Assembly (NCBI GenBank): GCA_011390155.1
Contig: JAABSW010000001.1
Location: 58,953 to 122,952 of the forward strand
From: Clostridiaceae bacterium
GTDB taxonomy: Bacteria; Bacillota; Clostridia; Peptostreptococcales; Tindalliaceae
Reading direction: 5' to 3'
Length of the DNA stretch: 64,000 bases
Positions 1 through 64,000 of this stretch are shown in pieces. The first letter of the stretch is position 1. Every line of letters starts with the position of its first letter. The notes beneath the pieces are model-generated. The model was not told the origin of the DNA. It saw nothing but the letters and a program-made list of their open reading frames with translations, and did no database searches. Both the position numbers and the translations under genes were made by a program.

Positions 1-440
1 GCCACACGCTGTCGTTCTCCCCAGGAAAGGTTTTCGGCTACGGATAAAATTTTATGTCCCAAACGAACCCTGTCCAAAGCTTCCGTGGCTTTTGTCTTCC
101 ATTGACTTCGGGGAATGTTCAGGAAACGCATACCTAACATGACGTTTTCCAGGGCTGTCCTTCCGTTAATCAGTTTTAACTCCTGGAACACCGGGCCTAT
201 GCTCTGGCGCAGGCCACGGATACCTTTCTGGTTTTCTGTTTTCATGAGATGACCCAGCACTATGAGCTGACCTGAAGTGGGTTTCTCTGCTCCCATGATT
301 AGCTTGATGAGACTTGTTTTTCCTGATCCGCTGGGACCGGTGATGTAGACAAGCTCACCTTTATTGATTTGAAAATTAATGCCTTTCAGGGCTTCTGTGC
401 CGTCAGGATATATCAAATTCAGGTTTTTAGCTGTAATCAT
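1..440 (-). CDS. ftsE: ABC transporter ATP-binding protein, FtsE-like (C-terminal part runs off the window)
   Basis: Absent from the ORF track because there is no stop in the window. Reverse translation from the ATG at 438-440 gives MITAKNLNLIYPDGTEALKGINFQINKGELVYITGPSGSGKTSLIKL...; Walker A is GPSGSGKT and a signature-like LSWGERQRV lies at the window edge. Confidence 0.7.
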   Translation of the reverse strand, partial: MITAKNLNLIYPDGTEALKGINFQINKGELVYITGPSGSGKTSLIKLIMGAEKPTSGQLIVLGHLMKTENQKGIRGLRQSIGPVFQELKLINGRTALENVMLGMRFLNIPRSQWKTKATEALDRVRLGHKILSVAENLSWGERQRV

Positions 441-475
441 GGGGCAGCTTCCTTTCGATGTTTGTAAGTTATCCT

Positions 476-1612
476 TTAATTAAAAAAAGGGGATTGGGTG
501 TACAACTCCAGAGCGCCATCGGTGACCCGCACCATACGCAGTGTATAACCTTCCAGGACAGGCACCAAGTCCATTTCCAGCACACCCTCCAGGAATAGTT
601 CTCGCAGGGAAGAGTCGGTTAACTGGATGTCATAAAAAGTGCCTTCTTCTGGAATAAACTGCAAAATGGTGCCCTCTTTGATGTCAAAGGTACCGTATAG
701 TTCAAAGCGACTGTCAGGTATTTCAACAAGAATGCTGCCAGGTCTGAAGCGCAAGTAAACCCCTTCAATGCCCGCAGCGTCCCGGAAAGCCTGGTTTAAG
801 GCTTCTTCACGCAATGTACCTTTGACACCGGTGAGGCTGAAGGACAATGTAATGGCATTTTGAGGTAAACCTCCACTTTCTGCTAATCTGCCAAATTCAT
901 CAGCAAACTGAGAAAAGACTCGATTTACGTCACGCCAAGCCTGGTTCAGGCTGGTCAATTGTCCCTCGAATTGTGCCCGTTCCTCTTCCAGGGCTTCCAA
1001 ACGGTTTTCCAGCTGGTCACGCAACGCCAGGTTATCGGCCAACACCTGTGCCAGGGCTTCCCGTTGTTCTTCAACTGTCTCCAAGAGCATTTGCAGCGCC
1101 ATACGTTCGGCTTCCAATTTTTCCAGTTTTGTATTCAACTCATCCAGCAGGTTTCCGGTATTTCGAGTCAATTCCCGCAATAAGTTGATCCGCTGTATAA
1201 GGTCTGAAAAATCTCTGGAAGAGAGGATGATTTCCAGGGTAGATCCTGGCCCCCTGCGCTGATAACTTTTCAACACTTCACCCAACACATCTCGCTGATT
1301 TTCAAAAAGCAGTTCCTGGGCTTCGATTTCGTCTACCACTATCAATACCCGGTCCTCGGCTGCGGCCAGGTCAATCTCAAGTTGATCCTGTTGCCGCTGT
1401 AAGTCATCGATGTCCTGGGACAAAGCAAAAAGGTCTTCTAAAACCTGTTTTTCCTCTTCAGTTAGGGCTTCCAGCTGTTGTCTTACTTCTTCCTGGGGTG
1501 ATTCAACAGCACTTGAGACGATGGGTGCAACCAGGTTGAAGGCCAGTAATCCTGAGAACAGCAACAGAATGAAAAAGGCCAGTCTAGATAGATGGTTGAG
1601 CATATGCTTCAT
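476..1612 (-). CDS. Membrane-anchored coiled-coil protein, EnvC/CwlO-like N-terminal region with an unassigned C-terminal domain
   Basis: 378-aa ORF with an N-terminal TM helix (LAFFILLLFSGLLAFNLV). About 200 aa of heptad-rich Q/E/L sequence follows, then a roughly 130-aa non-repetitive C-terminus. It sits immediately upstream of the ftsE-like gene on the same strand. Confidence 0.6.
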   Translation of the reverse strand: MKHMLNHLSRLAFFILLLFSGLLAFNLVAPIVSSAVESPQEEVRQQLEALTEEEKQVLEDLFALSQDIDDLQRQQDQLEIDLAAAEDRVLIVVDEIEAQELLFENQRDVLGEVLKSYQRRGPGSTLEIILSSRDFSDLIQRINLLRELTRNTGNLLDELNTKLEKLEAERMALQMLLETVEEQREALAQVLADNLALRDQLENRLEALEEERAQFEGQLTSLNQAWRDVNRVFSQFADEFGRLAESGGLPQNAITLSFSLTGVKGTLREEALNQAFRDAAGIEGVYLRFRPGSILVEIPDSRFELYGTFDIKEGTILQFIPEEGTFYDIQLTDSSLRELFLEGVLEMDLVPVLEGYTLRMVRVTDGALELYTQSPFFN

Positions 1613-1616
1613 AAAA

Positions 1617-2486
1617 TTACCCCCAAAGTTCTCCTTTTAGTGAAATCACACCAGTACCACCAATACGAATCAGGACCTTATTATTTTCCAGGGTCAACCG
1701 GCTTTTGATCACGGATGGCTTTCCCATGGATTCGCCCTGAATAAACGTGTTTTCTTCTTTTGGGCGAATTAATCCATATTGGTAAAGATAATAGGTGAGT
1801 GCTCCGTTGGCAGTGCCGGTGGCAGATTCCTCGTCAATGCCGTATAAGGGAGCAAAATTACGGCAGTGGGCAGTGACATTGTCTTCCGGGCTCACATAGA
1901 AGAGGTGAAAACCCACGGCTTCGTAGGCTGAGGACAACCTGGTGACAGGCACTGTCCGCTGATTTGCTTCCACAAGCACATCATAACAGTTTACTGGCAG
2001 CAGTATATCGCTGAGGCCAGTTGTGATGATTTTTGGGGTCAACCCTTTGGGTTGGTGGGACAAATCAAGACCATAAGCCTGATAAAGGGCAACGCTTTCT
2101 TCTTCACTGAAGTTTCTTAATTCTCTGGGCTCTGTCATGTCCATCCAGATGACTTCCTGACTAACGGTGATGTGCAGTTTCCCCGCAAGGGTTACAGCTG
2201 TGTGGCTGCCTTCGGTGATGAGTTTTTCCTGGTGCAGCACTGTAAAGGAAGCGATGGTGGCATGACCACATAGATCAACTTCTTCCACAGGAGTAAAATA
2301 CCTGATCTGAAAAGTGTCATGAGTAAGAGTTTTAACAAAAGCAGTTTCTGAATGTTTTAGTTCAGCAGCAACCTGGCGCATAAATACGGCTGGTGGAAAA
2401 TCTTCGCCGGGAGCAAGCAGTGCCACGCCTGCCTGGTTTCCTGAGAACAATGTGTCTGTGAAAGCGTCGACAATATAAAGTTTCAT
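1617..2486 (-). CDS. PhzF-family isomerase
   Basis: MKLYIVDAFTDTLFSGNQAGV... and CGHATIAS are typical of the PhzF fold. Start set at the ATG 2484-2486, preceded by GGAGGG (complement of 2492-2498). The track start at 2534 lacks an RBS. Confidence 0.8.
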   Translation of the reverse strand: MKLYIVDAFTDTLFSGNQAGVALLAPGEDFPPAVFMRQVAAELKHSETAFVKTLTHDTFQIRYFTPVEEVDLCGHATIASFTVLHQEKLITEGSHTAVTLAGKLHITVSQEVIWMDMTEPRELRNFSEEESVALYQAYGLDLSHQPKGLTPKIITTGLSDILLPVNCYDVLVEANQRTVPVTRLSSAYEAVGFHLFYVSPEDNVTAHCRNFAPLYGIDEESATGTANGALTYYLYQYGLIRPKEENTFIQGESMGKPSVIKSRLTLENNKVLIRIGGTGVISLKGELWG

Positions 2487-2603
2487 GGATTTCCCTCCTG
2501 AATCGTAACCAAGGTTAAAGGAACGCATTAACACCTTGATTATAACGTGAAATCAATTTAATTAAAAGGGTTTCACGTTTCGTATGTGTTTCACATTTCG
2601 TAG

Positions 2604-4094
2604 TCATCGGATAAAGTCAGTATGTCCTTCCTGTTTGCAGATACGCATAATTGTGTCCTTGCCAGTGATCAGCGCTACAGGAAGTCCTCCTGGGGGTTGG
2701 AGCCATTGACCACTCAATAATACATTGTTCAAACCTTTGATACGACCGGAATGATCAAGCATTTTTCCTTTCACCGTGGGCAGAAATCCCATGAAGGCTC
2801 CCCGATGGGCGTTGCAATATCGCTCGTAGGTTTTGGGTGTGGTTACGTCCAGTAACATTAACTTTCCACTCATTGATGGAAATCTTTTTTCAATGGCATT
2901 GATCACCCTTTGACCAATGCGTTCTTTCTCTTCACCATAGGCCTCTCGATTCTCAGACAATTGATGCCAGGCGTCATAATCCTCAGCAAACTGGTTGATG
3001 CTGCAGGTAATCAGGGTATGGCCCTCTGGAGCAAATGAGGGGTCATGATGATAATGAGTCATGGTCACTTGGCGGATGTCCTGATCATGTATTTTAAAAG
3101 GTGTTACTGGAAAACGGACTGTGTGCGGAAGTTCACCTGTATTGCCCTTAAAGCCTATGGCAATACGTATTTCCGAGCTTAAGGGATAATCATCTGGGTT
3201 AGCATAACGATCTTCGAAAGCGGCATCATTATACTCGTTTTTTAACAATTTCGCATACAATACTTTCGGATCGCAAGCTGCAACCACATAGTCTGCTTGG
3301 TAGACGGCGCCATTCTGGCAGCGAACGCCTTGAACGTGATCATCAGCTTTTAGAAGTTCTTCAGCTTCACAGGATGTGATTAAGGTTCCTCCAAGGGCTT
3401 TATAACGATCAGCCATACGCTGGGAAAATGCTTTGGAACCTCCATAGGGCAGCGATGCCTGGCCATTGGTAAAAGCTCCCAGAGAGAAGAAAATTGAGGA
3501 AACACTGTACCCTTTGGGTAAAAATGAGGCAAGGGCTTCTCGTAGGGCAGGATGATTAAAGCGGTTGGCATAATCTTTGATACATACCTTACCATATTTT
3601 TGCATGACTGCACCCACATCTTTCATCTTCCATAGCAATTTCACCTTTTCCGGGAAAGTCATTAGATCCATGGGTCTATCCACCGGGACTTCAAATGAAT
3701 GAAGTTTTTTCAGAATGGAACAGAATGCCAGTATTTCTTTTGCATCCTCTGGTGACAGAGCCAGCCAGGCTGTCTTGAGTTTTTCCAGATCTCGGTGGAA
3801 AGGCACAGTTCCAGTTTCGTGTTCAACAGTCATAAAAGTGTCGGGGTGGTATATGTCGACTCCCGCCAAAGCACCGGTTTCTTTCCAGAGAGCATTAAGA
3901 GCGGTTCCTTCTTTGGTACCCATCAGCCAGTGGATACACCCATCCACGTGATAACCTTTTCGGTCCCAGCCTGCACATTCACCTCCAGGTGTATGGTGTT
4001 TTTCCAGGATAACGCTTTTAAAACCATTCTTCTGGGCAAATATTCCGGCGCTGATCCCTGCAATACCTCCGCCAATGATGACAATTTTCTTCAT
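2604..4094 (-). CDS. FAD-dependent oxidoreductase, phytoene-desaturase (CrtI/COG1233-like) family
   Basis: N-terminal dinucleotide fold KIVIIGGGIAGISAG...LEKHHTPGG. 496 aa. Overlaps the upstream TetR stop by 4 nt. Confidence 0.75.
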   Translation of the reverse strand: MKKIVIIGGGIAGISAGIFAQKNGFKSVILEKHHTPGGECAGWDRKGYHVDGCIHWLMGTKEGTALNALWKETGALAGVDIYHPDTFMTVEHETGTVPFHRDLEKLKTAWLALSPEDAKEILAFCSILKKLHSFEVPVDRPMDLMTFPEKVKLLWKMKDVGAVMQKYGKVCIKDYANRFNHPALREALASFLPKGYSVSSIFFSLGAFTNGQASLPYGGSKAFSQRMADRYKALGGTLITSCEAEELLKADDHVQGVRCQNGAVYQADYVVAACDPKVLYAKLLKNEYNDAAFEDRYANPDDYPLSSEIRIAIGFKGNTGELPHTVRFPVTPFKIHDQDIRQVTMTHYHHDPSFAPEGHTLITCSINQFAEDYDAWHQLSENREAYGEEKERIGQRVINAIEKRFPSMSGKLMLLDVTTPKTYERYCNAHRGAFMGFLPTVKGKMLDHSGRIKGLNNVLLSGQWLQPPGGLPVALITGKDTIMRICKQEGHTDFIR

Positions 4095-4666
4095 ATGACA
4101 GTACCCTCCCTTTTCATTTTCTGCATCAAATAGAGTTCTTCGCCGGTTTCCATCAACAGGTCTTCTTGATCCTGGTCTGTCAGTTCGGGAGGCAGGCTGT
4201 TGTTGGCCACCATCAGTGCCAGACCCAATTGAAAAACATTCATCTTTATCAGTAGTCTTCTCCGCTCCTCTGAAGACCAGTTTTTCATAACTTCATCTTG
4301 TGCCATGCCGGTTAGTATGTTGACTTGCATTTTTTTCTGCACTGTTTTATCAACAGGCATCAAAACCATCTCTCTGAAGATCACCGGGTATCGTCTTGCA
4401 AAAGCCAGACTGGCTTTTCCAATTCGTTCAAAGTAATCTTCTCCTTGTTGTTTTGCTAATAGTTCTTCCGAGAGGGAAGCGATTTTTTTCATTAGCGCTT
4501 GCATTAACACGTCCATGGTTTTGAAATTGACGTAGAGGGGGGCAACGGAACACCCCAGTTCTTTGGCCACACTTCTGGCAGTGATACTGGAAAACCCATT
4601 TTTTTCTGCGATGGCAAGTGCGGCTTCAACAATGTTGTCTTTTGTGACTTTTGCTTTCGGCGGCAT
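4091..4666 (-). CDS. TetR/AcrR-family transcriptional regulator
   Basis: N-terminal HTH region IVEAALAIAEKNGFSSITARSVAKELGCSVAPLYVNF. 191 aa. Confidence 0.85.
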   Translation of the reverse strand: MPPKAKVTKDNIVEAALAIAEKNGFSSITARSVAKELGCSVAPLYVNFKTMDVLMQALMKKIASLSEELLAKQQGEDYFERIGKASLAFARRYPVIFREMVLMPVDKTVQKKMQVNILTGMAQDEVMKNWSSEERRRLLIKMNVFQLGLALMVANNSLPPELTDQDQEDLLMETGEELYLMQKMKREGTVI

Positions 4667-4915
4667 AAAATTCCTCCTATATTGTTACTATTGTTACATA
4701 ACTTAAGTAATATAATATTAAAATTATGCTCTTTTGTCAAGGAAATCAGTGAAGCAGTTGTAGAAATAATGATTTACCGTAAATTATTTGGACAAATGAG
4801 TCTTATTCAGGATAAAATATAAGAAGTAATAATTGTTTTTAATGGAATTTTAATCTTGTTCAAATGGCCTTCACATATTGGGATGATAGGATGACCATAA
4901 TAAGAAAAGGAGGCT

Positions 4916-5557
4916 ATGAACATGGTCACATTGGAACAGGTAGAAAAACTGAGAGAAAAGACGGGTATTTCCTACGAAGAAGCAAAACGAGTGTTGGAGC
5001 AAACACAGGGTGACTTGCTGGAAGCTGTTATACTGCTGGAGAGAGAAAATAAAATAAAAGCGCCCAGGGACGGAGGCACTTATCATTCCGGGGAAAACGC
5101 AAGACAGGAGAACAGTGAAAAAACGCAGGATCAAACTAGAAAAAAGAAAGCAAAAGCGGAACAAAAAGAAGACAGTTTGTCTTTCGGGGAACTGGTGGGC
5201 AGCTTCTTTAACTGGCTGGGAAAAGCATTTCACAAGGGAAACACCAACAATTTTGAAGTGGTGAAGGATGGTAAAAATCTCATACGAATTCCCTTGACGG
5301 TACTGGTATTGTTACTGATCTTTGCATTTTGGATTGTTATTCCCCTGTTAATCATCGGATTAATTATTGGCTTTCGTTATCGTTTTGCAGGGCCTGATCT
5401 TGAAAAAACACATGTGAACAAAGCCATGGACACCGTTTCAGATGTTACCATGAAAGCGGTGGACTCAGTGGTGGATGCAGCAGAAAGTTTTTCCAGAGAC
5501 ATAAAAAAAGGCAAGGGTGAAGAATCAAATGAGGAAGAATCAGATTCTGATTATTGA
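4916..5557 (+). CDS. DUF4342-like membrane protein with N-terminal UBA/EF-Ts-N-like domain
   Basis: VTLEQVEKLREKTGISYEEAKRVLEQTQGDLLEAVILLE, then a K/E-rich linker, then a hydrophobic hairpin (IPLTVLVLLLIFAFWIVIPLLIIGLIIGF). RBS AAGGAGG at 4906-4912; the start could instead be the ATG at 4922. Confidence 0.6.
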   Translation: MNMVTLEQVEKLREKTGISYEEAKRVLEQTQGDLLEAVILLERENKIKAPRDGGTYHSGENARQENSEKTQDQTRKKKAKAEQKEDSLSFGELVGSFFNWLGKAFHKGNTNNFEVVKDGKNLIRIPLTVLVLLLIFAFWIVIPLLIIGLIIGFRYRFAGPDLEKTHVNKAMDTVSDVTMKAVDSVVDAAESFSRDIKKGKGEESNEEESDSDY

Positions 5558-6221
5558 AGATGAGGAAAAAATTGCCAGGTTTGTTGAGCTGGAACTGGGT
5601 TATGAGGGTTATGAGGTTGAGAAGGCACTGGATGGCAGGGACGGGCTTGCGTTGGTCAAAGCCCGCCCCTTTGATTTGATTTTATTGGACATTATGTTGC
5701 CTGGACTCAATGGTATTGAAGTGCTGAGACGCATCCGCCAGTTTTCAACTGTACCTGTCATTTTGTTAACTGCCAGGGATGCTGTGGTGGATAAAGTGAC
5801 CGGTCTGGACGGAGGAGCAGATGATTACATCACCAAACCCTTTGCCATTGAAGAACTTTTGGCAAGGATCAGGGTTTGCCTCAGGAGCAGAAACGGCAGT
5901 TTGGAAAGCCAGAAAGATGCCCATGTGTTTATAGCAGGGGAACTACGACTGGACCCTGAAAAAAGAACGTGCTGGATGGGAAGCGAATCACTGGACCTCA
6001 CCAAAAAGGAATTTGATTTATTACAATGCCTGCTGGAGAATAAAAACATTGTCATGAAACGAGAAACACTGCTGAATAAAATATGGGGTTATGATTTTGG
6101 CGGTGAAACCAATGCGGTTGATGTATACATACGTTATTTGCGGATAAAAATTGAAGAACCTTACCACCAAAAAATCATCCATACCATACGTGGTGTAGGG
6201 TATGTGATCCGGGATGAATAA
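5529..6221 (+). CDS. OmpR-family response regulator
   Basis: Receiver domain (ILIIEDEE..., DLILLDIMLPGLNG, ITKPF) plus winged-helix output (LTKKEFDLL..., IHTIRGVGYVI). Confidence 0.9.
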   Translation: MRKNQILIIEDEEKIARFVELELGYEGYEVEKALDGRDGLALVKARPFDLILLDIMLPGLNGIEVLRRIRQFSTVPVILLTARDAVVDKVTGLDGGADDYITKPFAIEELLARIRVCLRSRNGSLESQKDAHVFIAGELRLDPEKRTCWMGSESLDLTKKEFDLLQCLLENKNIVMKRETLLNKIWGYDFGGETNAVDVYIRYLRIKIEEPYHQKIIHTIRGVGYVIRDE

Positions 6222-7704
6222 AATGAGAAAGCCATCTACCAAACCTGACAAAACCCTATCGGGAAAAGTGCGTTCATCACTGGTATTGAAACTGAATGTG
6301 AAAATGACAGGTATGATGATGTCTGCTTTTTTAATCATTAACCTGTTTATCAGCATTCTTTTTTTGGGTGTGGTCATTTGGAAAGCTGATGAAGGTGTGC
6401 AACGTTATATCAATACGCTGGGTATTCCCCAAATATATGAAGAAACCCAAAATGCAGAGGGGTTCGGTTACCGGATTCAGCGGGTGGATGCTATAGGCAG
6501 AGGAGTTGAGTTCCCTGCACCCCTTCAGAGGATCATGGCCATTGAGGCAGAAGATACCCGTCGATGGATCACAACCCCGGGCCTATTACCCTGGTCGGGT
6601 TTGGGCCATCGAATAAGAAACACGTATTACTATGCGGCCTTTACCCAAAACGGGAGCAGTTATCAAATCAGTTATAGATTGGAATCAGATATTAAAATGT
6701 TTGCCACTTTGTTGCTGCTATTAGTGGCATTTGAAATCCTATACCTGTTAAGCAGCCTGGGCAGCAACACAAAAGTCCTGCGTAAAACCTTAAAGCCATT
6801 GACTGACCTGGCAGAAACTGCACAGATTCTTCAGAAAGACATGGTGGAAGCGGGAAGATACGACCGAGGTGCAGAGCTAAAAACACTGGCAGGGGCTCTT
6901 GGTGACATCGATGTGGACAGGCTGGATCGACAAATTGCAGTTGGCAGCACTCAACATGAATTGAAGGATTTGGCTACAGCCATAAACGATATGCTGAACC
7001 GGATCAACCAGTCTTACCAGACCCAAGTTCGTTTTGTGTCAGATGCTTCCCATGAATTGCGTACCCCAATCTCAGTGATCCAGGGTTATGTGAACCTCCT
7101 GGACAGATGGGGGAAACAGGATGAAAAAGTGATGCAGGAATCCATTGATGCCATAAAAAGTGAGACGGACAACATGAAAAACCTGGTTGAACAACTGCTG
7201 TTCCTTGCAAGAGGTGATAATGAAACCATGCAGCTGCATCGTCAGCCATTTGATGTGTGCCTTGTGGTGGAAGAAATTATCCGGGAGACAAAACTCATAG
7301 ACCCACATCATGTGTTCCAATTGAGACTGCCGGCAACTGCTGAAATCATCGGAGATAAACAATTGATTAAACAGGCAATTCGCATCTTGGTGGACAACAG
7401 CATAAAGTATACTCCTTTGGGAGAAACCATATCACTACAGGTAGCTGGGGATTCCAAAGAAATTCAGATCCGGGTTCAGGATAATGGTATTGGTATTCCA
7501 CCTGGGGATGTAGCATACATCTTCGATCGTTTCTATCGTTCCGACGATTCAAGGGCCAGGAAAACAGGTGGTGCCGGTCTGGGACTGGCCATTGCAAAAT
7601 GGATTGTAGAACGTCACAATGGTCATTTTCAGGTGGTTAGCCGGGTAGACATCGGCACCAGAATTACAGTTGTCTTACCAGTTGATGAACATCAATCATC
7701 TTAA
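6214..7704 (+). CDS. Sensor histidine kinase (two TM segments, HAMP, HisKA, HATPase_c)
   Basis: H-box FVSDASHELRTPIS, N-box LVDNSIKYT, G-boxes DNGIGIP and GGAGLGLAIAK. Overlaps the regulator stop by 8 nt. Confidence 0.9.
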   Translation: MNKMRKPSTKPDKTLSGKVRSSLVLKLNVKMTGMMMSAFLIINLFISILFLGVVIWKADEGVQRYINTLGIPQIYEETQNAEGFGYRIQRVDAIGRGVEFPAPLQRIMAIEAEDTRRWITTPGLLPWSGLGHRIRNTYYYAAFTQNGSSYQISYRLESDIKMFATLLLLLVAFEILYLLSSLGSNTKVLRKTLKPLTDLAETAQILQKDMVEAGRYDRGAELKTLAGALGDIDVDRLDRQIAVGSTQHELKDLATAINDMLNRINQSYQTQVRFVSDASHELRTPISVIQGYVNLLDRWGKQDEKVMQESIDAIKSETDNMKNLVEQLLFLARGDNETMQLHRQPFDVCLVVEEIIRETKLIDPHHVFQLRLPATAEIIGDKQLIKQAIRILVDNSIKYTPLGETISLQVAGDSKEIQIRVQDNGIGIPPGDVAYIFDRFYRSDDSRARKTGGAGLGLAIAKWIVERHNGHFQVVSRVDIGTRITVVLPVDEHQSS

Positions 7705-7723
7705 TAAACATATAAAATATTTT

Positions 7724-7757
7724 ATCCTTCCGGCAGACATTAAGCGGGAGGATTTTT
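7724..7757 (+). terminator. Rho-independent terminator after the histidine kinase
   Basis: 9-bp stem ATCCTTCCG / CGGGAGGAT (one G-U pair), 12-nt loop, then TTTTT. Confidence 0.6.
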
Positions 7758-7875
7758 CATGAAATATACTTATTAAATGTTAAATAAATAACAATAATAA
7801 AGAAATTAGCATATAATTATAAAGAATGTGGGTCCCTGTCTTTGGATGGATTTTCATATTATTTTGTGGAAAGTG

Positions 7876-7904
7876 TTGACATAACAAACAGACAGGCGTA
7901 CAAT
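7876..7904 (+). promoter_or_regulatory. Sigma-70-type promoter for the hydrogenase-like operon
   Basis: TTGACA (7876-7881), 17-nt spacer, TACAAT (7899-7904). Lies about 100 nt upstream of the GTG start at 8004. Confidence 0.6.
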
Positions 7905-8003
7905 TAAACTGATTAGTTAGAAAGGTTTGAATATTTCCATATGTTTTAAAGTTAAATTATTAACAATAAAGGAGCCGTATCAACAAGATAAGGAGGTGTC
8001 AAA

Positions 8004-8501
8004 GTGAGTCAAAGTACGTTGTGTGAAGTTGAAAACATGCAAGAGGAGGAACAATACCGGTTGTTGGATCAGGTAATTGAAGATTATGAGGGTATGGAAA
8101 CAAACCTGGTGCAGGTGTTGCACTACGCCCAGTCAATCTTTGGGTACCTGTCCATGGCAACACAACGGTATATTGCAGAAAAGATGGAATTACCTCTCTC
8201 GAAGGTGAGCGGAGTTGTCAGTTTTTATTCCTTCTTTTCCACCATGCCCAAGGGACGACATACTATCAGCATCTGCCTGGGAACAGCCTGCTATGTCAGA
8301 GGAGGTAAGAAGATTATCGATAAGTTGAATGAATTGCTAAGCATTGATGTGGGGGAAACCACTGAAGATTTACGGTTTTCCATGGAGATCAAGCGATGTA
8401 TCGGAGCCTGTGGACTGGCACCGGCAATGAGTATTGATGAGACAGTTTTCAAACGGGTTAATCCCAATCGGATCAAAAACATACTTGAGCAATATGAATA
8501 G
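8004..8501 (+). CDS. NuoE/HydC-like thioredoxin-fold [2Fe-2S] subunit
   Basis: Cys pattern ICLGTACYVRG...CIGACGLAP is typical of NuoE/HydC. RBS AAGGAGGTG precedes the GTG start. Confidence 0.85.
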   Translation: MSQSTLCEVENMQEEEQYRLLDQVIEDYEGMETNLVQVLHYAQSIFGYLSMATQRYIAEKMELPLSKVSGVVSFYSFFSTMPKGRHTISICLGTACYVRGGKKIIDKLNELLSIDVGETTEDLRFSMEIKRCIGACGLAPAMSIDETVFKRVNPNRIKNILEQYE

Positions 8502-8510
8502 GAGGTGAAA

Positions 8511-11500
8511 ATGATGCTAAGAGACGATTTGCTTCACATGCGTGATGAATACCTGGAAAAAGTGAATAAGTATGAATGGGTGGTTGCCATCTGTTCTGGG
8601 GCCGGATGCATATCATCAAAATGTGGTGAAGTGAAGGAGGCTTTTGAACAGGCACTTGAAAAGCATGGTATCTCGGATCGGGTGCTGGTCAAGGTGACAG
8701 GTTGTATGGGGATCTGTGATGCAGGGCCAATGATAATGGTATCGCCGGAACAGGTACTCTATTGCCACCTTGAACCGCCTATGATGGATGCCTTGGTGGA
8801 AGGACACTTTCTGCAAAGGAAAATCATGGAGGAAATGACTTTCTACTACGCCAGGGAAGACAAGTACATTCCATACCTTAAAGACCTTCCATTCTTTAAG
8901 GGACAGGAAAAAGTTGTGCTTAAGAATTGCGGCGAGTTGGATTACCGGTCTCTGGAAGAATATATTGCACGGGACGGTTTTTTTGCACTTGAAAAAGCAC
9001 TTCACACCATGTCACCGGAGGAAGTCATTGAAGAAATAACAGAATCAGGGTTAAGGGGCAGGGGTGGCGGAGGTTTTCCCACTGGGCTTAAATGGAAATT
9101 TGCAGCCCGAAACAAGAGCGATCAGAAGTTCATGATTTGTAATGCTGACGAAGGAGACCCAGGGGCATTTATGGACAGGAGTCTGCTGGAAGGGGATCCT
9201 TTTAATATCATTGAAGGGATGCTCATTGGTGGATATGCCATTGGTGCTTCTAGAGGCTATGTGTATGTGAGGGCGGAATATCCCGTTGCCATAGAGCGAT
9301 TGGAAGAAGCCATTGGAAAAGCAAAGGAAGTTGGTCTCTTGGGGAATCGTATTCTTGGATCATCATTTGCCTTCGACCTTGAAGTGCGTATTGGTGCAGG
9401 CGCCTTTGTGTGTGGGGAGGAAACAGCCCTGATTGCTTCCGTGGAAGGCAAGAGGGGAGAACCGAAGCAAAAACCACCCTATCCTTCAGATGCAGGGTTA
9501 TCGGGGAAACCAACAGTCATTAATAACGTGGAAACCTTGGGCAATGTGTCAACCATTATCTTGAAAGGTGCAGAGGCTTTTGGTAAGCGGGGAACGGAAA
9601 AAAGCAGAGGAACCAAGGTGTTTGCTTTGGCAGGTGCCATCAATAACACCGGACTGGTGGAAGTGCCCCTGGGATTGACTTTGGGAGAAATTCTTTTCGA
9701 CATAGGAGGCGGCATACCCAAGGGCAAAAAGTTCAAAGTGGCACAAACCGGAGGACCTTCCGGCGGTTGTATTACTGGAGAAAACCTTAATGTTCCCGTG
9801 GATTATGAATCCCTTTCGGAGCTGGGTGCCATCATGGGATCCGGGGGCCTCATCTGCATGGATGAAGATACTTGCATGGTGGATATGGCCCGTTACTTTA
9901 TGGAATTTGTGCAGGATGAATCCTGTGGTAAATGCCTGGCATGTCGGGTGGGAACCAGACGGATGCTTGATATTTTGGACAGAATCACACAGGGGCAAGG
10001 CCAGGAAGGAGATGTGGAGTTACTGATAGAGTTGTCAGAAACCATAAAAGACACCGCATTATGTGGCCTGGGACAAACAGCTCCCAACCCGGTCTTAAGT
10101 ACCATACGGTATTTCAGGGATGAATATGACCAGCACATAAGAGATCATTACTGTCAGGCAGGTGTGTGTGCAGAGCTCTTTATTTCACCCTGTGAAAACG
10201 CTTGTCCTGCCCACGTGAATGTGCCTGGGTATGTATCCCTGATTGCCAGTGGACGTCCGCTGGACGCGTACCGACTGGTGAGACAGGAGAATCCACTGCC
10301 GTCAGTTTGTGGTCGAATTTGCACACATCCCTGTGAGGGAAAATGCAGGCGAACTCAACTGGATGAACCCATCGCCATCAGCGATTTGAAGAGATACGCT
10401 GCTGATGAAGCAATGAAACTGGAGAATGGGGTTCCCGATCCGGTGCTGCCTAAGAAAGACAAGTCCGTTGCCATCATCGGAGCAGGTCCTTCTGGATTGA
10501 CCTGTGGCTACTACCTGGCCAAGCTTGGTTATGACATTACCATTTACGAAAAACATGAACTGCCAGGCGGCGTATTGGCTTATGGGATTCCGGAATATCG
10601 GTTGCCCCGGGATGTACTGAAAAAGGAAATTGATGCCATTAAACGGGTGGGAGTCAAGATTAAGACCAATGTTGAAATTGGTAAAGACATGTCCTTTACT
10701 CAATTAAAGGATCTGCATGATGCCATCTATATCAGTACCGGAGCCCATGGTTCGAGACTTGCCGGTATTCCTGGCGAAGACTTGGAAGGTGTGTATAAAG
10801 GACTTGAATTTTTACGCCACGCCGGCGAATTAGACCAGGACGCTATGAAAGGCATTGTTGCCGTCATCGGTGGTGGAAGCACTGCCATGGATGCCGCCAG
10901 GGTTTGCCTGCGCAAAGGGGCGGATGAGGTGCATATATTCTACCGACGCACCCAGGAAGACATGCCAGCTCATAAACGAGAAGTACAGGAAGCCTTGGAA
11001 GAAAAAATTCATGTTCATGACCTATGGCATCCGATATCCATCATAGGCCAGAACAAGGCAGAAAGTATAAAGCTTCAGAAAATGATCACAAAAGGCTTTG
11101 ACCGTGAGGGTCGTAACCAGGTGGTGCCCAGTGAAGGTGAAATCATGGAATTCGAAGCAGACCATATCATCGTGGCGGTGAGCCAGCACACGGAAATCGA
11201 ATTTGCCAAACCACATAAGTTTGACCTGACCAGAATGGATACGTTTATAGTGGACGATAAAACCCAAATGACCAATGTGGAAAATGTTTTTGCAGGCGGA
11301 GACGTTGTGCGAGGTTCAAATGTGGCTATATTGGCCATTGCTGATGGCAAAAAGGCGGCCAGGTCCATCGATGTAAACCTGGGAGGTACAGGTGAACTGT
11401 ATAAGGGAGAACCCATTGAATTTCCAATGGAGATTGATGACTCTGAGTTGGAAGAACATCCCCGTTTCCCCATGGATTTTCTACCGCCGGAAGAAAGGGT

Positions 11501-11591
11501 CAACAATTTTGATGAAGTTGCTTTCCGTTATCATCGATTGAATGCCATGGCGGAAGCCATGCGTTGTCTGCGGTGTGACTATCGTTTATAG
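8511..11591 (+). CDS. NuoF/HydB-like flavoprotein fused to a C-terminal GltD/NfnB-like NAD(P)H:FAD oxidoreductase
   Basis: N-terminal [2Fe-2S] module (CSGAGC...GCMGICDAGP). NuoF motifs GLRGRGGGGFPTGLKW, ICNADEGDPGAFMDR, ESCGKCLACRVG and CGLGQTAPNP. GltD-type region follows: CENACPAHVN...CGRICTHPCEGKCRR, VAIIGAGPSGLTCGYYL, VAVIGGGSTAMDAAR. 1026 aa from the ATG at 8511. Confidence 0.85.
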   Translation: MMLRDDLLHMRDEYLEKVNKYEWVVAICSGAGCISSKCGEVKEAFEQALEKHGISDRVLVKVTGCMGICDAGPMIMVSPEQVLYCHLEPPMMDALVEGHFLQRKIMEEMTFYYAREDKYIPYLKDLPFFKGQEKVVLKNCGELDYRSLEEYIARDGFFALEKALHTMSPEEVIEEITESGLRGRGGGGFPTGLKWKFAARNKSDQKFMICNADEGDPGAFMDRSLLEGDPFNIIEGMLIGGYAIGASRGYVYVRAEYPVAIERLEEAIGKAKEVGLLGNRILGSSFAFDLEVRIGAGAFVCGEETALIASVEGKRGEPKQKPPYPSDAGLSGKPTVINNVETLGNVSTIILKGAEAFGKRGTEKSRGTKVFALAGAINNTGLVEVPLGLTLGEILFDIGGGIPKGKKFKVAQTGGPSGGCITGENLNVPVDYESLSELGAIMGSGGLICMDEDTCMVDMARYFMEFVQDESCGKCLACRVGTRRMLDILDRITQGQGQEGDVELLIELSETIKDTALCGLGQTAPNPVLSTIRYFRDEYDQHIRDHYCQAGVCAELFISPCENACPAHVNVPGYVSLIASGRPLDAYRLVRQENPLPSVCGRICTHPCEGKCRRTQLDEPIAISDLKRYAADEAMKLENGVPDPVLPKKDKSVAIIGAGPSGLTCGYYLAKLGYDITIYEKHELPGGVLAYGIPEYRLPRDVLKKEIDAIKRVGVKIKTNVEIGKDMSFTQLKDLHDAIYISTGAHGSRLAGIPGEDLEGVYKGLEFLRHAGELDQDAMKGIVAVIGGGSTAMDAARVCLRKGADEVHIFYRRTQEDMPAHKREVQEALEEKIHVHDLWHPISIIGQNKAESIKLQKMITKGFDREGRNQVVPSEGEIMEFEADHIIVAVSQHTEIEFAKPHKFDLTRMDTFIVDDKTQMTNVENVFAGGDVVRGSNVAILAIADGKKAARSIDVNLGGTGELYKGEPIEFPMEIDDSELEEHPRFPMDFLPPEERVNNFDEVAFRYHRLNAMAEAMRCLRCDYRL

Positions 11592-11604
11592 GAGGTGAAA
11601 TCAA

Positions 11605-13428
11605 TTGGTAAACATCACAATGAACCGTAAAAGAATCACAGTTCCCCAGGGAACAACCATACTGGAAGCAGCAAAGAAAAATCACATCAAGATTCCTCAT
11701 CTTTGTTACCTTGAAGATGTGCATGAATCTGGATCATGCCGTGTGTGTGTGGTGGAAGTTGAAGGTATGAAAAACCTGCAGGCTTCCTGTATCACCCAGG
11801 CAGCAGAAGGTATGGTCATTGACACCAACAGCCAGCGGGTCAGATCAGCGCGTAAAATTCTGTATGAATTGCTTCTTTCAGACCATCCAAAAGACTGTCT
11901 GGTGTGCGGTCGCAACAATCACTGCGAATTGCAGGAACTTGGCGAATTGGTTCAATTGGAGGAAAGCAGGTTTGACGGTGTTCACTCAAAGTCTCACAGG
12001 GATTTGAGTTCTTATGCCATTGAAAAGGATGATGAAAAATGCATTTTATGCCGTCGATGTGTGACTGTGTGCAATGAAATTCAGGGCGTGGGCATATTTA
12101 ATGTTCAAAACAGAGGGTTTGGTTCCAGTATTGGAGGTGGAATGGAGTTGCCCCTTGGAGACACCACCTGCACCAATTGTGGGCAGTGTGTTACCGTTTG
12201 TCCCGTGGGCGCATTGAAAGAAAAGGATGCCACACAGAATGTCTGGGAAGCACTGAAAAACCCTGATGTGGAAGTGGTTGTCCAAACGGCTCCGGCAGTG
12301 CGTGTAGCACTGGGTGAAGAATTTGGAATGCCGGCTGGATCCAACGTGACGGGTAAGATGGCCAGGGCACTGGATGATTTAGGATTCAATCATGTTTTTG
12401 ATACCAACTTTGCTGCGGACCTGACCATCATAGAAGAAGGAACAGAATTACTGCTTAGGTTGGTAAATCATTTGCATCACCAGGGAGCCATTACCGCTGA
12501 ACAGGTGGAAAAAACAGGCTTACCATTATTGGAAGAAGCGCCGGCCCTTCCCATGATCACCAGTTGCAGTCCAGGTTGGATAAAATTTGCAGAACATACC
12601 TACCCGGAACAACTAAAACATTTGTCCACCTGTAAATCGCCCCACATGATGCTGGGCGCTTTGGTTAAAGATTATTACGCGAAACAAATCAACAAAGATC
12701 CCAAGGATATTTTTGTGGTTTCCATTATGCCTTGTACCGCTAAAAAATACGAAATTGAAAGACCGGAGATGATGAATGGTGGTACCAGAAATGTGGATGC
12801 CGTATTAACCACGCGGGAAATGGCTAAAATGATCAAAGACGCCGGCATCGATTTTATTACCCTGGAAGATAGGGAATTTGACAATCCATTGGGGATTTCA
12901 ACAGGAGCTGCAGATATTTTTGGGGTGACAGGTGGCGTGATGGAGGCAGCACTGCGCACGGTGTATGAGTTGGTAACGGGCCGGGAAATCCCCTTTGACA
13001 AACTTAGAGTGGAACCCATGAAAGGTTTGGATCGGATTAAAACCGCCACCCTAACCATAAAAGATCCCATTGAAACCTATCAGTTTTTGGATGGCGTTGA
13101 AGTTAGTGTGGCCACCACAAGTGGGTTGTTGGGAGCAGTAACCTTGTTGGATGAAATTGAGGATAACGCCAGTCCACATGTGTTTATTGAGGTGATGGGT
13201 TGCCCGGGTGGCTGTATCAGTGGAGGCGGACAGCCGCGAATGACCACCCAGCACATCCGGGAAATGCGCATGCAGGGACTATACCGGGAAGATGAGGCGA
13301 AAGTCCTTCGGAAATCTCATGAGAACCCTTTCATTACAGAAATCTACGAAAAATACCTGGAGAAACCTTTGGGGCATCTTTCTCATGAATTATTGCACAC
13401 GACTTACGTGCCCCGACAAAAGAGATAG
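11605..13428 (+). CDS. [FeFe]-hydrogenase HydA-like large subunit with variant H-cluster motif 1 (TSCSPGW)
   Basis: N-terminal 2Fe-2S and 4Fe-4S domains (CRVCVVEV, CxxCxxCxxxCP repeated twice). H-domain motifs MITSCSPGW (canonical form is TSCCPxW), MPCTAKKYE and EVMGCPGGCISGGGQP. TTG start 7 nt after AGGAGGTG. Confidence 0.85.
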   Translation: MVNITMNRKRITVPQGTTILEAAKKNHIKIPHLCYLEDVHESGSCRVCVVEVEGMKNLQASCITQAAEGMVIDTNSQRVRSARKILYELLLSDHPKDCLVCGRNNHCELQELGELVQLEESRFDGVHSKSHRDLSSYAIEKDDEKCILCRRCVTVCNEIQGVGIFNVQNRGFGSSIGGGMELPLGDTTCTNCGQCVTVCPVGALKEKDATQNVWEALKNPDVEVVVQTAPAVRVALGEEFGMPAGSNVTGKMARALDDLGFNHVFDTNFAADLTIIEEGTELLLRLVNHLHHQGAITAEQVEKTGLPLLEEAPALPMITSCSPGWIKFAEHTYPEQLKHLSTCKSPHMMLGALVKDYYAKQINKDPKDIFVVSIMPCTAKKYEIERPEMMNGGTRNVDAVLTTREMAKMIKDAGIDFITLEDREFDNPLGISTGAADIFGVTGGVMEAALRTVYELVTGREIPFDKLRVEPMKGLDRIKTATLTIKDPIETYQFLDGVEVSVATTSGLLGAVTLLDEIEDNASPHVFIEVMGCPGGCISGGGQPRMTTQHIREMRMQGLYREDEAKVLRKSHENPFITEIYEKYLEKPLGHLSHELLHTTYVPRQKR

Positions 13429-13461
13429 CAGCAGTTGTATGAACTAGGAGGTGACAGGTTG

Positions 13462-13977
13462 ATGTTGGTTGAAGGGGAAAGAAGAACTGAAAAAATAACA
13501 AAATCTGCTGTGTTGCTGTCACTGGCTCTCATTTTCCAGATAGGATTCACACCCTTTGCACAGCCTGTGGTGGGCCCTTTGGTAAACATGGTGTTGCTAC
13601 TGGCAGTGATCACAGTAGGTCCTGCCACTGCCTGTTTCATCGGGTGTCTGACTCCCATGGCGGCTTACGCACTGGGGATCATGCCCATTTTACCCATCGT
13701 GCCTGTGATCATGCTGGGAAACACACTCTATGTGTTAACATTTTTCATATTAAAAAATATAAATTTGGTGGTCGGTATTGCAGGAGCCGCGATGGTAAAA
13801 ACAATCCTGATGACTGTGACGGTTCGGTTGTTGGCAATATACCTTTTTCCTGCGTTACCTCCACAGGTCATCGCCGCACTTTCCATTCCGCAATTGTACT
13901 CAGCACTATTGGGAGGTGGTATGGCTTTTTTGATTAGCAGTTATCTTCCAAAGAAAATGGTGCATGACCAGAGATAA
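13462..13977 (+). CDS. Small polytopic membrane protein, ECF-transporter S-component-like (tentative)
   Basis: About 171 aa with 5-6 hydrophobic helices. RBS AGGAGGTG lies 8 nt before the ATG at 13462. No adjacent ECF A/T genes. Confidence 0.45.
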   Translation: MLVEGERRTEKITKSAVLLSLALIFQIGFTPFAQPVVGPLVNMVLLLAVITVGPATACFIGCLTPMAAYALGIMPILPIVPVIMLGNTLYVLTFFILKNINLVVGIAGAAMVKTILMTVTVRLLAIYLFPALPPQVIAALSIPQLYSALLGGGMAFLISSYLPKKMVHDQR

Positions 13978-14145
13978 CAGGCGTAGTTACTTAATGGACG
14001 GAGGTGTGGTGTTTGATAACATGAAACCATACCTCTGTTTATTTATTTGTTAGCACACTTTCTTGAATCAAAGAGGTGAAAAGGGGCATAATCATAAAAG
14101 AACCATTTTTGATACAACATTCACTATTAAAAAGGAAGTGGCCAG

Positions 14146-16824
14146 ATGAAGTGGTTTGACATGGAGTGGAACCAGGTGATGGATGAAATGAAAGTGGATT
14201 CCGACACCGGATTATCCCAGGCTGAAGCGGCTAAAAAACTGCTGAACACCGGACCAAATAAAATCAGTGAAAAACCACCTGCCAGTCTGCTGAGTTTGTT
14301 TATATCTCAGTTGAAAAACGCGTTAATCTATGTGTTGTTGGCAGCTGTCGTTGTTACCCTGGTTATTGGAGAGTACATCGATGCGGTGATTATCCTGTTG
14401 GTGGTGGTGTTAAACGCCACCATTGGGGTGGTGCAAGCCCACAAAGCGGAACAGGCAATCGCAGCCCTCAAGCAAATGACTGTGGGGAAGGCATTGGTAC
14501 GCCGTAATGGTCAGGTGGAAGAGATCAACACTGAAAAATTGGTGCCGGGGGATATTGTATTACTGGAAGCCGGTCGTTTGGTGCCCGCAGATCTACGTTT
14601 AATTGAAAGCATCAACCTTCAAATTGATGAATCAGCATTGACGGGAGAGTCGGTACCCACAGAGAAACAAACCCTGCCTATTGACAAAGGTTCGAACCCT
14701 GGAGTAGGCGATTTAACCAACATGGCTTTCATGTCTACAACGATAACCTATGGACGGGGTGAAGGGATTGTTGTGGGAACAGGCATGAAAACAGAGATTG
14801 GAAAAATTGCGGACATGCTTCACGAGTCGAAAGAAACCCTGACACCTTTGCAGAAACGGCTGGAAGAATTGGGAAGAACTTTGGGACTACTGGCGCTGGG
14901 TATTTCTGGTCTTATATTGATAGTGTCCTTATTACAGGGAAGAGACTTTTTCGATATGTTTCTCACAGCCATCAGCTTGGCAGTGGCGGCAATACCGGAA
15001 GGTTTACCAGCCATCGTTGCCATCGTACTGGCTTTGGGTGTTACCAGAATGTCAAAAATCAATGCCATCGTGAGAAAACTGCCAGCGGTTGAAACCTTGG
15101 GGTCAGTCAGTATTGTGTGCACTGACAAAACAGGGACGCTGACTCAAAACCGCATGACAGTCACCCATCATTACATTGATGGACAACTAAAGAAAATGCC
15201 GCATGCTGATGACTCTGATGGTAGTGAGTCTGAAGATGATGCATTACAGGCATCTGATGCAGAACGAATGATGATGAAAACCCTGGTACTGTGTGCGGAC
15301 GCTACCCTGGAAGATGGAAAAGAGACGGGTGATCCCACAGAAATTGCAGGCCTGGCCTGGGCAAAAAGATATGGTGTCTATTGGAAGAATCTGGTCAGTC
15401 AACATGAGCGGGTGGGAGAAAAACCCTTTGATTCTGAACGGAAATTAATGTCCACGCTGAACAAAGAGCAGGATGACTACATGGTTCACACAAAAGGAGC
15501 TGTTGATAACCTGTTACACATTACCACCCATGTAATGATGGGCAACGAAGTGATTCCCCTGACACAAGAATTAAAAGATAACTATAACCAGATGGTGGAA
15601 CAACTTTCTGCTGACGCATTACGGGTGTTAGGAGCAGCGTATAAAGTAACGAAAGAAAAAATAGAACCTGAAGAGATGGAGAAAGACTTGGTTTTACTAG
15701 GATTGGTTGGAATGATCGACCCTCCCCGCCCGGAGGTGAGAGACGCCATTGAAGAAGCAAAAGCCGCAGGCATTACACCGGTTATGATCACAGGAGACCA
15801 CCAGCAGACGGCGGTTGCCATTGGTAAAGAACTGGGAATAAACACGTCCATAGAACAGAGTATTACCGGTGCAGAAATAGATGTCATGGCCCAGGATGAG
15901 CTTCAGAATAATATTAATCAGTACCGTGTTTTTGCAAGGGTTTCACCAGCGCATAAGGTAAAGATTGTCCAGGCTTTTCAATCACAGGGGTATGTGGTGT
16001 CAATGACAGGGGACGGGGTGAATGATGCTCCTTCCTTGAAGATGGCCGACATTGGAGTCGCCATGGGTATCACAGGGACTGATGTCTCGAAAGGTGCCAG
16101 TGACATGGTACTGATAGACGATAATTTTTCAACCATCATCCGTGCAGTACGGGAAGGCCGAATCATTTATAATAACATCAGAAAATCGGTGTTGTTCTTG
16201 TTGTCCTGTAACTTGGGAGAAGTGGTGGCAATTTTTGCAGCCATTTTACTAGCCTGGCCAGTGCCTTTGTTGCCCACACAAATCTTATGGATCAACCTGA
16301 TCACAGATACGCTGCCTGCCATTGCCCTTGGAATTGATCCGGAAGAGCCTGGATTGATGCAGAAAAAGCCCAGACCACCAGAGGAAAGTATCTTTGCACA
16401 TGGTGCTATAAAGCGTGTTGTTCTTGGTGGTGTGCTGATCGGTGCTTTGACCCTGGCTGCTTTTTATTATGGTTTGTACGAACATGGCTATCACATGGAT
16501 GCCCGAAATATTCCGGAAAATGTAATGACCTATGCCAGAACAATGGCCTTTGTGGTGCTAGCTGGTACCCAGCTCTTTTATTCCCTGGCAATGCGCAGCT
16601 CCAACAGATCTATTTTTGCCATTGGTATCTTTAGTAATCCTTATTTAATTGGCGCCATGGCAGCAGGGTTTGCGTTACAGTTGATGGTTATTTCAGTACC
16701 ATTTCTGTCACGGGCTTTTAAGGTACAGATGCTGTCCTTGTCCGACTGGCTTCTGGTCTTTGGTTTGTCGGTGATCCCACTAATTTTCAGTGAACTGTTT
16801 AAATTATTCCGGCGTGATCTATAA
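14146..16824 (+). CDS. P-type (E1-E2) cation-transporting ATPase, Ca2+-ATPase-like
   Basis: CTDKTGTLTQN phosphorylation motif, TGES, MITGDH and MTGDGVNDAPSLK. 892 aa with about 10 TM segments. Confidence 0.9.
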   Translation: MKWFDMEWNQVMDEMKVDSDTGLSQAEAAKKLLNTGPNKISEKPPASLLSLFISQLKNALIYVLLAAVVVTLVIGEYIDAVIILLVVVLNATIGVVQAHKAEQAIAALKQMTVGKALVRRNGQVEEINTEKLVPGDIVLLEAGRLVPADLRLIESINLQIDESALTGESVPTEKQTLPIDKGSNPGVGDLTNMAFMSTTITYGRGEGIVVGTGMKTEIGKIADMLHESKETLTPLQKRLEELGRTLGLLALGISGLILIVSLLQGRDFFDMFLTAISLAVAAIPEGLPAIVAIVLALGVTRMSKINAIVRKLPAVETLGSVSIVCTDKTGTLTQNRMTVTHHYIDGQLKKMPHADDSDGSESEDDALQASDAERMMMKTLVLCADATLEDGKETGDPTEIAGLAWAKRYGVYWKNLVSQHERVGEKPFDSERKLMSTLNKEQDDYMVHTKGAVDNLLHITTHVMMGNEVIPLTQELKDNYNQMVEQLSADALRVLGAAYKVTKEKIEPEEMEKDLVLLGLVGMIDPPRPEVRDAIEEAKAAGITPVMITGDHQQTAVAIGKELGINTSIEQSITGAEIDVMAQDELQNNINQYRVFARVSPAHKVKIVQAFQSQGYVVSMTGDGVNDAPSLKMADIGVAMGITGTDVSKGASDMVLIDDNFSTIIRAVREGRIIYNNIRKSVLFLLSCNLGEVVAIFAAILLAWPVPLLPTQILWINLITDTLPAIALGIDPEEPGLMQKKPRPPEESIFAHGAIKRVVLGGVLIGALTLAAFYYGLYEHGYHMDARNIPENVMTYARTMAFVVLAGTQLFYSLAMRSSNRSIFAIGIFSNPYLIGAMAAGFALQLMVISVPFLSRAFKVQMLSLSDWLLVFGLSVIPLIFSELFKLFRRDL

Positions 16825-16843
16825 AACAGTGTCATTAAAAAAC

Positions 16844-16877
16844 AAAAATCCTGAACTCTTTTGAGCTCAGGATTTTT
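16844..16877. terminator. Bidirectional terminator between convergent genes
   Basis: AAAAATCCTGAACTC / GAGCTCAGGATTTTT stem (one mismatch) flanked by an A-run and a T-run. Confidence 0.6.
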
Positions 16878-16953
16878 CATGGAAAGAATGGTGTAAATTG
16901 TTAATAAGATTTAATCTATTTTAAGTATTATCTATGGTAGACTAAGGGAGTGA

Positions 16954-17454
16954 TCAGCTGAAAAAGCTTAAAAAAGCCAAGGCTGTAACAACTTTGTCCT
17001 TGGTTCGCACTGGAAGCATTGTTACGTTCCTCCAGGCATCACGTACAAGGTCTTGTTGTGAAGACCGGTCACCTGTTGTGCACCAGGTGGAAAAATGTTC
17101 GCAGTTATTGTGTTTTGGATGATAAACATCAAAACCTTGTTCCAGGCGTGACATTGCACGTTCCACAATCTGATCAGGATTGAAAAAGGTGACAGTGTTT
17201 TGATCAGTCTCAACGACTCCATCACGGGTAAAGTCTTCAAGACTTGTTACAATTACCTTAGCTTCTTTCATGGCAAGAATGCTTTCGCAGCGAAAATGAG
17301 CCACCAATCCATCACCAATGTCGATGCCGTAGTGTTTGTAAGATAAGCATCGAATGATGATTATATCCACCCAGCTGGTTTTGGGTGTTTTACGGCATTC
17401 GATGGAACCCAGTCCAAGGGGAATTCTATTGACATAAATAATATCGCCACGCAT
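16954..17454 (-). CDS. LRAT / NlpC-P60 superfamily (H-box and NCEHF motif) protein with a C-terminal hydrophobic tail
   Basis: HYGIDIGDG (His) and HNNCEHFSTWC (catalytic Cys motif of the LRAT/PLAAT family). The last residues VVTALAFLSFFS are hydrophobic. Confidence 0.65.
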   Translation of the reverse strand: MRGDIIYVNRIPLGLGSIECRKTPKTSWVDIIIIRCLSYKHYGIDIGDGLVAHFRCESILAMKEAKVIVTSLEDFTRDGVVETDQNTVTFFNPDQIVERAMSRLEQGFDVYHPKHNNCEHFSTWCTTGDRSSQQDLVRDAWRNVTMLPVRTKDKVVTALAFLSFFS

Positions 17455-17596
17455 TGAACCACTTCCTCAAAAGAATATGTGATTATTATATATGCTTAAG
17501 GACGGATGCGCCAGCTTTTTGTTTCAGATTTGTGTTTCAGATTATGGTCTGCAACATAGTATTAAATAAATAATGAATGCTAACATAGAGTGCTGA

Positions 17597-18691
17597 ATGG
17601 AGGGAATTCAATTGAAAAAAGCGGAAGATCAAAACGCATTGAAAAACAGGTTTCAAGCCTCCTTATTGGGCGGGGCGATCGGTGATGCATTGGGCTATAC
17701 GGTGGAGTTTATGGCTATCACAGAAATATATGCCAAGTTTGGAGCCAACGGTATCACTGATGTGCAACCCGATGGCAGAACGGGTATGGTGTTGATCTCT
17801 GATGACACACAAATGACGCTTTTTACAGCAGATGGACTTCTGTGGGCTTTATCAAAGGTTGAAGAGCCGGTAAACATGAAAGAGGTTTTGTTTACCGCTG
17901 ATGGCCTGTACCCCTCGTATTTGAGATGGTACAATACACAGCAGGGAATTATGCCAACTGAAAGGCATCAGAAACTAATGGACAAACAACCACACGAACA
18001 TACGTTTAGTCTTCTTGATCAACCCGGCTTATTTGCCCGGAGGGCCCCGGGAAACACGTGTATATCCACCCTGGCCAGTGGTCTTATGGGCACCATGGAA
18101 AACCCTTTGAACCAGAGTAAGGGTTGCGGTGGGGTGATGAGGGTAGCCCCCATAGGATTACTGCTTCATGAAAGACCGGATCATGCTTTTCGTGTGGCAG
18201 CTGAAGCTGCTGCTGTGACACATGGACATGCCAGTGGGTATCTGGCAGCTGGTGCATTTGCTGCCATCGTGGCAGAGTTGGTCAATGAAAAGGAAATCTG
18301 CGAAGGCGTTGAGACTGCCTTAGGACTTTTGAAGAGTTATCGCTACCACGAGGAAACCAGTAAAGCCATTGAAAGGGCTGTCAATTTTGCTAAAAATTCA
18401 GAAAGACACGAAACGGCCATCATTGAACTGGGTGAGGGTTGGGTGGCAGAAGAAGCACTGGCCATTGGGATCTATTGTGCAATGAAGCGGAAAGACTTCA
18501 AGGCTGCACTGATCATGGCAGTGAACCATAGTGGAGACAGCGATTCTACGGGCGCCATTACGGGTACTCTATTGGGGGCCTATGGAGGTATGGACGTGAT
18601 TCCTGATGAATGGAAAACAGCAATCGAATTGAATGAGGTTATAATGACCATGGGCTTAAAGTTAGTGCAGAGTTTGAATAAATTCGATTAA
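17597..18691 (+). CDS. ADP-ribosylglycohydrolase-family protein
   Basis: GGAIGDALGYTVEF, ISDDTQMTLF and HSGDSDSTGAITGTLLGA are typical of the ARH/DraG fold. Confidence 0.85.
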   Translation: MEGIQLKKAEDQNALKNRFQASLLGGAIGDALGYTVEFMAITEIYAKFGANGITDVQPDGRTGMVLISDDTQMTLFTADGLLWALSKVEEPVNMKEVLFTADGLYPSYLRWYNTQQGIMPTERHQKLMDKQPHEHTFSLLDQPGLFARRAPGNTCISTLASGLMGTMENPLNQSKGCGGVMRVAPIGLLLHERPDHAFRVAAEAAAVTHGHASGYLAAGAFAAIVAELVNEKEICEGVETALGLLKSYRYHEETSKAIERAVNFAKNSERHETAIIELGEGWVAEEALAIGIYCAMKRKDFKAALIMAVNHSGDSDSTGAITGTLLGAYGGMDVIPDEWKTAIELNEVIMTMGLKLVQSLNKFD

Positions 18692-18792
18692 CAAATAGGC
18701 TTACTCATCTAGCCCTTTGTCTTCATTAAAATATGTTTACACTCTCAGGCTTGATCAATTGGATCAGGTCTTTTTTTGTTATTGATTGAGCG

Positions 18793-19941
18793 TTAAGAAA
18801 TTGGAGGAAGTGGGGATTGATTACGAAGCGTTGCTGCCAGTTGATCAGCCTCGGGGTGTTCCAGTGAGTTGAGCCAACTTTCATACGCTGCCCAGTCAGG
18901 TAGATCCTGCAGGTAACGGTTGAATAGAATGGTTTCCAAATTCCGTCTTATGCGGTGGAGGTGGGGGTTGTAAAAGTTCTCCTGGTTACGCCGCATCATG
19001 GACACCGTTAATGTGAGTGATCGCAGGGTTTTTTCCGTATCAAAAATCCTATACAATGTATCAGCAGATGGAGGAGCTTTTGTCTGAAGGTCTGGTTGCT
19101 CTGCCATGCCTTGGGCAATCAGGTATTTGGTGTAACCAATCATACATTCGTTACCAACACAACTCTGGCATGTATTGTTGTCCAGGCACATTTGGTTGAC
19201 GGCTTCATTAATCTGAAGGTAATAAACATGAAGTTCACGGGCTCTCCTGATAAAAGCACTATCCTTACCCAGTTTCCGCTGTTGAAGCAATTTATAAACC
19301 AGCCAGCTCATGGGTGACAACACCAGGAATGTATATGTGAGTAAGTGAATTGGTGTCAACCAGGTTTGGGGCAGCGTTTGCCATAATTTGGTGATGCCGA
19401 AAACAAGAAAAACACCTGCCGCCATGAGTTTGATAGCAAATTCGGGTATTCTGTCTCCCAGTTTTTTGCCTACAAATATACCCATACCACCTGTCACGAT
19501 CATGCCCGAGAGGGTGCCTGCAAGAATAAGGATTGGGTATAAAGCATCTACTGACAGGGTGATGGCAGTTAACTGTGTTTTATCACCTAACTCACCAATG
19601 AAAAAGGCGATGGCAACAGTAATGACGGGACCGTAGGGCTTGTCATCTTCATTTTCCCTATCATCTTCACCTGTCGGCTTCAATGTCCACAGGGCAAAAC
19701 CGATAAACGCAAACCCTGCTGTCATTTGGATGATGTCAAGAGGTATCAAGGTTGACAGTAAACTGCCCATGGCAACAGCCAAACCGTGATTCAGTAAGAC
19801 ACCAAAAAAGATGCCCAACAGCACCTTTTTGACGGGGTATTGTATTGCAAATGCCATGGCAAGTATTTGTGTTTTGTCACCCATTTCAGCGAGGAAAATG
19901 AGAAGAAAAGATGTAATGTATTCCTGAAGGATGGTGACCAC
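18793..19941 (-). CDS. UPF0016/GDT1 (TMEM165-like) cation transporter fused to a roughly 170-aa unassigned cytoplasmic C-terminal domain
   Basis: Two E-x-G-D-K-T motifs (AEMGDKTQ, GELGDKTQ) within about 6 TM helices. The soluble tail contains CLDNNTCQSCVGNEC. Confidence 0.75.
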   Translation of the reverse strand: MVTILQEYITSFLLIFLAEMGDKTQILAMAFAIQYPVKKVLLGIFFGVLLNHGLAVAMGSLLSTLIPLDIIQMTAGFAFIGFALWTLKPTGEDDRENEDDKPYGPVITVAIAFFIGELGDKTQLTAITLSVDALYPILILAGTLSGMIVTGGMGIFVGKKLGDRIPEFAIKLMAAGVFLVFGITKLWQTLPQTWLTPIHLLTYTFLVLSPMSWLVYKLLQQRKLGKDSAFIRRARELHVYYLQINEAVNQMCLDNNTCQSCVGNECMIGYTKYLIAQGMAEQPDLQTKAPPSADTLYRIFDTEKTLRSLTLTVSMMRRNQENFYNPHLHRIRRNLETILFNRYLQDLPDWAAYESWLNSLEHPEADQLAATLRNQSPLPPIS

Positions 19942-19973
19942 CTCCCAATAACTGGATCATCATATTTTTACTT

Positions 19974-21260
19974 TTAGTTAGCGTGTGGCATTTGTGCATC
20001 CTTACTTCCGTATATCGGGTTGGGATAATCATAAAAATCAGCTAAAAGTCTTTGTAAGGCAGGGCTTCGATTAAAAGCACTGTAGTTATAGAAAATACTT
20101 CCAGCCACACCTGAATAACCTTTGTTTAGGGTTAGCTGTCGGTTGATTTCATTCACACCATACCATGGGTGGATTGGATCGGTATTCCCGGTGCGATAAG
20201 CTGCGTGACCAATGTAAAGGTCAACAGAAGAAAATAATGTGGCACGATGCCACCAGTCTAGTAATACATGATAATCGGCGATATCAAAACCAATGTGCCA
20301 GTAAAGTTGTGGTGCGATATAGTCAATGGACCCTTCTCTAATCCATGTCAGTGGGTCTGCATAGTGTGAAAAGTAGGTTTGATTTCCACGGGTGGCACTG
20401 CCAAGGGGATGTGATGTGTCATTGGCCCATATGCCGAAAGGACTAATACCAAACCTGACCTGTCGGGGACCTTCCTGTATTGATCGATGCAAATCACGTA
20501 TCAACGTATTTACATTTTCCCTTCGCCAGTTTTTGATGGAATAAAATCCCTGGCCGTAAGTGCTAAAGGTGACAGCGTCATCAAAATCACTACCGGGGTA
20601 AAAATAATCATCAAAATGTATACCATCAATGGCATAGTTTTCGACAATTTCCATGACACTGTCAATCAACAACTTCCTTACCTGAGGAATACCCGGATCG
20701 AAATACAAATTGCCGTCTTTATGAGCCACCACCCATTCCGGGTTTGTTCGGGCAGGATGAGTGGCGGTAAGTGAAGCAAAGTCATGAGGGGGTTCATGAA
20801 TCGTTTTATTAGTGATACGGTAAGGGTTCAACCATGCGTGTAGTTCGATACCCCTAAGGTGGGCTTCTTCAATCCAAAAATCCAGGGGATCAAAGGCATC
20901 TGCCGGCGGAGTGCCCTGGGTGCCAGTAAGGTATTTTGACCATGGAAAATAAGCGGAAGGATAAAAAGCATCCGATGTGGGCCGCACCTGCAGAAAGACA
21001 GCATTTAGCCCGGTGTTTTTTGCTGTATCCAGTATGGCGATGGCTTCAGCTTTCAGCAGGGCTGGATCAGTGGTACCCTTTTTGGGATAATCGATGTTTA
21101 AAACGCTGGCCACCCAGATGCCTTTCATTGGTTCGGGTGGTTGTATTATTTCTGAATCAGGCAAGTCCTGGGTTTCAGCAAATGAAACAGAAAGCACAGC
21201 GCCAAGGCATATCATCATAATCAATAGTCTACTAGTCAGTTGAAGCATGAATTCACGCAT
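19974..21260 (-). CDS. Secreted glycoside-hydrolase-like family 10 (GHL10/YngK/DUF187-type) protein
   Basis: Signal-like N-terminus, then GIWVASVLNIDYPKK..., LNAVFLQVRPTSDAFYPS and HAWLNPYR. Start set at the ATG at 21260, after GGAGGTG. Confidence 0.75.
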   Translation of the reverse strand: MREFMLQLTSRLLIMMICLGAVLSVSFAETQDLPDSEIIQPPEPMKGIWVASVLNIDYPKKGTTDPALLKAEAIAILDTAKNTGLNAVFLQVRPTSDAFYPSAYFPWSKYLTGTQGTPPADAFDPLDFWIEEAHLRGIELHAWLNPYRITNKTIHEPPHDFASLTATHPARTNPEWVVAHKDGNLYFDPGIPQVRKLLIDSVMEIVENYAIDGIHFDDYFYPGSDFDDAVTFSTYGQGFYSIKNWRRENVNTLIRDLHRSIQEGPRQVRFGISPFGIWANDTSHPLGSATRGNQTYFSHYADPLTWIREGSIDYIAPQLYWHIGFDIADYHVLLDWWHRATLFSSVDLYIGHAAYRTGNTDPIHPWYGVNEINRQLTLNKGYSGVAGSIFYNYSAFNRSPALQRLLADFYDYPNPIYGSKDAQMPHAN

Positions 21261-21454
21261 TATCGAAACACCTCCTTGCTTATCATACCATAGGATGTTA
21301 TGAATCTGTATAAGCAATATAACGAATCAAAAAAATACTGGCAAATCACATTTGTTCTTCAATTGGATCAAGGGTATAATAAAATAGAAGAAATTCAATG
21401 TAATGCATCAATACAACAGAACAATTAAATAAAAGATAAAAAGGGGGATAAAAA

Positions 21455-22564
21455 GTGGAACATCAGTGGATCACAAAACGATTTAACGATTTATCCAACA
21501 TGATCGGAAACACACCTTTGCTGGAGTTAAAGCTTACATACAAAGGTGAAGAGAGAACGGTGTATGCCAAAGCTGAGTATTACAATCTAACCGGCAGCAT
21601 TAAAGACCGAATGGCGTTTCATGTGTTGCAAAAGGCTTATAAATCAGGAAAGCTGAAAAAAGGAGATAGAATTGTTGAAGCAACAAGCGGGAATACAGGC
21701 ATAGCTTTTTCGGCTATTGGCAGATCGTTAGGTCACCCTGTAACCATTTTTATGCCAAATTGGATGAGTCAGGAACGAATAAACCTGATTCGCAGTTACG
21801 GCGCAGACATTGAACTTGTCAGTAAGGAACAGGGAGGATTTTTAGGCAGTATTCAAATGACGGAAGATTTGGCGGAACACAATGAAGGTGTATTCTTGCC
21901 ACGACAGTTTTCCAATGAAGATAACAGTGAGGCCCATTATATGACCACTGGCCCCGAAATATGGTGGCAGCTTCAGGTTCGTGAAATTAAACCTGATGCC
22001 TTCGTGGCAGGTGTGGGAACTGGAGGCACTGTGATGGGAACGGGTCGCTTTCTGAAGGAGATGAACCCTGAGATTAAAATTTATCCTCTGGAACCTGCCA
22101 ATTCTCCAACCATGTCCACAGGACACAAGGTGGGTAGTCACCGGATTCAGGGAATATCCGATGAGTTTATTCCTTCCATCGTAGATCTGGGAGCGTTGGA
22201 TGAAGTGATCGACATTGATGATGGAGATGCCATTCTTATGACGCAACGACTGGCATCGGAGTTGGGTGTTGGCGTGGGTATATCATCCGGTGCCAATCTT
22301 TTGGGGGCATTAAAAGTGCAGGATATAATTGGTTCAGATAAAGTTGTGGTGACAATTTTCTCTGATGATAACAAAAAGTACCTGAGTACGGATTTGATGA
22401 AAGAAGAACCCATTAAAGACGGTTTTCTGTCGCCTCATGTGACCATTAAAAGCATGCGAACACTTAAAAGGGTTTGTTATACCTGTTGTGACCCCAATGG
22501 GTGTACAGACGTGGTAATGATGCCGGAATTGCCACCTTGTCCCTTGCGGCATTGCCGTCAGTAG
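21455..22564 (+). CDS. Cysteine synthase/CBS-family PLP enzyme with a roughly 55-aa Cys-rich C-terminal extension
   Basis: PLP-lysine motif [18 protein letters not shown] and GVGTGGT. The tail is [30 protein letters not shown]. Confidence 0.8.
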
Positions 22565-22617
22565 TATAAATGAAATGAAATTAACCGTACATTTTTCAAA
22601 CAGAATCCTGTTTATCC

Positions 22618-22652
22618 AGAACCCTTCACAAACCATGTGAGGGGTTCTTTCT
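22618..22652 (+). terminator. Rho-independent terminator after the cysK-like gene
   Basis: 13-bp stem AGAACCCTTCACA / TGTGAGGGGTTCT (one wobble pair), followed by a T-rich run. Confidence 0.6.
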
Positions 22653-22713
22653 GAATGTGGGCGCTTGTCTAATCGGTTAATATAACTATCATTAGGGTAT
22701 GATTTATTAAGCG

Positions 22714-24552
22714 ATGTTGTGCGACAGACTGGGGTTTAATACCAAGTGGAAAGAGGCGTTGATCGTGGATGGATCAATCATAACAGTGCTGTTTATTTTA
22801 GCAACGGCAGTGATTCTTCTGATCACTGACATGGTTCGCATTGATCTTGTGGCCATTATGGTCATGCTTGTTTTAGGATGGACTGGTATTTTAAGTGCCA
22901 ACGAAGCATTCGCCGGGTTTGCCAGTAATGCAGTGATTGCCATGATGGGGGTTATGATCATCAGCCAGGGACTTGCCAACACTGGCATTATACTTCGCCT
23001 GTCACAATTTATTATGAAAAAAATCAGTGATAATCAAAAGATGATTGTGTTAACAGTCTCCTTGATGGCAGGCGTGCTGTCTGGTATTTTAATCACCGTT
23101 GGGGTAGCAGCTCTTTTCTTACCTGTGATGCTTCAAATTTCAAGACAGCGTAGAATACCTGCTTCAGACTTGTTAATCCCCATGGGCTTTTCAGCCATGC
23201 TGGGCGCCAACCTGACCATGGTGGGTTCAGCCCCATTGATTGTGCTGAACGATCTCCTCCTCTCAGGTGGTATGGCACCCTATGGTCTTTTGGGAGTCGC
23301 GCCAGTGGGAGTAGTTCTTCTGGTGGTTGGTTCGTTATATTTCTGGTTTCTGGGCAAAAAAATTCTTCCGGATACATCGGGAAAAGCTGCTTCTTCCTAC
23401 CAGGAGCAGTTGATGGAAACACTGCATCTACACAGGCGAATACACCATTATAGAATTCCAGCCCATTGCCCTATGGATGGAAAAACCATTGATGAAGTTG
23501 ACATCTGGAAACGCTTCCATCTACACGTATTGGCCCTTGCAAATGATAAAAAGGTTCAATACATACCTTGGCGTGGTACAACTTTTCAACCTGGGCAGAC
23601 CATGGCATTATTGGGAGATTCATCAGAAGCCAGGCAATTTGCGGAAGAATGTGGACTGGAAAAAGCAGAAACCCGGGACACCTTTGCTACACTACAGGAT
23701 TTGGGCAGCGCAGGTTTTGCAGAAGTCATTGTAACACCACGGTCTGAAATGGCCGACAATACACTTCGTGAATTCTCACTGAGGAAAAAATATGCCGTGG
23801 AACCTTTGATTCTCTTCAGCCAGGGAGAAGAAGTAAGGGATGATTTTTCAGATCACAAGATTAAGCAGGGGGACACGCTGGTTGTTTATGGATTGTGGCA
23901 AGATGTGAACCAGATGAAAGACAGCGGCGACTTTATAGTCGTAACCCCTTTCTCCACATCGAAACATACTCCCCAAAAAACGCCTCAGGCAGTAATCTGT
24001 CTGGTGGCGGCAGTCGTCTTGACCCTAATGGGATACCCTGTTTCACTGGCTTTCTTTACAAGTGCAATCGTCATGGTCCTGGTGGGGGTTATTAACATCC
24101 AGGAAGCCTATAAAGCCATTGAATGGAAAGTGATTTTTTTGTTAGCAGGTTTGATCCCTTTGGGAACGGCCATGGATAAAAGTGGAACAGCGGAATGGAT
24201 TGCCCAGAGTATTATGGGACTCATTGAAGGAAAGCACCACTTGTTCTTTATCGTGACAGTTGCCGCATTGGCTTCATTTTTTTCATTGTTTATGTCTAAC
24301 GTGGGAGCAGTGGTAGTGTTGACACCGCTGGTGATCAGCATGTCTTCCATGGCAGAACTGGATCCAAGGCCAATGGTGTTGTTGGCAGCAGTTTGTGCTT
24401 CAAACGCTTTCATTCTACCCACACATCAGGTGAATGCTTTATTGCTTTCGCCGGGCGGATACAAAAACCGTGATTTTATGAAGGCAGGAAGTGGTATGAC
24501 TCTGATCTATCTTGTGGTAACAGTTTCATATTTTTACCTGTTTATGAACTAA
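22714..24552 (+). CDS. SLC13/DASS-type permease with central TrkA-C (RCK_C) domains
   Basis: 612 aa. Hydrophobic N- and C-terminal halves flank a roughly 190-aa soluble insert with two TrkA-C-like repeats (GKTIDEVDIWKRFHLHVLAL..., NTLREFSLRKKYAVEPLILF...). Confidence 0.75.
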   Translation: MLCDRLGFNTKWKEALIVDGSIITVLFILATAVILLITDMVRIDLVAIMVMLVLGWTGILSANEAFAGFASNAVIAMMGVMIISQGLANTGIILRLSQFIMKKISDNQKMIVLTVSLMAGVLSGILITVGVAALFLPVMLQISRQRRIPASDLLIPMGFSAMLGANLTMVGSAPLIVLNDLLLSGGMAPYGLLGVAPVGVVLLVVGSLYFWFLGKKILPDTSGKAASSYQEQLMETLHLHRRIHHYRIPAHCPMDGKTIDEVDIWKRFHLHVLALANDKKVQYIPWRGTTFQPGQTMALLGDSSEARQFAEECGLEKAETRDTFATLQDLGSAGFAEVIVTPRSEMADNTLREFSLRKKYAVEPLILFSQGEEVRDDFSDHKIKQGDTLVVYGLWQDVNQMKDSGDFIVVTPFSTSKHTPQKTPQAVICLVAAVVLTLMGYPVSLAFFTSAIVMVLVGVINIQEAYKAIEWKVIFLLAGLIPLGTAMDKSGTAEWIAQSIMGLIEGKHHLFFIVTVAALASFFSLFMSNVGAVVVLTPLVISMSSMAELDPRPMVLLAAVCASNAFILPTHQVNALLLSPGGYKNRDFMKAGSGMTLIYLVVTVSYFYLFMN

Positions 24553-24668
24553 TGACTCACTTTGTTGAACCCCAGACGCTCGAAGAAATAAGTCCTCATG
24601 GATAAGATTTTTCACAGGGAACCGAAAAAATTCACTGAAATAAGACGGTTAGACAAGGAGGTTAAGTC

Positions 24669-25190
24669 ATGCGTTTTCTGACTGCCCTACGTTGGTCTCC
24701 CTATTTGGTGGGAGTGGGTATAGGCATACTAAGCTGGGCAAGTTTTTATTTTTCTGATAAACCCATTGCAAGTTCCACTACCTTTGCCAAGGCCAGCGGA
24801 AAGATTGAACGCTTGTTCCGTGGCCCGCAGGTGGCGAATAAGCCTTATTATAAGAAAATAGGGTTAGAGATTGATTGGCAGTGGATGTTGGTGACGGGGA
24901 TTATTCTCGGGTCGTTTTTATCAGCCCAGTTGTCAGGGGATTTTCATCTACAGTGGGTGCCTAAAACGTGGGACTATGCTTTTGGTTCAAATCCCATGTT
25001 GCGACTAGTGGGGGCTATCCTGGGTGGTGTTTTTCTTGGATATGGCGCCCGGTGGGCAGATGGTTGTACCAGTGGACATGGCATCAGCGGAGCCTTGCAG
25101 CTAACTATTTCCAGTTGGGTTTCAGCCATATGCTTCTTCCTGGGAGGTATTCTTACTGCTCACTTACTTTTCAATTTCATTGGAATATAG
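24669..25190 (+). CDS. YeeE/YedE-family sulfur/selenium-compound transporter, half-size subunit 1
   Basis: GARWADGCTSGHGISG motif with 4 TM helices. Confidence 0.8.
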   Translation: MRFLTALRWSPYLVGVGIGILSWASFYFSDKPIASSTTFAKASGKIERLFRGPQVANKPYYKKIGLEIDWQWMLVTGIILGSFLSAQLSGDFHLQWVPKTWDYAFGSNPMLRLVGAILGGVFLGYGARWADGCTSGHGISGALQLTISSWVSAICFFLGGILTAHLLFNFIGI

Positions 25191-25227
25191 CAGGTGATGG
25201 TTAATGGTTATAAGGGGTGAAATAAGA

Positions 25228-25788
25228 ATGAATGAAGAAAAAAAACTATTTGGCATAAAAGTGCAACTGCTCCGTGGATTGTTAATGGGAGTTATATTCG
25301 GGTTTCTGCTTCAAAAGGGGGGTGCCACTAACTATGATGTCATTGTGGGACAGTTGCTCTTAAGAGATCATACTGTGTTAAAAATAATGTTGTCTGCCGT
25401 TGCCACTGGTATGGTGGGCGTGTATTACATGAAAAACAAAGGATGGATAAAACTGCACCCTAAAAAAGGATCCGTCGGTCAAAACGTGATTGGAGGACTT
25501 ATTTTCGGTGCAGGATTTGCCATTCTGGGCTATTGCCCAGGAACCATCGCAGGAGCCGTCGGCAATGGATATCTGGACGCTGTGGTGGGAGGCGTTGCGG
25601 GAATCATGATCGGCGCAGGTATCTTTGCGGCACATTACCCATATCTCAATAAAACAATTTTGAAAAAAGGCAATTACGGTGATGTTTCGCTGCCTGAACT
25701 GCTTGGGGTGAATGATTGGGTCGCGGTGGTCCCCGTTGCATCATTGATTATTCTTCTTTTGTACTGGATGGAAACGTTGGCGCTGTAG
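25228..25788 (+). CDS. YeeE/YedE-family transporter, half-size subunit 2
   Basis: GFAILGYCPGTIAGAVG motif. Start set at the ATG at 25228 (MNEEKKLFGIK...). Confidence 0.8.
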   Translation: MNEEKKLFGIKVQLLRGLLMGVIFGFLLQKGGATNYDVIVGQLLLRDHTVLKIMLSAVATGMVGVYYMKNKGWIKLHPKKGSVGQNVIGGLIFGAGFAILGYCPGTIAGAVGNGYLDAVVGGVAGIMIGAGIFAAHYPYLNKTILKKGNYGDVSLPELLGVNDWVAVVPVASLIILLLYWMETLAL

Positions 25789-25890
25789 CCTTTTACGCTA
25801 CTGATCAGGGATCCGATTGATGGACAAATGTTTTATTTTTCATAATAGTGTATTATAATAAGCACATCTACTTTGTTAGGAGGAGATTTT

Positions 25891-26268
25891 ATGAAAAGAA
25901 ACTCATTTACTGCCGCTGGCGCTGTGGCTGTTGGTCCCTATTCTCATGCAGTTGATGCTGATGGATTTATTTTTTTATCAGGCCAGACACCGCTTGACCC
26001 TTCAACCGAAAAGTTGGTGGAAGGAGGCATTCAGGAACAGACGAAACAATGTTTTGTTAATCTTTTCAAAGTACTGGAAGCTTGCGGATTAACACCTGAT
26101 GATGTCCAGAAGGTGAACGTTTATTTAACTGACATGGGCACTTTTTCACAGATGAACGAAGTATACGCTCAGCAATTTTCGCAACCCTACCCGGCACGCA
26201 CCACCATTGGAGTGGCAGCCCTTCCGTTGGGAGCTCAGATTGAGATTGAACTCATTGCCAAAAGATAA
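25891..26268 (+). CDS. ridA: RidA/YjgF-family reactive-intermediate deaminase
   Basis: AVGPYSHAV...FLSGQ...ARTTIGVAALPLGAQIEIE. RBS AGGAGG precedes the ATG at 25891. Confidence 0.85.
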   Translation: MKRNSFTAAGAVAVGPYSHAVDADGFIFLSGQTPLDPSTEKLVEGGIQEQTKQCFVNLFKVLEACGLTPDDVQKVNVYLTDMGTFSQMNEVYAQQFSQPYPARTTIGVAALPLGAQIEIELIAKR

Positions 26269-26338
26269 TCTTTGAGGGTTACGTAAATCATCATATAAAG
26301 TGATCATAATAGTAAGAATAATGTGGGAGTGAAAGCAG

Positions 26339-27535
26339 ATGGCGCATCGGTTTATTGCTAAAAAATATTGGGAAGATCAATCCACACCCATGGGTGCTGT
26401 GGATCAACTGGCAAAAAAATATGAGGGCGTGATTAATCTAAGCCTGGGGGATCCTGACCAGACCACCGATGAGGGAATCATTCGCTTTGCTTTCCAGGAA
26501 GCCCTGGAAGGTCATACCCATTACACGGATTTTCGCGGAGACCCTGAATTGAGGGCTGAAATTGGAAAATACTATTTGGAAGAATATGACGCAAGTGTGG
26601 ATGACTCAGAAATTATGGTGACGGCCAGTGCCTGTTTGGCCATGTACCTGGTGCTTGAATCAGTCCTTGATCCAGGGGATGAGGTTATTTTGCCAGCCCC
26701 TTATTTTACACCTTACTACCAGCAGGTGAAGTTGGCAGGGGGTGTGCCGGTGGAACTGGACACATTTGAAGCAGATGATTTTCAAATGAATCTTAAACAG
26801 TTGGAAAAAGCCATCAACAGTTGTACTAAAGCCATCATTGTTAACTCTCCCAGCAACCCCACCGGGGCAGTGTACAGTGATAAAACACTGATGGCAATTG
26901 GCGAAATAGCAGAAAGGCACAATTTATTGATCATTGCCGATGAGATCTATGGAGCTTACGTGTTCAACGGTACATTTCAGTCAATGATCAAAAAAAAACA
27001 CCTTCGTGAACGACTGGTAATCATAAACAGTTTTTCAAAGGATTTCACCATGACAGGCTGGCGTGTGGGAAATATCATTGCATCTCCTGAAATCATAAGA
27101 ATTTGTCAACAGGTGAATGAAAATGTGGTATTTACAGCTCCCTCCATATCCCAGCGAGCAGCCATTTATGCCTTGAGAAACAGAAGGACCATTCAACCTC
27201 CAGCTGTCAGCTTATACAAGGAACGCGTGTTATACGCCGCCCGCCGCATCAATAAAATACCATGGATGAGTGTGTTGCCACCACAGGGAACTTTTTATCT
27301 TTTTATCAACATAAAACAAACAGGTTGTTCATCTCAAAAGGCAAGTGAAGTGATTTTAGACCAGGCACAAGTGCTCACAATTCCAGGAAGTGCTTTTGGA
27401 CACTGTGGCGAAGGTTACTTGCGCATCGCCTGTACCGTGGATACTGGTGTTTTGGCAGAGGCTTTTGACAGGATGATGAAAATTGAGTGGTCTGGATGCA
27501 AACCGAAAATTCATGGTGAAGGAAATGAGGAATGA
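26339..27535 (+). CDS. Class I/II PLP-dependent aminotransferase
   Basis: NSPSNPTG and SFSKDFTMTGWRVG (PLP lysine). Confidence 0.85.
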   Translation: MAHRFIAKKYWEDQSTPMGAVDQLAKKYEGVINLSLGDPDQTTDEGIIRFAFQEALEGHTHYTDFRGDPELRAEIGKYYLEEYDASVDDSEIMVTASACLAMYLVLESVLDPGDEVILPAPYFTPYYQQVKLAGGVPVELDTFEADDFQMNLKQLEKAINSCTKAIIVNSPSNPTGAVYSDKTLMAIGEIAERHNLLIIADEIYGAYVFNGTFQSMIKKKHLRERLVIINSFSKDFTMTGWRVGNIIASPEIIRICQQVNENVVFTAPSISQRAAIYALRNRRTIQPPAVSLYKERVLYAARRINKIPWMSVLPPQGTFYLFINIKQTGCSSQKASEVILDQAQVLTIPGSAFGHCGEGYLRIACTVDTGVLAEAFDRMMKIEWSGCKPKIHGEGNEE

Positions 27536-27536
27536 C

Positions 27537-29042
27537 ATGATGAAGTATATCAGTTCCAGAAGCAAGCAGGAACCAAATATGGCAGGTAAAAATGCAGCCC
27601 AGGCCATCATTAAAGGAATCGCTGAGGACAAGGGACTTTTTGTTCCGGAAAAAATGCCTCAATCATTGGGTGATATGGGTTTATTGACCGGGAAAAATTA
27701 TAAAGAAATTGCCTATCTGGTGCTTTCAAGATTTCTTCCGGACTACACAGAAAAAGAACTGCAGGAATGCATTGACTGTGCCTATGATGAGCAATTTGAA
27801 TCAGATAAAATTGTACCCCTTGTGAAGGGAGGCGGTGCTTATTTTCTGGAACTGTATCACGGTCCGACGGCTGCTTTTAAAGACATGGCCTTGTCCATTC
27901 TGCCTCATTTGCTGACAACAGCGTTGAAAAAAGAAAAAATTGAAAACAAAATTGCCATTTTAACAGCCACTTCCGGCGACACGGGGAAGGCAGCCCTGGA
28001 GGGATTCGCTGATGTAGATGGTACTGAAATCATCGTTTTTTATCCTCATGTGGGTGTCAGTCAGGTGCAGGAACGGCAAATGACTGTGCAAACAGGGAAC
28101 AACGTTCATGTTTTTGGTATAAAGGGAAACTTTGATGATGCCCAGGCAGCCGTTAAAAAAATGTTTAACGACCCTTGCCTGGCCACTGAGCTGGAAGAGA
28201 AAGGTTGGCAGTTATCATCTGCCAACTCCATTAACATTGGCAGGCTTGTGCCACAGGTGGTGTATTATGTATGGGCTTATATCAAATTACTTGAACAGGG
28301 AATTATTCAGCCGGGAGAAAAGATCAACGTGGTGGTGCCTACTGGTAATTTTGGTAATATTTTAGCCTCCTATTATGCCAGGGAGATTGGAATACCAATC
28401 GGTAAATTTATTTGTGCCTCCAACAAAAACAATGTGTTGACAGATTTTATCAACACAGGGGTGTATGATGCGAAGCGTGAGTTTTATGTCACCAGCTCAC
28501 CCTCCATGGACATACTGGTATCCAGTAACCTGGAACGGTTACTTTACCATCTCTCAGGGAACAATGGTCAACTGGTGGCTTCATTGATGAAAGATTTGGA
28601 TGAAAAGAAAAAATTTGAAGCAAGCGATAACATTCGGGTGGGTTTAACAGAGTTTTATGGGGGTTTTGCCACAGAAGAAGAAACCACGGTTGCCATTGCT
28701 GAGCTCTATCAGGGAGATCATTATTTAATGGACCCCCACACAGCGGTGGGATATAAAGTCTATTCAGATTATGTGGAAAAAACTGGTGACACAACGCCCA
28801 CGGTAATTGCGGCAACAGCAAGTGCCTACAAATTCTCTGAAACAGTGGTGAACGCTTTGGGCTTACCTTCCCAGATTGATGGCTTTAAAGCGATCATCCA
28901 ATTGAAAGAGGCTACTGGGGTAAGCGTTCCAAGAGGTTTGCGGGGTTTAGATAAAAAACCTGTTCTTCACAATCGTGTAGTGGAAAAATCTCAGATCCCT
29001 GAGGCTGTAAAACAATCTTTATCCGATGACTACCACCGATAA
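27537..29042 (+). CDS. thrC: Threonine synthase (long form)
   Basis: YHGPTAAFKDMALS PLP-lysine motif and TSGDTGKAA. Start is the ATG 1 nt after the upstream stop. Confidence 0.85.
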   Translation: MMKYISSRSKQEPNMAGKNAAQAIIKGIAEDKGLFVPEKMPQSLGDMGLLTGKNYKEIAYLVLSRFLPDYTEKELQECIDCAYDEQFESDKIVPLVKGGGAYFLELYHGPTAAFKDMALSILPHLLTTALKKEKIENKIAILTATSGDTGKAALEGFADVDGTEIIVFYPHVGVSQVQERQMTVQTGNNVHVFGIKGNFDDAQAAVKKMFNDPCLATELEEKGWQLSSANSINIGRLVPQVVYYVWAYIKLLEQGIIQPGEKINVVVPTGNFGNILASYYAREIGIPIGKFICASNKNNVLTDFINTGVYDAKREFYVTSSPSMDILVSSNLERLLYHLSGNNGQLVASLMKDLDEKKKFEASDNIRVGLTEFYGGFATEEETTVAIAELYQGDHYLMDPHTAVGYKVYSDYVEKTGDTTPTVIAATASAYKFSETVVNALGLPSQIDGFKAIIQLKEATGVSVPRGLRGLDKKPVLHNRVVEKSQIPEAVKQSLSDDYHR

Positions 29043-29226
29043 GACGCCTGTTGATTGTAATCATCTTGCAGTGAGGGGGAACTTTCCAGACCTGATAAAT
29101 ACACAGCTATCGATATTATCCCCTGAGAATGTTATTTTATGTTCCTTAGGGGTATTTTCACGGTAGTGAGCCTTTCAAAAAGCCTTTTGTTTTTTAGAAA
29201 AAAAATCAGGTAAAGGGGGAAATGAT

Positions 29227-31263
29227 GTGAAACGTATGGAAACCACCTGTGGTTATTGTGGTTGTGGGTGTGGCATCTATGTAAACATGGCGGATGATGG
29301 TACCATGTTGGGAATTACACCTAGTTATAACCATGTGGTGAGCAAAGGAAAATTATGTTCCAAGGGGTGGCACGGGTTTGCTTTTGTGAGGGATTCAAGG
29401 CGCCTGTCCAACCCCCTCATAAAACAGGAAGATGGTACTTTTAGGGAAACATCTTGGGAAGAAGCCCTTGAATTTGCAGCCAATGGTTTGAAATCAGCCA
29501 TGACCGGTGGTGACAACACTGATGCTATTGGTGTGATTTCGTCTGCCCGGTGCACAAACGAGGAGAATTTTCTCATGGCAAAACTGGCCAGAGCCGGACT
29601 GAAAACCAGTAGTGTTGACCACTGCGCACGTCTCTGACACAGCCCCACGGTGGAAGGTCTTTCTACCTCCTTTGGCGCCGGCGGTGCCACCAACACGATG
29701 AATGATATTAGCGATGCAGAATTGATCATGGTTATTGGATCCAACACCACAGAGCAGCATCCTTTGGCAAGTACCAGGATTTTTGAAGCCCTGGAAAAAG
29801 GTGCGGAACTGTATGTCATTGACCCACGAATGATTCGACTCACTGATTTTGCTCATGGCCATGCCATCATTGAACCGGGTACCAACCTGCCCATGATCAA
29901 TGCCATGATTCATGTAATTATTGAAGAAAACCTGATGGACGAAGCATTTATCAAAAACCGCACTGAAAATTTTGAAGAAATGAGAGCTTCTGTGGTTGAC
30001 TGCACACCGGAGTGGGCAGAAGCGATCACCCACGTACCTGCAGATACCATCCGTCTATTTGCCCGGAAATACGCTACCACTGACAAAGCCATGATCATCT
30101 TTACCATGGGGGTGACACAGCAAACCACAGGGGTTAAAAGTATTCGTGCACTGGGAAACCTGGCCATGCTTACCGGCCATGTGGGCCGGCCGTCAACGGG
30201 TATCAACCCGCTGCGAGGTCAAAACAATGTACAGGGAGCCGGTGACATGGCAACTCTTCCTGATTTTCTTCCCGGTTACCAACGACCTGAATGGCCGGAA
30301 ACAAAAGAACGATTTACCAAAGCATGGGGAGATGTTTCCTGCCTGCGGGGCAACACCATTATTGATATGTTTAACCTGATGGAAGAAGGTAAGATGAAGG
30401 CCGCTATTATAGTGGGTGAGAACCCGGTGCTTTCCGATCCGGACCAACTTCATACCATGCATTGCCTGGAAAAATTACCTTTTCTTGTGGTGCAGGATAT
30501 CTTTATGACCGAAACATCGCAATACGCCGATGTCATATTGCCTGCTGCCAGTTTTTTGGAGCGGGACGGCACGTATACGAACACAGACAGACGTGTACAA
30601 TTGATTCGAAAAGTCATTGAACCAGTGGGCAACTCCCGTCCGGATTGGTGGATTATCAATGAACTCATGAAACGGATCGGCATGGATGTAGATTACAAAT
30701 CTCCCAGTGAGATCATGGATGAGATCAATGAAACAACTCCCATATACGGAGGTATCACCCATGATCGGATACAGGAAGTGGGGATCCAGTGGCCTTGCCC
30801 AACAAAAGACCACCCGGGCACTCCTATCTTACATGTGGGTGAGTTTATAAGAGGCAAAGGTCTTTTTACCGTAAATGATTTTGAACGAATTGGCGACCAG
30901 CGCAGCGAAGAATTTCCCTTCTTCCTGACGACGGGTCGGGTCACCCACCAGTACCATACCGGGACCATGACACGGAAGGTGTGGACACTGGACAGGGAAT
31001 ATCCCCATGGATTTGTGGAAATTAACACAAAGGATGCAGAAGACTTGGGCATCAAGATGCACCAGGAGGTACGCATCACCTCGGCCAGGGGAAGCATCAC
31101 AGCACCGGCCATGGTCACAGACCGAATCAAGGAAAAAACAGTGTTTGTGCCGTTTCATTTTGCTGAGTCACCAGCCAATCGTTTGACAGGCCAGAACCTG
31201 GACCCTATTATTAAAATCCCCGCTCTGAAAGTATCGGCGGTTAGAATTGAGGTGGCACAATGA
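29227..31263 (+). CDS. fdhA: Selenocysteine-containing formate dehydrogenase catalytic subunit (molybdopterin oxidoreductase); TGA 29635-29637 read as Sec
   Basis: Track ORFs 29227..29637 and 29650..31263 are in the same frame. The junction reads VDHCARL-U-HSPTVEGLSTSFGAGG, matching the FDH active-site context ARVUHGPSVAGL. N-terminal TCGYCGCGCG is the 4Fe-4S motif. Confidence 0.9.
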
Positions 31264-33197
31264 GTGAATTGAAACTGTATACATTGGAAAAAAAGCATTT
31301 GGATGAAGTGCTTTCATTATGGAACCAGAAAGTGCCAGTGTATGTACCACATGGTAAGGGCAAGGACATTAACCTGATTCCCCTGGAAGACGCTGAACGA
31401 ACGGAAGACTACATCAATCTGACCCTGCCGGTGAAAGAAATGGTCTTTGAACAGAAGGAGAAGCTGTTTAGTTGGGAACGAAAAAATGATGGTGATATCA
31501 CCGTTGAAACCTTAGCACATCATCATGCCGATGATCGGATATTTTATGGTGTGAGGGCTTGTGACACCTATGGTATAGCCTATACAGACAGGTTTTACAT
31601 GAAAGAATTTATGGACCCCAATTACCAGTCCCGAAGAGCCAAAGCCACCATTGTGGCAGTGAACTGCCTACGGGCAGGGGAACACTGTTTCTGTACATCC
31701 ATCGGTACGGGGGTCTTTTCAACAAAAGGATTTGATCTGGCGTTAACCCCCATGGATGACTTTTACCTGGTGGAAGCCGCCACCGACAAGGGTCACGGTT
31801 TAATAGAAGGAGCCATTGACTTTTTTGTTCCTGCAGATCAAGCTTTGCTGGAGAAGCAGGAGGAACTCAGACAACAGGTGGCAGAAAGCTTTCCATTGAA
31901 AATGGATTTGAGCAATTTATGGGATGACATGGCCCGCACCTTCGATGCAGACTTCTGGGTTGACGAAGCCAATGCCTGTATTGGGTGTACTGGTTGCACC
32001 AACGTGTGCCCTACCTGCACCTGCTTTAATGTGGTGGAAGAAAACCAGGATGAAAACCACGGCACCCGTGTTCGCTACTGGGATTCTTGTCAAAGCGACC
32101 ATTTTACAAGGAATGCAGAGCATCATAACCCCAGGGATGCCCTCTCTCGTGTCCGTTATCGCATTTACGACAAGTTGAAATACATCGAAGAGCGGTTTGG
32201 GTACAAAGGATGTTCCGGTTGTGGCCGCTGTGCCGATGTATGCCCTACCTATATCAGTATCATCGACATCATCCATGCCATGCAAAAAACCGTAAAAGAA
32301 AATCCTGGAGAGCCAGCGCTTCACCAGACAGCTAAAATCCGTCACGAGATCGTTGACCGGGAAATTAATACACGGCGTGGCCTCTATGCACCTGATGTGG
32401 CCACAATCACCAGGATAAAACAGGAAACCCCAGAGATAAAAAGAATGTTTATGAAATATGATGACCAGACACTTCACGACAATTACCAGCACAAAGGACA
32501 ATTTTTCCAGGTGACGGTGTTTGGTGAAGGTGAAGTCCCGCTTTCCATTCCCTTTGGGCCAAGCCAGAAGGATGAAATCGTGCTTGACTTTAAAAATGTG
32601 GGATCAGTCACAGAATTTCTATACAAGATGAAAGAGGGGGATAAAGTAGGTCTTCGTGGCCCGTATGGCAAGGCCTATCCTTACGAGTCCCTGAAAGGGC
32701 GCAACCTTATTTTTGTAGGTTCAGGTGTTGCCATGGCCCCATTACGTACTGTATTGGAGCCAGTATTGGAAAACCTGCATGATTTTGGGCGAGTGGCCAT
32801 TATGGCAAGCGCATTGAACTATGACAAACTTATCTACAAAGATGAAATGAAGGAATGGAGTCAACTGGAGAGCGTTGAGGTCCATTATTCTCTGAAAGAC
32901 CCCACTGACCAGGTGGAGGCTCACCTGGGTTATGTCAATGATTTGCTGCCAGGGCTTAACATGGAGTGGAAAAACACCACTGCTTTAGTTTGTGCTTCTC
33001 CTGCCAGGATCAAAAAGGTTGCCAGGGATTTGATGAACCTGGGTATGAAGCCATCTGATATTTTCGTAACCCTGGAAACACATATGCGCTGCGGTGCAGG
33101 AAAATGCGGACACTGTAAAGTAGGCAGTCACTATATGTGTGTTGACGGACCGGTGTTTACCTATGAAGAAATGTTGTCTTTACCGCCTGAATACTAA
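31260..33197 (+). CDS. Fusion of an AsrA/sulfhydrogenase-beta-like 4Fe-4S protein with an AsrB/PyrK-like FAD/NAD(P)-binding [2Fe-2S] reductase
   Basis: CIGCTGCTNVCPTCTCF and CSGCGRCADVCP in the N-terminal half. The C-terminal half is FNR-like (LRGPYGKAYP, LIFVGSGVAMAPL) and ends CGAGKCGHCKV. ATGA start/stop overlap with fdhA. Confidence 0.75.
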   Translation: MSELKLYTLEKKHLDEVLSLWNQKVPVYVPHGKGKDINLIPLEDAERTEDYINLTLPVKEMVFEQKEKLFSWERKNDGDITVETLAHHHADDRIFYGVRACDTYGIAYTDRFYMKEFMDPNYQSRRAKATIVAVNCLRAGEHCFCTSIGTGVFSTKGFDLALTPMDDFYLVEAATDKGHGLIEGAIDFFVPADQALLEKQEELRQQVAESFPLKMDLSNLWDDMARTFDADFWVDEANACIGCTGCTNVCPTCTCFNVVEENQDENHGTRVRYWDSCQSDHFTRNAEHHNPRDALSRVRYRIYDKLKYIEERFGYKGCSGCGRCADVCPTYISIIDIIHAMQKTVKENPGEPALHQTAKIRHEIVDREINTRRGLYAPDVATITRIKQETPEIKRMFMKYDDQTLHDNYQHKGQFFQVTVFGEGEVPLSIPFGPSQKDEIVLDFKNVGSVTEFLYKMKEGDKVGLRGPYGKAYPYESLKGRNLIFVGSGVAMAPLRTVLEPVLENLHDFGRVAIMASALNYDKLIYKDEMKEWSQLESVEVHYSLKDPTDQVEAHLGYVNDLLPGLNMEWKNTTALVCASPARIKKVARDLMNLGMKPSDIFVTLETHMRCGAGKCGHCKVGSHYMCVDGPVFTYEEMLSLPPEY

Positions 33198-33215
33198 ACC
33201 GAAGCAATGACCTTG

Positions 33216-33246
33216 AAAAAGCCTCGGTGTCAGCCGAGGCTTTTCT
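33216..33246 (+). terminator. Rho-independent terminator after the FDH operon
   Basis: AAAAGCCTCGG / CCGAGGCTTTT stem with a T-run. Confidence 0.75.
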
Positions 33247-33435
33247 GATCACTTTTGTTGTCCACCATAGCTCGCCTCTCAGTATCACTTCCAGTAGCTA
33301 CGCGGCTTTTTCAAACAAGCAGCATGTAATCGTTCTTCGATTATGATAATATCGTTAATGAGTTGAATTTGTCTGGCACATTAAGATGAGCACAGAAAAA
33401 ACAAGCGAGGACATGCAGATGGGGAGAGATTAAAC

Positions 33436-34476
33436 ATGAAGACTATTTTGGCCATGGAATACAAAGAAGATGCCCTCCATATGATTGACCAGCGAAAGCT
33501 GCCACATACCTATGAGATATTTATTGCCAAGACCTGCCAAGAAGTTGACTTTGCCATACGTGATATGGTGGTAAGGGGGGCTCCGGCCATCGGAGCCGCC
33601 GCCGGTTACGGGGCTGCATTGGCAGCTAAAAGCTATCAACATGAAGAAAAAAGTGAATTTTTGGTAAAAATGAACGAAAGCCTGGATAAGCTGAACACAT
33701 CCCGTCCTACAGCGGTTAATCTAATGTGGGCCGTTAAAAGAATGCGAAAGCTCATTGAGACACACCACAAATTGTCGGTAAAAAGCCTGGCTGAGCTTGT
33801 TCTGAAAGAGGCCCACACCATTGTTAGGGAAGACCAGGCCATCAACCTGGCCATGGGCAGTCATGGTAACACAATTATACCCCAGAGAGCAACCATACTG
33901 ACCCATTGCAACACTGGTGCTCTGGCCACGGTTGGGATCGGCACGGCATTGGGTGTTGTGCGTACCGCACATTCATCTGGGAAAGACATTTTTGTGTATG
34001 CTGATGAAACCCGACCCCGGCTTCAGGGTGGTCGCCTCACAGCATGGGAATTGATGCAGGAAAACATTCCTTCAACATTGATTGCAGACAGTGTAGCGGC
34101 TACCTTGATCCGGGACGGAAAGATTGATGTAGTTCTTGTGGGGGCAGACAGAATTGCCACCAATGGGGATACAGCCAATAAAATCGGTACTTTTATGTTG
34201 TCCGTTGTGGCTAAAACCTATGGTGTACCCTTTTATGTGGTTGCACCAACCACCACCATAGACTTTGACATTGATCATGGGACACACATCGTCATTGAGG
34301 AACGAAACAGTGAAGAAGTAACACACATTGAGGGGGTCCACATTGCCCCTGAAGGTATGAAGGTGTATAACCCTGCCTTTGACATAACACCCCATGAAAA
34401 CATCACAGGTATTGTTACAGAAAAAGGCATTGTCAGGGCACCTTATGCGGAAAACATTATGAAACTAAAGGTGTAA
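33436..34476 (+). CDS. mtnA: S-methyl-5-thioribose-1-phosphate isomerase
   Basis: IDQRKLPH..., VRGAPAIGAAAGYG, HCNTGALAT and GADRIATNGDTANKIGT. Confidence 0.85.
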   Translation: MKTILAMEYKEDALHMIDQRKLPHTYEIFIAKTCQEVDFAIRDMVVRGAPAIGAAAGYGAALAAKSYQHEEKSEFLVKMNESLDKLNTSRPTAVNLMWAVKRMRKLIETHHKLSVKSLAELVLKEAHTIVREDQAINLAMGSHGNTIIPQRATILTHCNTGALATVGIGTALGVVRTAHSSGKDIFVYADETRPRLQGGRLTAWELMQENIPSTLIADSVAATLIRDGKIDVVLVGADRIATNGDTANKIGTFMLSVVAKTYGVPFYVVAPTTTIDFDIDHGTHIVIEERNSEEVTHIEGVHIAPEGMKVYNPAFDITPHENITGIVTEKGIVRAPYAENIMKLKV

Positions 34477-34579
34477 GGACCAAACGAAACAATAGACTTT
34501 CAGATCATACATTTTAGGAGAGTCTGTGGTACAATTACATAAGGTGGTGAGTGTTTGCTGCCTTAGAGGAGGAAAGATC

Positions 34580-34780
34580 ATGAAAGTGATTATTGATCGG
34601 ATTGAAGAAGACAGGGCGATTGTTGAATTGGAAAACGGAGAAATGCAGGATTTATCAACAAAGCTCCTTCCTGCAATGGCGGCTGAGGGGGATGTATTGT
34701 GCATCGAAATTGACGAAGACGAAACTGAACGCAGGAAAAACAGGTTGAATGAACTGCTGAACGGCCTTGAAGAAGAGTAA
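34580..34780 (+). CDS. DUF3006-like small protein
   Basis: MKVIIDRIEEDRAIVELENGEMQDLSTKLLPAMAAEGDVL... RBS GGAGGAAAG precedes the ATG at 34580. The upstream extension in the track has no RBS. Confidence 0.6.
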   Translation: MKVIIDRIEEDRAIVELENGEMQDLSTKLLPAMAAEGDVLCIEIDEDETERRKNRLNELLNGLEEE

Positions 34781-34804
34781 CCCGTGTCCAGTGAGGAGAT
34801 TTTC

Positions 34805-35770
34805 ATGGAGTCAGTGCTATTGACAACAAAAAACAAAGCTTATGCCCGCTCTCTGGAAATTGCAAAAAAAGCGGCTAGAAGTCATGTCAATTTATTGTTA
34901 GTGGGAGAATCGGGGGTTGGCAAAGAAGTTTTTGCCCGTTTTATTCATAACAACAGTCCCCGGGCAAAAGGACCATTTATTCCTGTTAACTGTTATTCTT
35001 TCTCTGACGGACTCATGGAATCGGAACTTTTTGGTCATGAAAAGGGGTCTTTCACGGGAGCTGTTGAAAGCAGAAGGGGCCGCTTTGAAGCCGCTGACGG
35101 AGGCACATTGTTTTTGGACGAAGTGGGAGAAATTTCCCGAGATACACAGGTGAAGCTATTGCGGGTACTTGAATCCAAAAGCATCGAACGAATTGGAAGC
35201 AACCAGTCGATTCACCTTGATTTTCGTTTAGTCAGCGCCACAAACACTGATCTGGAAGAATGTGTGGCTCTGGGAGGTTTGCGTGAAGATTTTTTTTATC
35301 GCATCAGCACCATCGTCATACGAATACCTGCTTTACGTGAACGTAAAGAAGACTATGAAGCACTCATACATTTTTTTATATCTCAGACCGAAAAAAACCA
35401 TGGAATCAATATACGCGGAATGGACGACCAGGTGTTTCATTTTTTAATGAACTATAATTATCCTGGTAATGTGAGAGAGCTCAGAAGTATTATCGAGCGT
35501 TTGGTGGTCCTTTCAGATGAGGGAATGATGACCGAAGAAAGTCTTCCCATCTGTACCAATTATCAATTAAGACAGGAGAAAGAAAAACCGTTTGAGGTAA
35601 AACCATTAAGGGAAAAACGCAATGGTTTTGAAGAAACCTATATACGGCAGGTAATCAATTATTATGGTGGGGACATGACAGAGGCAGCAAAAGGACTTCA
35701 AATCAGTCGCCGGCAACTTTTCAATAAACTTTCTGGCTTTAATAAGCAGGATTTAGAAGAAAAAAATTAA
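34805..35770 (+). CDS. Sigma-54-dependent transcriptional activator lacking an N-terminal sensory domain (AAA+ plus C-terminal HTH only)
   Basis: Walker A LLVGESGVGKE, GAFTGA-type loop ELFGHEKGSFTGA, Walker B LFLDEVGE, and NYPGNVRELRSIIE. C-terminal HTH GGDMTEAAKGLQISRRQL. The AAA+ core begins about 25 aa from the start. Confidence 0.85.
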   Translation: MESVLLTTKNKAYARSLEIAKKAARSHVNLLLVGESGVGKEVFARFIHNNSPRAKGPFIPVNCYSFSDGLMESELFGHEKGSFTGAVESRRGRFEAADGGTLFLDEVGEISRDTQVKLLRVLESKSIERIGSNQSIHLDFRLVSATNTDLEECVALGGLREDFFYRISTIVIRIPALRERKEDYEALIHFFISQTEKNHGINIRGMDDQVFHFLMNYNYPGNVRELRSIIERLVVLSDEGMMTEESLPICTNYQLRQEKEKPFEVKPLREKRNGFEETYIRQVINYYGGDMTEAAKGLQISRRQLFNKLSGFNKQDLEEKN

Positions 35771-35796
35771 TGAAAAGAATAGCAATAAAGTCTCAG

Positions 35797-35847
35797 AAAA
35801 GGAAATTTATTTCACATAAATGAAATAAATTTCCTTTTCTGTTTTTT
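35797..35847 (+). terminator. Perfect 14-bp inverted repeat plus T-run; terminator of the activator gene and possibly its UAS
   Basis: GGAAATTTATTTCA-CATAAA-TGAAATAAATTTCC (35801-35834), followed by TTTTCTGTTTTTT. Confidence 0.7.
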
Positions 35848-35950
35848 AGCCTTCTTGTTCATAGTGAAGAATGATTGTAAAATAGGGAAGGAGTCAAGTT
35901 TTTGCAGCAGACGGAGCAATTTCATTAATTACTGGTATAGAAAGAATAAT

Positions 35951-35966
35951 TGGCATAACTTTTGCT
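35951..35966 (+). promoter_or_regulatory. Sigma-54 (-24/-12) promoter upstream of grdX
   Basis: TGGCAT-AACTT-TTGCT against consensus TGGCAC-N5-TTGCW. The GG and GC are spaced correctly, 36 nt before the grdX ATG. Confidence 0.7.
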
Positions 35967-36001
35967 TTAAAGAAAAGAAAAAAGAATGATTAAAGGGTGA
36001 T

Positions 36002-36400
36002 ATGATGATTCTCATAACCAATAATGAGGATGTGGTGGAACAATGGAAGAACTGCAGGGATATCGTTATAATGAAACGCGAATCGGATAACATGCTTGAT
36101 GTACTGTATTGTTCGAGGGATTTATTACACAAAGGACACTGTTTGCTGACACATCCATTCACTGGAAGTTTAAAGCCCAACGAAAGCCCATACAAATCAA
36201 TTCTGGTTTCAGAAACGGTGAAACAGTTGCACGTTGACCATGTGGCAACCATTGAACAATGTATTGCATCAGCACAAAAATCCTTGGAAAACAGACCAAT
36301 ACCGATTTATTCGGAAAAATTGCTACGAGATTTTCGACTGATTGACAAAGACCTTATCAGCAATGGCATTATGAGAGCACAGGAATCACACCAAAAATAA
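36002..36400 (+). CDS. grdX: GrdX-like protein
   Basis: 132 aa beginning MMILITNNEDVVEQW.... Its size, sequence character and position directly upstream of grdE match GrdX of glycine-reductase operons (from memory). Confidence 0.6.
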   Translation: MMILITNNEDVVEQWKNCRDIVIMKRESDNMLDVLYCSRDLLHKGHCLLTHPFTGSLKPNESPYKSILVSETVKQLHVDHVATIEQCIASAQKSLENRPIPIYSEKLLRDFRLIDKDLISNGIMRAQESHQK

Positions 36401-36424
36401 GAAAAGATCAATGGAGGTGGAGAC

Positions 36425-37714
36425 ATGAAACTGGAAATCGGTAATATATTCATTAAAGACGTGCAATTGGGACAGGAAACCATGATCAATGAGGGGTTAC
36501 TCACCATAAACCCTGAACTACTGGCAGCCAAAATACTGGAAGATGAGCGCATCAAAAGTGCCAGGGTGGAATTGGCAAAACCTGGTGAATCCGTTAGAAT
36601 TACACCTGTTAAGGACGTTATGGAGCCCCGGGTAAAGGTTTTCGGCAAGGGAACAGTTTTTCCTGGCGTTGCCGCCAATAAGGTAGAACAGGTGGGAGAA
36701 GGCCGCACCCATGTACTGAAGGGTACGGCTGTTATGACAGTGGGAAAAATCGTTGGTTTTCAGGAAGGTATTGTGGACATGTCCGGCATAGGGGCAGAAT
36801 ATACGCCTTTTTCAAAAACACTTAACATCTGTCTTGTGTTGGAACCTATGGAGGGTGTGGAGACCCATGCCTATGAAACCGCAGCAAGAGAAGCCGGTCT
36901 GAAAGTGACCCAAATCATTGGCGAAGTGGGACGAAACATGACTCCTGATGAAGTGATTTCCTATGAGCATCACCCCATTCCCCATTTGGCAGCAGCGTAT
37001 CCTCATTTGCCAAAAATCGGTTATGTATGTATGCTCCAGTCCCAGGGACTTCTCCATGACACCTATGTGTATGGTGTGGACGCCAAAAAAATCATACCTA
37101 CGTTGATGTCACCCACAGAATTCATGGATGGCGCCGTGGTCAGTGGCAACTGTGTGGCGTCCTGCGATAAGATTCCCACCTACCTGCATCAGAATGACCC
37201 GCTCATTGAAGATTTATACAGCAAGCATGGAAAAGAGCTTAATTTCATGGGCGTGATCATCACCAATGAAAATGTGTTTATGGCAGACAAGGAACGGAGT
37301 TCTGACGGTGTTGCCAAGCTGGCGAAAATGATGGGCTTGGATGGAGTGATTATCTCCGAGGAAGGTTACGGAAACCCTGACACAGATTTGATGATGAACT
37401 GCAGGAAGGTGGAAGCCCAGGGAATTAAAACGGTGCTGGTAACTGATGAGTTCCCTGGCAAAGACGGAAAATCAGAGTCTTTGACAGATGCAGTGAAAGA
37501 AGCGGATGCTGTTGTTTCCTGCGGACAGGGAAATTTGGTCATCACCATGCCACCCATGGAACGGCTTATAGGGACTTTGGAAGACATCGAAACCATGATT
37601 GGCGGGTATGAAGGTAGTCTGAAAAAAGATGGAAGTATTGAAGCAGAAATACAAATCATCATTTCAGCCACTTCCGCCATTGGCGGCAATAAACTGGCTG
37701 CCAGAATGTATTAA
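36425..37714 (+). CDS. grdE: Glycine/sarcosine/betaine reductase component B proprotein (GrdE-type alpha/beta)
   Basis: 429 aa. MKLEIGNIFIKDVQ... is a typical N-terminus. An Asn-Cys pair at residues 242-243 (VVSGNCVASCDK) lies at the position of the pyruvoyl-generating cleavage site. Confidence 0.8.
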   Translation: MKLEIGNIFIKDVQLGQETMINEGLLTINPELLAAKILEDERIKSARVELAKPGESVRITPVKDVMEPRVKVFGKGTVFPGVAANKVEQVGEGRTHVLKGTAVMTVGKIVGFQEGIVDMSGIGAEYTPFSKTLNICLVLEPMEGVETHAYETAAREAGLKVTQIIGEVGRNMTPDEVISYEHHPIPHLAAAYPHLPKIGYVCMLQSQGLLHDTYVYGVDAKKIIPTLMSPTEFMDGAVVSGNCVASCDKIPTYLHQNDPLIEDLYSKHGKELNFMGVIITNENVFMADKERSSDGVAKLAKMMGLDGVIISEEGYGNPDTDLMMNCRKVEAQGIKTVLVTDEFPGKDGKSESLTDAVKEADAVVSCGQGNLVITMPPMERLIGTLEDIETMIGGYEGSLKKDGSIEAEIQIIISATSAIGGNKLAARMY

Positions 37715-37734
37715 AAGGGGAGGAGGCAGATCTG

Positions 37735-39057
37735 ATGAAGAAACTAAAAGTGGTTCACTACATTAATAATTTTTTTGCAGGTATTGGCGGGGAGGAAAAA
37801 GCAGGTATTTCACCCGAAGAAAGAGATGGAGCGGTGGGCCCAGGAATGGCACTGGCTCAAGCCTTGGGTGAAGAGGCTGAAATTATTGCCACTGTTGTTT
37901 GTGGAGATTCATACTTCGGAGAAAACCTGGCATCAGCTGAGAAGGATATTGTAGCCATAATCCGAAAACATCAGCCAGACTTGGTGTTTACAGGTCCTGC
38001 TTTTAATGCCGGGCGGTATGGTGTTGCCTGTGGAGCGGTGGCAAAAGCAGTGGAAGAGCAACTGGGAATCCCCGCAGTCACTGGTATGCATGAAGAAAAC
38101 CCCGGAGTGGACATGTATCGAAAAGACCTTTATATCATTAAGACAGGTCATTCAGCTGCAGGCATGAAAAAGACCGTTACATCCATGGCTTCCCTTGGAT
38201 TGAAAAGGGCCCAGAATCAGTTGGTCGGACCTCCAGAAGAGGAAGGTTACCATGTTCGCGGTATGCGTATAAACTACTGGGCAGAAAAACGAGCCTCCCT
38301 AAGAGCTGTTGAGATGATTTTGAAGAAGGTAAAAGGAGAAGCATATCAAACAGAATACCCCATGCCTGATTTTGGGCGAGTAGAACCTATGCCCCCTGTG
38401 TTGGATTTTTCAAAAGCAAAAGTGGCGATCGTTACATCAGGGGGAATAGTGCCCACAGGCAACCCTGACAGAATCGAATCTTCCAGTGCTACAAAGTATG
38501 GGATCTATGATATCAGTGGATTGGATTCTATGCCGGCAGATGATTACACATCCATTCACGGTGGATATGATAGAACTTATGCCCTGGAAGATATCAACCG
38601 CGTTGTGCCATTGGATGTTATGAGAGACCTTGAACGGGAAGGCATCATTGGAAAACTGGCAGATTATTTTATTTCCACCACCGGTACAGGCACTTCTGTT
38701 GGCAGTGCCAGGGCATTTGCTGTCGATTTCTCCAATAAATTGTTAGAGGATGGCGTAAATGCTGTCATTCTTACCTCCACCTGAGGTACCTGTACACGTT
38801 GCGGTGCAACGATGGTAAAAGAGATTGAACGGGCAGGGATTCCGGTGGTACACATTGCCACGGTGGTGCCCATCGCTTTAACAGTAGGAGCTAACAGGAT
38901 TGTACCGGCCATTGGCATACCGTATCCCCTGGGAGATCCTTCCCTGGGAGATGAAGGAGAAAAAAATATTCGTAGAGATTTGGTGGAACGGGCACTGAAA
39001 GCACTGGGCACTCCCATCAAGGGCCAAACTGTCTTCGATGATGCATATGAATTTTAA
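37735..39057 (+). CDS. grdB: Selenoprotein B of glycine/sarcosine/betaine reductase; TGA 38782-38784 read as Sec (residue 350)
   Basis: Track ORFs 37735..38784 and 38812..39057 are in frame. The junction reads AVILTST-U-GTCTRCGATMVKEIERAG, the hallmark UxxCxxC motif. Hairpin CGTTGC-GGT-GCAACG at 38797-38811 is a SECIS candidate. Confidence 0.9.
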
Positions 39058-39058
39058 C

Positions 39059-39088
39059 CAAAAACGATGACTTCGGGTCATCGTTTTT
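39059..39088 (+). terminator. Rho-independent terminator after grdB
   Basis: AAAACGATGAC-TTCGG-GTCATCGTTTT, followed by T. Confidence 0.8.
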
Positions 39089-39244
39089 GGTTTGGTGGCA
39101 GTCATCAGACAAAGAGAATGTGAGGATCATTTGCTTTTAAGGATGCTCCTGCGTTAAGCCAGGATGTGCCGGGTATAAAATAGTTGGAAGAAGTACTGCG
39201 TCAGCTTTTGAGGATAAGCAGTGACTGATAAGAGGTGACATGTC

Positions 39245-40873
39245 ATGAGAGAGACTAGAAAAGCGCCATTGAGCTTGTACAAAAAAATTCTGATGCCCAG
39301 GTCACAGATCCTGCTGCTTTCTTTTTTAGGGCAACTGGCTGTGATTGTGGGTGTTATTCTTAGATTCGATGAATACTTTGCATTTTTTTATGGGGCCAGC
39401 CTGTTGTTGAGCCTGGTGGCTTTTTTATGGGTGATGAATAGCCGGATTAACCCTGCCTATAAAATAGCCTGGATCATCCCCATCATGCTTTTTCCAGTCT
39501 TTGGAGGTTTATTTTACCTGTTCTTAGGTAGAAGCAAAGTAACAGGAAAATCCGCCAGAAAGATGAAACGCTATGAAAACAAAATCAACCATGCCATAGC
39601 GAAAGAACGGCAATCCAGCAGGGAAGAATGCCTGCCTGCTTTAGAAAAAACAAATGGAGAAGCTGCAATTCAGGCAAAATACATAGCTGATTTTGCAGGC
39701 TACCCGTTGTATCCAGATGAGTTTAGTGAATACTTGCCCATTGGTGAACAAAAATTTGAAAGGCTTCAGTCGGAACTTAAAAAAGCGGAACATTTTATTT
39801 TTATGGAATACTTTATTATTGAAGAGGGAGTTATGTGGAACCGAATTTTGCAGATACTGATAGATAAGGTGGCCCAGGGTGTTGACGTGCGATTAATCTA
39901 TGACGATGCCGGTTGTTTATTTACCCTGCCCCAAGGGTACCATCGAACCCTTGAAGCCATGGGTATAAAATGTTGTGTCTTTAATCCACTGACACCTATC
40001 TTTTCTTTGCGCCAAAACAACCGGGATCACCGTAAAATAACAGTCATTGATGGCTACATTGGGTTCACGGGAGGTATCAACTTGGCAGATGAGTACATCA
40101 ATGAAATTGTAAAATTTGGTCATTGGAAAGATGCGGCCATTATTCTGAAAGGTGCCGCTGTGTGGAATTTGACAGCAATGTTTTTGTCCGTATGGGGATA
40201 CTTGAGGGATGTTGAAGAAGACTTCCAGCATTTTAGACCTGCTAAAAAAATCATTGGAAGGGCAAGTCAAATACAGGGTGCCAGGTGGAGTGAAAATGAA
40301 ATGGTGTATGGACCCAGTGTGACAACGGGTTTTGTGCAACCTTTTGCCGATAGTCCGCTGGATAACGAGCCTGTTAGTGAAACAGTGTATCTGAATATGA
40401 TTTACAAAGCTAAGAAATCAGTGTACATCACCACACCCTACCTGATCATTGCGAATGAGATGGTCACGGCACTTTGTGCGGCAGCCAAAGGTGGCGTGGA
40501 TGTGCGCATTATTACTCCCCATAAATGGGATAAACGTATTGTCCATGCTGTGACACGGACCTACTACAAAATCCTGGTGGAGAGTGGGGTTAAAATATAT
40601 GAGTATACACCAGGTTTTATGCACGCCAAAAGCTTTGTGGTTGACGATTTATTTGGAGTGGTGGGGACCATTAATATGGATTACCGCAGCTTATATTTGA
40701 ATTTTGAATGTGGCGTCTGGATGTTTTACACACCCAGTGTGCTGGAGGTAAAACAGGATTTTATAGATACCCTTGAAGTTTGTCAACAGATTACAGAAGA
40801 AGATTTCAAAGGAATACGGTGGTATAATGCCTTGATCAGCTCGATTTTGAGAATATTTGCACCCATTTTATAA
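39245..40873 (+). CDS. cls: Cardiolipin synthase (PLD superfamily)
   Basis: Two HKD motifs (HRKITVIDG, HAKSFVVDD) and N-terminal TM helices. Confidence 0.85.
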   Translation: MRETRKAPLSLYKKILMPRSQILLLSFLGQLAVIVGVILRFDEYFAFFYGASLLLSLVAFLWVMNSRINPAYKIAWIIPIMLFPVFGGLFYLFLGRSKVTGKSARKMKRYENKINHAIAKERQSSREECLPALEKTNGEAAIQAKYIADFAGYPLYPDEFSEYLPIGEQKFERLQSELKKAEHFIFMEYFIIEEGVMWNRILQILIDKVAQGVDVRLIYDDAGCLFTLPQGYHRTLEAMGIKCCVFNPLTPIFSLRQNNRDHRKITVIDGYIGFTGGINLADEYINEIVKFGHWKDAAIILKGAAVWNLTAMFLSVWGYLRDVEEDFQHFRPAKKIIGRASQIQGARWSENEMVYGPSVTTGFVQPFADSPLDNEPVSETVYLNMIYKAKKSVYITTPYLIIANEMVTALCAAAKGGVDVRIITPHKWDKRIVHAVTRTYYKILVESGVKIYEYTPGFMHAKSFVVDDLFGVVGTINMDYRSLYLNFECGVWMFYTPSVLEVKQDFIDTLEVCQQITEEDFKGIRWYNALISSILRIFAPIL

Positions 40874-40874
40874 A

Positions 40875-40910
40875 GAAACACTACCCTTTTTTAAAAAGGG
40901 GTAGTGTTTC
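40875..40910. terminator. Bidirectional terminator between convergent cls and the stalk-domain gene
   Basis: GAAACACTACCC...GGGTAGTGTTTC with an internal T6/A5 tract. Confidence 0.75.
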
Positions 40911-40942
40911 TTACATGCGAACAAAATAAACAAAACTCATCT

Positions 40943-42112
40943 CTAAGGCAATGGCTGGTTTATGACCACATGACCGGCCAAGGTTTCGACAATATTGCCC
41001 TCAACTAAAATTTGAACCTGGTTAATGCCGGGAAGCTGCACCAATGTTTTAACAATGGTATTTACCAGCACGCTTTCCCCTTGGGCCCCTACGTTAGCTT
41101 CAGTCAGCTCACTGGAAAAATTCACATAGACAAGGTCATTTTCCTGAGTGACATTTAACAATTTCGCATTACTGGGGATAATCCTTTTAAGGGAAGAGGA
41201 TTCCGGACCAGCCAGCAGCACTGCCATCACATTTTCAGCAGTAACGTCTTCGGTGCGAAAAACTCTTTCTTCACCTTCGGTTAAAAAGTCTGTTTCAGTT
41301 GTCTTTAGAAAATACAGAGTAATGGACTGAACACCCCGCTGTCGTTGGTTTATTTCTCCATCAATGGAAGTGAGATCATCCACTGCCAGGCGAACAACAT
41401 CATAGGGGTAGGTAAGTGCCATAGTCACAATTTCTTCGGGACCGGGAGTTGTTAAAACAGCTTTGACAAATGCCTGGTTATCACTTATGCGGTTAATCTG
41501 GGTAATCTCCACAGAATAACCACCTGTAGGTTGTTGGCCGGCAGAGGCAAGCACATAGCTGGTATCATCATAAGTCATTATATGGAACCCTTTAGTTTCC
41601 TGATTTGAATTGGCCCAGTCCGCAATGGATTGTGGTAAATTTTCTTTATTTACCTGTTCAAATGGCAGAGCAGTTTCATCAGGATCAAAATCACTTGTTT
41701 CCACATAGACCATACGGTTTACTCCATCCCATTTAACCTGTGCACCAAGGTTTTCTGACAAAAAACCTACTGGTACCAATGTGCGGTTGTTGATAATTAT
41801 TGGTGGTACATCCATCTGGACTGGCTGTCCGTTGACTTGAGCGATTCTGTCGTTAATTGCCAACGTGATGGTGCCTGCTTCGTGACCAATGTCAACGGTT
41901 CGGGTTTGGGAATTCCAGTCTACTTCGGCACCCAGTTCACGCATCAAATGAGAGACAGGTACCAGCAGGCGTCCATTTTGCACAGTAGGAGATGTGTCTG
42001 TGACCAGGGGGATACCATTGATTTCGATGCCTATGTCTGTGTCAGCATAAACAATGGGTGACATGAGCAACATAATAACAAGCATTAATACTAGTTTTTT
42101 CAAAATTCTCAC
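40943..42112 (-). CDS. Secreted protein: copper-amine-oxidase-N-like stalk domain, PrcB-like domain and GerMN domain
   Basis: Signal peptide. NGRLLVPVSHLMRELGAEVDWN and NNRTLVPVGFLSENLGAQVKWD (stalk repeats). QQPTGGYSVEITQI (PrcB-like). C-terminal LLAGPESSSLKRIIPSNAKLLNV...VYVNFS (GerMN-like). Confidence 0.7.
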   Translation of the reverse strand: MRILKKLVLMLVIMLLMSPIVYADTDIGIEINGIPLVTDTSPTVQNGRLLVPVSHLMRELGAEVDWNSQTRTVDIGHEAGTITLAINDRIAQVNGQPVQMDVPPIIINNRTLVPVGFLSENLGAQVKWDGVNRMVYVETSDFDPDETALPFEQVNKENLPQSIADWANSNQETKGFHIMTYDDTSYVLASAGQQPTGGYSVEITQINRISDNQAFVKAVLTTPGPEEIVTMALTYPYDVVRLAVDDLTSIDGEINQRQRGVQSITLYFLKTTETDFLTEGEERVFRTEDVTAENVMAVLLAGPESSSLKRIIPSNAKLLNVTQENDLVYVNFSSELTEANVGAQGESVLVNTIVKTLVQLPGINQVQILVEGNIVETLAGHVVINQPLP

Positions 42113-42396
42113 TCCTTTTAGAATTAATTTCAGAAAGAATATTTGCGGAAACTGCCTTAACTGGCTTCGTACCAGTTACCAATTAAGACGTTGTGAGGAA
42201 GCGTAGGTTTCAATGAACCCTCCTTGCCTCATTATATGTGTTCATGGAAAATATTTCCACCGTTTATGTTATTTCCTTTTTTGGTATTTCCTGTTTAAGT
42301 TAGTTCCATTTCTTTGTCACTGCTTTTTTGTCACTGCTTTTGTTGAAAAAATGAAAAACAATGGTATCATAAAGCGTATAATAAAAAGGAGGTGGT

Positions 42397-42741
42397 GTGA
42401 TAGTGAAAAAGTATGCATATTTTGCCTTCAACGGGAATGCCATGTGTTTCATGCACGTATTGTTAAATGCCCTTGACATGAAAGAGAAGGGTTATGAATC
42501 ACTGATCATTTTTGAGGGAGAAGCAGTAAAACTGATTCAGGAAATGGAAGAAAACAACAATTCATTGTTTGCCAAAGCAAAAGAACAGGGACTTCTTTAT
42601 GCGGTGTGCAAAGCCTGTTCAGCTAAAATGGGAGTGCTGGAATACAATGAAACGTGTGGCATACCCTTCGCTGGGGAAATGAGTGGACATCCTGCAATGG
42701 AAGCTTATATAAAGAAAGGTTTTGAAATTGTAACACTCTAA
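42397..42741 (+). CDS. Small DsrE/YchN-fold-like protein (tentative)
   Basis: 114 aa beginning KKYAYFAFNGNAMCFMHVLLNAL..., with AVCKACSAKMG. RBS AAAGGAGGTGG precedes the GTG start. Confidence 0.4.
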   Translation: MIVKKYAYFAFNGNAMCFMHVLLNALDMKEKGYESLIIFEGEAVKLIQEMEENNNSLFAKAKEQGLLYAVCKACSAKMGVLEYNETCGIPFAGEMSGHPAMEAYIKKGFEIVTL

Positions 42742-42777
42742 TGAGGAAAGATTTAAATTTAAGAAAAATCATATGAT

Positions 42778-42810
42778 TCACCCTGCTAATAATGAGTAGG
42801 GTGATTTTTT
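42778..42810 (+). terminator. Rho-independent terminator after the DsrE-like gene
   Basis: TCACCCTGCT / AGTAGGGTGA stem followed by TTTTTT. Confidence 0.75.
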
Positions 42811-42823
42811 ATTGATTTTGTTA

Positions 42824-42851
42824 TTGACATATGTTCATAAAGTTGTATAAT
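42824..42851 (+). promoter_or_regulatory. Sigma-70-type promoter for the DUF5320 operon
   Basis: TTGACA (42824-42829), 16-nt spacer, TATAAT (42846-42851). ACATATGT palindromes overlap the -35 element and lie at 42865-42872. Confidence 0.6.
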
Positions 42852-42910
42852 GTAATTGTAAAGGACATATGTCAATAAAGCGTGAAAAATATGTTAAGGA
42901 GGTTTTAATA

Positions 42911-43267
42911 ATGCCAGGAAGAGATGGAACAGGACCTGTGGGGAATGGACCCATGACAGGATGGGGTAAAGGTTATTGCATGACGACAAGACCAGCGGGC
43001 CTTGGACGAGGTATTAGAAGAGGGTTGGGACGAGGTGCGGGCAGAGGACTGGGTTTTGGTCCAGGCGTCGGAATGGGGGCATGGTACGGTTGTGGAAGAG
43101 GAATCGGTAGGTTTTGGTGGAACGCAGACGTAGACGCTGATCCAGTTGAATTGGCGAGACAAGCAAAAGAGGAAGACAAAGAATATCTTGAGGAAGAAAG
43201 GTCGTTACTTCAAAAACGACTTGACATGATTAACGCACAGTTAGACAATGAAACAAAAGAAGAATAA
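42911..43267 (+). CDS. DUF5320-family protein (Gly/Arg-rich N-terminus, coiled-coil C-terminus)
   Basis: [23 protein letters not shown]..., then RG/GLG repeats, then [28 protein letters not shown] precedes the ATG at 42911. Confidence 0.7.
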
Positions 43268-43281
43268 GAGGTGAGTTGATT

Positions 43282-43656
43282 ATGCCAAGACCCAGAAAGT
43301 GGCGCAGAGTTTGTGAAGTACCCGATACAAATCTTTATGGCCCACTACATGGCGCCAAGAGGGAACGCCAGATCATCCTCATGAGCGTGGAGGAATATGA
43401 AGCTGTGCGTCTGATTGACATGGAAGGAATGACCCAGGAGGAATGCGCCGAGCAGATGGGCGTTGCTCGGACAACGGTACAGCGGATTTATACTGACGCA
43501 AGAAAGAAACTGGCGATATCACTTGTGCAGGGAGATCTTCTAAAAATTGAAGGTGGAGACTATAAAATTTGTGAAGGAGAAAGTCAGCACACTGGTTGTA
43601 ACGGGTGCAGACGCAACCGATTTAGGGGTGCTCACGAAGAAGGGCCTGTGGTGTAA
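43282..43656 (+). CDS. DUF134/UPF0251 predicted DNA-binding protein with a Cys-containing tail
   Basis: [11 protein letters not shown]..., with HTH-like [21 protein letters not shown]. The C-terminus contains [13 protein letters not shown]. Confidence 0.75.
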
Positions 43657-43682
43657 TCAACTCCTACTATACGGGAGGAATT

Positions 43683-44054
43683 ATGATGAAAATAGCCATT
43701 CCGGCAGATGATCGGTCTATGGATACGGTTGTCTGTCCTTCTTTTGGAAGATCTCCTTACTACCTGATTTATGATAGTAAGGTTAACGAACCGATTTTTA
43801 TTGAAAATAAAGCTGCTGGAAGTCAGGGAGGTGCAGGGATTCAGGCCGCTCAGATTTTGGTTGATCAGAAAGTGCAGGCAGTGCTGACGCCAAGGTGCGG
43901 TAAAAATGCAGCAGATGTATTGAAGGCTGCAGGCATCAAACTCTATAAGTCGCGGAAGGTTTCCCTGAAAGAAAACCTTGAGGCGTGTATTGCGGGCCAA
44001 TTGGAATTATTGGAAGACATTCATCCTGGATATCATAAACATGGAGGAAGGTAG
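43683..44054 (+). CDS. NifX/NifB-C-terminal-like (dinitrogenase FeMo-cofactor-binding fold) small protein
   Basis: MKIAIPADD...CPSFGRSPYYLIYD...VQAVLTPRCGKNAADVLKAAGIKLY. Confidence 0.75.
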   Translation: MMKIAIPADDRSMDTVVCPSFGRSPYYLIYDSKVNEPIFIENKAAGSQGGAGIQAAQILVDQKVQAVLTPRCGKNAADVLKAAGIKLYKSRKVSLKENLEACIAGQLELLEDIHPGYHKHGGR

Positions 44055-44055
44055 C

Positions 44056-44916
44056 ATGAAAGTAGCCGTACTCAGTGGCAAGGGTGGCTCCGGTAAAACC
44101 CTGGCTTCGGTTAACCTGGCTGCTGCAGCCGGTAAAGCCACTTATGTTGATTGTGATGTTGAAGAACCTAACGGCCATCTGTTCTTTAAACCGGTGGTAC
44201 AGGATGTGCAAAATGTGACGGTGAAAATACCGCAAATTCAACACAGTCTGTGTGACGGTTGCAGAAAATGTGTGGAATTTTGCAAATTTAATGCCTTGGC
44301 ATATATTGGAGAAAAAGTCATGGTTTTTGATGAGGTCTGCCATGCCTGCGGCGGTTGTACTTTGGTTTGTCCACAGAATGCCATCATCGAAATAGAAAGA
44401 AACATAGGACAGATTCAGGATGGCGTGGCGGGAGATGTACGGGTGTTAACTGGGATCCTTAACCCGGGAGAAGCAGCGGGTGTACCTGTAATTAGAAAGC
44501 TTTTAAAAATTTACGACGACTCGCCGGTTACCTTCATTGATTGCCCGCCAGGAAGTGCTTGCAGCGTCATGGAGAGCATACAGGATGCAGATTACTGTCT
44601 GCTGGTAGCAGAGCCTACCATTTTCGGACTGCATAATGTGAAGATGGTGCATCAATTGGTCACACTGTTCGGAAAACCTCATGGAATGATTCTCAATAAA
44701 TGCCTGGAAGGTGAAAATCCTTCAGAAATATACGCAAACAATGAGCAAATACCCGTTTTGGGTAAAATCCCTTTCGATCCTCGTTTGGGAGACATAAACG
44801 CAAGGGGAAAAATTGCCGTATATGAAGATCATGAAATGAATCAATTATTCACGGATATTTTGAGCCGTGTGCAGGAGGTGGTAATGGATGAAGCAGCTTT
44901 TAATCCTCAGCGGTAA
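44056..44916 (+). CDS. MinD/ParA-type P-loop ATPase with an inserted 2x[4Fe-4S] ferredoxin domain (copy 1)
   Basis: Deviant Walker A SGKGGSGKT, with CDGCRKCVEFC and CHACGGCTLVCP. Start is 1 nt after the upstream stop. Confidence 0.8.
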   Translation: MKVAVLSGKGGSGKTLASVNLAAAAGKATYVDCDVEEPNGHLFFKPVVQDVQNVTVKIPQIQHSLCDGCRKCVEFCKFNALAYIGEKVMVFDEVCHACGGCTLVCPQNAIIEIERNIGQIQDGVAGDVRVLTGILNPGEAAGVPVIRKLLKIYDDSPVTFIDCPPGSACSVMESIQDADYCLLVAEPTIFGLHNVKMVHQLVTLFGKPHGMILNKCLEGENPSEIYANNEQIPVLGKIPFDPRLGDINARGKIAVYEDHEMNQLFTDILSRVQEVVMDEAAFNPQR

Positions 44917-45760
44917 AGGCGGCACAGGCAAAACCACCGTTGCCACTGCATTGATTCATCTCTTTGACGCGAAAGTCTATGCAGACTGTGACGTGGACGC
45001 ACCAAACCTGCACCTGATGATGCATCATAAAATCCTCAGCGATCAACGGGAATTTATGGGACTGGATAAGGCGGAAATAGCACCAATACTGTGTAATGCC
45101 TGTGGTGCTTGCCAGACGCATTGTCGATTTGATGCCATTTATCAAAACCATATAACCAAAAAGTATGAGGTGAATCCTTTTGCCTGCGAAGGATGTGGTG
45201 TATGCCACTATATTTGTCCTGTTGATGCCGTTACCTTGGTGGATTCTCAGGTGGGAACACTGTTTCTTTATAATGGAAAATCGGTGTTTTCAACAGCCCA
45301 GCTGAAAATGGGCAGCGGAAATTCAGGGCTATTGGTCACTGAAGTCAAGAAGCGAATGAAGAATGCAGCCAAACCGGATGAAACCGTTGCCATTATCGAC
45401 GGATCACCAGGCATTGGCTGTCCGGTCATCGCATCCATATCAGGTGTTGACCTGGTCTTAATCGTTACGGAGCCATCTCTCTCAGGGATCAGTGATTTAA
45501 AGAGAATCATTACAACGGCGGCAGGCCTGGAAGCTAAACTGGCTGTTTGTGTAAACCAGTGGGATGTCAGCCTTGAAAACACAGCAGACATCGAAACTTA
45601 TTGTCGTGACCGGGGAATTCCCTTCGTCGGTAAAATTCCCTACGACCCTGCAGTGGTTGGGGCTGTTAACCGTGGGAAAAGTATTGTGGAAGTGGAATGC
45701 ATGGCTGGAGACGCAGTCATGGACATTCATCAGAACATCAATCAATTACTGTTTGGATAA
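44888..45760 (+). CDS. MinD/ParA-type P-loop ATPase with an inserted 2x[4Fe-4S] ferredoxin domain (copy 2)
   Basis: SGKGGTGKT, with CNACGACQTHC and CEGCGVCHYICP. Overlaps copy 1 by 29 nt. Confidence 0.8.
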   Translation: MKQLLILSGKGGTGKTTVATALIHLFDAKVYADCDVDAPNLHLMMHHKILSDQREFMGLDKAEIAPILCNACGACQTHCRFDAIYQNHITKKYEVNPFACEGCGVCHYICPVDAVTLVDSQVGTLFLYNGKSVFSTAQLKMGSGNSGLLVTEVKKRMKNAAKPDETVAIIDGSPGIGCPVIASISGVDLVLIVTEPSLSGISDLKRIITTAAGLEAKLAVCVNQWDVSLENTADIETYCRDRGIPFVGKIPYDPAVVGAVNRGKSIVEVECMAGDAVMDIHQNINQLLFG

Positions 45761-45792
45761 ACAACATTGAACATAATGGAGGCATCATAAAT

Positions 45793-46986
45793 ATGAGTGA
45801 AGCATGCAATATGAGCTGCAGTACTTGTGCAGAGGAATGCAATGACCGAAAGGAACCTATGGATTTGCACTTGAAGCCTCATGAAAACAGCAACATTGGT
45901 AAGGTGATCGGTGTTGTCAGTGGTAAGGGCGGGGTTGGCAAATCCCTGATAACTTCCATGTTGGCCGTTGCCATGGAGCGAAAAGGATACAGGGTAGGAA
46001 TTCTGGATGCGGATGTGACGGGACCATCAATACCGAAAGCATTTGGGATCCTGGGGAAAGCTGTTGGAAGTGAAAAAGGGATCTTGCCCATCCCCAGTGA
46101 AAAGGGGATCAACATTATGTCCATTAACCTACTCCTCCAGCATGATACCGATCCCGTGGTGTGGCGCGGTCCCATCATTGCCGGTACAGTGAAACAGTTT
46201 TGGACAGATGTGGTATGGGGTGATTTGGACTACCTGTTTATCGATATGCCTCCTGGAACGGGTGATGTGCCTTTGACGGTGTTCCAGTCAATTCCTGTGG
46301 ACGGTATCGTCATTGTGACTTCTCCCCAGGACCTGGTAAGCATGATCGTTTCAAAAGCTGTAAAAATGGCAGAAATGATGAAAATTCCTGTGCTTGGACT
46401 GGTTGAAAACATGGCCTGGTTCCAGTGTCCTGACTGTCATTCCAAACACTATCTCTTTGGGAAAAGCCATGTATCTGACATTGCAGACAAACATGGGCTG
46501 ACATTACTGGCCAGTGTACCCATCGATCCGGCCATTTCCCAGGCCTGTGATGAAGGTGTTATTGAATCGGTGCGAGGCCAGTGGATGGATCTTTTAGCAA
46601 GACATTTGGAAGGAAAGGATGAGAATACAATGAAAATAGCCGTTGCTGCTGATGGTCATCAAGTGTCTGGTCATTTTGGCCATTGTGAGGCATTCCAATT
46701 ATATGAAACCGTGGAAGGGAAAATAAGCCAGACAGAAACTCTTCCCAACCCCGGACATAAGCCAGGGTTTTTGCCCAACTACCTGCATGAAAAAGGCATC
46801 AATGTGATCATCTCCGGTGGTATGGGTGGAGGTGCCGTTGATCTTTTTAACGAAAATGATATTGAAGTGGTTACTGGAGCAGTAGGTGATGCAAAGGAAG
46901 TGGTGGAACGCTATTTACAGGGAGCTTTGCCATCCACCGGTTCAGTGTGTCATGAGCATGCTCATCATGACAGTTGCGGTCAGTGA
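45793..46986 (+). CDS. Mrp/ApbC/NBP35-type Fe-S carrier ATPase fused to a C-terminal NifX-like domain
   Basis: N-terminal CNMSCSTCAEEC, then SGKGGVGKS, then the CPDC motif (WFQCPDCHSKHYLFG). C-terminal MKIAVAADGHQVSGHFGHCEAFQLYE...VIISGGMGGGA. Confidence 0.8.
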   Translation: MSEACNMSCSTCAEECNDRKEPMDLHLKPHENSNIGKVIGVVSGKGGVGKSLITSMLAVAMERKGYRVGILDADVTGPSIPKAFGILGKAVGSEKGILPIPSEKGINIMSINLLLQHDTDPVVWRGPIIAGTVKQFWTDVVWGDLDYLFIDMPPGTGDVPLTVFQSIPVDGIVIVTSPQDLVSMIVSKAVKMAEMMKIPVLGLVENMAWFQCPDCHSKHYLFGKSHVSDIADKHGLTLLASVPIDPAISQACDEGVIESVRGQWMDLLARHLEGKDENTMKIAVAADGHQVSGHFGHCEAFQLYETVEGKISQTETLPNPGHKPGFLPNYLHEKGINVIISGGMGGGAVDLFNENDIEVVTGAVGDAKEVVERYLQGALPSTGSVCHEHAHHDSCGQ

Positions 46987-47089
46987 CCTTCTGAATTAAC
47001 ATCTTTCGTTGTAACACCAAGTTACCAGATATAAAAATATTGCCCGGTTCTCTCAGATGTTTACGTCATCGGGAGACACTGGGCAATGA

Positions 47090-47989
47090 TTATGTGGGGA
47101 GTTTTTCCAAGAGAAATTCCTTGAACCTGATTTCCATGGGTGACAATGAGCGGTATTTATGATGAACCAGGTAAAAATGGCGTTCCATTTCCAGATCCGG
47201 CAGCGGTATGGCATACAAAAGGCCATCATTTATCTCCTTTTCCACAGCTCTGCGTGACAGGATGGAGACCCCCATCCCTTTTACAACAAAAGTTTTAATG
47301 ACTTCAGTGTTTTCAATGTATCCAATAATGTTCAGTTCTTTAAGATGGTGTTTGCTTTTTTTCAGGGCGGCTTCGAACTCTTTACGGGTACCGGATCCAT
47401 GTTCGCGGAACAGGTATGGAAGGCTTACCAAGTCATTCCAGTCAGTATGCTTAAGAAGGTGCAAATAAGATTTGGTTGCAGGTGTAATCAGTACCAGTTC
47501 GTCTTCAACAAGTGGAAAAAATGACAGGTGATTGTGGGAACTGCGGCTGCCTACGATACCAATGTTATACTCTTCCGTTAAGATGCCTTCAATGATTTTT
47601 TCTGATGGAAGATGTGACATGGTGAGAACAACTTCCGGGTATTCCTGATGAAAAGCCACCAACAAATCTGGAAGAATATAACGTTCAGGAATGGTGCTGG
47701 CAGCAACTTCTACCTGTCCCACGAAGGTACCCCGGTATTCATCCAGTTTATACTGGGCATTTTCCTTTAAGGAAAGCAAATCAACAGCATAAGAATACAG
47801 CAGTTCTCCGGCGGGAGTCAGGGAAATTTGTTTACTGCTGCGATTAAGCAAAGTGGTTTTTAATTCTTTTTCCAAATTGATGATATGGCTGCTCAGGGTT
47901 GGTTGGGTTAAAAATAGATGATCTGCGGCTTTGGAATAACTTTTGTATTTGGAAATGGCCACAAAGGTTTCAAGTTGTTTGAAGTCCAT
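47090..47989 (-). CDS. LysR-family transcriptional regulator
   Basis: N-terminal HTH FVAISKYKSYSKAADHLFLTQPTLSSHIINLE. 299 aa. Divergent from the aminotransferase operon. Confidence 0.9.
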   Translation of the reverse strand: MDFKQLETFVAISKYKSYSKAADHLFLTQPTLSSHIINLEKELKTTLLNRSSKQISLTPAGELLYSYAVDLLSLKENAQYKLDEYRGTFVGQVEVAASTIPERYILPDLLVAFHQEYPEVVLTMSHLPSEKIIEGILTEEYNIGIVGSRSSHNHLSFFPLVEDELVLITPATKSYLHLLKHTDWNDLVSLPYLFREHGSGTRKEFEAALKKSKHHLKELNIIGYIENTEVIKTFVVKGMGVSILSRRAVEKEINDGLLYAIPLPDLEMERHFYLVHHKYRSLSPMEIRFKEFLLEKLPT

Positions 47990-48143
47990 CTGTTTACCTC
48001 CTGTATGTATGCGCTTAGCCTATTATATCACATAAATTTCGATTTTTTAGAGGAGTTAAGGGTATGATTGGCGAATAGTTTTATTGGCAGCTGAAACACT
48101 GGACCGTAGAATACCCTTTGTACTTTCAGATTGGGAGAGGAAG

Positions 48144-49280
48144 ATGACCATGAAAATTGATTTATTTAAAGTGGAAGACTGGATGAACCGCTATGAAACC
48201 AAAGCCATTCACAACCTGGCCGAAACTTGCGTGCATTCACTTACATTGCGAGAATTATTGAGCTATGATACATCGACGCCCAATGCACTTGAAAAACTTA
48301 TGGATCAACGTTTGACCTATGGTGATATTACGGGCAATCCGGTATTAAAAGAGGAATTATCTATGATGTACAACAAGGTTAGTGCGGATCAAATCCTTAC
48401 AACTCATGGTGCCATCGGCGCCAACCAACTGGTATTATTAACCTTGGTTGAACCTGGCGATCATGTGATTGTGGCGGTCCCCACCTACCAGCAGTTATAT
48501 TCCATCCCAGAGGCCATCGGCGCCACGGTGGACCGGCTGGAACTCAAGCCGGAAGAAGACTACCAGCCAAATGTGGAAATGTTAAAAGTCCTGGTGAAAC
48601 CGGAAACAAAACTCATCGTACTGAACAATCCTAATAATCCTACAGGAGCATTAATACCTGAAGCGTTATTGTTGGAAATCATTCAGGTAGCCAAAGAAAA
48701 CAATGCTTGGCTTTTTTGTGATGAAGTGTACCGGGGAATGCACCCAAGAGAATCGAAAATGGTGCCATCGGTGGTTGATTTGTATGATAAGGCTGTAGCT
48801 ACAGGCAGTCTGTCTAAAATTTTTTCCCTGGCCGGCTTGAGGTTGGGTTGGGTGGTTGGTCCAGCAGATTTTATCCAGAATTGCTTTCACCAGCGGGATT
48901 ACAACACCATCAGCTGCAGTATGGTGGATGAGGTACTGGGATTGATAGCTGTCAAAAATCGGCATAAAGTGTGGGAGCGAAATTTGGGGATGGTGAACGC
49001 CAATCTGGAGATCATAGACAATTGGGTCAATCATGAACCCAGGGTATCTTATGTTAAACCCAAAGCGGGCACCACAGCTTTTCTTAAAATCGACAGCAAC
49101 ATGAACATGGAGGAATTCTGCATCAAATTGATGGAAGAAACAGGCACCATGCTGGTGCCCGGCAGCTGCTTTGAACGGGAAGGCTATGTACGCATGGGGT
49201 ATGTGTGTGATGAGACGACACTGAAAAAAGGGTTGAATGAAATTTCCACTTTCCTCAAAAAGTATCCTGAGATAGAATAG
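48144..49280 (+). CDS. Class I/II PLP-dependent aminotransferase
   Basis: NNPNNPTG and SLSKIFSLAGLRLGW. Start set at the ATG at 48144 after GGGAGAGG. Confidence 0.8.
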   Translation: MTMKIDLFKVEDWMNRYETKAIHNLAETCVHSLTLRELLSYDTSTPNALEKLMDQRLTYGDITGNPVLKEELSMMYNKVSADQILTTHGAIGANQLVLLTLVEPGDHVIVAVPTYQQLYSIPEAIGATVDRLELKPEEDYQPNVEMLKVLVKPETKLIVLNNPNNPTGALIPEALLLEIIQVAKENNAWLFCDEVYRGMHPRESKMVPSVVDLYDKAVATGSLSKIFSLAGLRLGWVVGPADFIQNCFHQRDYNTISCSMVDEVLGLIAVKNRHKVWERNLGMVNANLEIIDNWVNHEPRVSYVKPKAGTTAFLKIDSNMNMEEFCIKLMEETGTMLVPGSCFEREGYVRMGYVCDETTLKKGLNEISTFLKKYPEIE

Positions 49281-49335
49281 AGTAGCTGATAAGTGCAAAA
49301 GCACAATCAATAGAGAAAAATCAGGAAGGGGCATC

Positions 49336-50535
49336 ATGATGGATCGAGTGGTAGGAACTGTTGTAAGAGGCATTAGAACACCCATTGTGCATGAGGGAGA
49401 TTCCATTGAAAAGATTGTGGTTGAGAGCATACTGAAGGCTTCAAAAGTGGAAGGTTTTTCACTCCGGGACAGGGATATTGTGGGAGTAACAGAATCAGTT
49501 GTGGCCAGAGCCCAGGGAAATTATGCCAGTGTGGACACCATTGCCAGGGACCTGAAGCATAAATTTGGAGGTGATACCCTGGGTGTCGTTTTTCCAATCC
49601 TAAGCCGGAATAGGTTTGCCATTTTACTTCGAGGTATTGCCAAGAGTACTAAGCATATTTTTCTGATGCTTAGCTATCCATCCGACGAAGTGGGCAATCA
49701 TCTTGTGGAACTGGATCAGTTGGACGAAAAAAACATCAACCCATGGGCGGATCATCTGACAGAAGAAGTCTTTCGCCAGGCATTTGGAGAAACCATTCAT
49801 CCCTTTACCGGGATCGATTATATTTCCTATTATCGTTCCTTGATCGAGGAAAGTGGAGCTTCTTGCACCATTCTCTTTTCGAACCAGCCTAAAACAATGG
49901 TTCTATACACTAAAAATGTACTGGCCTGTGATATTCATACAAGGGAACGCACCAAAAGGCAATTGTTGGCAGCCGGGGCTGAGAAAGTGTACTCCCTGGA
50001 TGACATTCTTTCTGCATCTGTTGATGGCAGTGGTTACAATCCAGAGTATGGTTTATTGGGCTCCAACAAAGCCACAGAAGAAACGGTGAAACTCTTCCCT
50101 AGAGACTGTCAACCTGTTGTTGATGGTATTCAGGAAATCTTGAAACAACGCACTGGAAAAGCCATTGAAGTAATGATCTATGGTGATGGTGCCTTTAAAG
50201 ACCCGGTGGGAAAAATCTGGGAACTGGCAGATCCAGTGGTATCTCCGGCCTACACCTCCGGGCTGGAAGGCACACCCAATGAGGTGAAAATCAAATACCT
50301 GGCTGACAACCAGTTTGCCGGATTAACAGGTGATGCCCTGCAAAAAGCCATTACTGAGCACATTCAGGGCAAAAAGGAAAACCTGACCGGTGCAATGGAA
50401 GCCCAGGGAACAACCCCAAGACGTTTAACAGACCTTATTGGGTCTTTGTGTGATCTAACCTCTGGAAGTGGAGACAAGGGCACGCCAGTGGTGTATATAC
50501 AGGGCTATTTTGATCATTATGCCACTAAGGTATAG
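49336..50535 (+). CDS. CofE-like (F420-0:gamma-glutamyl ligase fold) protein of unusual length, function unassigned
   Basis: IVGVTESVVARAQGNY... and an overall Gly-rich pattern resembling the CofE/FbiB-N family. The protein is 399 aa, whereas I recall CofE as roughly 250 aa. Confidence 0.5.
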   Translation: MMDRVVGTVVRGIRTPIVHEGDSIEKIVVESILKASKVEGFSLRDRDIVGVTESVVARAQGNYASVDTIARDLKHKFGGDTLGVVFPILSRNRFAILLRGIAKSTKHIFLMLSYPSDEVGNHLVELDQLDEKNINPWADHLTEEVFRQAFGETIHPFTGIDYISYYRSLIEESGASCTILFSNQPKTMVLYTKNVLACDIHTRERTKRQLLAAGAEKVYSLDDILSASVDGSGYNPEYGLLGSNKATEETVKLFPRDCQPVVDGIQEILKQRTGKAIEVMIYGDGAFKDPVGKIWELADPVVSPAYTSGLEGTPNEVKIKYLADNQFAGLTGDALQKAITEHIQGKKENLTGAMEAQGTTPRRLTDLIGSLCDLTSGSGDKGTPVVYIQGYFDHYATKV

Positions 50536-50561
50536 CAGGTCATGAGGGGAAGAGGGATTGG

Positions 50562-51839
50562 ATGAAATCATTACGCGAAGATGCGTTGGACATATTTAAT
50601 GTGGCAGTTCAGGCTGTGTTGCCGGAAACCGCTGTTAGAGGTGCTTTGGAAAAATGGCTGGATGGAAATGAGTTTGGGCTGGAAAATGGCAAGTTGGTCG
50701 TGATTGCCCTGGGTAAAGCCGCTTGGCGCATGGCTTCAGCCTCACATGAAATACTTGGGAAGTATATCACTACCGGCTTGGTGGTTACCAAGGACAATCA
50801 TTCACAAGGACCAATCCCTTCTTTTGAAATCATGGAAGCCAGCCATCCCGTTCCTGACCGGCGGTCTGTGATTGCAGGGGAAAAGGCTGTGGAGCTGGTG
50901 AAAAACCTGACGGAGAAAGACCATGTGATCATGTTGATTTCCGGAGGAGGGTCAGCACTTTTTGAAAAAACAATGGAGGGCGTGACACTGGATGAAATCA
51001 TGCTGGTCACTGAACAACTTATACAGCGTGGTGCCTCCATCGATGAAATCAACACCATCCGCAAGCGACTTTCGGCTGTGAAAGGCGGAAAGTTTGCCCA
51101 GTTATGCCAACCGGCAAAGATGTTCTCTATCATCTTATCAGATGTACTGGGAGACCGATTGGACGTCATTGCCTCAGGACCTGGCGTGCCTGACCACTCC
51201 ACATCTGTTGAAGCCAAAGAGATAGCAAAGAACTATGACCTTACCCTGAGTGAGATGGTAGAAAAAGCATTGGAATTGGAAACACCTAAGTCAATTCCAC
51301 ATCACGAAACAATGATCGCAGGAAATGTGAGCTTAATGTGTCACAGTGCTGCTGAAGAAGCATGGAAAAGAGGGTACAAACCCTTGGTGTTGACCACGAT
51401 ACTGGACTGTGAAGCCAGAGAGGCTGGAAAAATGTTGGCAGCCATGGCAAGGGAAATGCAACAAGACAGGGGCAAAGAAAACAAACTGACACCTCCCTGT
51501 GCTGTTGTTTTCGGCGGCGAGACCATTGTCCATGTCACGGGAGAGGGAAAAGGTGGCCGTAACCAGGAACTGGCTCTGTCAGCGGCTTTTGGCATTGAGG
51601 GCTTGGAAAGTGTTGTCATCCTGTCTGCTGGTTCTGATGGCACTGATGGCCCCACAGACGCCGCGGGAGGGCTGGTGGATGGACAGAGTCTTAGGCGGAT
51701 GCGAGATCAGGGAATACTGCCGGAAAAAAGCCTGACAGACAACGATTCTTATCATGCCCTTAAAGCCAGTGGAGATTTGGTGATGACAGGCCCCACAGGT
51801 ACCAATGTCAATGATTTGATGATGGTTTTATGCCGATAG
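50562..51839 (+). CDS. Glycerate 2-kinase (DUF4147/MOFRL family)
   Basis: LVVIALGKAAWRMA, LISGGGSALFE, GGETIVHVTGEGKGGRNQE and GTDGTDGPTDAAG. Confidence 0.8.
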   Translation: MKSLREDALDIFNVAVQAVLPETAVRGALEKWLDGNEFGLENGKLVVIALGKAAWRMASASHEILGKYITTGLVVTKDNHSQGPIPSFEIMEASHPVPDRRSVIAGEKAVELVKNLTEKDHVIMLISGGGSALFEKTMEGVTLDEIMLVTEQLIQRGASIDEINTIRKRLSAVKGGKFAQLCQPAKMFSIILSDVLGDRLDVIASGPGVPDHSTSVEAKEIAKNYDLTLSEMVEKALELETPKSIPHHETMIAGNVSLMCHSAAEEAWKRGYKPLVLTTILDCEAREAGKMLAAMAREMQQDRGKENKLTPPCAVVFGGETIVHVTGEGKGGRNQELALSAAFGIEGLESVVILSAGSDGTDGPTDAAGGLVDGQSLRRMRDQGILPEKSLTDNDSYHALKASGDLVMTGPTGTNVNDLMMVLCR

Positions 51840-51909
51840 CAATTACTGGTAAGACTAAAGAAATCTTTTCATTTTTGATCCAATGAGGTAAAATGGGGTT
51901 AGGCTCTTT

Positions 51910-51983
51910 GCGGGTGTAGCTCAGTGGCAGAGCCCCAGCTTCCCAAGCTGGTTACGAGGGTTCGATTCCCTTCACCCGCTCCA
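51910..51983 (+). tRNA. tRNA-Gly (anticodon CCC)
   Basis: GCGGGTG acceptor stem, D-arm GCTCAGTGGCAGAGC, anticodon stem-loop CCAGC-TTCCCAA-GCTGG, T-arm GAGGGTTCGATTCCCTT, and encoded CCA. 74 nt. Confidence 0.9.
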
Positions 51984-52008
51984 ATGGTCATCCAGTTTCT
52001 TGAAGTGT

Positions 52009-52030
52009 GCCGCTATAAATGCGGCTTTTT
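52009..52030 (+). terminator. Short terminator after tRNA-Gly
   Basis: GCCGC-TATAAAT-GCGGC followed by TTTTT. Confidence 0.55.
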
Positions 52031-52055
52031 ATTTTATCTGAGAGGAGAATGTGTT

Positions 52056-52823
52056 ATGAAAGTGTTTATTATAACAGGTGCATCCCGGGGTTTGGGGTGT
52101 GCGGTTGCCAGTACGTTGATCAACCGAGGTGGAAAAATACAGCTTATTTGTATTGCACGGAATGAAAATGCTGAACTGACAGAGAAAGCAAAGAACAGGG
52201 GAGTTGATTATAACTTTCTGGAAGCTGATTTATCAAAATTGGATGAGCTGGATAGTTTAATGAACAGGACATTCGCTTTAATCAAGAAAGATGAAGTGGA
52301 AGACATTTACCTGGTCAACAATGCAGGAACCGTACAACCCATCGCTCCCCTTGCGAAGTGCTCTTATGAAGACATTAAACAAAACATTGACATTAACCTG
52401 ACGGCACCCATGACCCTGTCATCAGCCTTTATCAAACACACCAGGGACTTGAATGTGGAAAAACGGGTGGTCACCGTGTCCTCTGGGGCCTCCAAACGAG
52501 CCATTTACGGATGGAGTGCTTATTGCAGTGCCAAAGCAGGAGTTAATATGTTCACAGCCTGTGCAGCAGAAGAGGAAAAAGACCAGGCCCATGGGGTTGG
52601 TTTTATCGCTTTTTCACCAGGGGTTATGGACACCGACATGCAGGTGACCATTCGCAGTGCAAGTAAGGAGAATTTTAAACCTGTTGATGATTTCAGAGAA
52701 CTTAAAGAAGAGGGTAAATTGCGTCCGGCCGCTGTGGTAGCGGATCAATTGCTGCAGGTGTTGTTGACAACTGAGTTTCCCAATGGAAAATTTGTAGACA
52801 TTAAGGATTTGGTTGAAGAATAG
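52056..52823 (+). CDS. Short-chain dehydrogenase/reductase (SDR)
   Basis: ITGASRGLG, NNAG and YCSAK catalytic motif. The track ORF start at 51924 overlaps the tRNA and is rejected. RBS GAGAGGAG precedes the ATG at 52056. Confidence 0.85.
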   Translation: MKVFIITGASRGLGCAVASTLINRGGKIQLICIARNENAELTEKAKNRGVDYNFLEADLSKLDELDSLMNRTFALIKKDEVEDIYLVNNAGTVQPIAPLAKCSYEDIKQNIDINLTAPMTLSSAFIKHTRDLNVEKRVVTVSSGASKRAIYGWSAYCSAKAGVNMFTACAAEEEKDQAHGVGFIAFSPGVMDTDMQVTIRSASKENFKPVDDFRELKEEGKLRPAAVVADQLLQVLLTTEFPNGKFVDIKDLVEE

Positions 52824-52851
52824 ATTTGATCACTATTAAGACATAAAAAAC

Positions 52852-52881
52852 GGCCTGAGATTTATAATCAGGCCATTTTTT
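52852..52881 (+). terminator. Rho-independent terminator after the SDR gene
   Basis: GGCCTGA-GATTTATAA-TCAGGCC followed by ATTTTTT. Confidence 0.75.
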
Positions 52882-53384
52882 ACGGCTAAATGTGCCTGCT
52901 TATCACTTGATTCCATAATAGATGATGAAGAGAACCTCGTTGCTAAATAACACATTCTTAGATACCCAAAAAGCACTTTCAAAAGATAAAAAATAATGCT
53001 CACTGCGAAATTAAATTGACATATGTTAACAACATATGTTTAAAACAAACATGCAGGGATATATAACCAAGGAATAAACAGGATTCTTAGCTTCTGGTGG
53101 CGTTTTAACTCCATCAGAAGGTTAGAATGCCTTATCCATAAGTAGATGGCCCAAATGTACCATTTGGTGGCAGATACTTAGTTTGTTCACCAGGGACGTA
53201 GCACCGCTTATCTCCCTCTTGCAGTAGAGGGAATCTTAGCGGTGGTAGTCATCGGATAAAATTTTCCTTCTTTGTTTAGAATTTAACTATTAAATGTCTG
53301 ATAACTTGCCTAATCATAATATGATAGGAAGCAATGAATTTCAGATTATATTTGGACGCTTGATCTGAAAGGAGCAAATAGCGT

Positions 53385-53410
53385 AACCGGCCTGGTTCAG
53401 GCCGGTTTTT
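53385..53410 (+). terminator. Intrinsic-terminator-like hairpin inside the leader of the giant gene (possible attenuator)
   Basis: AACCGGCCTG-GTT-CAGGCCGGTT followed by TTT. Lies 115 nt upstream of the ATG at 53525. Confidence 0.55.
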
Positions 53411-53524
53411 GCGTTGGTGGGTCGGCGGACTACTGATTTGCCAGGGGGGGTGGGCGAGTTCATACCAAACAGGATCTTTACCTGTCGTGCGGTGTTTCAC
53501 GTACTCTGGACAAGGAGGGAAAAA

Positions 53525-56500
53525 ATGAACGTCAAAAGACTAATCGCCATGTTGCTGATAATCATGCTGGTGATGACATCAGGTATTACTTCCTTTGCGT
53601 TATGTGAAAAAGAGGATGGTGGAGGTTGTAAAACTGGCTGGAAAACCCGAGACTTGGTGATCCAACAGAAAGACCCAAAGACAAAAACAATCAACGAAAT
53701 CGTGCCAGGCATTGTATACTTGAAAGATACACGCTCAAAATTCAAGATGGAAATGATCATGGAAGAGGGATGGTACATTGCAGAAACCCGTATTTTTGTG
53801 GGATCTGAACCACCGCCTCTAGATGAAGAAGGAAATCCGGAATTAGATGCTTTTACAGTCAGGGAAAAGTTCACACAGCCAGTGGGTACATACGAACTGG
53901 CCATAGATCTGAAGGACGTTATGGAAAACCGGAATACTGACCCATGCGAAGATGAACTGTTAGTAAGTCCGGAAATGGTTGATGAAGAACTAATGAATAC
54001 TTTTGACGTATTTTCTGATGAGGAGTTTGAGGAAGTACCGGCAGTAATTGATCCGGATGCAACCATGGAAGAATTATCTGAAGAAATACCCATGGAAACG
54101 GAAGAAAATGTGATTGAAACTTCCTTTGTGCATCCCACGAAACCAGACTTTGTACATCCCACAAAATCAAGCGAAGGAATGAATACGGCGATAAATGTGG
54201 AAACAGAAAAGGAAGATGAACCTGAAGCGTTGGAAGACGCTCTAGGGGACCAGCCGGAAGAACAGGACATAAATTTGGAGCAGGAATATAAAAGCCTTGA
54301 ATCAGAAGGGGATGAAACACAGGACCTGACCATGGATTTGTTAGAATCAATGGAGGCTGAAATCGTTGAAATGGAAAGTGGTAAACGTTTTGCTGGCCGT
54401 GACGAGCTTAATGTCGTCATATTTGTAAGATTGAGAAGCACCGGCGATAAGGGGCAGACCCTAAACGAGGTTGCCTGGGCCTATGGTGATGAAATGGGTC
54501 TTGACACCTTTTCTTTTATTGAAGGGGAAACCGGTGTGTATATGATTTATGCTTTGGATACTGAGAATGACATGTTTCGCAAGAACGTGTCCAAAAACCC
54601 TGATTTTGAAACCACCAAAGCCAAAATCGAGTTGTTGCCCTTCTATGTGACGGCACGAAAGGCCAACAAGGAACCCGTCACCCTCCTTTACGATACCATC
54701 GATGCCATGGACGAGTATGGCAATGTAACCGAAACTGTAACCGAAGAAAGAACCCAGGTTAAACCCCTGGTGGCGGTGTATGCTGAGGAAATGCCCGGGG
54801 ATGAGACTTTGTACCCGGACATTTATACCGGAGAGTTGACCAACAGGGCATCAGATATTTTTGCTGCCGTCTCCCTGGATGAAGGGAATTCCTGGAAACG
54901 GACCAACCTCTCCAGGGCTGCTGACCGATCTTCCTTTACTTTGGGTGATGCCAGTTTGTACCCGGGCTTTGAATTTCCTGGTGAGGTTAAAAAACCCAAC
55001 GTGAAGGTGAATGGCAACAACATCCTGGTGGCTTGGACCAGTAAGTACGCTAGAAGTGGCAGCCCTACCTACTCCCTGCCTGAAGATCACACTTACTATG
55101 AGGATGACATCTGGGGCGTTGGCGGAGCACAGCGCTCAAAGGACTATACCAACGTGGAAGCTGGCTTTCCAGGTATTGAAATTCCTTACAGCGTGGTGTG
55201 GACTTGCCGTGGCTTTATCAAAGCAGACGGTACCATCGTATGGATGAAGCCTGAACGACTCACCTCTGGACGTCGTGACGCCGAGCAGGTGGCTGTGGCT
55301 GCTTCTGCCAAGGGATTTGCCGTGGTGTGGCAGGAAGACCCGGACGGTCTGCGGCCTGGTGATGGAGCAGGACCGGGCCATGGTTGGAGTGGCGCCACCA
55401 CTAACCACAAGACTGACATTTGGTACAGTTATATTCTAAAGGAAGATTTCCAGACAATTGATGATAGTTTTGTGCCAAAAGGAGAACCTGAGGATGAGGA
55501 GAAAGGCGATGGAAGACCCAAAGCACTTGTTCCCATGAAGCTCCCTGTCAGAATCACAGACAATGACACGTTAAACAGCAACAACATGAAACGCATTGAC
55601 GAAGATAAGCTGGAAGCACTTAATGGAGATTATGCCTCAATAATTAATGAAAAGTATCCTGATGCTGATCCTGAGAAGTTGTTCATCTATCACAAAAGCG
55701 ATTTGTTGCCTTTGGAAGAACTGCCAGCAGAAAACGAAATCGGCACCCTGTCATGCGACGATGATGAATGTGGCGGTGGCGGTGGAGAAGGCATTGGCAG
55801 TGGTGACGGAGACGGCTCTCACCGATATGGTTTGGAGCTGGAAAATCTGCTGTGGCGCTATGATGTGCCTGAGAGTGATCCCTACATCCTTTTCTATGAA
55901 AATGTGAACAACCAGGGCGTCACCAAATACGTTGCCATTACTGCCGACGGTGTTCTTCTTGATGGCAATACTGGTGCATCCCGCTGCAACATCATGATCC
56001 AGGGCGACTGGGCCATTATTGGCTATGAAGAATCCAAGGGCACAGGCACCGGCCCTCCGGAGGATGAGGATGCCTGTTGCGAAGATGACATCAGCATATT
56101 GGGCACTGGAGAAGGCACCGGGGATGGAACAGGCAGCAGTCGCTACTACCCGGACAGAGGCAAGAACTTTGTCTATCACAGCTGGAAATTCACTAATCCT
56201 GACACGGTGGCTGCCGGCGATGTTGTAAATCCACAAGAGTTAGAACCTGTGAATCCTTTACTGGGCCCCGAAGGTGGATTACAGTTGTCCTGGCTGCGTG
56301 AAGGGTACGTTGATGAGAACGGTGAGACTGTTTATGAAAATTTCATGTTGGATTGGAAGGGTGAACTTATGCCCAACTATGAAAACGCTCGTCGCCCCAG
56401 GTTCATCATCCAGCCTAAGTCAAATGCAATAAAATATAAAGACCCCGATGAAAAAAGCACAGTAATGGTAAGTGTCTTTAAGCAGGGAACTGAAGGCAGA

Positions 56501-58732
56501 GGTCGTCCGGCAGATGTGATGATGGTTCGCTGGGAAACGAGTGAAAATGACATAGGTAATCCATACCGGTTTAATAACCTAGCGATGAGGTATGATTCTC
56601 TGTACGATGAAGTAGGAGGGCAAGTTGTAGATTGGCAGAATTTGAGTAGCGTGACTCCCGAAGAATTTGTTGTCGAAACAACAACAAAAGGTGAAGAATA
56701 TACCCGCATCTACAACTGGGAACAGACGGTGGATAATTTGGATGACTTTACCTGGGAAGAGCCTGGCATCAATGCCAGGGCACACCGTGGCTTTATCCGG
56801 GGAGATTTCCTGGCCATTGCCTATGTGTTCACCCCCAACTGGCGCCAGGCCCGCAACGGCCACGACATCTATAACACCTACATTCGTCGGTCCTTTGACG
56901 GTGGCCAGACCTGGACAACAGATCCAGATGGAAGTGGCATCACCCAGCAGGAAATTATGAAAGATTTAGAAGGCACCAGGTACGTTGACGAAACCTTTAT
57001 ACCTGCAGGTGATTACCAGCCGGCACGCAACGTATCACTGAACAAGAACAACAAAGTTATCACCATTGAACCCCGTCTGGTAGGCGTACCTGGATCCACG
57101 TTAACCGGAGGCGTAACCTTATTCCCCCAAGACATTCAAGATACCAGCGCTTTCTGGATGACTTATGGCACTGAAACCACAGTGCGAAAAGATGCTGACG
57201 GAAACTTGACAGGCGGCGACCCGGCGGACATTTTCTACAGTTTTAGCACCGACAGGGGCGAAACTTTTGGCAACATAGAAATGGATTATTTAAAGGATGA
57301 CAAAGAAACCATGTTAGACGGTTTCGAATCCTGGGATTGGATGGCCAAGGACAGGGGCGGCATCCTACGTGAACAGGCAGAATCGCAGATCAGAATGACC
57401 CCGGACGGTTCAGTCTTCTACGCCATTTGGAATGAAGCCAGTGAAGAAGGCAGTGACGCCATCTTCAGACGCATCCTACGCAAGAACCAGGTGGGAGATA
57501 TTTACAGCATAGAGATTAAAGCAGAAGAGGCTGAATACACTGTCAATGTTTCCGCCGACCCAGCCGAGGCAGGAACTGTGGCAGGCGGTGGAATGTTCAG
57601 GTATGGCAGCCAGACAACCGTCACTGCTGAAGTATACGGTGACCAGCCCTATACCTTTGTCAACTGGACGGAGAGTGACGAGGAAGTTTCTCAAGAGGCT
57701 TATTACACCTTTACGGTGAAAGACAACCGTGACCTTGTGGCCAACTTTATCATGGCAGGGGCTCACACACTAAGCCTTGAGGCACAACCACCAGAAGGAG
57801 GCACTGTCAGTGGAGGCGGCCAGTACAACAAGGATGAGGTAGTTAGTGTGACGGCAACCTCTAATGAGGGTTGGGTCTTCAATGGATGGACTGATGGAAA
57901 CGGAGATACAATCAGTAAGGAACCCATCTTTAGTTACACTATGCCGGCGGAAGACATCACCCTGACAGCCAACTTTGAAGCGTTGGTTCCTGGCACATAC
58001 ACCCTGTCAATGGCCGCTAGTCCTGCAGATGCCGGAACAGCAACAGACACAACGAACAGTGGACCATACCCAGCAGAAACAATTGTCAACATCGAGGCTA
58101 TAGCGGTAGAAGGCTATGAGTTTGATTCTTGGTCAGCGACAGCAGGCGCCTTTAGTGACCCCAACGCTGCCAGCACCACCTTCACCATGACTGCCGAAAA
58201 TGTAACGGTTACCGCCAACTTTAAGTCAACTGTAATACAGCCAGTCACTTATGAATTGACAGTCATGGCCAACCCTTCAGAAGGTGGAACAGCGACAGAT
58301 GAAACTGGCACGGGGCCCTATGAAGCAGGAGAAGTGGTGGACATTGTGGCGACAGCAGGAGACGGTTATGAATTTGACGGATGGACAACAACTGCAGGCA
58401 TCTTGAGCGACCCCAGCGCGGCCAGTACCACCTTAACAATGCCGGCACAAGCAGTAACAGTTACCGCCAACTTCAAAGCTATTGAAGACCCAAACCCCGA
58501 ATTCTTCACACTAACCGTCACAGCCAACCCTGAAGGGGGGAACACGGTAACCGGTGGCGGCACCTATGAAGCAGGTACAGAAGTGGAAGTAACCGCGACA
58601 GCGAAGAAACCCTTTGTCTTCGATCACTGGTCAATTGACGGAAAATGGGTGTCCAGTGAGCCAAACTACCGCATCACAGTAAACGGAGACATGACCATTG
58701 TGGCAAACTTTGTGTCCAACCCGAAGCAGTAA
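53525..58732 (+). CDS. Giant secreted protein (1735 aa): N-terminal domain split by an acidic low-complexity insert, BNR/Asp-box propeller-like core, five C-terminal InlB-B-repeat-type domains
   Basis: RBS AAGGAGGG, then MNVKRLIAMLLIIMLVMTSGITSFA (signal peptide). Asp-boxes SLDEGNSW (54871), SFDGGQTW (56891) and STDRGETF (57245). Five repeats of about 75-80 aa of the form Y/F-T-L-(S/T)-V...G-(W/Y)-x-F-(D/N)-x-W...(T/I)-(A/V)-N-F span 57536-58729. Confidence 0.8.
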   Translation: MNVKRLIAMLLIIMLVMTSGITSFALCEKEDGGGCKTGWKTRDLVIQQKDPKTKTINEIVPGIVYLKDTRSKFKMEMIMEEGWYIAETRIFVGSEPPPLDEEGNPELDAFTVREKFTQPVGTYELAIDLKDVMENRNTDPCEDELLVSPEMVDEELMNTFDVFSDEEFEEVPAVIDPDATMEELSEEIPMETEENVIETSFVHPTKPDFVHPTKSSEGMNTAINVETEKEDEPEALEDALGDQPEEQDINLEQEYKSLESEGDETQDLTMDLLESMEAEIVEMESGKRFAGRDELNVVIFVRLRSTGDKGQTLNEVAWAYGDEMGLDTFSFIEGETGVYMIYALDTENDMFRKNVSKNPDFETTKAKIELLPFYVTARKANKEPVTLLYDTIDAMDEYGNVTETVTEERTQVKPLVAVYAEEMPGDETLYPDIYTGELTNRASDIFAAVSLDEGNSWKRTNLSRAADRSSFTLGDASLYPGFEFPGEVKKPNVKVNGNNILVAWTSKYARSGSPTYSLPEDHTYYEDDIWGVGGAQRSKDYTNVEAGFPGIEIPYSVVWTCRGFIKADGTIVWMKPERLTSGRRDAEQVAVAASAKGFAVVWQEDPDGLRPGDGAGPGHGWSGATTNHKTDIWYSYILKEDFQTIDDSFVPKGEPEDEEKGDGRPKALVPMKLPVRITDNDTLNSNNMKRIDEDKLEALNGDYASIINEKYPDADPEKLFIYHKSDLLPLEELPAENEIGTLSCDDDECGGGGGEGIGSGDGDGSHRYGLELENLLWRYDVPESDPYILFYENVNNQGVTKYVAITADGVLLDGNTGASRCNIMIQGDWAIIGYEESKGTGTGPPEDEDACCEDDISILGTGEGTGDGTGSSRYYPDRGKNFVYHSWKFTNPDTVAAGDVVNPQELEPVNPLLGPEGGLQLSWLREGYVDENGETVYENFMLDWKGELMPNYENARRPRFIIQPKSNAIKYKDPDEKSTVMVSVFKQGTEGRGRPADVMMVRWETSENDIGNPYRFNNLAMRYDSLYDEVGGQVVDWQNLSSVTPEEFVVETTTKGEEYTRIYNWEQTVDNLDDFTWEEPGINARAHRGFIRGDFLAIAYVFTPNWRQARNGHDIYNTYIRRSFDGGQTWTTDPDGSGITQQEIMKDLEGTRYVDETFIPAGDYQPARNVSLNKNNKVITIEPRLVGVPGSTLTGGVTLFPQDIQDTSAFWMTYGTETTVRKDADGNLTGGDPADIFYSFSTDRGETFGNIEMDYLKDDKETMLDGFESWDWMAKDRGGILREQAESQIRMTPDGSVFYAIWNEASEEGSDAIFRRILRKNQVGDIYSIEIKAEEAEYTVNVSADPAEAGTVAGGGMFRYGSQTTVTAEVYGDQPYTFVNWTESDEEVSQEAYYTFTVKDNRDLVANFIMAGAHTLSLEAQPPEGGTVSGGGQYNKDEVVSVTATSNEGWVFNGWTDGNGDTISKEPIFSYTMPAEDITLTANFEALVPGTYTLSMAASPADAGTATDTTNSGPYPAETIVNIEAIAVEGYEFDSWSATAGAFSDPNAASTTFTMTAENVTVTANFKSTVIQPVTYELTVMANPSEGGTATDETGTGPYEAGEVVDIVATAGDGYEFDGWTTTAGILSDPSAASTTLTMPAQAVTVTANFKAIEDPNPEFFTLTVTANPEGGNTVTGGGTYEAGTEVEVTATAKKPFVFDHWSIDGKWVSSEPNYRITVNGDMTIVANFVSNPKQ

Positions 58733-58797
58733 GCTTTGACAACGTGCAAACGACAGCAATGGATCATAGAAATTAGCAACAGGCTTAATTGCTTGTC

Positions 58798-58826
58798 GGG
58801 GTTGCCTGACAGTGTCAGGCAACCCC
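58798..58826 (+). other. Perfect 13-bp GC-rich hairpin without a U-tract, downstream of the giant gene
   Basis: GGGGTTGCCTGAC-AGT-GTCAGGCAACCCC. Confidence 0.5.
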
Positions 58827-58911
58827 CCATAACTCTGCAGATGCAGATGCCAGAGAAAGCAGAAAGAAAATAAGTGATGGAACACTGTGGCTGTAGAAAG
58901 GGATGTAAACC

Positions 58912-59517
58912 ATGAAAAAGCAGGTGTTCATGTTGATATTGATTGTGTCATTGATCATGGCAAGTATTAGTGGTGTATCCGCCCAGAACCAGGGGGAAGA
59001 CCCGTCAAAGCCTGCCATTGGGGCGTCGGCAGAGGCCGGAGATGGTGTCCCCAACCGACTGGAAGTTAATGAGGGGGAAGGCCCTTTTGGGCCTCCCGAA
59101 TTCAGCGAAGGACTCAACAGGCTGGGAATTAGGCACACAGTGATGGAAAGGAACAGAATTCTCATCAACGATCGTCCCCTGGACTGTGAACTGCCGCCGG
59201 TGATCATCGACGGCAGGGTACTGGTGCCTGCCAGGGCCACCTGTATTGCCCTTGACGCTGATGTGGTGTGGGATCAGGATAACCGGACCATCACCATTAC
59301 CCGGGATGACCTGGAGGTGGTCATTGTCATTGATGAAGAGATCATCACGGTAAACGGAGAACCCTTCGACATTGATATTCCGGCGCAGATTTTCAGCAAC
59401 CGCACCTTTATTCCAGTTAAGTTTATTGCAGAAGCCCTGGGAGATGAAGTGGAGTGGGATCCCCAGGCAAGGGAAGTGCACATACACAGGGGGCAGAGTA
59501 ACAAAACCAATTACTAA
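58912..59517 (+). CDS. Secreted copper-amine-oxidase-N-like stalk-domain protein
   Basis: Signal peptide, then IDGRVLVPARATCIALDADVVWD and SNRTFIPVKFIAEALGDEVEWD repeats. Confidence 0.75.
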   Translation: MKKQVFMLILIVSLIMASISGVSAQNQGEDPSKPAIGASAEAGDGVPNRLEVNEGEGPFGPPEFSEGLNRLGIRHTVMERNRILINDRPLDCELPPVIIDGRVLVPARATCIALDADVVWDQDNRTITITRDDLEVVIVIDEEIITVNGEPFDIDIPAQIFSNRTFIPVKFIAEALGDEVEWDPQAREVHIHRGQSNKTNY

Positions 59518-59545
59518 AGATTCCATGACACAGCACAACACATAA

Positions 59546-59587
59546 CACAACGCCTTTGGCAGGCGTTAACCCTCCAAAGGCGTTGTG
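59546..59587. terminator. Bidirectional hairpin between convergent genes
   Basis: 14-bp stem CACAACGCCTTTGG / CCAAAGGCGTTGTG. An alternative inner hairpin is AACGCCT/AGGCGTT. Confidence 0.6.
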
Positions 59588-59598
59588 AAACTTGTGAT

Positions 59599-60516
59599 CT
59601 ATTTTATTAATAGTTCGAATACATCGGGCCGGGAATAATGGCCGCAGACATCAAAGTCCAATCGGCTTCTGGTGATGGCCCCCAGGTCCAGGTCAGCGTA
59701 GAGAATTTTTTCTTCGCCGAAGATTGGTCCAGCCACGTAGTTTCCGAAGGGGTCGATGATAGCGCTGCCTCCGGGGCACATGATGTCAGGCTGGGATTCC
59801 AGTTCGTGGTAACCATTCAGGTCGGTGGGCACCATGCTCTTTTCAACGTACTGGTTGCAGGACAGTACGTAACAGCGGCCTTCAAGAGCAACATGACGCA
59901 TGGTACACTGCCAGGCTTCCCGGGAATCAGCCGTGGGAGCCACATAAATTTTGACGCCTTTTTGGTACATGGCGGTGCGTGCCAGGGGCATGTAATTTTC
60001 CCAACAGATGAGGCCTCCCAGGGTACCATAGGGCGTGTCCACCACCGTCAGGGTGTTGCTGTCACCTTCCCCCCAAAGCAGCCGCTCAGAACCGGTGGGT
60101 TTCAGCTTGCGATGCTTACCCAGCAATTTTCCATCTGGGCCAAAGTACAAGTTGGTACAATAGAGTGAGGTGTTGCCAGGATCACGTTCGTTAACGCCGA
60201 TGGTCACATAGGCCTGTGCTTCCCTGGCAGCTTCACCGATGATGTCAGTATCGGTGCTGGGTACCAACACTGAATTGTCATAGAAACGCTGCCAGTCATA
60301 GCGGCCTTCCATGGTGCGGCTTCCCACAACACACCCAAAGGATAACCCCCTGGGATAAGCTGGGATAAAAGCTTCAGGAAAGACGATGATTTTTGCTCCC
60401 TGGGAAGCGGCTTCTTGGATAAGCGAAACGGTTTTCTCGATGGTGGCATCTTTGTTCATGAGCACAGGTGATGCCTGAACGACTGCCACACTAACTGTTT
60501 GAGGTTGACGGTCCAT
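59599..60516 (-). CDS. Nitrilase / carbon-nitrogen hydrolase
   Basis: Glu-Lys-Cys triad context: VFPEAFIP, HRKLKPTGSER and GGLICWENYMP. Start set at the ATG at 60516, 6 nt after GGAGGG. Confidence 0.85.
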   Translation of the reverse strand: MDRQPQTVSVAVVQASPVLMNKDATIEKTVSLIQEAASQGAKIIVFPEAFIPAYPRGLSFGCVVGSRTMEGRYDWQRFYDNSVLVPSTDTDIIGEAAREAQAYVTIGVNERDPGNTSLYCTNLYFGPDGKLLGKHRKLKPTGSERLLWGEGDSNTLTVVDTPYGTLGGLICWENYMPLARTAMYQKGVKIYVAPTADSREAWQCTMRHVALEGRCYVLSCNQYVEKSMVPTDLNGYHELESQPDIMCPGGSAIIDPFGNYVAGPIFGEEKILYADLDLGAITRSRLDFDVCGHYSRPDVFELLIK

Positions 60517-60727
60517 GTACATCCCTCCATATTTGTTAATTGCTTTACAATGATCAATTCTATGGTATGCCTGGTGACAGTGTATGTCAAGGGATAACAT
60601 ATTGTCGTGATAAGACATTATCGATAGCAGCTGATTCTTGCCAACCAGTTACGAAATACCTGAGAAGTTATTTCAAATGATAAGCCTCTCATCCATGTTG
60701 ATCATGTAACATGGATAGAGGCTTACT

Positions 60728-61009
60728 TTATCGGCTAATATTATTTTTCTGTGTTTTTTCAACAGCCTCCTGAATGAGGGCAGGCATGGTGAAAATGGAT
60801 GGGACCCTTCCTTGGACAATGGTCTCACCATTTACCGTCAACACAGGCATCTGGTCAAAGTTTTGTCTGTTGATTTCCATTGGACTGCAGACTAAATGCA
60901 CAGACGCCTTGAGACCAAGACGTTTCACTGCCTCATCAACGATGGGCTTCATTTTGCTGAAACCTCATCCGATGTCTTCATAGATGACGATTTCCACTGG
61001 TGTGGTCAT
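60728..61009 (-). CDS. Thioredoxin-fold 'redox-active disulfide protein 2'-like selenoprotein (UxxS); TGA 60965-60967 read as Sec
   Basis: The track ORF (60728..60952) starts at an internal Met with no RBS. Extending upstream in frame gives MTTPVEIVIYEDIG-U-GFSKMKPIVDEAVKRLG... with RBS GAGGGGTG 5 nt before the ATG at 61009. U aligns with the first Cys of the family's GCxxC. A 7-bp hairpin lies directly 3' of the UGA (60945-60964). Confidence 0.65.
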
Positions 61010-61013
61010 TCAT

Positions 61014-61526
61014 TCACCCCTCTTTCTTTCCATTGGCAACCAGTATAGCGGAGGCTCCCCTGTCCACAGCAATCATACCTGTACGAACCAGTTCCTTGAT
61101 GCCAAAGTCCCGGAGCATTTCCTCCAAGGCAGCCAATTTTTTACTATCTCCAGTCACCTGGATGGTGACGGAGTTTTTCGTGATATCAACTACTTTTTCA
61201 CGGAAGATGTTAACGATCTCAACAATTTCGTTGCGGGTTGAGGGGGTTGCGTGTACCTTGATTAAAGCAAGTTCCCGTGCGATGGACTCATCACTAATGT
61301 TGGAAACTTTGATGACATCAATGAGTTTATTCAGTTGTTTGGAAATCTGTTCCAGTATATATTCATCGCCGTCAGCAACGATGGTAATGCGAGAGACCTC
61401 CGGGTCTTCCGTGACACCTACTGCAAGGCTGTGAATGTTGAATCCTCTTCGGCTGAACAGCCCCACCACTTTGGATAAGACGCTGGGTTTGTTTTCCACC
61501 AGGATCGCCAGTATGTGTTTTTTCAT
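61014..61526 (-). CDS. ilvN: Acetolactate synthase small (regulatory, ACT-domain) subunit
   Basis: HILAILVENKPSVLSKVVGLFSRRGFNIHSLAVG... 170 aa, directly downstream of ilvB. Confidence 0.9.
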   Translation of the reverse strand: MKKHILAILVENKPSVLSKVVGLFSRRGFNIHSLAVGVTEDPEVSRITIVADGDEYILEQISKQLNKLIDVIKVSNISDESIARELALIKVHATPSTRNEIVEIVNIFREKVVDITKNSVTIQVTGDSKKLAALEEMLRDFGIKELVRTGMIAVDRGASAILVANGKKEG

Positions 61527-61538
61527 GGTTTCACTCCT

Positions 61539-63194
61539 TTACGCTTTCTCAGCGGGGATAACGTTGGACACTGGATCAATGATGAACTCTGCAACCATGG
61601 TTCCATCATAAGACAAAAGCTTATCAATGGCTGCTTCAATTTCCTCAGACCTGGTTACCCGAATGGCATGGAATCCATAGGCTTCCGCCAGTTTTACAAA
61701 ATCAGGGTTACCCTTCAGTGTCGTTTGCGTATAGCGTTTTTCGCAATTATGTTCCTGTAATTCACGAACCATGCCAAGGCAACTATTGTTCAATAGAATA
61801 ATCTTGATGTCCAAGCCCTCCTGTGCAGCAGTGGCCAATTCTGTTAAATTCATCTGAAAACTGCCATCTCCTGTGATGAGAGCCACCTGTTTGTCCGGTT
61901 GTCCTATTTTAGCACCGATGGCTGCGGGTAAACCATATCCCATGGTGCCCAGGCCGCCTGATGTTAAAAAAGTGCGAGGCTTCTCAAACCCATAATACCG
62001 GCCGGTCCATACCTGATGCTGGCCTACGTCGGTGGCAACAATGGTGTCATTTGATGATTTTCGAGACAATGTTTTGATGATTTCCATAGGGTCCAGTCCA
62101 TTGGCACCATCACCGGCACCGGTTCCCTTTGTGAATTTTTTCCAATTTTGGACTTGTTGTATCCATTCCGGATTTTCCCGGTGAAATTCCTGCGACAGCA
62201 GGCCCTGCAGGGTATTCTTTATATCTCCGACAATGGGGATATGAATGTCAATGTTCTTACCGATTTCTGCCGGGTCCACATCAATGTGAACAACAGTGCG
62301 GGCTGACTGGGCGAACTCCTCACGTTTTCCTGTAGACCTGTCTGCCATGCGTGAACCCATGACGATGAGAAAATCGGCTTCAGCGACGGCCTGCTTCGCC
62401 GGGTAAACACCATGGTCCCAGCCCAGCATACCCAGGGAGAGGGGGTGACTGGAAGGGAAGGCCCCAATTCCCATTAAGGTAGTGGCAACAGGCGCTTGCA
62501 TCCGTTCTGCAAAGGCAATCAGTTCCTCTGTAGCATTGGCGATCACACCACCGCCCCCCACAATGATCATTGGTTTTTTGCTTTCCATCATGGCGCTAAC
62601 AGCTTTTTTAATCTGTCGTGGATGTCCCTTGGTGGTAGGTTTATAACCACGCAAATCAATACTGTCAGGGTATTTGAAATCCATTGTGTCCAGTTGAATA
62701 TCTTTGGGAATGTCAATCAGTACGGGTCCGGGTCTTCCGGTGGAGGCAATGTGGAAAGCTTCCTTAAAAATTCGTGGGAGGTCTTTAATGTCTTTCACCA
62801 GGTAATTGTTTTTCGTAAAGGGTTCTGTTGCACCGGTGATATCAACTTCCTGAAATACATCCTTACCAATGAGATCGGTTCCCACCTGTCCGGTGATGGC
62901 CACCATGGGAATGGAGTCCATGTAAGCGGTAGCAATGCCGGTGATCAGGTTGGTGGCGCCTGGTCCCGAGGTAGCCATACACACCCCTGTTTTTCCTGTG
63001 ACGCGGCTGTATCCACTTGCAGCATGGGCAGCACCTTGTTCGTTGCGTACCAGTACCTGGCGAATATCTGACTGAATAAGAGCATCGTATAGAAATAAAT
63101 TGGCGCCTCCAGGATAACCGAAGAGCACTTCGACACCTTCTGCCTGAAGGGATTTTACCATACATGCTGCGCCATTGATTTTCATTTTCTTCAC
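61539..63194 (-). CDS. ilvB: Acetolactate synthase large subunit (ThDP-dependent)
   Basis: GAACMVKSLQAEGVEVLFGYPGG, TSGPGATNL and ThDP motif GDGSFQMNLTELAT...NN. Confidence 0.9.
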   Translation of the reverse strand: MKKMKINGAACMVKSLQAEGVEVLFGYPGGANLFLYDALIQSDIRQVLVRNEQGAAHAASGYSRVTGKTGVCMATSGPGATNLITGIATAYMDSIPMVAITGQVGTDLIGKDVFQEVDITGATEPFTKNNYLVKDIKDLPRIFKEAFHIASTGRPGPVLIDIPKDIQLDTMDFKYPDSIDLRGYKPTTKGHPRQIKKAVSAMMESKKPMIIVGGGGVIANATEELIAFAERMQAPVATTLMGIGAFPSSHPLSLGMLGWDHGVYPAKQAVAEADFLIVMGSRMADRSTGKREEFAQSARTVVHIDVDPAEIGKNIDIHIPIVGDIKNTLQGLLSQEFHRENPEWIQQVQNWKKFTKGTGAGDGANGLDPMEIIKTLSRKSSNDTIVATDVGQHQVWTGRYYGFEKPRTFLTSGGLGTMGYGLPAAIGAKIGQPDKQVALITGDGSFQMNLTELATAAQEGLDIKIILLNNSCLGMVRELQEHNCEKRYTQTTLKGNPDFVKLAEAYGFHAIRVTRSEEIEAAIDKLLSYDGTMVAEFIIDPVSNVIPAEKA

Positions 63195-63204
63195 TCCTTA
63201 TCTG

Positions 63205-63530
63205 TCATTGATTTAATATATTTTTTGTATAAAAAAACTGCCTCATCCCAAAGGGACGAAACAGATTCTGTTCGCGGTACCACCCAAATTTCCCGTGTAA
63301 TGAACACAGGACTCTCTAACCTCTGAAGCAATGCTTCAAAAGCGGAGTCTGTTAACGAAGACCAAGCGCAGCAATCTACTTAAATTGTCAGATATTCTGC
63401 CAATTAGTTGGGTGCTGACCCTCAGGAGAGAGTGAAATGAGACTTTCTGCCGATTTACACCAACCACCGGCTCTCTGTGAGAAAGCAATTCATTTGTGGG
63501 CTCCTTCATTGGGTATTCGATAAATAATGT
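63205..63530 (-). promoter_or_regulatory. T-box riboswitch leader (probable Leu specifier CUC) with terminator, upstream of ilvB
   Basis: Minus-strand reading. AGAGAG box; specifier-loop candidate GAAAGUCUCA (CUC is the complement of 63439-63441). Conserved T-box AATTTGGGTGGTACCGCG (complement of 63273-63290). 12-bp terminator stem plus T7 (about 63228-63263). Confidence 0.8.
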
Positions 63531-63538
63531 TATCGCTT

Positions 63539-63567
63539 ACAATACCATCATCATTTAACTTTGTCAA
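63539..63567 (-). promoter_or_regulatory. Sigma-70-type promoter driving the T-box leader
   Basis: Minus strand: TTGACA (complement of 63562-63567), 17-nt spacer, TGgTATTGT extended -10 (TATTGT is the complement of 63539-63544). Confidence 0.55.
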
Positions 63568-63711
63568 CAATTATTTTACAAATAATATGTGAATTCGCAT
63601 ATTTTGCGCAACTCTCTTTCACATGGTTTGCTTGTCAAGTCATGGCAGGACAGAAACAAGGACAATATGGTAAAATATATTTTATTAAATGATTATAGTG
63701 GGAGTGGTTAG

Positions 63712-64000
63712 GTGAAAATCATTGTTGATGCAGATGGATGTCCTAAGGGCGTACTTAAAGCCTGTCTTCAGTTAGGTAAACGATATAACATAATAGTATG
63801 GACCGTAGCCAACGTGCATCATAACATTCAGTCAGATCACCATATTGTTGTTGACGGTGCTTCTCAACAGGCTGATCTGAAGGTGATGAACACGTCTAAA
63901 CCGGGAGACCTGGTGGTGACACAGGACTGGGGCCTTGCTGCCCTGGTGCTGGGAAAGGGTTGTCGCTGTATTCATCCTTCTGGAAAAGAATACCAGAATG
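63712..64000 (+). CDS. YaiI/YqxD (UPF0178/DUF188) family protein, C-terminus off the window
   Basis: GTG start after [33 protein letters not shown]...[30 protein letters not shown]. No stop before the window end. Confidence 0.7.

Follow-up and report, generated by a model that had tools for sequence, protein, structure and literature searches.

Introduction

In the HydABC (Bfu-type) hydrogenases (A. woodii, 7Q4V; T. kivui, 8A6T; T. maritima, 7P5H), the B3/B4 domain of HydB is the low-potential branch to ferredoxin, as it is in NfnABC (PMC11829005, PMC12018979). The StnABC/NfnABC enzymes (S. ovata, 8OH5; C. saccharolyticus, 9BOV; T. sibiricus, 9N5U) have a B/C bifurcating core of the same family. 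Their B subunit retains B3/B4 and reduces ferredoxin (PMC11829005), and a GltD-like cassette lies within their NuoG-like subunit, past its N-terminal [2Fe-2S] domain. In the NuoG-like StnC, which has no H-cluster, the inserted cassette comprises residues 102-565 (PMC7483475, PMC10482914), and the FAD of StnC/NfnA cassettes has been shown to be non-bifurcating (PMC10482914, PMC11829005). NfnSL/NfnAB (T. maritima, 4YLF; P. furiosus, 5JCA) has a homologous module, in which two [4Fe-4S] clusters accompany FAD and an NADPH site; its FAD bifurcates (PMC10482914). The Syntrophomonas wolfei Hyd1ABC enzyme is a non-bifurcating, NADH-dependent NuoE/NuoF/HydA trimer that lacks a ferredoxin arm.

Fusions of HydB to glutamate synthase-type domains have been remarked on in three papers, each time in passing. 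In Vallitalea guaymasensis L81, peg.3894-3896 were described as a trimeric [FeFe] hydrogenase with an enlarged beta subunit that has a GltD domain instead of the two-[4Fe-4S] domain (PMC6163223), the same architecture as that described here. In archaeal group F hybrid hydrogenases, HydB bears a glutamate-synthase (GltA) domain, and Greening et al. suggested that ferredoxin binds at this GltA-like domain (PMC11216029). Both sightings stem from annotation or modelling and come without enzymology, and the group F complex is a five-subunit [FeFe]/[NiFe] hybrid, unlike the trimer analyzed here. In the literature we came across neither a biochemical nor a structural study of a fused hydrogenase, and no PDB chain spans both the HydB and GltD halves.

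A three-gene operon with a fused B subunit

Within the window (the whole 64,000-nucleotide stretch of Clostridiaceae DNA that we analyzed), hydC, hydB::gltD and hydA, the gene and subunit set of HydABC, form a tight plus-strand operon:

7876..7904, + strand: sigma-70-like promoter, TTGACA-17-TACAAT, 11 of 12 consensus positions, ~100 nt 5' of hydC
8004..8501, + strand: hydC, 165 aa, with ribosome-binding site AAGGAGG at 7990-7996
8511..11591, + strand: hydB::gltD fusion gene, 1026 aa from ATG 8511
11605..13428, + strand: hydA, 607 aa, TTG start after AGGAGG
13462..13977, + strand: small membrane protein, ECF-transporter S-component family (PF12822: 37 bits; cut-off 30.7)

The hydC stop is separated from ATG 8511 by 9 nt, and hydB::gltD from hydA by 13 nt. 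The middle open reading frame spans 8505-11591 and has an upstream alternative start, GTG at 8505; ATG 8511, which is preceded by AGGAGG, is the likely start, but residue numbers for the fused subunit are counted from the GTG. A protein 100% identical to the 1026-aa product is present in NCBI. The promoter match is the highest-scoring one within 7400-14300, a region that contains 14 promoter-like matches compared to 11.3 +/- 3.7 in shuffled controls, and hence no excess; as a consensus match, it is a plausible but unproven promoter for hydC. The ECF S-component gene begins 33 nt past hydA and may be co-transcribed with it. A homologue of this gene follows the module only in the most closely related locus, and it is not part of the conserved module.

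HydC is NuoE-like, matching 2Fe-2S_thioredx (PF01257, E = 2.4e-47) in Pfam and the HoxE/NuoE models in NCBIfam. As in the HydC of HydABC, it carries a [2Fe-2S] cluster, termed C1 in Bfu enzymes, with ligands Cys91, Cys96, Cys132 and Cys136.

The HydB half of the fused subunit

The fused subunit is composed of the following segments:

8574..8801, + strand: N-terminal thioredoxin-like [2Fe-2S] domain (PF01257, residues 24-99)
8919..10139, + strand: NuoF-type core with FMN/NAD(H) site, GDPGAFMDR and N3-type [4Fe-4S] cluster
10134..10169, + strand: Zn-hinge (B2 site) HIRDHYCQAGVC, the final segment in common with canonical HydB
10170..11588, + strand: GltD/NfnA-type cassette with two [4Fe-4S] clusters, FAD fold and NADP(H) fold (Fer4_20 + Pyr_redox_2)

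The Pfam order is 2Fe-2S_thioredx (24-99), Complex1_51K (178-349), SLBB, NADH_4Fe-4S (460-544), Fer4_20 (549-638) and Pyr_redox_2 (654-948). The N-terminal cluster ligands are Cys30, Cys35, Cys67 and Cys71. The FMN/NAD(H) site contains GRGGGGFPTG at 185, GAGAFVCGEETAL, and the N3-type cluster is coordinated by Cys474, 477, 480 and 520 (ESCGKCLAC at 472). Together with the hinge residues His544, Cys550 and Cys555, all Fe-S, Zn, FMN, FAD and NADP ligands, including the four N-terminal cysteines, are invariant in 138 full-length homologues. This half of the protein matches bifurcating B subunits in sequence (722 bits to 7t2r_B and 712 bits to A. woodii 7q4v_B) and in predicted fold, with TM-scores of 0.85-0.95 when normalized to target length. 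The AF2 model is of the subunit outside its complex (pLDDT 79.8, pTM 0.74).

Judged from sequence, the fused subunit has kept the Bfu hallmarks that are absent from non-bifurcating homologues: the N-terminal [2Fe-2S] cluster, the His/Cys/Cys Zn-hinge and the GDPGAFMDR signature, whose A and M residues have been singled out for Bfu enzymes (PMC9304861). These features bear on the idea that the complex is a dual-specificity hydrogenase that does not bifurcate, with NADH at FMN and NADPH at FAD each exchanging independently with the H-cluster. The ferredoxin arm has indeed been lost, a ferredoxin-independent, NADH-dependent HydABC is known from S. wolfei (cited in PMC9304861), and many carriers of the fusion are digester- or syntroph-type MAGs, Pelotomaculum included. 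Such an enzyme would fit low-H2 syntrophic or fermentative niches. However, the known non-bifurcating homologues, including the S. wolfei-type B subunit, lack B2-B5 (PMC9304861), whereas the fused subunit has B5 and the Zn-hinge and has gained a second nucleotide site. The invariance of the N-terminal [2Fe-2S] cluster, Zn-hinge, C1 and GAFMDR across phyla in the fused family suggests that these enzymes continue to use the gating machinery, and we regard the non-bifurcating alternative as unlikely.

The fusion point and the GltD-type cassette

The hinge HIRDHYCQAGVC aligns with HIRDKKCPAGVC of A. woodii and HIRDKKCPAGAC of T. kivui. Homology to HydB stops at ...HIRDHYCQAGVCAELF, and the cassette begins 8 residues past the last hinge cysteine, which puts it, in chain topology, where the B3/B4 domain would be. 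By alignment, it substitutes exactly for the HydB C-terminal 2x[4Fe-4S] B3/B4 domain; in place of this ferredoxin-reducing arm of HydABC, the fused subunit has ~470 residues that carry a pair of [4Fe-4S] clusters as well as FAD and an NADP(H) site. Neither a CxxCxxCxxxCP motif nor a Fer4 Pfam match was found in the fused subunit.

The [4Fe-4S] ligands of the cassette are Cys563, 567, 602, 606, 610, 614, 1021 and 1024, plus Lys629. The FAD fold (GAGPSG at 659; GxGxxG) and NADP(H) fold (GGGSTAMD at ~789; GxGxxA; YRR at 813-815) are intact and invariant, arguing against loss of flavin or NADPH binding. Matches in the PDB are 9bov_A (408 bits), 9n5u_A (370), 8oh5_C (329), 5jca_L (309), 4ylf_B (307) and 2vdc_G (223), which places the cassette nearest in sequence to Csac NfnA, Tsi NfnA and Sov StnC. 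Lys629 occupies the position of the StnC cluster ligand K170, which is Glu in NfnSL (cf. PMC10482914), and the RCLxC cysteine pair lies at the C-terminal end, as in Stn/NfnA, whereas the NfnSL pair is N-terminal. Together, the best matches, the Lys ligand and the position of the cysteine pair identify the cassette by sequence as StnC/NfnA type.

This assignment makes it very improbable that the cassette contributes a second bifurcating flavin like that of NfnSL, which would place two bifurcation sites on one polypeptide, a possibility raised in the preliminary description. The cassette is homologous to NfnB/NfnL (307-309 bits) and conserves the GIPEYRL Arg equivalent to NfnB R201, but StnC has the same Arg, 6 A from N5, without supporting bifurcation (PMC10482914). 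The Glu ligand is replaced by Lys, the nearest and higher-scoring relatives are the non-bifurcating StnC/NfnA cassettes, and the operon has no gene for the NfnA/PyrK-like partner that NfnSL requires.

Could the complex still use ferredoxin? As a four-substrate hybrid of a hydrogenase and an Nfn/Stn-like enzyme, it would couple H2, NAD(H), NADP(H) and ferredoxin, with the cassette as an extra NADPH port, a view close to that of the preliminary description. The bifurcating core is wholly kept (FMN, B1, C1, N-terminal [2Fe-2S] and Zn-hinge), and in NfnSL the homologous module docks ferredoxin at its distal cluster. By analogy, the proposed ferredoxin site on the GltA-like domain of the fused archaeal HydB (PMC11216029) would point the same way, and ferredoxin could also dock on the HydA N-terminal clusters, which are retained near the surface; both points also count against the ferredoxin-free scheme proposed below. 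However, the B3/B4 domain that is missing here is half of the mapped ferredoxin site (PMC12018979, PMC11829005), no motif or Fer4 match takes its place, and the Lys-type proximal cluster corresponds to the Stn wire type rather than the low-potential Glu type of NfnSL (PMC10482914). We consider a four-substrate enzyme unlikely, and replacement of the B3/B4 branch leaves ferredoxin coupling as the least secure part of the earlier reading.

HydA and maturation genes

HydA consists of two regions:

11605..12249, + strand: N-terminal Fe-S domain (Fer2_4, NADH-G_4Fe-4S_3, Fer4_7)
12250..13428, + strand: H-cluster domain (Fe_hyd_lg_C, E = 6e-87; Fe_hyd_SSU)

The N-terminal region, which includes a Fer4 dicluster, holds one [2Fe-2S], one His-ligated [4Fe-4S] and two further [4Fe-4S] clusters. 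The H-cluster motifs are L1 TSCSPGW (319), L2 MPCTAKKYE (375) and L3 EVMGCPGGCISGGGQP (529). HydA scores 842.7 bits against NCBIfam NF040763 ('NADH-dependent [FeFe] hydrogenase, group A6'; cut-off 765) and 568 bits against A. woodii HydA1.

That L1 reads TSCSPGW rather than TSCCPxW might suggest a sensory or degenerate H-domain, leaving the complex merely a transhydrogenase. We find this hardly credible: the identical L1 occurs in A. woodii HydA1 of the electron-bifurcating HydABC (cryo-EM structure 7q4v), L2 and L3 are intact, and the family cut-off is exceeded. As had been noted previously, hydE, hydF and hydG are absent from the window, as far as scanned open reading frames of at least 200 aa are concerned (all except two antisense frames, 48666-49430 and 53497-54441, inside larger genes). 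Their absence could likewise be read as favoring a non-catalytic HydA, but the hydEFG genes are commonly not linked to hydA.

The locus is not StnABC, and the label 'Stn-type' does not fit it, because the Stn cassette resides in an H-cluster-free NuoG-like subunit, whereas here it is fused to HydB and the A subunit is a true HydA. Assignment to HydDB group A2, the putative 'glutamate synthase-linked' subgroup in which a GltD-type NAD(P)H module is likewise genetically linked to an [FeFe] hydrogenase, was also rejected. The A2 rule calls for a neighbor with GltD-type domains and without NuoF (PMC5037454), whereas NuoF and GltD are here in one protein, accompanied by HydC; under the same rule, a locus with NuoF would rather fall in A3.

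Distribution of the fusion

The fused architecture is widespread in anaerobes: the genomes of at least 80 species, which belong to more than 12 phyla, have an intact fusion junction. HydC and HydA accompany the fused B subunit in most of 80 loci, themselves spread over many phyla; elsewhere its partner is sometimes a formate dehydrogenase (Fdh-type) or NiFe hydrogenase, with locus L058 providing a bacterial NiFe analogue. The substrates of these partners have H2-like potentials. The fused set adjoins a canonical hydCBA in one locus (L035) and a second HydB-like gene in two others (L073 and L079), an arrangement that points to a function of its own. The preliminary description missed how common this architecture is, and that it had already been remarked on in the literature. 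Its account of the trimer, the domain order of the middle protein, the nucleotide and flavin sites, and the kinship with both HydABC and Stn/Nfn holds up; the Stn-type label, the two bifurcation sites and the coupling to ferredoxin are not supported.

A possible role for the fused hydrogenase

The complex is very probably a cytoplasmic, heterotrimeric HydABC/Bfu-type [FeFe]-hydrogenase in which the B3/B4 domain of HydB has been swapped, right after the Zn-hinge, for an StnC/NfnA-type cassette. More tentatively, and at somewhat under an even chance, the sequence suggests a Bfu-type enzyme that couples H2 to both NAD(H) and NADP(H), the latter substituting for ferredoxin. HydA would trade electrons with H2 and relay them along its Fe-S clusters to HydB and HydC at the B1/FMN/C1 site. 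NAD(H) would react at FMN, as in all Bfu enzymes, and the usual branch from C1 through B3/B4 to ferredoxin would become one from C1 through the cassette [4Fe-4S] clusters and FAD to NADP(H), the FAD serving as a two-electron/one-electron converter at the end of a wire rather than as a second bifurcation site. The reaction would be 2 H2 + NAD+ + NADP+ <-> NADH + NADPH + 2 H+, involving both pyridine-nucleotide pools without ferredoxin. NAD would be the high-potential partner (~ -280 mV in vivo) and NADP the low-potential partner (~ -380 mV in vivo; both values from PMC9304861), and by a Nernst estimate their mean of ~ -330 mV would equal the H+/H2 couple at ~1e-3 bar H2.

Chain topology is the sole guide to where the cassette lies relative to C1, and the cassette clusters could instead feed B1/A1, which would make NADPH, as in Stn, a second mid-potential donor. 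Moreover, NAD and NADP share the same standard potential, and the proposed bifurcation depends on in vivo pool ratios. If the H2/NAD(H)/NADP(H) coupling is correct, the enzyme would allow its carriers to obtain NADPH from dilute H2 or to vent NADH and NADPH together as H2 under low H2 pressure.

Organization of the operon

The region 8004-13428 comprises three ORFs, all in the same direction, which lie among the following features.

5517-7704: OmpR-type response regulator and histidine kinase pair, upstream of the operon
7876-7904: TTGACA-17-TACAAT, plausible promoter upstream of hydC
8004-8501, + strand: hydC ORF, GTG start with AAGGAGG ahead
from 8511, + strand: hydB::gltD, ATG the most likely start, AGGAGG ahead, 1026 aa
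from 11605, + strand: hydA, TTG start, AGGAGG ahead
13462-13977, + strand: gene for an ECF S-component-like small membrane protein, 33 nt 3' of hydA, with its own AGGAGG
downstream of the operon, with the ECF S-component-like gene: P-type cation ATPase gene

The 1026-aa product of hydB::gltD is identical to an NCBI protein; fusion residue numbers count from the GTG at 8505. The TTGACA-17-TACAAT element matches the consensus at 11 of 12 positions and is the top-scoring site of the region in a consensus search, but a promoter function is only plausible because such sites are no more numerous in the region than in shuffled sequence. The ECF S-component-like gene is possibly co-transcribed with the operon, and a flavin precursor is an attractive guess for the substrate of its product. 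Among the loci listed in the scan described below, a homologue in the same position is found solely in the closest one (L001, 30% identity), and we therefore rejected the idea that this gene encodes a conserved fourth subunit or a flavin importer belonging to the system. A search of the 64 kb found no hydE, hydF or hydG, in agreement with the preliminary description. Because maturase genes are often not linked to hydrogenase genes, this absence says little.

A GltD-type cassette replaces the ferredoxin-type domain of HydB

HydC is a NuoE-type [2Fe-2S] protein (PF01257, E 2e-47; Cys91, 96, 132 and 136) with the domain that defines the C subunit of the bifurcating HydABC-type (Bfu) family, IPR002023. 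In Pfam and NCBIfam searches the fusion protein consists of a thioredoxin-like [2Fe-2S] domain, NuoF FMN, SLBB and NuoF [4Fe-4S] domains, and then Fer4_20 and a Pyr_redox_2 FAD/NAD(P) domain. The NuoF core (PF01512, PF10589) thus has the FMN, SLBB and [4Fe-4S] domains expected of a Bfu B subunit, the SLBB match (PF10531) scoring 24 bits, below the cut-off of 27. Residues 26-559 match bifurcating B subunits in the PDB: the NiFe-HydB of A. mobile (722 bits), HydB of A. woodii (712), NfnB of Csac (639), HydB of T. kivui (634) and StnB of Sov (627). In the core motif GDPGAFMDR, A221 and M223 correspond to A202 and M204 of A. mobile HydB, residues of GAFMDR near the FMN that Schut et al. flagged as specific to bifurcating B subunits (PMC9304861); the equivalent of F182 is ambiguous. 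The N-terminal [2Fe-2S] cysteines (Cys30, 35, 67 and 71) and the ligands of the Zn (B2) hinge (His544, Cys550, Cys555) are present and, like the FMN loop, the N3-type cluster and the cassette ligands, invariant in 138 full-length homologues. Every motif quoted in the preliminary description lies at its expected place, and the parts of the protein had been read correctly.

Homology to HydB ends at about residue 559. Similarity to canonical HydB runs as far as ...FRDEYDQHIRDHYCQAGVCAELF, the hinge segment with its His/Cys/Cys ligands, which aligns to ...FRDEYEAHIRDKKCPAGVCKHLL of A. woodii. In canonical HydB the hinge is followed by a ferredoxin-like domain that holds the [4Fe-4S] clusters B3 and B4, whereas in the fusion this domain is absent: we found neither a Fer4-type Pfam match nor a CxxCxxCxxxCP motif there, but instead a Fer4_20 dicluster of the DPD domain II type, whose first cysteine, Cys563, lies eight residues past the last hinge cysteine, Cys555. 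The fusion accordingly lacks the C-terminal 4Fe-4S ferredoxin-type domain (IPR017896) that enters the definition of BfuB in PMC9304861. The cassette is therefore an exact replacement of the B3/B4 domain.

An AlphaFold2 monomer model of the fusion (pLDDT 79.8, pTM 0.74) bears out a fold in two halves. Its first half matches bifurcating B subunits with TM-scores of 0.85-0.95, normalised to target length, and its second half matches NfnA/StnC. No PDB chain spanning both halves was found, the best TM-score normalised to query length being 0.53.

The cassette is of the Stn type

Residues 561-1025 match the GltD-like inserts of Csac NfnA (9bov_A, 408 bits), T. sibiricus NfnA (370) and S. ovata StnC (329), and score lower against NfnSL-L (309 bits), T. 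maritima NfnB (307) and the glutamate synthase subunit GltD (223). There are eight cassette cysteines (563, 567, 602, 606, 610, 614, 1021 and 1024), and the Pfam Fer4_20 match starts only at profile position 18. Lys629, a lysine in 138/138 homologues, aligns with K170 of both StnC and Csac NfnA; in StnC this strictly conserved residue is a ligand of the proximal [4Fe-4S] cluster, whereas NfnSL (NfnAB) has Glu at that position (PMC10482914, PMC11829005). The RCLxC cysteine pair is C-terminal in the cassette, a position shared with StnC and NfnA, whereas in NfnB it is N-terminal, and residues 987-1025 of the fusion align weakly with residues 5-43 of 4ylf_B. Together these features show that the cassette is Stn-type in character. 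The operon contains no gene for a PyrK-like NfnA/S partner. The nucleotide folds (GxGxxG for FAD, GxGxxA/YRR for NADP(H)) are present and invariant, and suggest that the GltD part has retained flavin and NADPH binding.

The likeness does not extend to the architecture of the complex. In StnABC the GltD-like part is residues 102-565 of StnC, the NuoG-like subunit, and StnB retains two C-terminal [4Fe-4S] sites (PMC7483475, PMC10482914). Whereas StnABC and NfnABC carry the cassette on a NuoG-like A/C subunit without a catalytic H-cluster, here HydB carries it and a complete HydA serves as the A subunit. The PDB alignments and the Stn papers therefore led us to reject identity with StnABC, and the Stn-type assignment entertained in the preliminary description falls away.

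The type of cassette also bears on the number of bifurcating flavins. The preliminary description had proposed two potential bifurcation sites in a single polypeptide, and the cassette does carry an FAD fold. In the Stn and NfnABC structures, however, the cassette FAD ends an electron wire without bifurcating, and bifurcation occurs at the B1-FMN-C1 site (PMC10482914, PMC11829005). A second bifurcating flavin is therefore very improbable here, and the complex probably contains a single bifurcation site rather than two.

HydA is a complete group-A [FeFe]-hydrogenase

Pfam and NCBIfam identify HydA as a full group-A [FeFe]-hydrogenase; it scores 842.7 bits (cut-off 765) against NF040763, 'group A6, NADH-dependent', and has the N-terminal FeS chain and H-cluster motifs L1-L3 of a Bfu hydrogenase. 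L2 (MPCTAKKYE) and L3 (EVMGCPGGCISGGGQP) are canonical, and L1 (residues 319-325, window 12559-12579) reads TSCSPGW rather than TSCCPxW. By textbook numbering the second cysteine of TSCCP (CpI C300) is a ligand of [4Fe-4S]H, and here a serine takes its place, as might be expected of a non-catalytic HydA. Yet the best PDB match, A. woodii HydA1 (7q4v_A, 568 bits), also has TSCSPGW, as do 52 of the 56 HydA genes in the loci fetched. The motif is therefore a lineage trait and not a sign of decay, and we rejected loss of activity through TSCSPGW; a non-catalytic HydA is barely credible. T. kivui HydA1 has TSCCPSW. Just N-terminal of L1, HydA has an insertion of ~23 residues relative to A. woodii HydA1 (residues about 287-309, 12463-12531) which, judged by H-domain lengths among the loci listed, is confined to the nearest relatives (L001-L003, L009 and L030).

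The HydDB rule for group A2 calls for a neighbour with GltA/GltD-type domains but not NuoF (PMC5037454), whereas the neighbour here combines GltD with NuoF, which places the operon outside A2 by this rule. We are highly confident that the operon encodes a HydABC/Bfu-type [FeFe]-hydrogenase in which the ferredoxin-type C-terminal domain of HydB is replaced by a StnC/NfnA-type cassette.

The fusion is widespread and has several partners

The best 120 database matches to the fusion, the majority from Clostridia-type MAGs, are all fusions of ~1030 aa (identity at least 61%, query coverage 97-100%). Cluster members include proteins of Sinanaerobacter chloroacetimidivorans and Clostridium sediminicola. 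The cluster names are only generic, such as 'NuoF' or 'FAD-dependent oxidoreductase', and clustering at 50% yields several more full-length fusion clusters at 35-47% identity. Scanning a single genome for each GTDB species with 196 residues across the fusion point returned at least 80 loci (L001-L080), and each match listed covers essentially the whole query, the closest being Peptococcaceae bacterium UBA5767 (78%). The matches listed fall in Bacillota, Spirochaetota, Desulfobacterota/Syntrophales, Armatimonadota, Verrucomicrobiota, Planctomycetota, Chloroflexota, Actinomycetota, Omnitrophota, Aminicenantes and Lentisphaerae; Pelotomaculum terephthalicicum JT and Ca. Dichloromethanomonas elyunquensis are among the carriers with a name, and Vallitalea guaymasensis L81 is a further, cultured carrier. 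A crude neighbour-joining tree built from NuoF cores (50%-identity representatives) splits the fusions into two groups, a pattern compatible with one origin or with several. As a variant of the HydABC/Bfu design, the fusion is widespread.

The majority of listed loci have the order hydC, hydB::gltD, hydA, with an H-domain in HydA, and in about a dozen the A subunit differs. It is of the molybdopterin formate-dehydrogenase type in L041, L047, L054 and L068, split in L054 at a presumed Sec codon, and in L058, from a Syntrophobacteraceae MAG, HydC and the fusion are followed by a NuoG-like subunit and the small and large subunits of a NiFe hydrogenase. The pairing of HydC and HydB::GltD with Fdh-type or NiFe partners indicates that the fused B subunit is a general module and not hydrogenase-specific. 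A complete canonical hydCBA adjoins the fused set in L035, and a second HydB-like gene lies close by in L073 and L079.

Other features of the window

The host is a Bacillota anaerobe; it has genes for a selenoprotein glycine reductase, and the reading frame of its formate dehydrogenase suggests an in-frame selenocysteine codon.

29650-31263, + strand (within about 29000-33197): ORF matching the Molybdopterin oxidoreductase profile from position 99 only, plus Molydop_binding
36425-38822, + strand: GrdE-type (Gly_reductase) and GrdB genes, the GrdB ORF ending at 38784
38785-38822: SECIS_4 element (65 bits), directly 3' of the GrdB ORF
43978-46986, + strand: three ParA/NUBPL-type P-loop genes in a row
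53318-53401, + strand: c-di-GMP-II riboswitch, directly 5' of the gene for a 1772-aa InlB B-repeat/Flg_new protein (region to 58732)
61539-63518, - strand: TPP-enzyme gene (acetolactate synthase-like, 551 aa) behind a T-box leader (63249-63518, 98.7 bits)

The ORF at 29650-31263 looks like the portion of a selenocysteine formate dehydrogenase 3' of an in-frame TGA, and the next gene encodes a 645-aa FeS/NAD-binding subunit (Fer4_22, NAD_binding_1, DHODB_Fe-S_bind). The GrdE and GrdB genes belong to a selenoprotein glycine/sarcosine/betaine reductase and point to an amino-acid-fermenting anaerobe. 4Fe-4S ferredoxin inserts occur in two of the ParA/NUBPL-type proteins, and the other one carries a fused dinitrogenase FeMo-cofactor-binding-like domain; the trio possibly handles metalloclusters. 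The 1772-aa protein is probably a c-di-GMP-regulated surface protein. The T-box leader precedes a TPP-enzyme gene, not an aminoacyl-tRNA synthetase.

Discussion

The fusion has been noticed before in the literature, in passing. The Bfu survey chose B subunits by the ferredoxin-type 4Fe-4S InterPro domain and is silent on GltD and glutamate synthase throughout its text (PMC9304861). The literature searched yielded no enzymological study of a HydB::GltD hydrogenase, a few candidate papers aside.

Our tentative model, which we hold with less than even confidence, is that the enzyme would couple H2 to the NAD and NADP pools, with NADP(H) in place of ferredoxin. Since the cassette is attached to the hinge at a distance of eight residues, we expect the cassette dicluster domain to occupy the place of B3/B4, where it would be within reach of C1, the mobile [2Fe-2S] cluster of HydC, and the low-potential branch would end at FAD/NADP(H) rather than at ferredoxin. 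The net reaction would be 2 H2 + NAD+ + NADP+ <-> NADH + NADPH + 2 H+, a meaningful bifurcation or confurcation. In vivo potentials are about -280 mV for NADH and about -380 mV for NADPH, and H2 is at -414 mV at 1 bar (PMC9304861). The two pools average -330 mV, which by a Nernst estimate (29.6 mV per decade) is the potential of the H+/H2 couple at around 1e-3 bar, so that the reaction would lie close to equilibrium in realistic anoxic habitats. The same coupling logic would suit the versions linked to Fdh and NiFe.

Two other mechanisms have to be weighed against the model. The preliminary description had proposed coupling of NADH, NADPH and ferredoxin; both nucleotide-site motifs are indeed intact, but the ferredoxin link is doubtful since the B3/B4 domain is missing. 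For archaeal group F hybrid hydrogenases, Greening et al. modelled a HydB that bears a glutamate-synthase domain and suggested that ferredoxin binds there (PMC11216029). We consider it rather unlikely that the enzyme has four substrates and continues to use ferredoxin. Possession of two nucleotide sites might also describe a non-bifurcating hydrogenase of dual NAD(P)H specificity. The non-bifurcating relatives, S. wolfei Hyd1ABC, Nqo1 and FdsB, are without B2-B5 and work independently of ferredoxin (PMC9304861), whereas the fusion has B5 and the hinge ligands. Because the hallmarks of bifurcation are invariant across phyla and are lost in known non-bifurcating enzymes, we rank the coupled mechanism above this alternative, which is unlikely. 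A plain NAD(P)H hydrogenase would still be a useful ferredoxin-free H2/NADPH catalyst.

It is possible, if doubtful, that HydB::GltD enzymes constitute a distinct, phylum-spanning Bfu branch with [FeFe], Fdh and [NiFe] versions, in which NADP(H) is the low-potential partner instead of ferredoxin and electrons from H2 or formate are bifurcated between NAD and NADP. If so, they would provide flavin-based bifurcation without ferredoxin and a direct H2- or formate-powered route to NADPH. The bifurcation mechanism of HydABC, NfnABC and their relatives, and the role of the mobile C-terminal arm, are still debated, and the fusion family is a natural experiment in which the core is retained and the ferredoxin arm is exchanged for an NADP(H)/FAD wire. 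Coupling of H2, NAD and NADP without ferredoxin would be a new reaction type in flavin-based bifurcation. It would mean that the rule 'NuoF neighbour = A3 = NAD/ferredoxin-bifurcating' mislabels the fusion enzymes in metagenomic surveys, and it would redraw the redox balances of the fusion's many carriers among fermenters, syntrophs and uncultured lineages.

Follow-up and report, generated by a model that had tools for sequence, protein, structure and literature searches.

The window, the whole 64,000-nucleotide stretch of DNA analysed here, carries an ilv operon on its minus strand; all coordinates are positions of the whole window and refer to that strand. The operon is preceded by a promoter-like site at 63539–63567 (TTGACA, 17 nt, TATTGT, with a TG extension; a consensus match only) and by a T-box leader at 63249–63518 (98.7 bits with the Rfam model RF00230, whose gathering score is 93), whose terminator stem at 63264–63238 appeared as a terminator-like site in the scan. 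The first cistron, ilvB (61539–63194), is an open reading frame for the acetolactate synthase large subunit, and its orthologues carry TPP_enzyme_N/M/C. The second, ilvN (61526–61014), encodes the small subunit, with orthologues carrying ACT/ALS_ss_C and with a TGA stop at 61016–61014. The third cistron (60728–61009) is a candidate selenoprotein gene of 93 codons plus TAA, with a predicted thioredoxin-fold product in which residue 15 would be selenocysteine (Sec). Directly after its stop codon lies a 19-bp hairpin (60680–60726, −28.1 kcal/mol, z = −5.2) with a weak U-tract, which is likely the 3' end of the operon; a simple terminator scan did not call it. The placement of the gene as the third cistron of a T-box-regulated ilvB-ilvN operon, put forward in the first-pass annotation of this DNA, was confirmed by the RF00230 leader and by the conserved gene order described below.

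Sequence inspection placed the ATG of the gene at 61009–61007, an in-frame TGA at 60967–60965 and the TAA at 60730–60728. The Shine-Dalgarno sequence GAGGGGTG (61015–61022) overlaps the ilvN stop and lies 5 nt before the ATG, and read-through translation gave a product of 93 residues with the N-terminus MTTPVEIVIYEDIG-U-GFSKMKPIV. The first-pass annotation had described the ATG and TGA in one frame, the ribosome-binding site over the ilvN stop and the length of the full product, and each was present as claimed. It had also pointed out that the called start is an internal Met, which is correct, as the deposited open reading frame begins at ATG 60952–60950. Its remark that no Shine-Dalgarno sequence precedes this Met was slightly overstated, since a GAGG, formed by the UGA-GG itself, is located 10 nt upstream. 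The public protein record for the gene is the 74-residue form (P0001), the closest relatives in the public protein collection are present only as truncated versions of 66–74 residues, and the truncated reading frame was the one deposited in all records checked (P0001–P0005).

Relatives of the gene and their genomic setting

The wider sample comprised 201 genomes from the same order, in which a profile search was limited to matches with exactly one internal TGA. It returned 33 genes in 31 of the genomes, distributed over 6 of the 12 families of the order, and all 33, when translated, had [C/G]-U-x-x-S at the same place. A strict DNA pattern was also scanned over one genome per species in 185,579 species. 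It gave 21 hits, 19 of which were further family members from Peptostreptococcales and Tissierellales; the other two (Tepidisphaeraceae and Muribaculaceae) were chance matches. Carriers of the gene that are in culture include Anaerosolibacter carboniphilus, Alkaliphilus transvaalensis and Caloranaerobacter azorensis. A protein search with a mixed profile (A5) was dominated by ordinary CxxC proteins. Judged from these sequences, the motif of the subfamily is [C/G]-U-x-x-S. The Ser at +3 is invariant in 36 aligned sequences and is replaced by Asn in some Tissierellales members, and the two residues before it vary (GFS here; GGS, SGS, GYS and DGS elsewhere in the family).

In the tree, a branch supported at 97/98 set the Sec clade apart from 18 Cys-only relatives, of which 14 have CxxC. 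The members with G-U, namely those of the window's genus and of family f5, formed a clade with 98/98 support. Since this clade is nested inside a larger group, G-U is the derived form. The window's genus (support 100/99) nests within the G-U clade in turn.

The order ilvB-ilvN-gene was found in the window and at all 7 other loci of the genus, and no terminator was found between ilvN and the selenoprotein gene at the loci of the genus. The further neighbours in the genus are a divergent DUF188-msrA pair and, downstream, a nitrilase-type hydrolase; the msrA of the window is a Cys form, and one relative has msrAB directly 3' of the gene. A 332-nt metatranscriptome contig is identical to 60766–61097 and thereby spans the ilvN end, the start codon and the UGA. 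Contigs from RNA libraries attest presence only and are no proof of transcription or of a single transcript, so that we take this one as a weak hint of operon expression.

The ilv linkage is confined to the window's genus and, as far as gene order can tell, is a genus-level novelty. In all four other families checked (f2, f3, f5 and f11), ArsR and/or an ArsP_1 permease lies beside the gene; in f5 the gene adjoins split ArsP_1-like permease genes. A CxxC paralog of the same family is also adjacent in f2, f3 and f11, and at two loci (L048 and L051) the arrangement is complete, with ArsR followed by the permease, the CxxC paralog and the Sec gene. At one such locus, the permease itself has a TGA in a U-S-C motif, and a relative has C-S-C.

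Given these neighbours, the ancestral role of the gene was probably within an ArsR/ArsP metalloid or redox module. They also favour a reading in which the selenoprotein is real and its placement behind ilvBN is meaningless, the gene being a passenger that came to lie between ilvN and the terminator and still does its ancestral metalloid or redox job. This reading is further favoured by the restriction of the ilv linkage to a single genus nested inside the G-U clade, and by the presence of ArsP_1 permeases and a CxxC paralog elsewhere in the window's genome. On the other hand, the linkage was kept at every locus of the genus while the selenoprotein diverged to 53–84% identity (81–94% for the ilvB orthologues by tblastn), and the Shine-Dalgarno sequence was always kept even as the spacer between ilvN and the gene varied from 4 to about 40 nt. 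The msrA and msrAB neighbours, moreover, hint at a redox-repair neighbourhood. With both sides weighed, we lean slightly towards the passenger reading, and the operon membership could be a neutral hitch-hike. A functional tie of the selenoprotein to acetolactate synthase seems unlikely.

Fold and active-site loop of the read-through product

The read-through product matched PF13192 with 32.4 bits against a gathering threshold of 24.8, and this was its sole Pfam match. An NCBIfam scan at E ≤ 0.1 returned TIGR00412 only, with neither a selenoprotein model nor NF040730 among the results, and the TIGR00412 score of 32.3 bits was below the curated cutoff of 62. [quoted passage not shown]

An AlphaFold model built on 55 sequences had a pLDDT of 92.1 and a pTM of 0.83. 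It is composed of a strand at residues 5–10, a helix at 20–31, a strand at 35–40, a helix at 43–49, two strands at 56–59 and 62–66, and a helix at 75–91, and on this model the product is a minimal thioredoxin fold. The best PDB match was MtH895 (1ILO), with a Foldseek TM-score of 0.73 on the target, 30% identity and a profile E-value of 8e-24. Strand 1 is encoded wholly 5' of the UGA, which argues that the 74-residue product would be unable to form the fold.

The position of Sec relative to the CxxC of the relatives depends on the alignment. In ungapped MAFFT and HMMER alignments, Sec falls one residue past Cys1 of CxxC and the Cys of the sister clade falls on Cys1, and this offset stays the same towards the strand and towards the helix. 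The hhalign alignment places Sec on Cys1 itself but has to open two gaps of one residue each to do so. Ser18 lies one residue past Cys2 in every alignment. Thus, of the first-pass proposal that Sec sits on the first Cys and Ser on the second, the former half may be right or off by one residue according to the alignment, and the latter was borne out by none of them. In the model of a CxxC relative, helix 1 begins right after Cys1 (residue 11); in that of the Sec protein, it begins approximately 5 residues further on, so that Sec is surrounded by a loop of 9 residues. It is safe to state that Sec lies within the active-site loop, at or beside the position of the nucleophilic Cys, and that the second Cys is gone.

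A candidate partner for Sec was found at the end of strand 2. Among the 36 sequences, Cys41 is present in 15 of 15 G-U members and in 0 of 21 C-U members. In the thioredoxin fold, strands 1 and 2 are parallel and the residue after strand 2 is at the rim of the active site, as is Ile60 of E. coli thioredoxin. Given this geometry, Cys41 may have taken over from the vicinal Cys as the partner of Sec, although this is uncertain. Three metagenomic or Tissierellaceae members (P0007, P0009 and L098) contain Sec but lack Cys altogether; on these sequences, the idea of a partner Cys is not universal.

Taken with the model, these observations suggest the following chemistry. Sec15 would occupy the loop that connects strand 1 with helix 1, the place of the redox pair in CxxC relatives, with Ser at +3, and would serve as a one-selenol redox centre or as a soft-metalloid-binding centre. 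The selenol would attack a substrate disulfide, sulfenate or metalloid. Resolution would proceed via Cys41 in the window's clade and via the Cys just before Sec in the sister clade, where C-U-G recalls the GCUG end of mammalian thioredoxin reductase.

Decoding of the in-frame TGA

At all 4 close-orthologue loci, read from their DNA, the in-frame TGA is kept and is preceded by a peptide that is conserved (M..PV.I.I[YF]ED.G) and by a Shine-Dalgarno sequence. In the 36-sequence alignment, the TGA is conserved in 36 of 36, and so are the upstream strand-1 peptide and the downstream domain. The codons before the TGA vary synonymously (ATC/ATT, GGA/GGC/GGT, TGT/TGC), indicating that the upstream stretch is under protein-level selection, and in many genera the sequence on either side of the TGA is under purifying selection. 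Most members carry an ATG exactly 10 codons ahead of the TGA, as a rule preceded by an AGGAGG-like Shine-Dalgarno sequence, and an SD-like sequence precedes the upstream start in nearly all family members. Diverged strain-variant contigs covering the UGA leave 60965–60967 unchanged. The first-pass annotation had named two outcomes that would speak against it, orthologues starting at the internal Met with no upstream frame and an N-terminal extension not conserved as protein, and both are contradicted by these alignments.

The same alignments bear on the possibility that the UGA is an ordinary stop, with a 14-residue leader peptide before it and a functional 74-residue protein initiated at AUG 60952. 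This is what the gene callers produced for P0001–P0005, and the GAGG upstream of the internal AUG agrees with it, as do two species of the same genus (G027 and G050) in which ATC stands in place of the ATG and no canonical start is found 5' of the TGA. However, other clades have Leu, Ile or Val at residue 20, the position of the internal Met, which argues that the annotated start is not the conserved one, and in two orders the supposed leader shows conservation at the amino-acid level and always ends in TGA, never in TAA or TAG. In addition, the Cys forms described below read straight through this position, and on the model the 74-residue product would be devoid of strand 1 and of the whole active-site loop. 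We consider an ordinary stop highly improbable.

Hairpins near the UGA were compared in an alignment (A4) of 63 nt around the UGA from 36 genes. The first-pass annotation had pointed to a 7-bp hairpin directly 3' of the UGA (60945–60964, −8.6 kcal/mol). The hairpin exists and covers the internal AUG, but it occurs in this genus only, and the conserved SECIS-like element is the next hairpin downstream: across the family only 67.5% of the cells of the first-pass hairpin are paired, a control slid by +1 is about as good, and its loop starts 7 nt after the UGA, outside the bSECIS spacing range. It is thus probably not the SelB-binding element. We speculate that, by covering the internal AUG, it may suppress internal initiation.

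The next hairpin (60930–60947; alignment columns 27–44) has a stem of 4+3 bp with a bulged A, a GUU triloop at 60940–60938 located 24 nt after the UGA, and an energy of −7.9 kcal/mol. Across the alignment, 94% of its cells are paired, compared with 25–52% in slid controls, and 15 cells, at 4 pairs, have both sides changed, a result matched by 0 of 500 shuffles. The compensations include Ile to Val (AUC to GUC) paired with a synonymous change of Asp (GAU to GAC), and CCC to CCU paired with GAG to AAG or AUG, in which the opposing base changes from G to A. The published bSECIS model specifies an apical loop of 3–9 nt with G within its first two nucleotides, no fewer than 4 bp in the upper stem, a distance of 16–37 nt from the UGA and a minimum free energy of −7.5 kcal/mol or lower (PMC13188914); the hairpin at 60930–60947 agrees with all four constraints. 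In the same genome, grdB and selD have similar hairpins, of 5–6 bp with GGU or GGA triloops, 17–18 nt after their UGA. The hairpin at 60930–60947 is small, and it is shifted or weak in four of the genomes (G120, G014, G174 and G002). At the PIVDEA codons, constraints on the RNA coincide with those on the protein, and within the genus the synonymous sites are only modestly conserved (p = 0.03); for these sequences, the covariation count is the stronger evidence of the two. Collectively, the comparative evidence strongly supports the hairpin at 60930–60947 as the putative SECIS.

Two other structures were discarded. One, a long lower stem in the initial MFE fold, pairs codons 5' of the UGA, where the bases vary freely among orthologues; the other, a combined model (helix 10–13/26–29 plus a 4-bp hairpin), had a worse mean energy than the 7-bp bulged hairpin.

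The genome encodes selA, selB, selD and tRNA-Sec, all on contig C28 and above curated cutoffs. Its selD itself carries an in-frame TGA, a grdA with TGA is also present, and of the two other Sec genes that the first-pass annotation counted in the window, the one examined is a grdB paralog with TGA at 38782–38784. TGA serves as the ordinary stop of ilvN only 48 nt 5' of the Sec-UGA, indicating that the code is not reassigned. Among the 31 genomes holding the internal TGA, selA was found in 28, and the remaining 3 genomes are 63–79% complete. This co-occurrence was set aside as support, since it hardly discriminates against a background of 158 selA-bearing genomes in 201. The orthologous loci were also checked for Cys at the TGA codon, as the first-pass annotation had proposed, and two Cys forms were found, C-C-R-G-S in G004 and C-C-K-G-S in P0015, both nested inside the Sec clade in the tree. 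G004 is a 100% complete genome without selA.

Insertion of Trp or Cys at the UGA by a suppressor or near-cognate tRNA, or decay of the gene as a pseudogene derived from a Cys form, could be suggested by the W at this position in three database entries (P0007, P0009 and P0011), but the W of P0007 is a TGA translated under another code by the gene caller, the genome has both TGA stops and the full Sec machinery, a covarying hairpin lies at SECIS distance, the sole complete genome without selA has Cys here, and selection is purifying on both sides of the TGA, all of which makes this reading, in either version, very hard to credit.

Considering the conserved upstream peptide, the covarying hairpin and the Cys counterparts, the gene behind ilvN is very probably a real selenoprotein gene that has been mis-annotated. 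From the sequence and the conserved gene order, transcription would run from the T-box leader through ilvB and ilvN into the gene, with no terminator separating the cistrons, and comparative evidence strongly favours translation from AUG 61009 via the Shine-Dalgarno sequence that overlaps the ilvN stop. UGA 60967–60965 would then be decoded as selenocysteine by SelB and Sec-tRNA, directed by the hairpin at 60930–60947. The predicted product is a 93-residue thioredoxin fold of the order strand-helix-strand-helix-strand-strand-helix, belonging to the MTH895/ArsE Pfam family; its strand 1 and active-site loop come from the sequence that precedes and surrounds the UGA. The ancestral setting would be the module of ArsR, ArsP-type permease and CxxC paralog, from which the gene would have moved behind ilvN in this genus; as a result of this relocation, its expression would now be tied to the T-box signal, which is apparently leucine.

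A selenoprotein under T-box control, and hence under control of amino-acid starvation, would be unusual. If the protein acts as a helper, for instance by keeping the oxygen-sensitive acetolactate synthase reduced, selenium redox chemistry would be tied to branched-chain amino-acid synthesis. The combined scenario, an uncatalogued subfamily spanning two orders in which the partner Cys moved from the vicinal position to Cys41, and which in a single genus joined a T-box operon that senses leucine to become a dedicated, selenium-dependent aid to acetolactate synthase, is in our view unlikely. The same mis-call is likely present in dozens of other Peptostreptococcales and Tissierellales genomes, and a profile from alignment A7 together with the hairpin would correct many genome annotations. 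The family also provides a natural series (vicinal Cys-Sec, Sec plus a distant Cys, and Sec by itself) along with Cys-Cys revertants, one of them in a selA-less genome. This series is suited to the question of what Sec contributes to a thioredoxin fold and how mobile the resolving residue is.

Comparison with known systems

The protein resembles MtH895 of Methanothermobacter (1ILO, TIGR00412/PF13192) in Pfam family, in its minimal thioredoxin fold, in size and in a conserved region of cis-Pro plus GRVPS. The names 'small redox-active disulfide protein 2' and 'MTH895/ArsE family thioredoxin-like protein' are in use for this family as well. MtH895 and thousands of its relatives have CxxC, whereas the window's protein has G-U-G-F-S and no second active-site Cys. 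The U-G-F-S stretch looks like the CGFS of monothiol glutaredoxins; this resemblance was rejected, as Pfam gives PF13192 only and G-F is not conserved.

The review tables of 2022 and 2026 contain Brachyspira Sec.1 (CxU) and Sec.2 (UxC) as the only PF13192 selenoproteins (PMC9312934, PMC13188914). Both carry Sec in a short extension N-terminal to the thioredoxin domain, and Sec.2 keeps CxxC (Santesmasses et al. 2017, PMC5330540). They share with the present subfamily the Pfam family, the history of being missed or truncated by annotation and the clustering with a Cys paralog. By their published description, to which this comparison is limited, they differ in that Sec is ahead of the domain, whereas Sec15 of the window's protein would be located between strand 1 and helix 1. 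By the same description they also differ in motif, clade and hosts, the window's subfamily having [C/G]-U-x-x-S and no CxxC.

ArsEFG of Shewanella putrefaciens was reportedly described by Chen, Zhang and Rosen in 2019. ArsE belongs to the same family, and the sister clades of the present subfamily lie in the same type of cluster, consisting of ArsR, ArsP_1 permease and Trx_3. In a preprint, ArsE is the PF13192 protein of ArsR-ArsP organoarsenical-resistance operons (bioRxiv 10.1101/2022.10.17.512643). The described ArsE is a Cys protein, and the window's gene is located outside that context with no adjacent permease.

The vicinal Cys-Sec-Gly triplet of the sister clade is shared with another kind of redox enzyme. 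Mammalian thioredoxin reductase has a C-terminal Gly-Cys-Sec-Gly redox centre, and this analogy suggests that the oxidised state of the sister clade is an eight-membered selenenylsulfide ring. The two differ in that the triplet lies in a flexible C-terminal tail in the reductase and in the active-site loop of a thioredoxin fold here, and the window's protein has Gly in place of the vicinal Cys.

The subfamily is absent from the two selenoprotein catalogues (2022 and 2026) and from the NCBIfam selenoprotein models, although a member may have been listed among the selenoproteins of Alkaliphilus oremlandii (Clostridium sp. OhILAs) in 2009. Selenoprotein glutaredoxin (PF00462, UxxC) and SaoT (NF040730, UxxC) are likewise small thioredoxin-fold proteins of anaerobic Firmicutes with Sec in the motif; they belong to other families and keep the second Cys of the motif. 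Thioredoxin-fold selenoproteins are common as a class, and the subfamily represented by the gene behind ilvN would be a variant among them.

Reading of the TGA codon and the gene start

Three entries of the public protein collection that belong to the selenocysteine (Sec) thioredoxin-like subfamily, P0007, P0009 and P0011, owe their full length solely to a reading of the TGA as Trp by the gene caller. The W in their ...G-W-G-F-S... motif is the Sec codon, as checked for P0007 (L087:3001-3291), and the three proteins are without any cysteine.

In two species of the window's genus, at the loci L027 and L028 (genomes G027 and G050), an ATC lies 42 nt upstream of the TGA, at the exact place of the ATG start of other species, and it is preceded by a perfect GGAGGTGA. 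No ATG, GTG or TTG was found anywhere upstream of the TGA at these two loci. The gene of G027 and G050 has either a rare ATC start or some different start.

In one low-depth DNA contig from a sediment metagenome (run X5), window position 60817 is joined directly to 60912, with 94 bases inside the Sec gene left out. With its likeness of 85%, the contig may stem from another organism.

Surroundings of the ilv operon

The T-box leader upstream of ilvB (window 63249-63518, minus strand) carries CUC triplets in the specifier-loop region, which would fit a leucine specifier. Divergent from the ilv operon lie a DUF188 gene and an msrA of the Cys type (window 63712-64000, extending past its end; L090:165-1234), and in one relative an msrA-msrB fusion (L018:4446-5576) is located directly downstream of the selenoprotein gene. 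Together, these neighbours hint weakly at a methionine-sulfoxide-repair neighbourhood.

Sec codons of the grdB paralogs

The grdB-type paralog on the plus strand (window 37741-38784) has its Sec-TGA at 38782-38784, within the peptide ...TST-U-GTCTRCGAT, and 18 nt downstream of this TGA is a hairpin that has a stem of 6 bp and a GGU triloop. The same TGA-plus-hairpin design was observed in the genome's other three grdB paralogs.

CxxC paralog and ArsP_1 permeases

The ordinary CxxC paralog of the host genome (...GSGCKNCKK...; contig C36:157972-158697) adjoins an ArsR-like regulator gene and has no permease beside it; the ArsP_1 permeases of this genome are located elsewhere, on C45 and C36, with two TGA-interrupted matches on C83. 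At locus L048, an ArsP_1 permease gene (3536-4483, minus strand; compare L051:3506-4453) adjoins the Sec thioredoxin-like gene and is split by an in-frame TGA, which falls inside ...SPF-U-S-C-STVP.... The Wukongibacter orthologue has Cys at this position (C-S-C). The L048 protein appears to be a selenocysteine permease, similar in type to those listed under the SO_0444 family (UxC).
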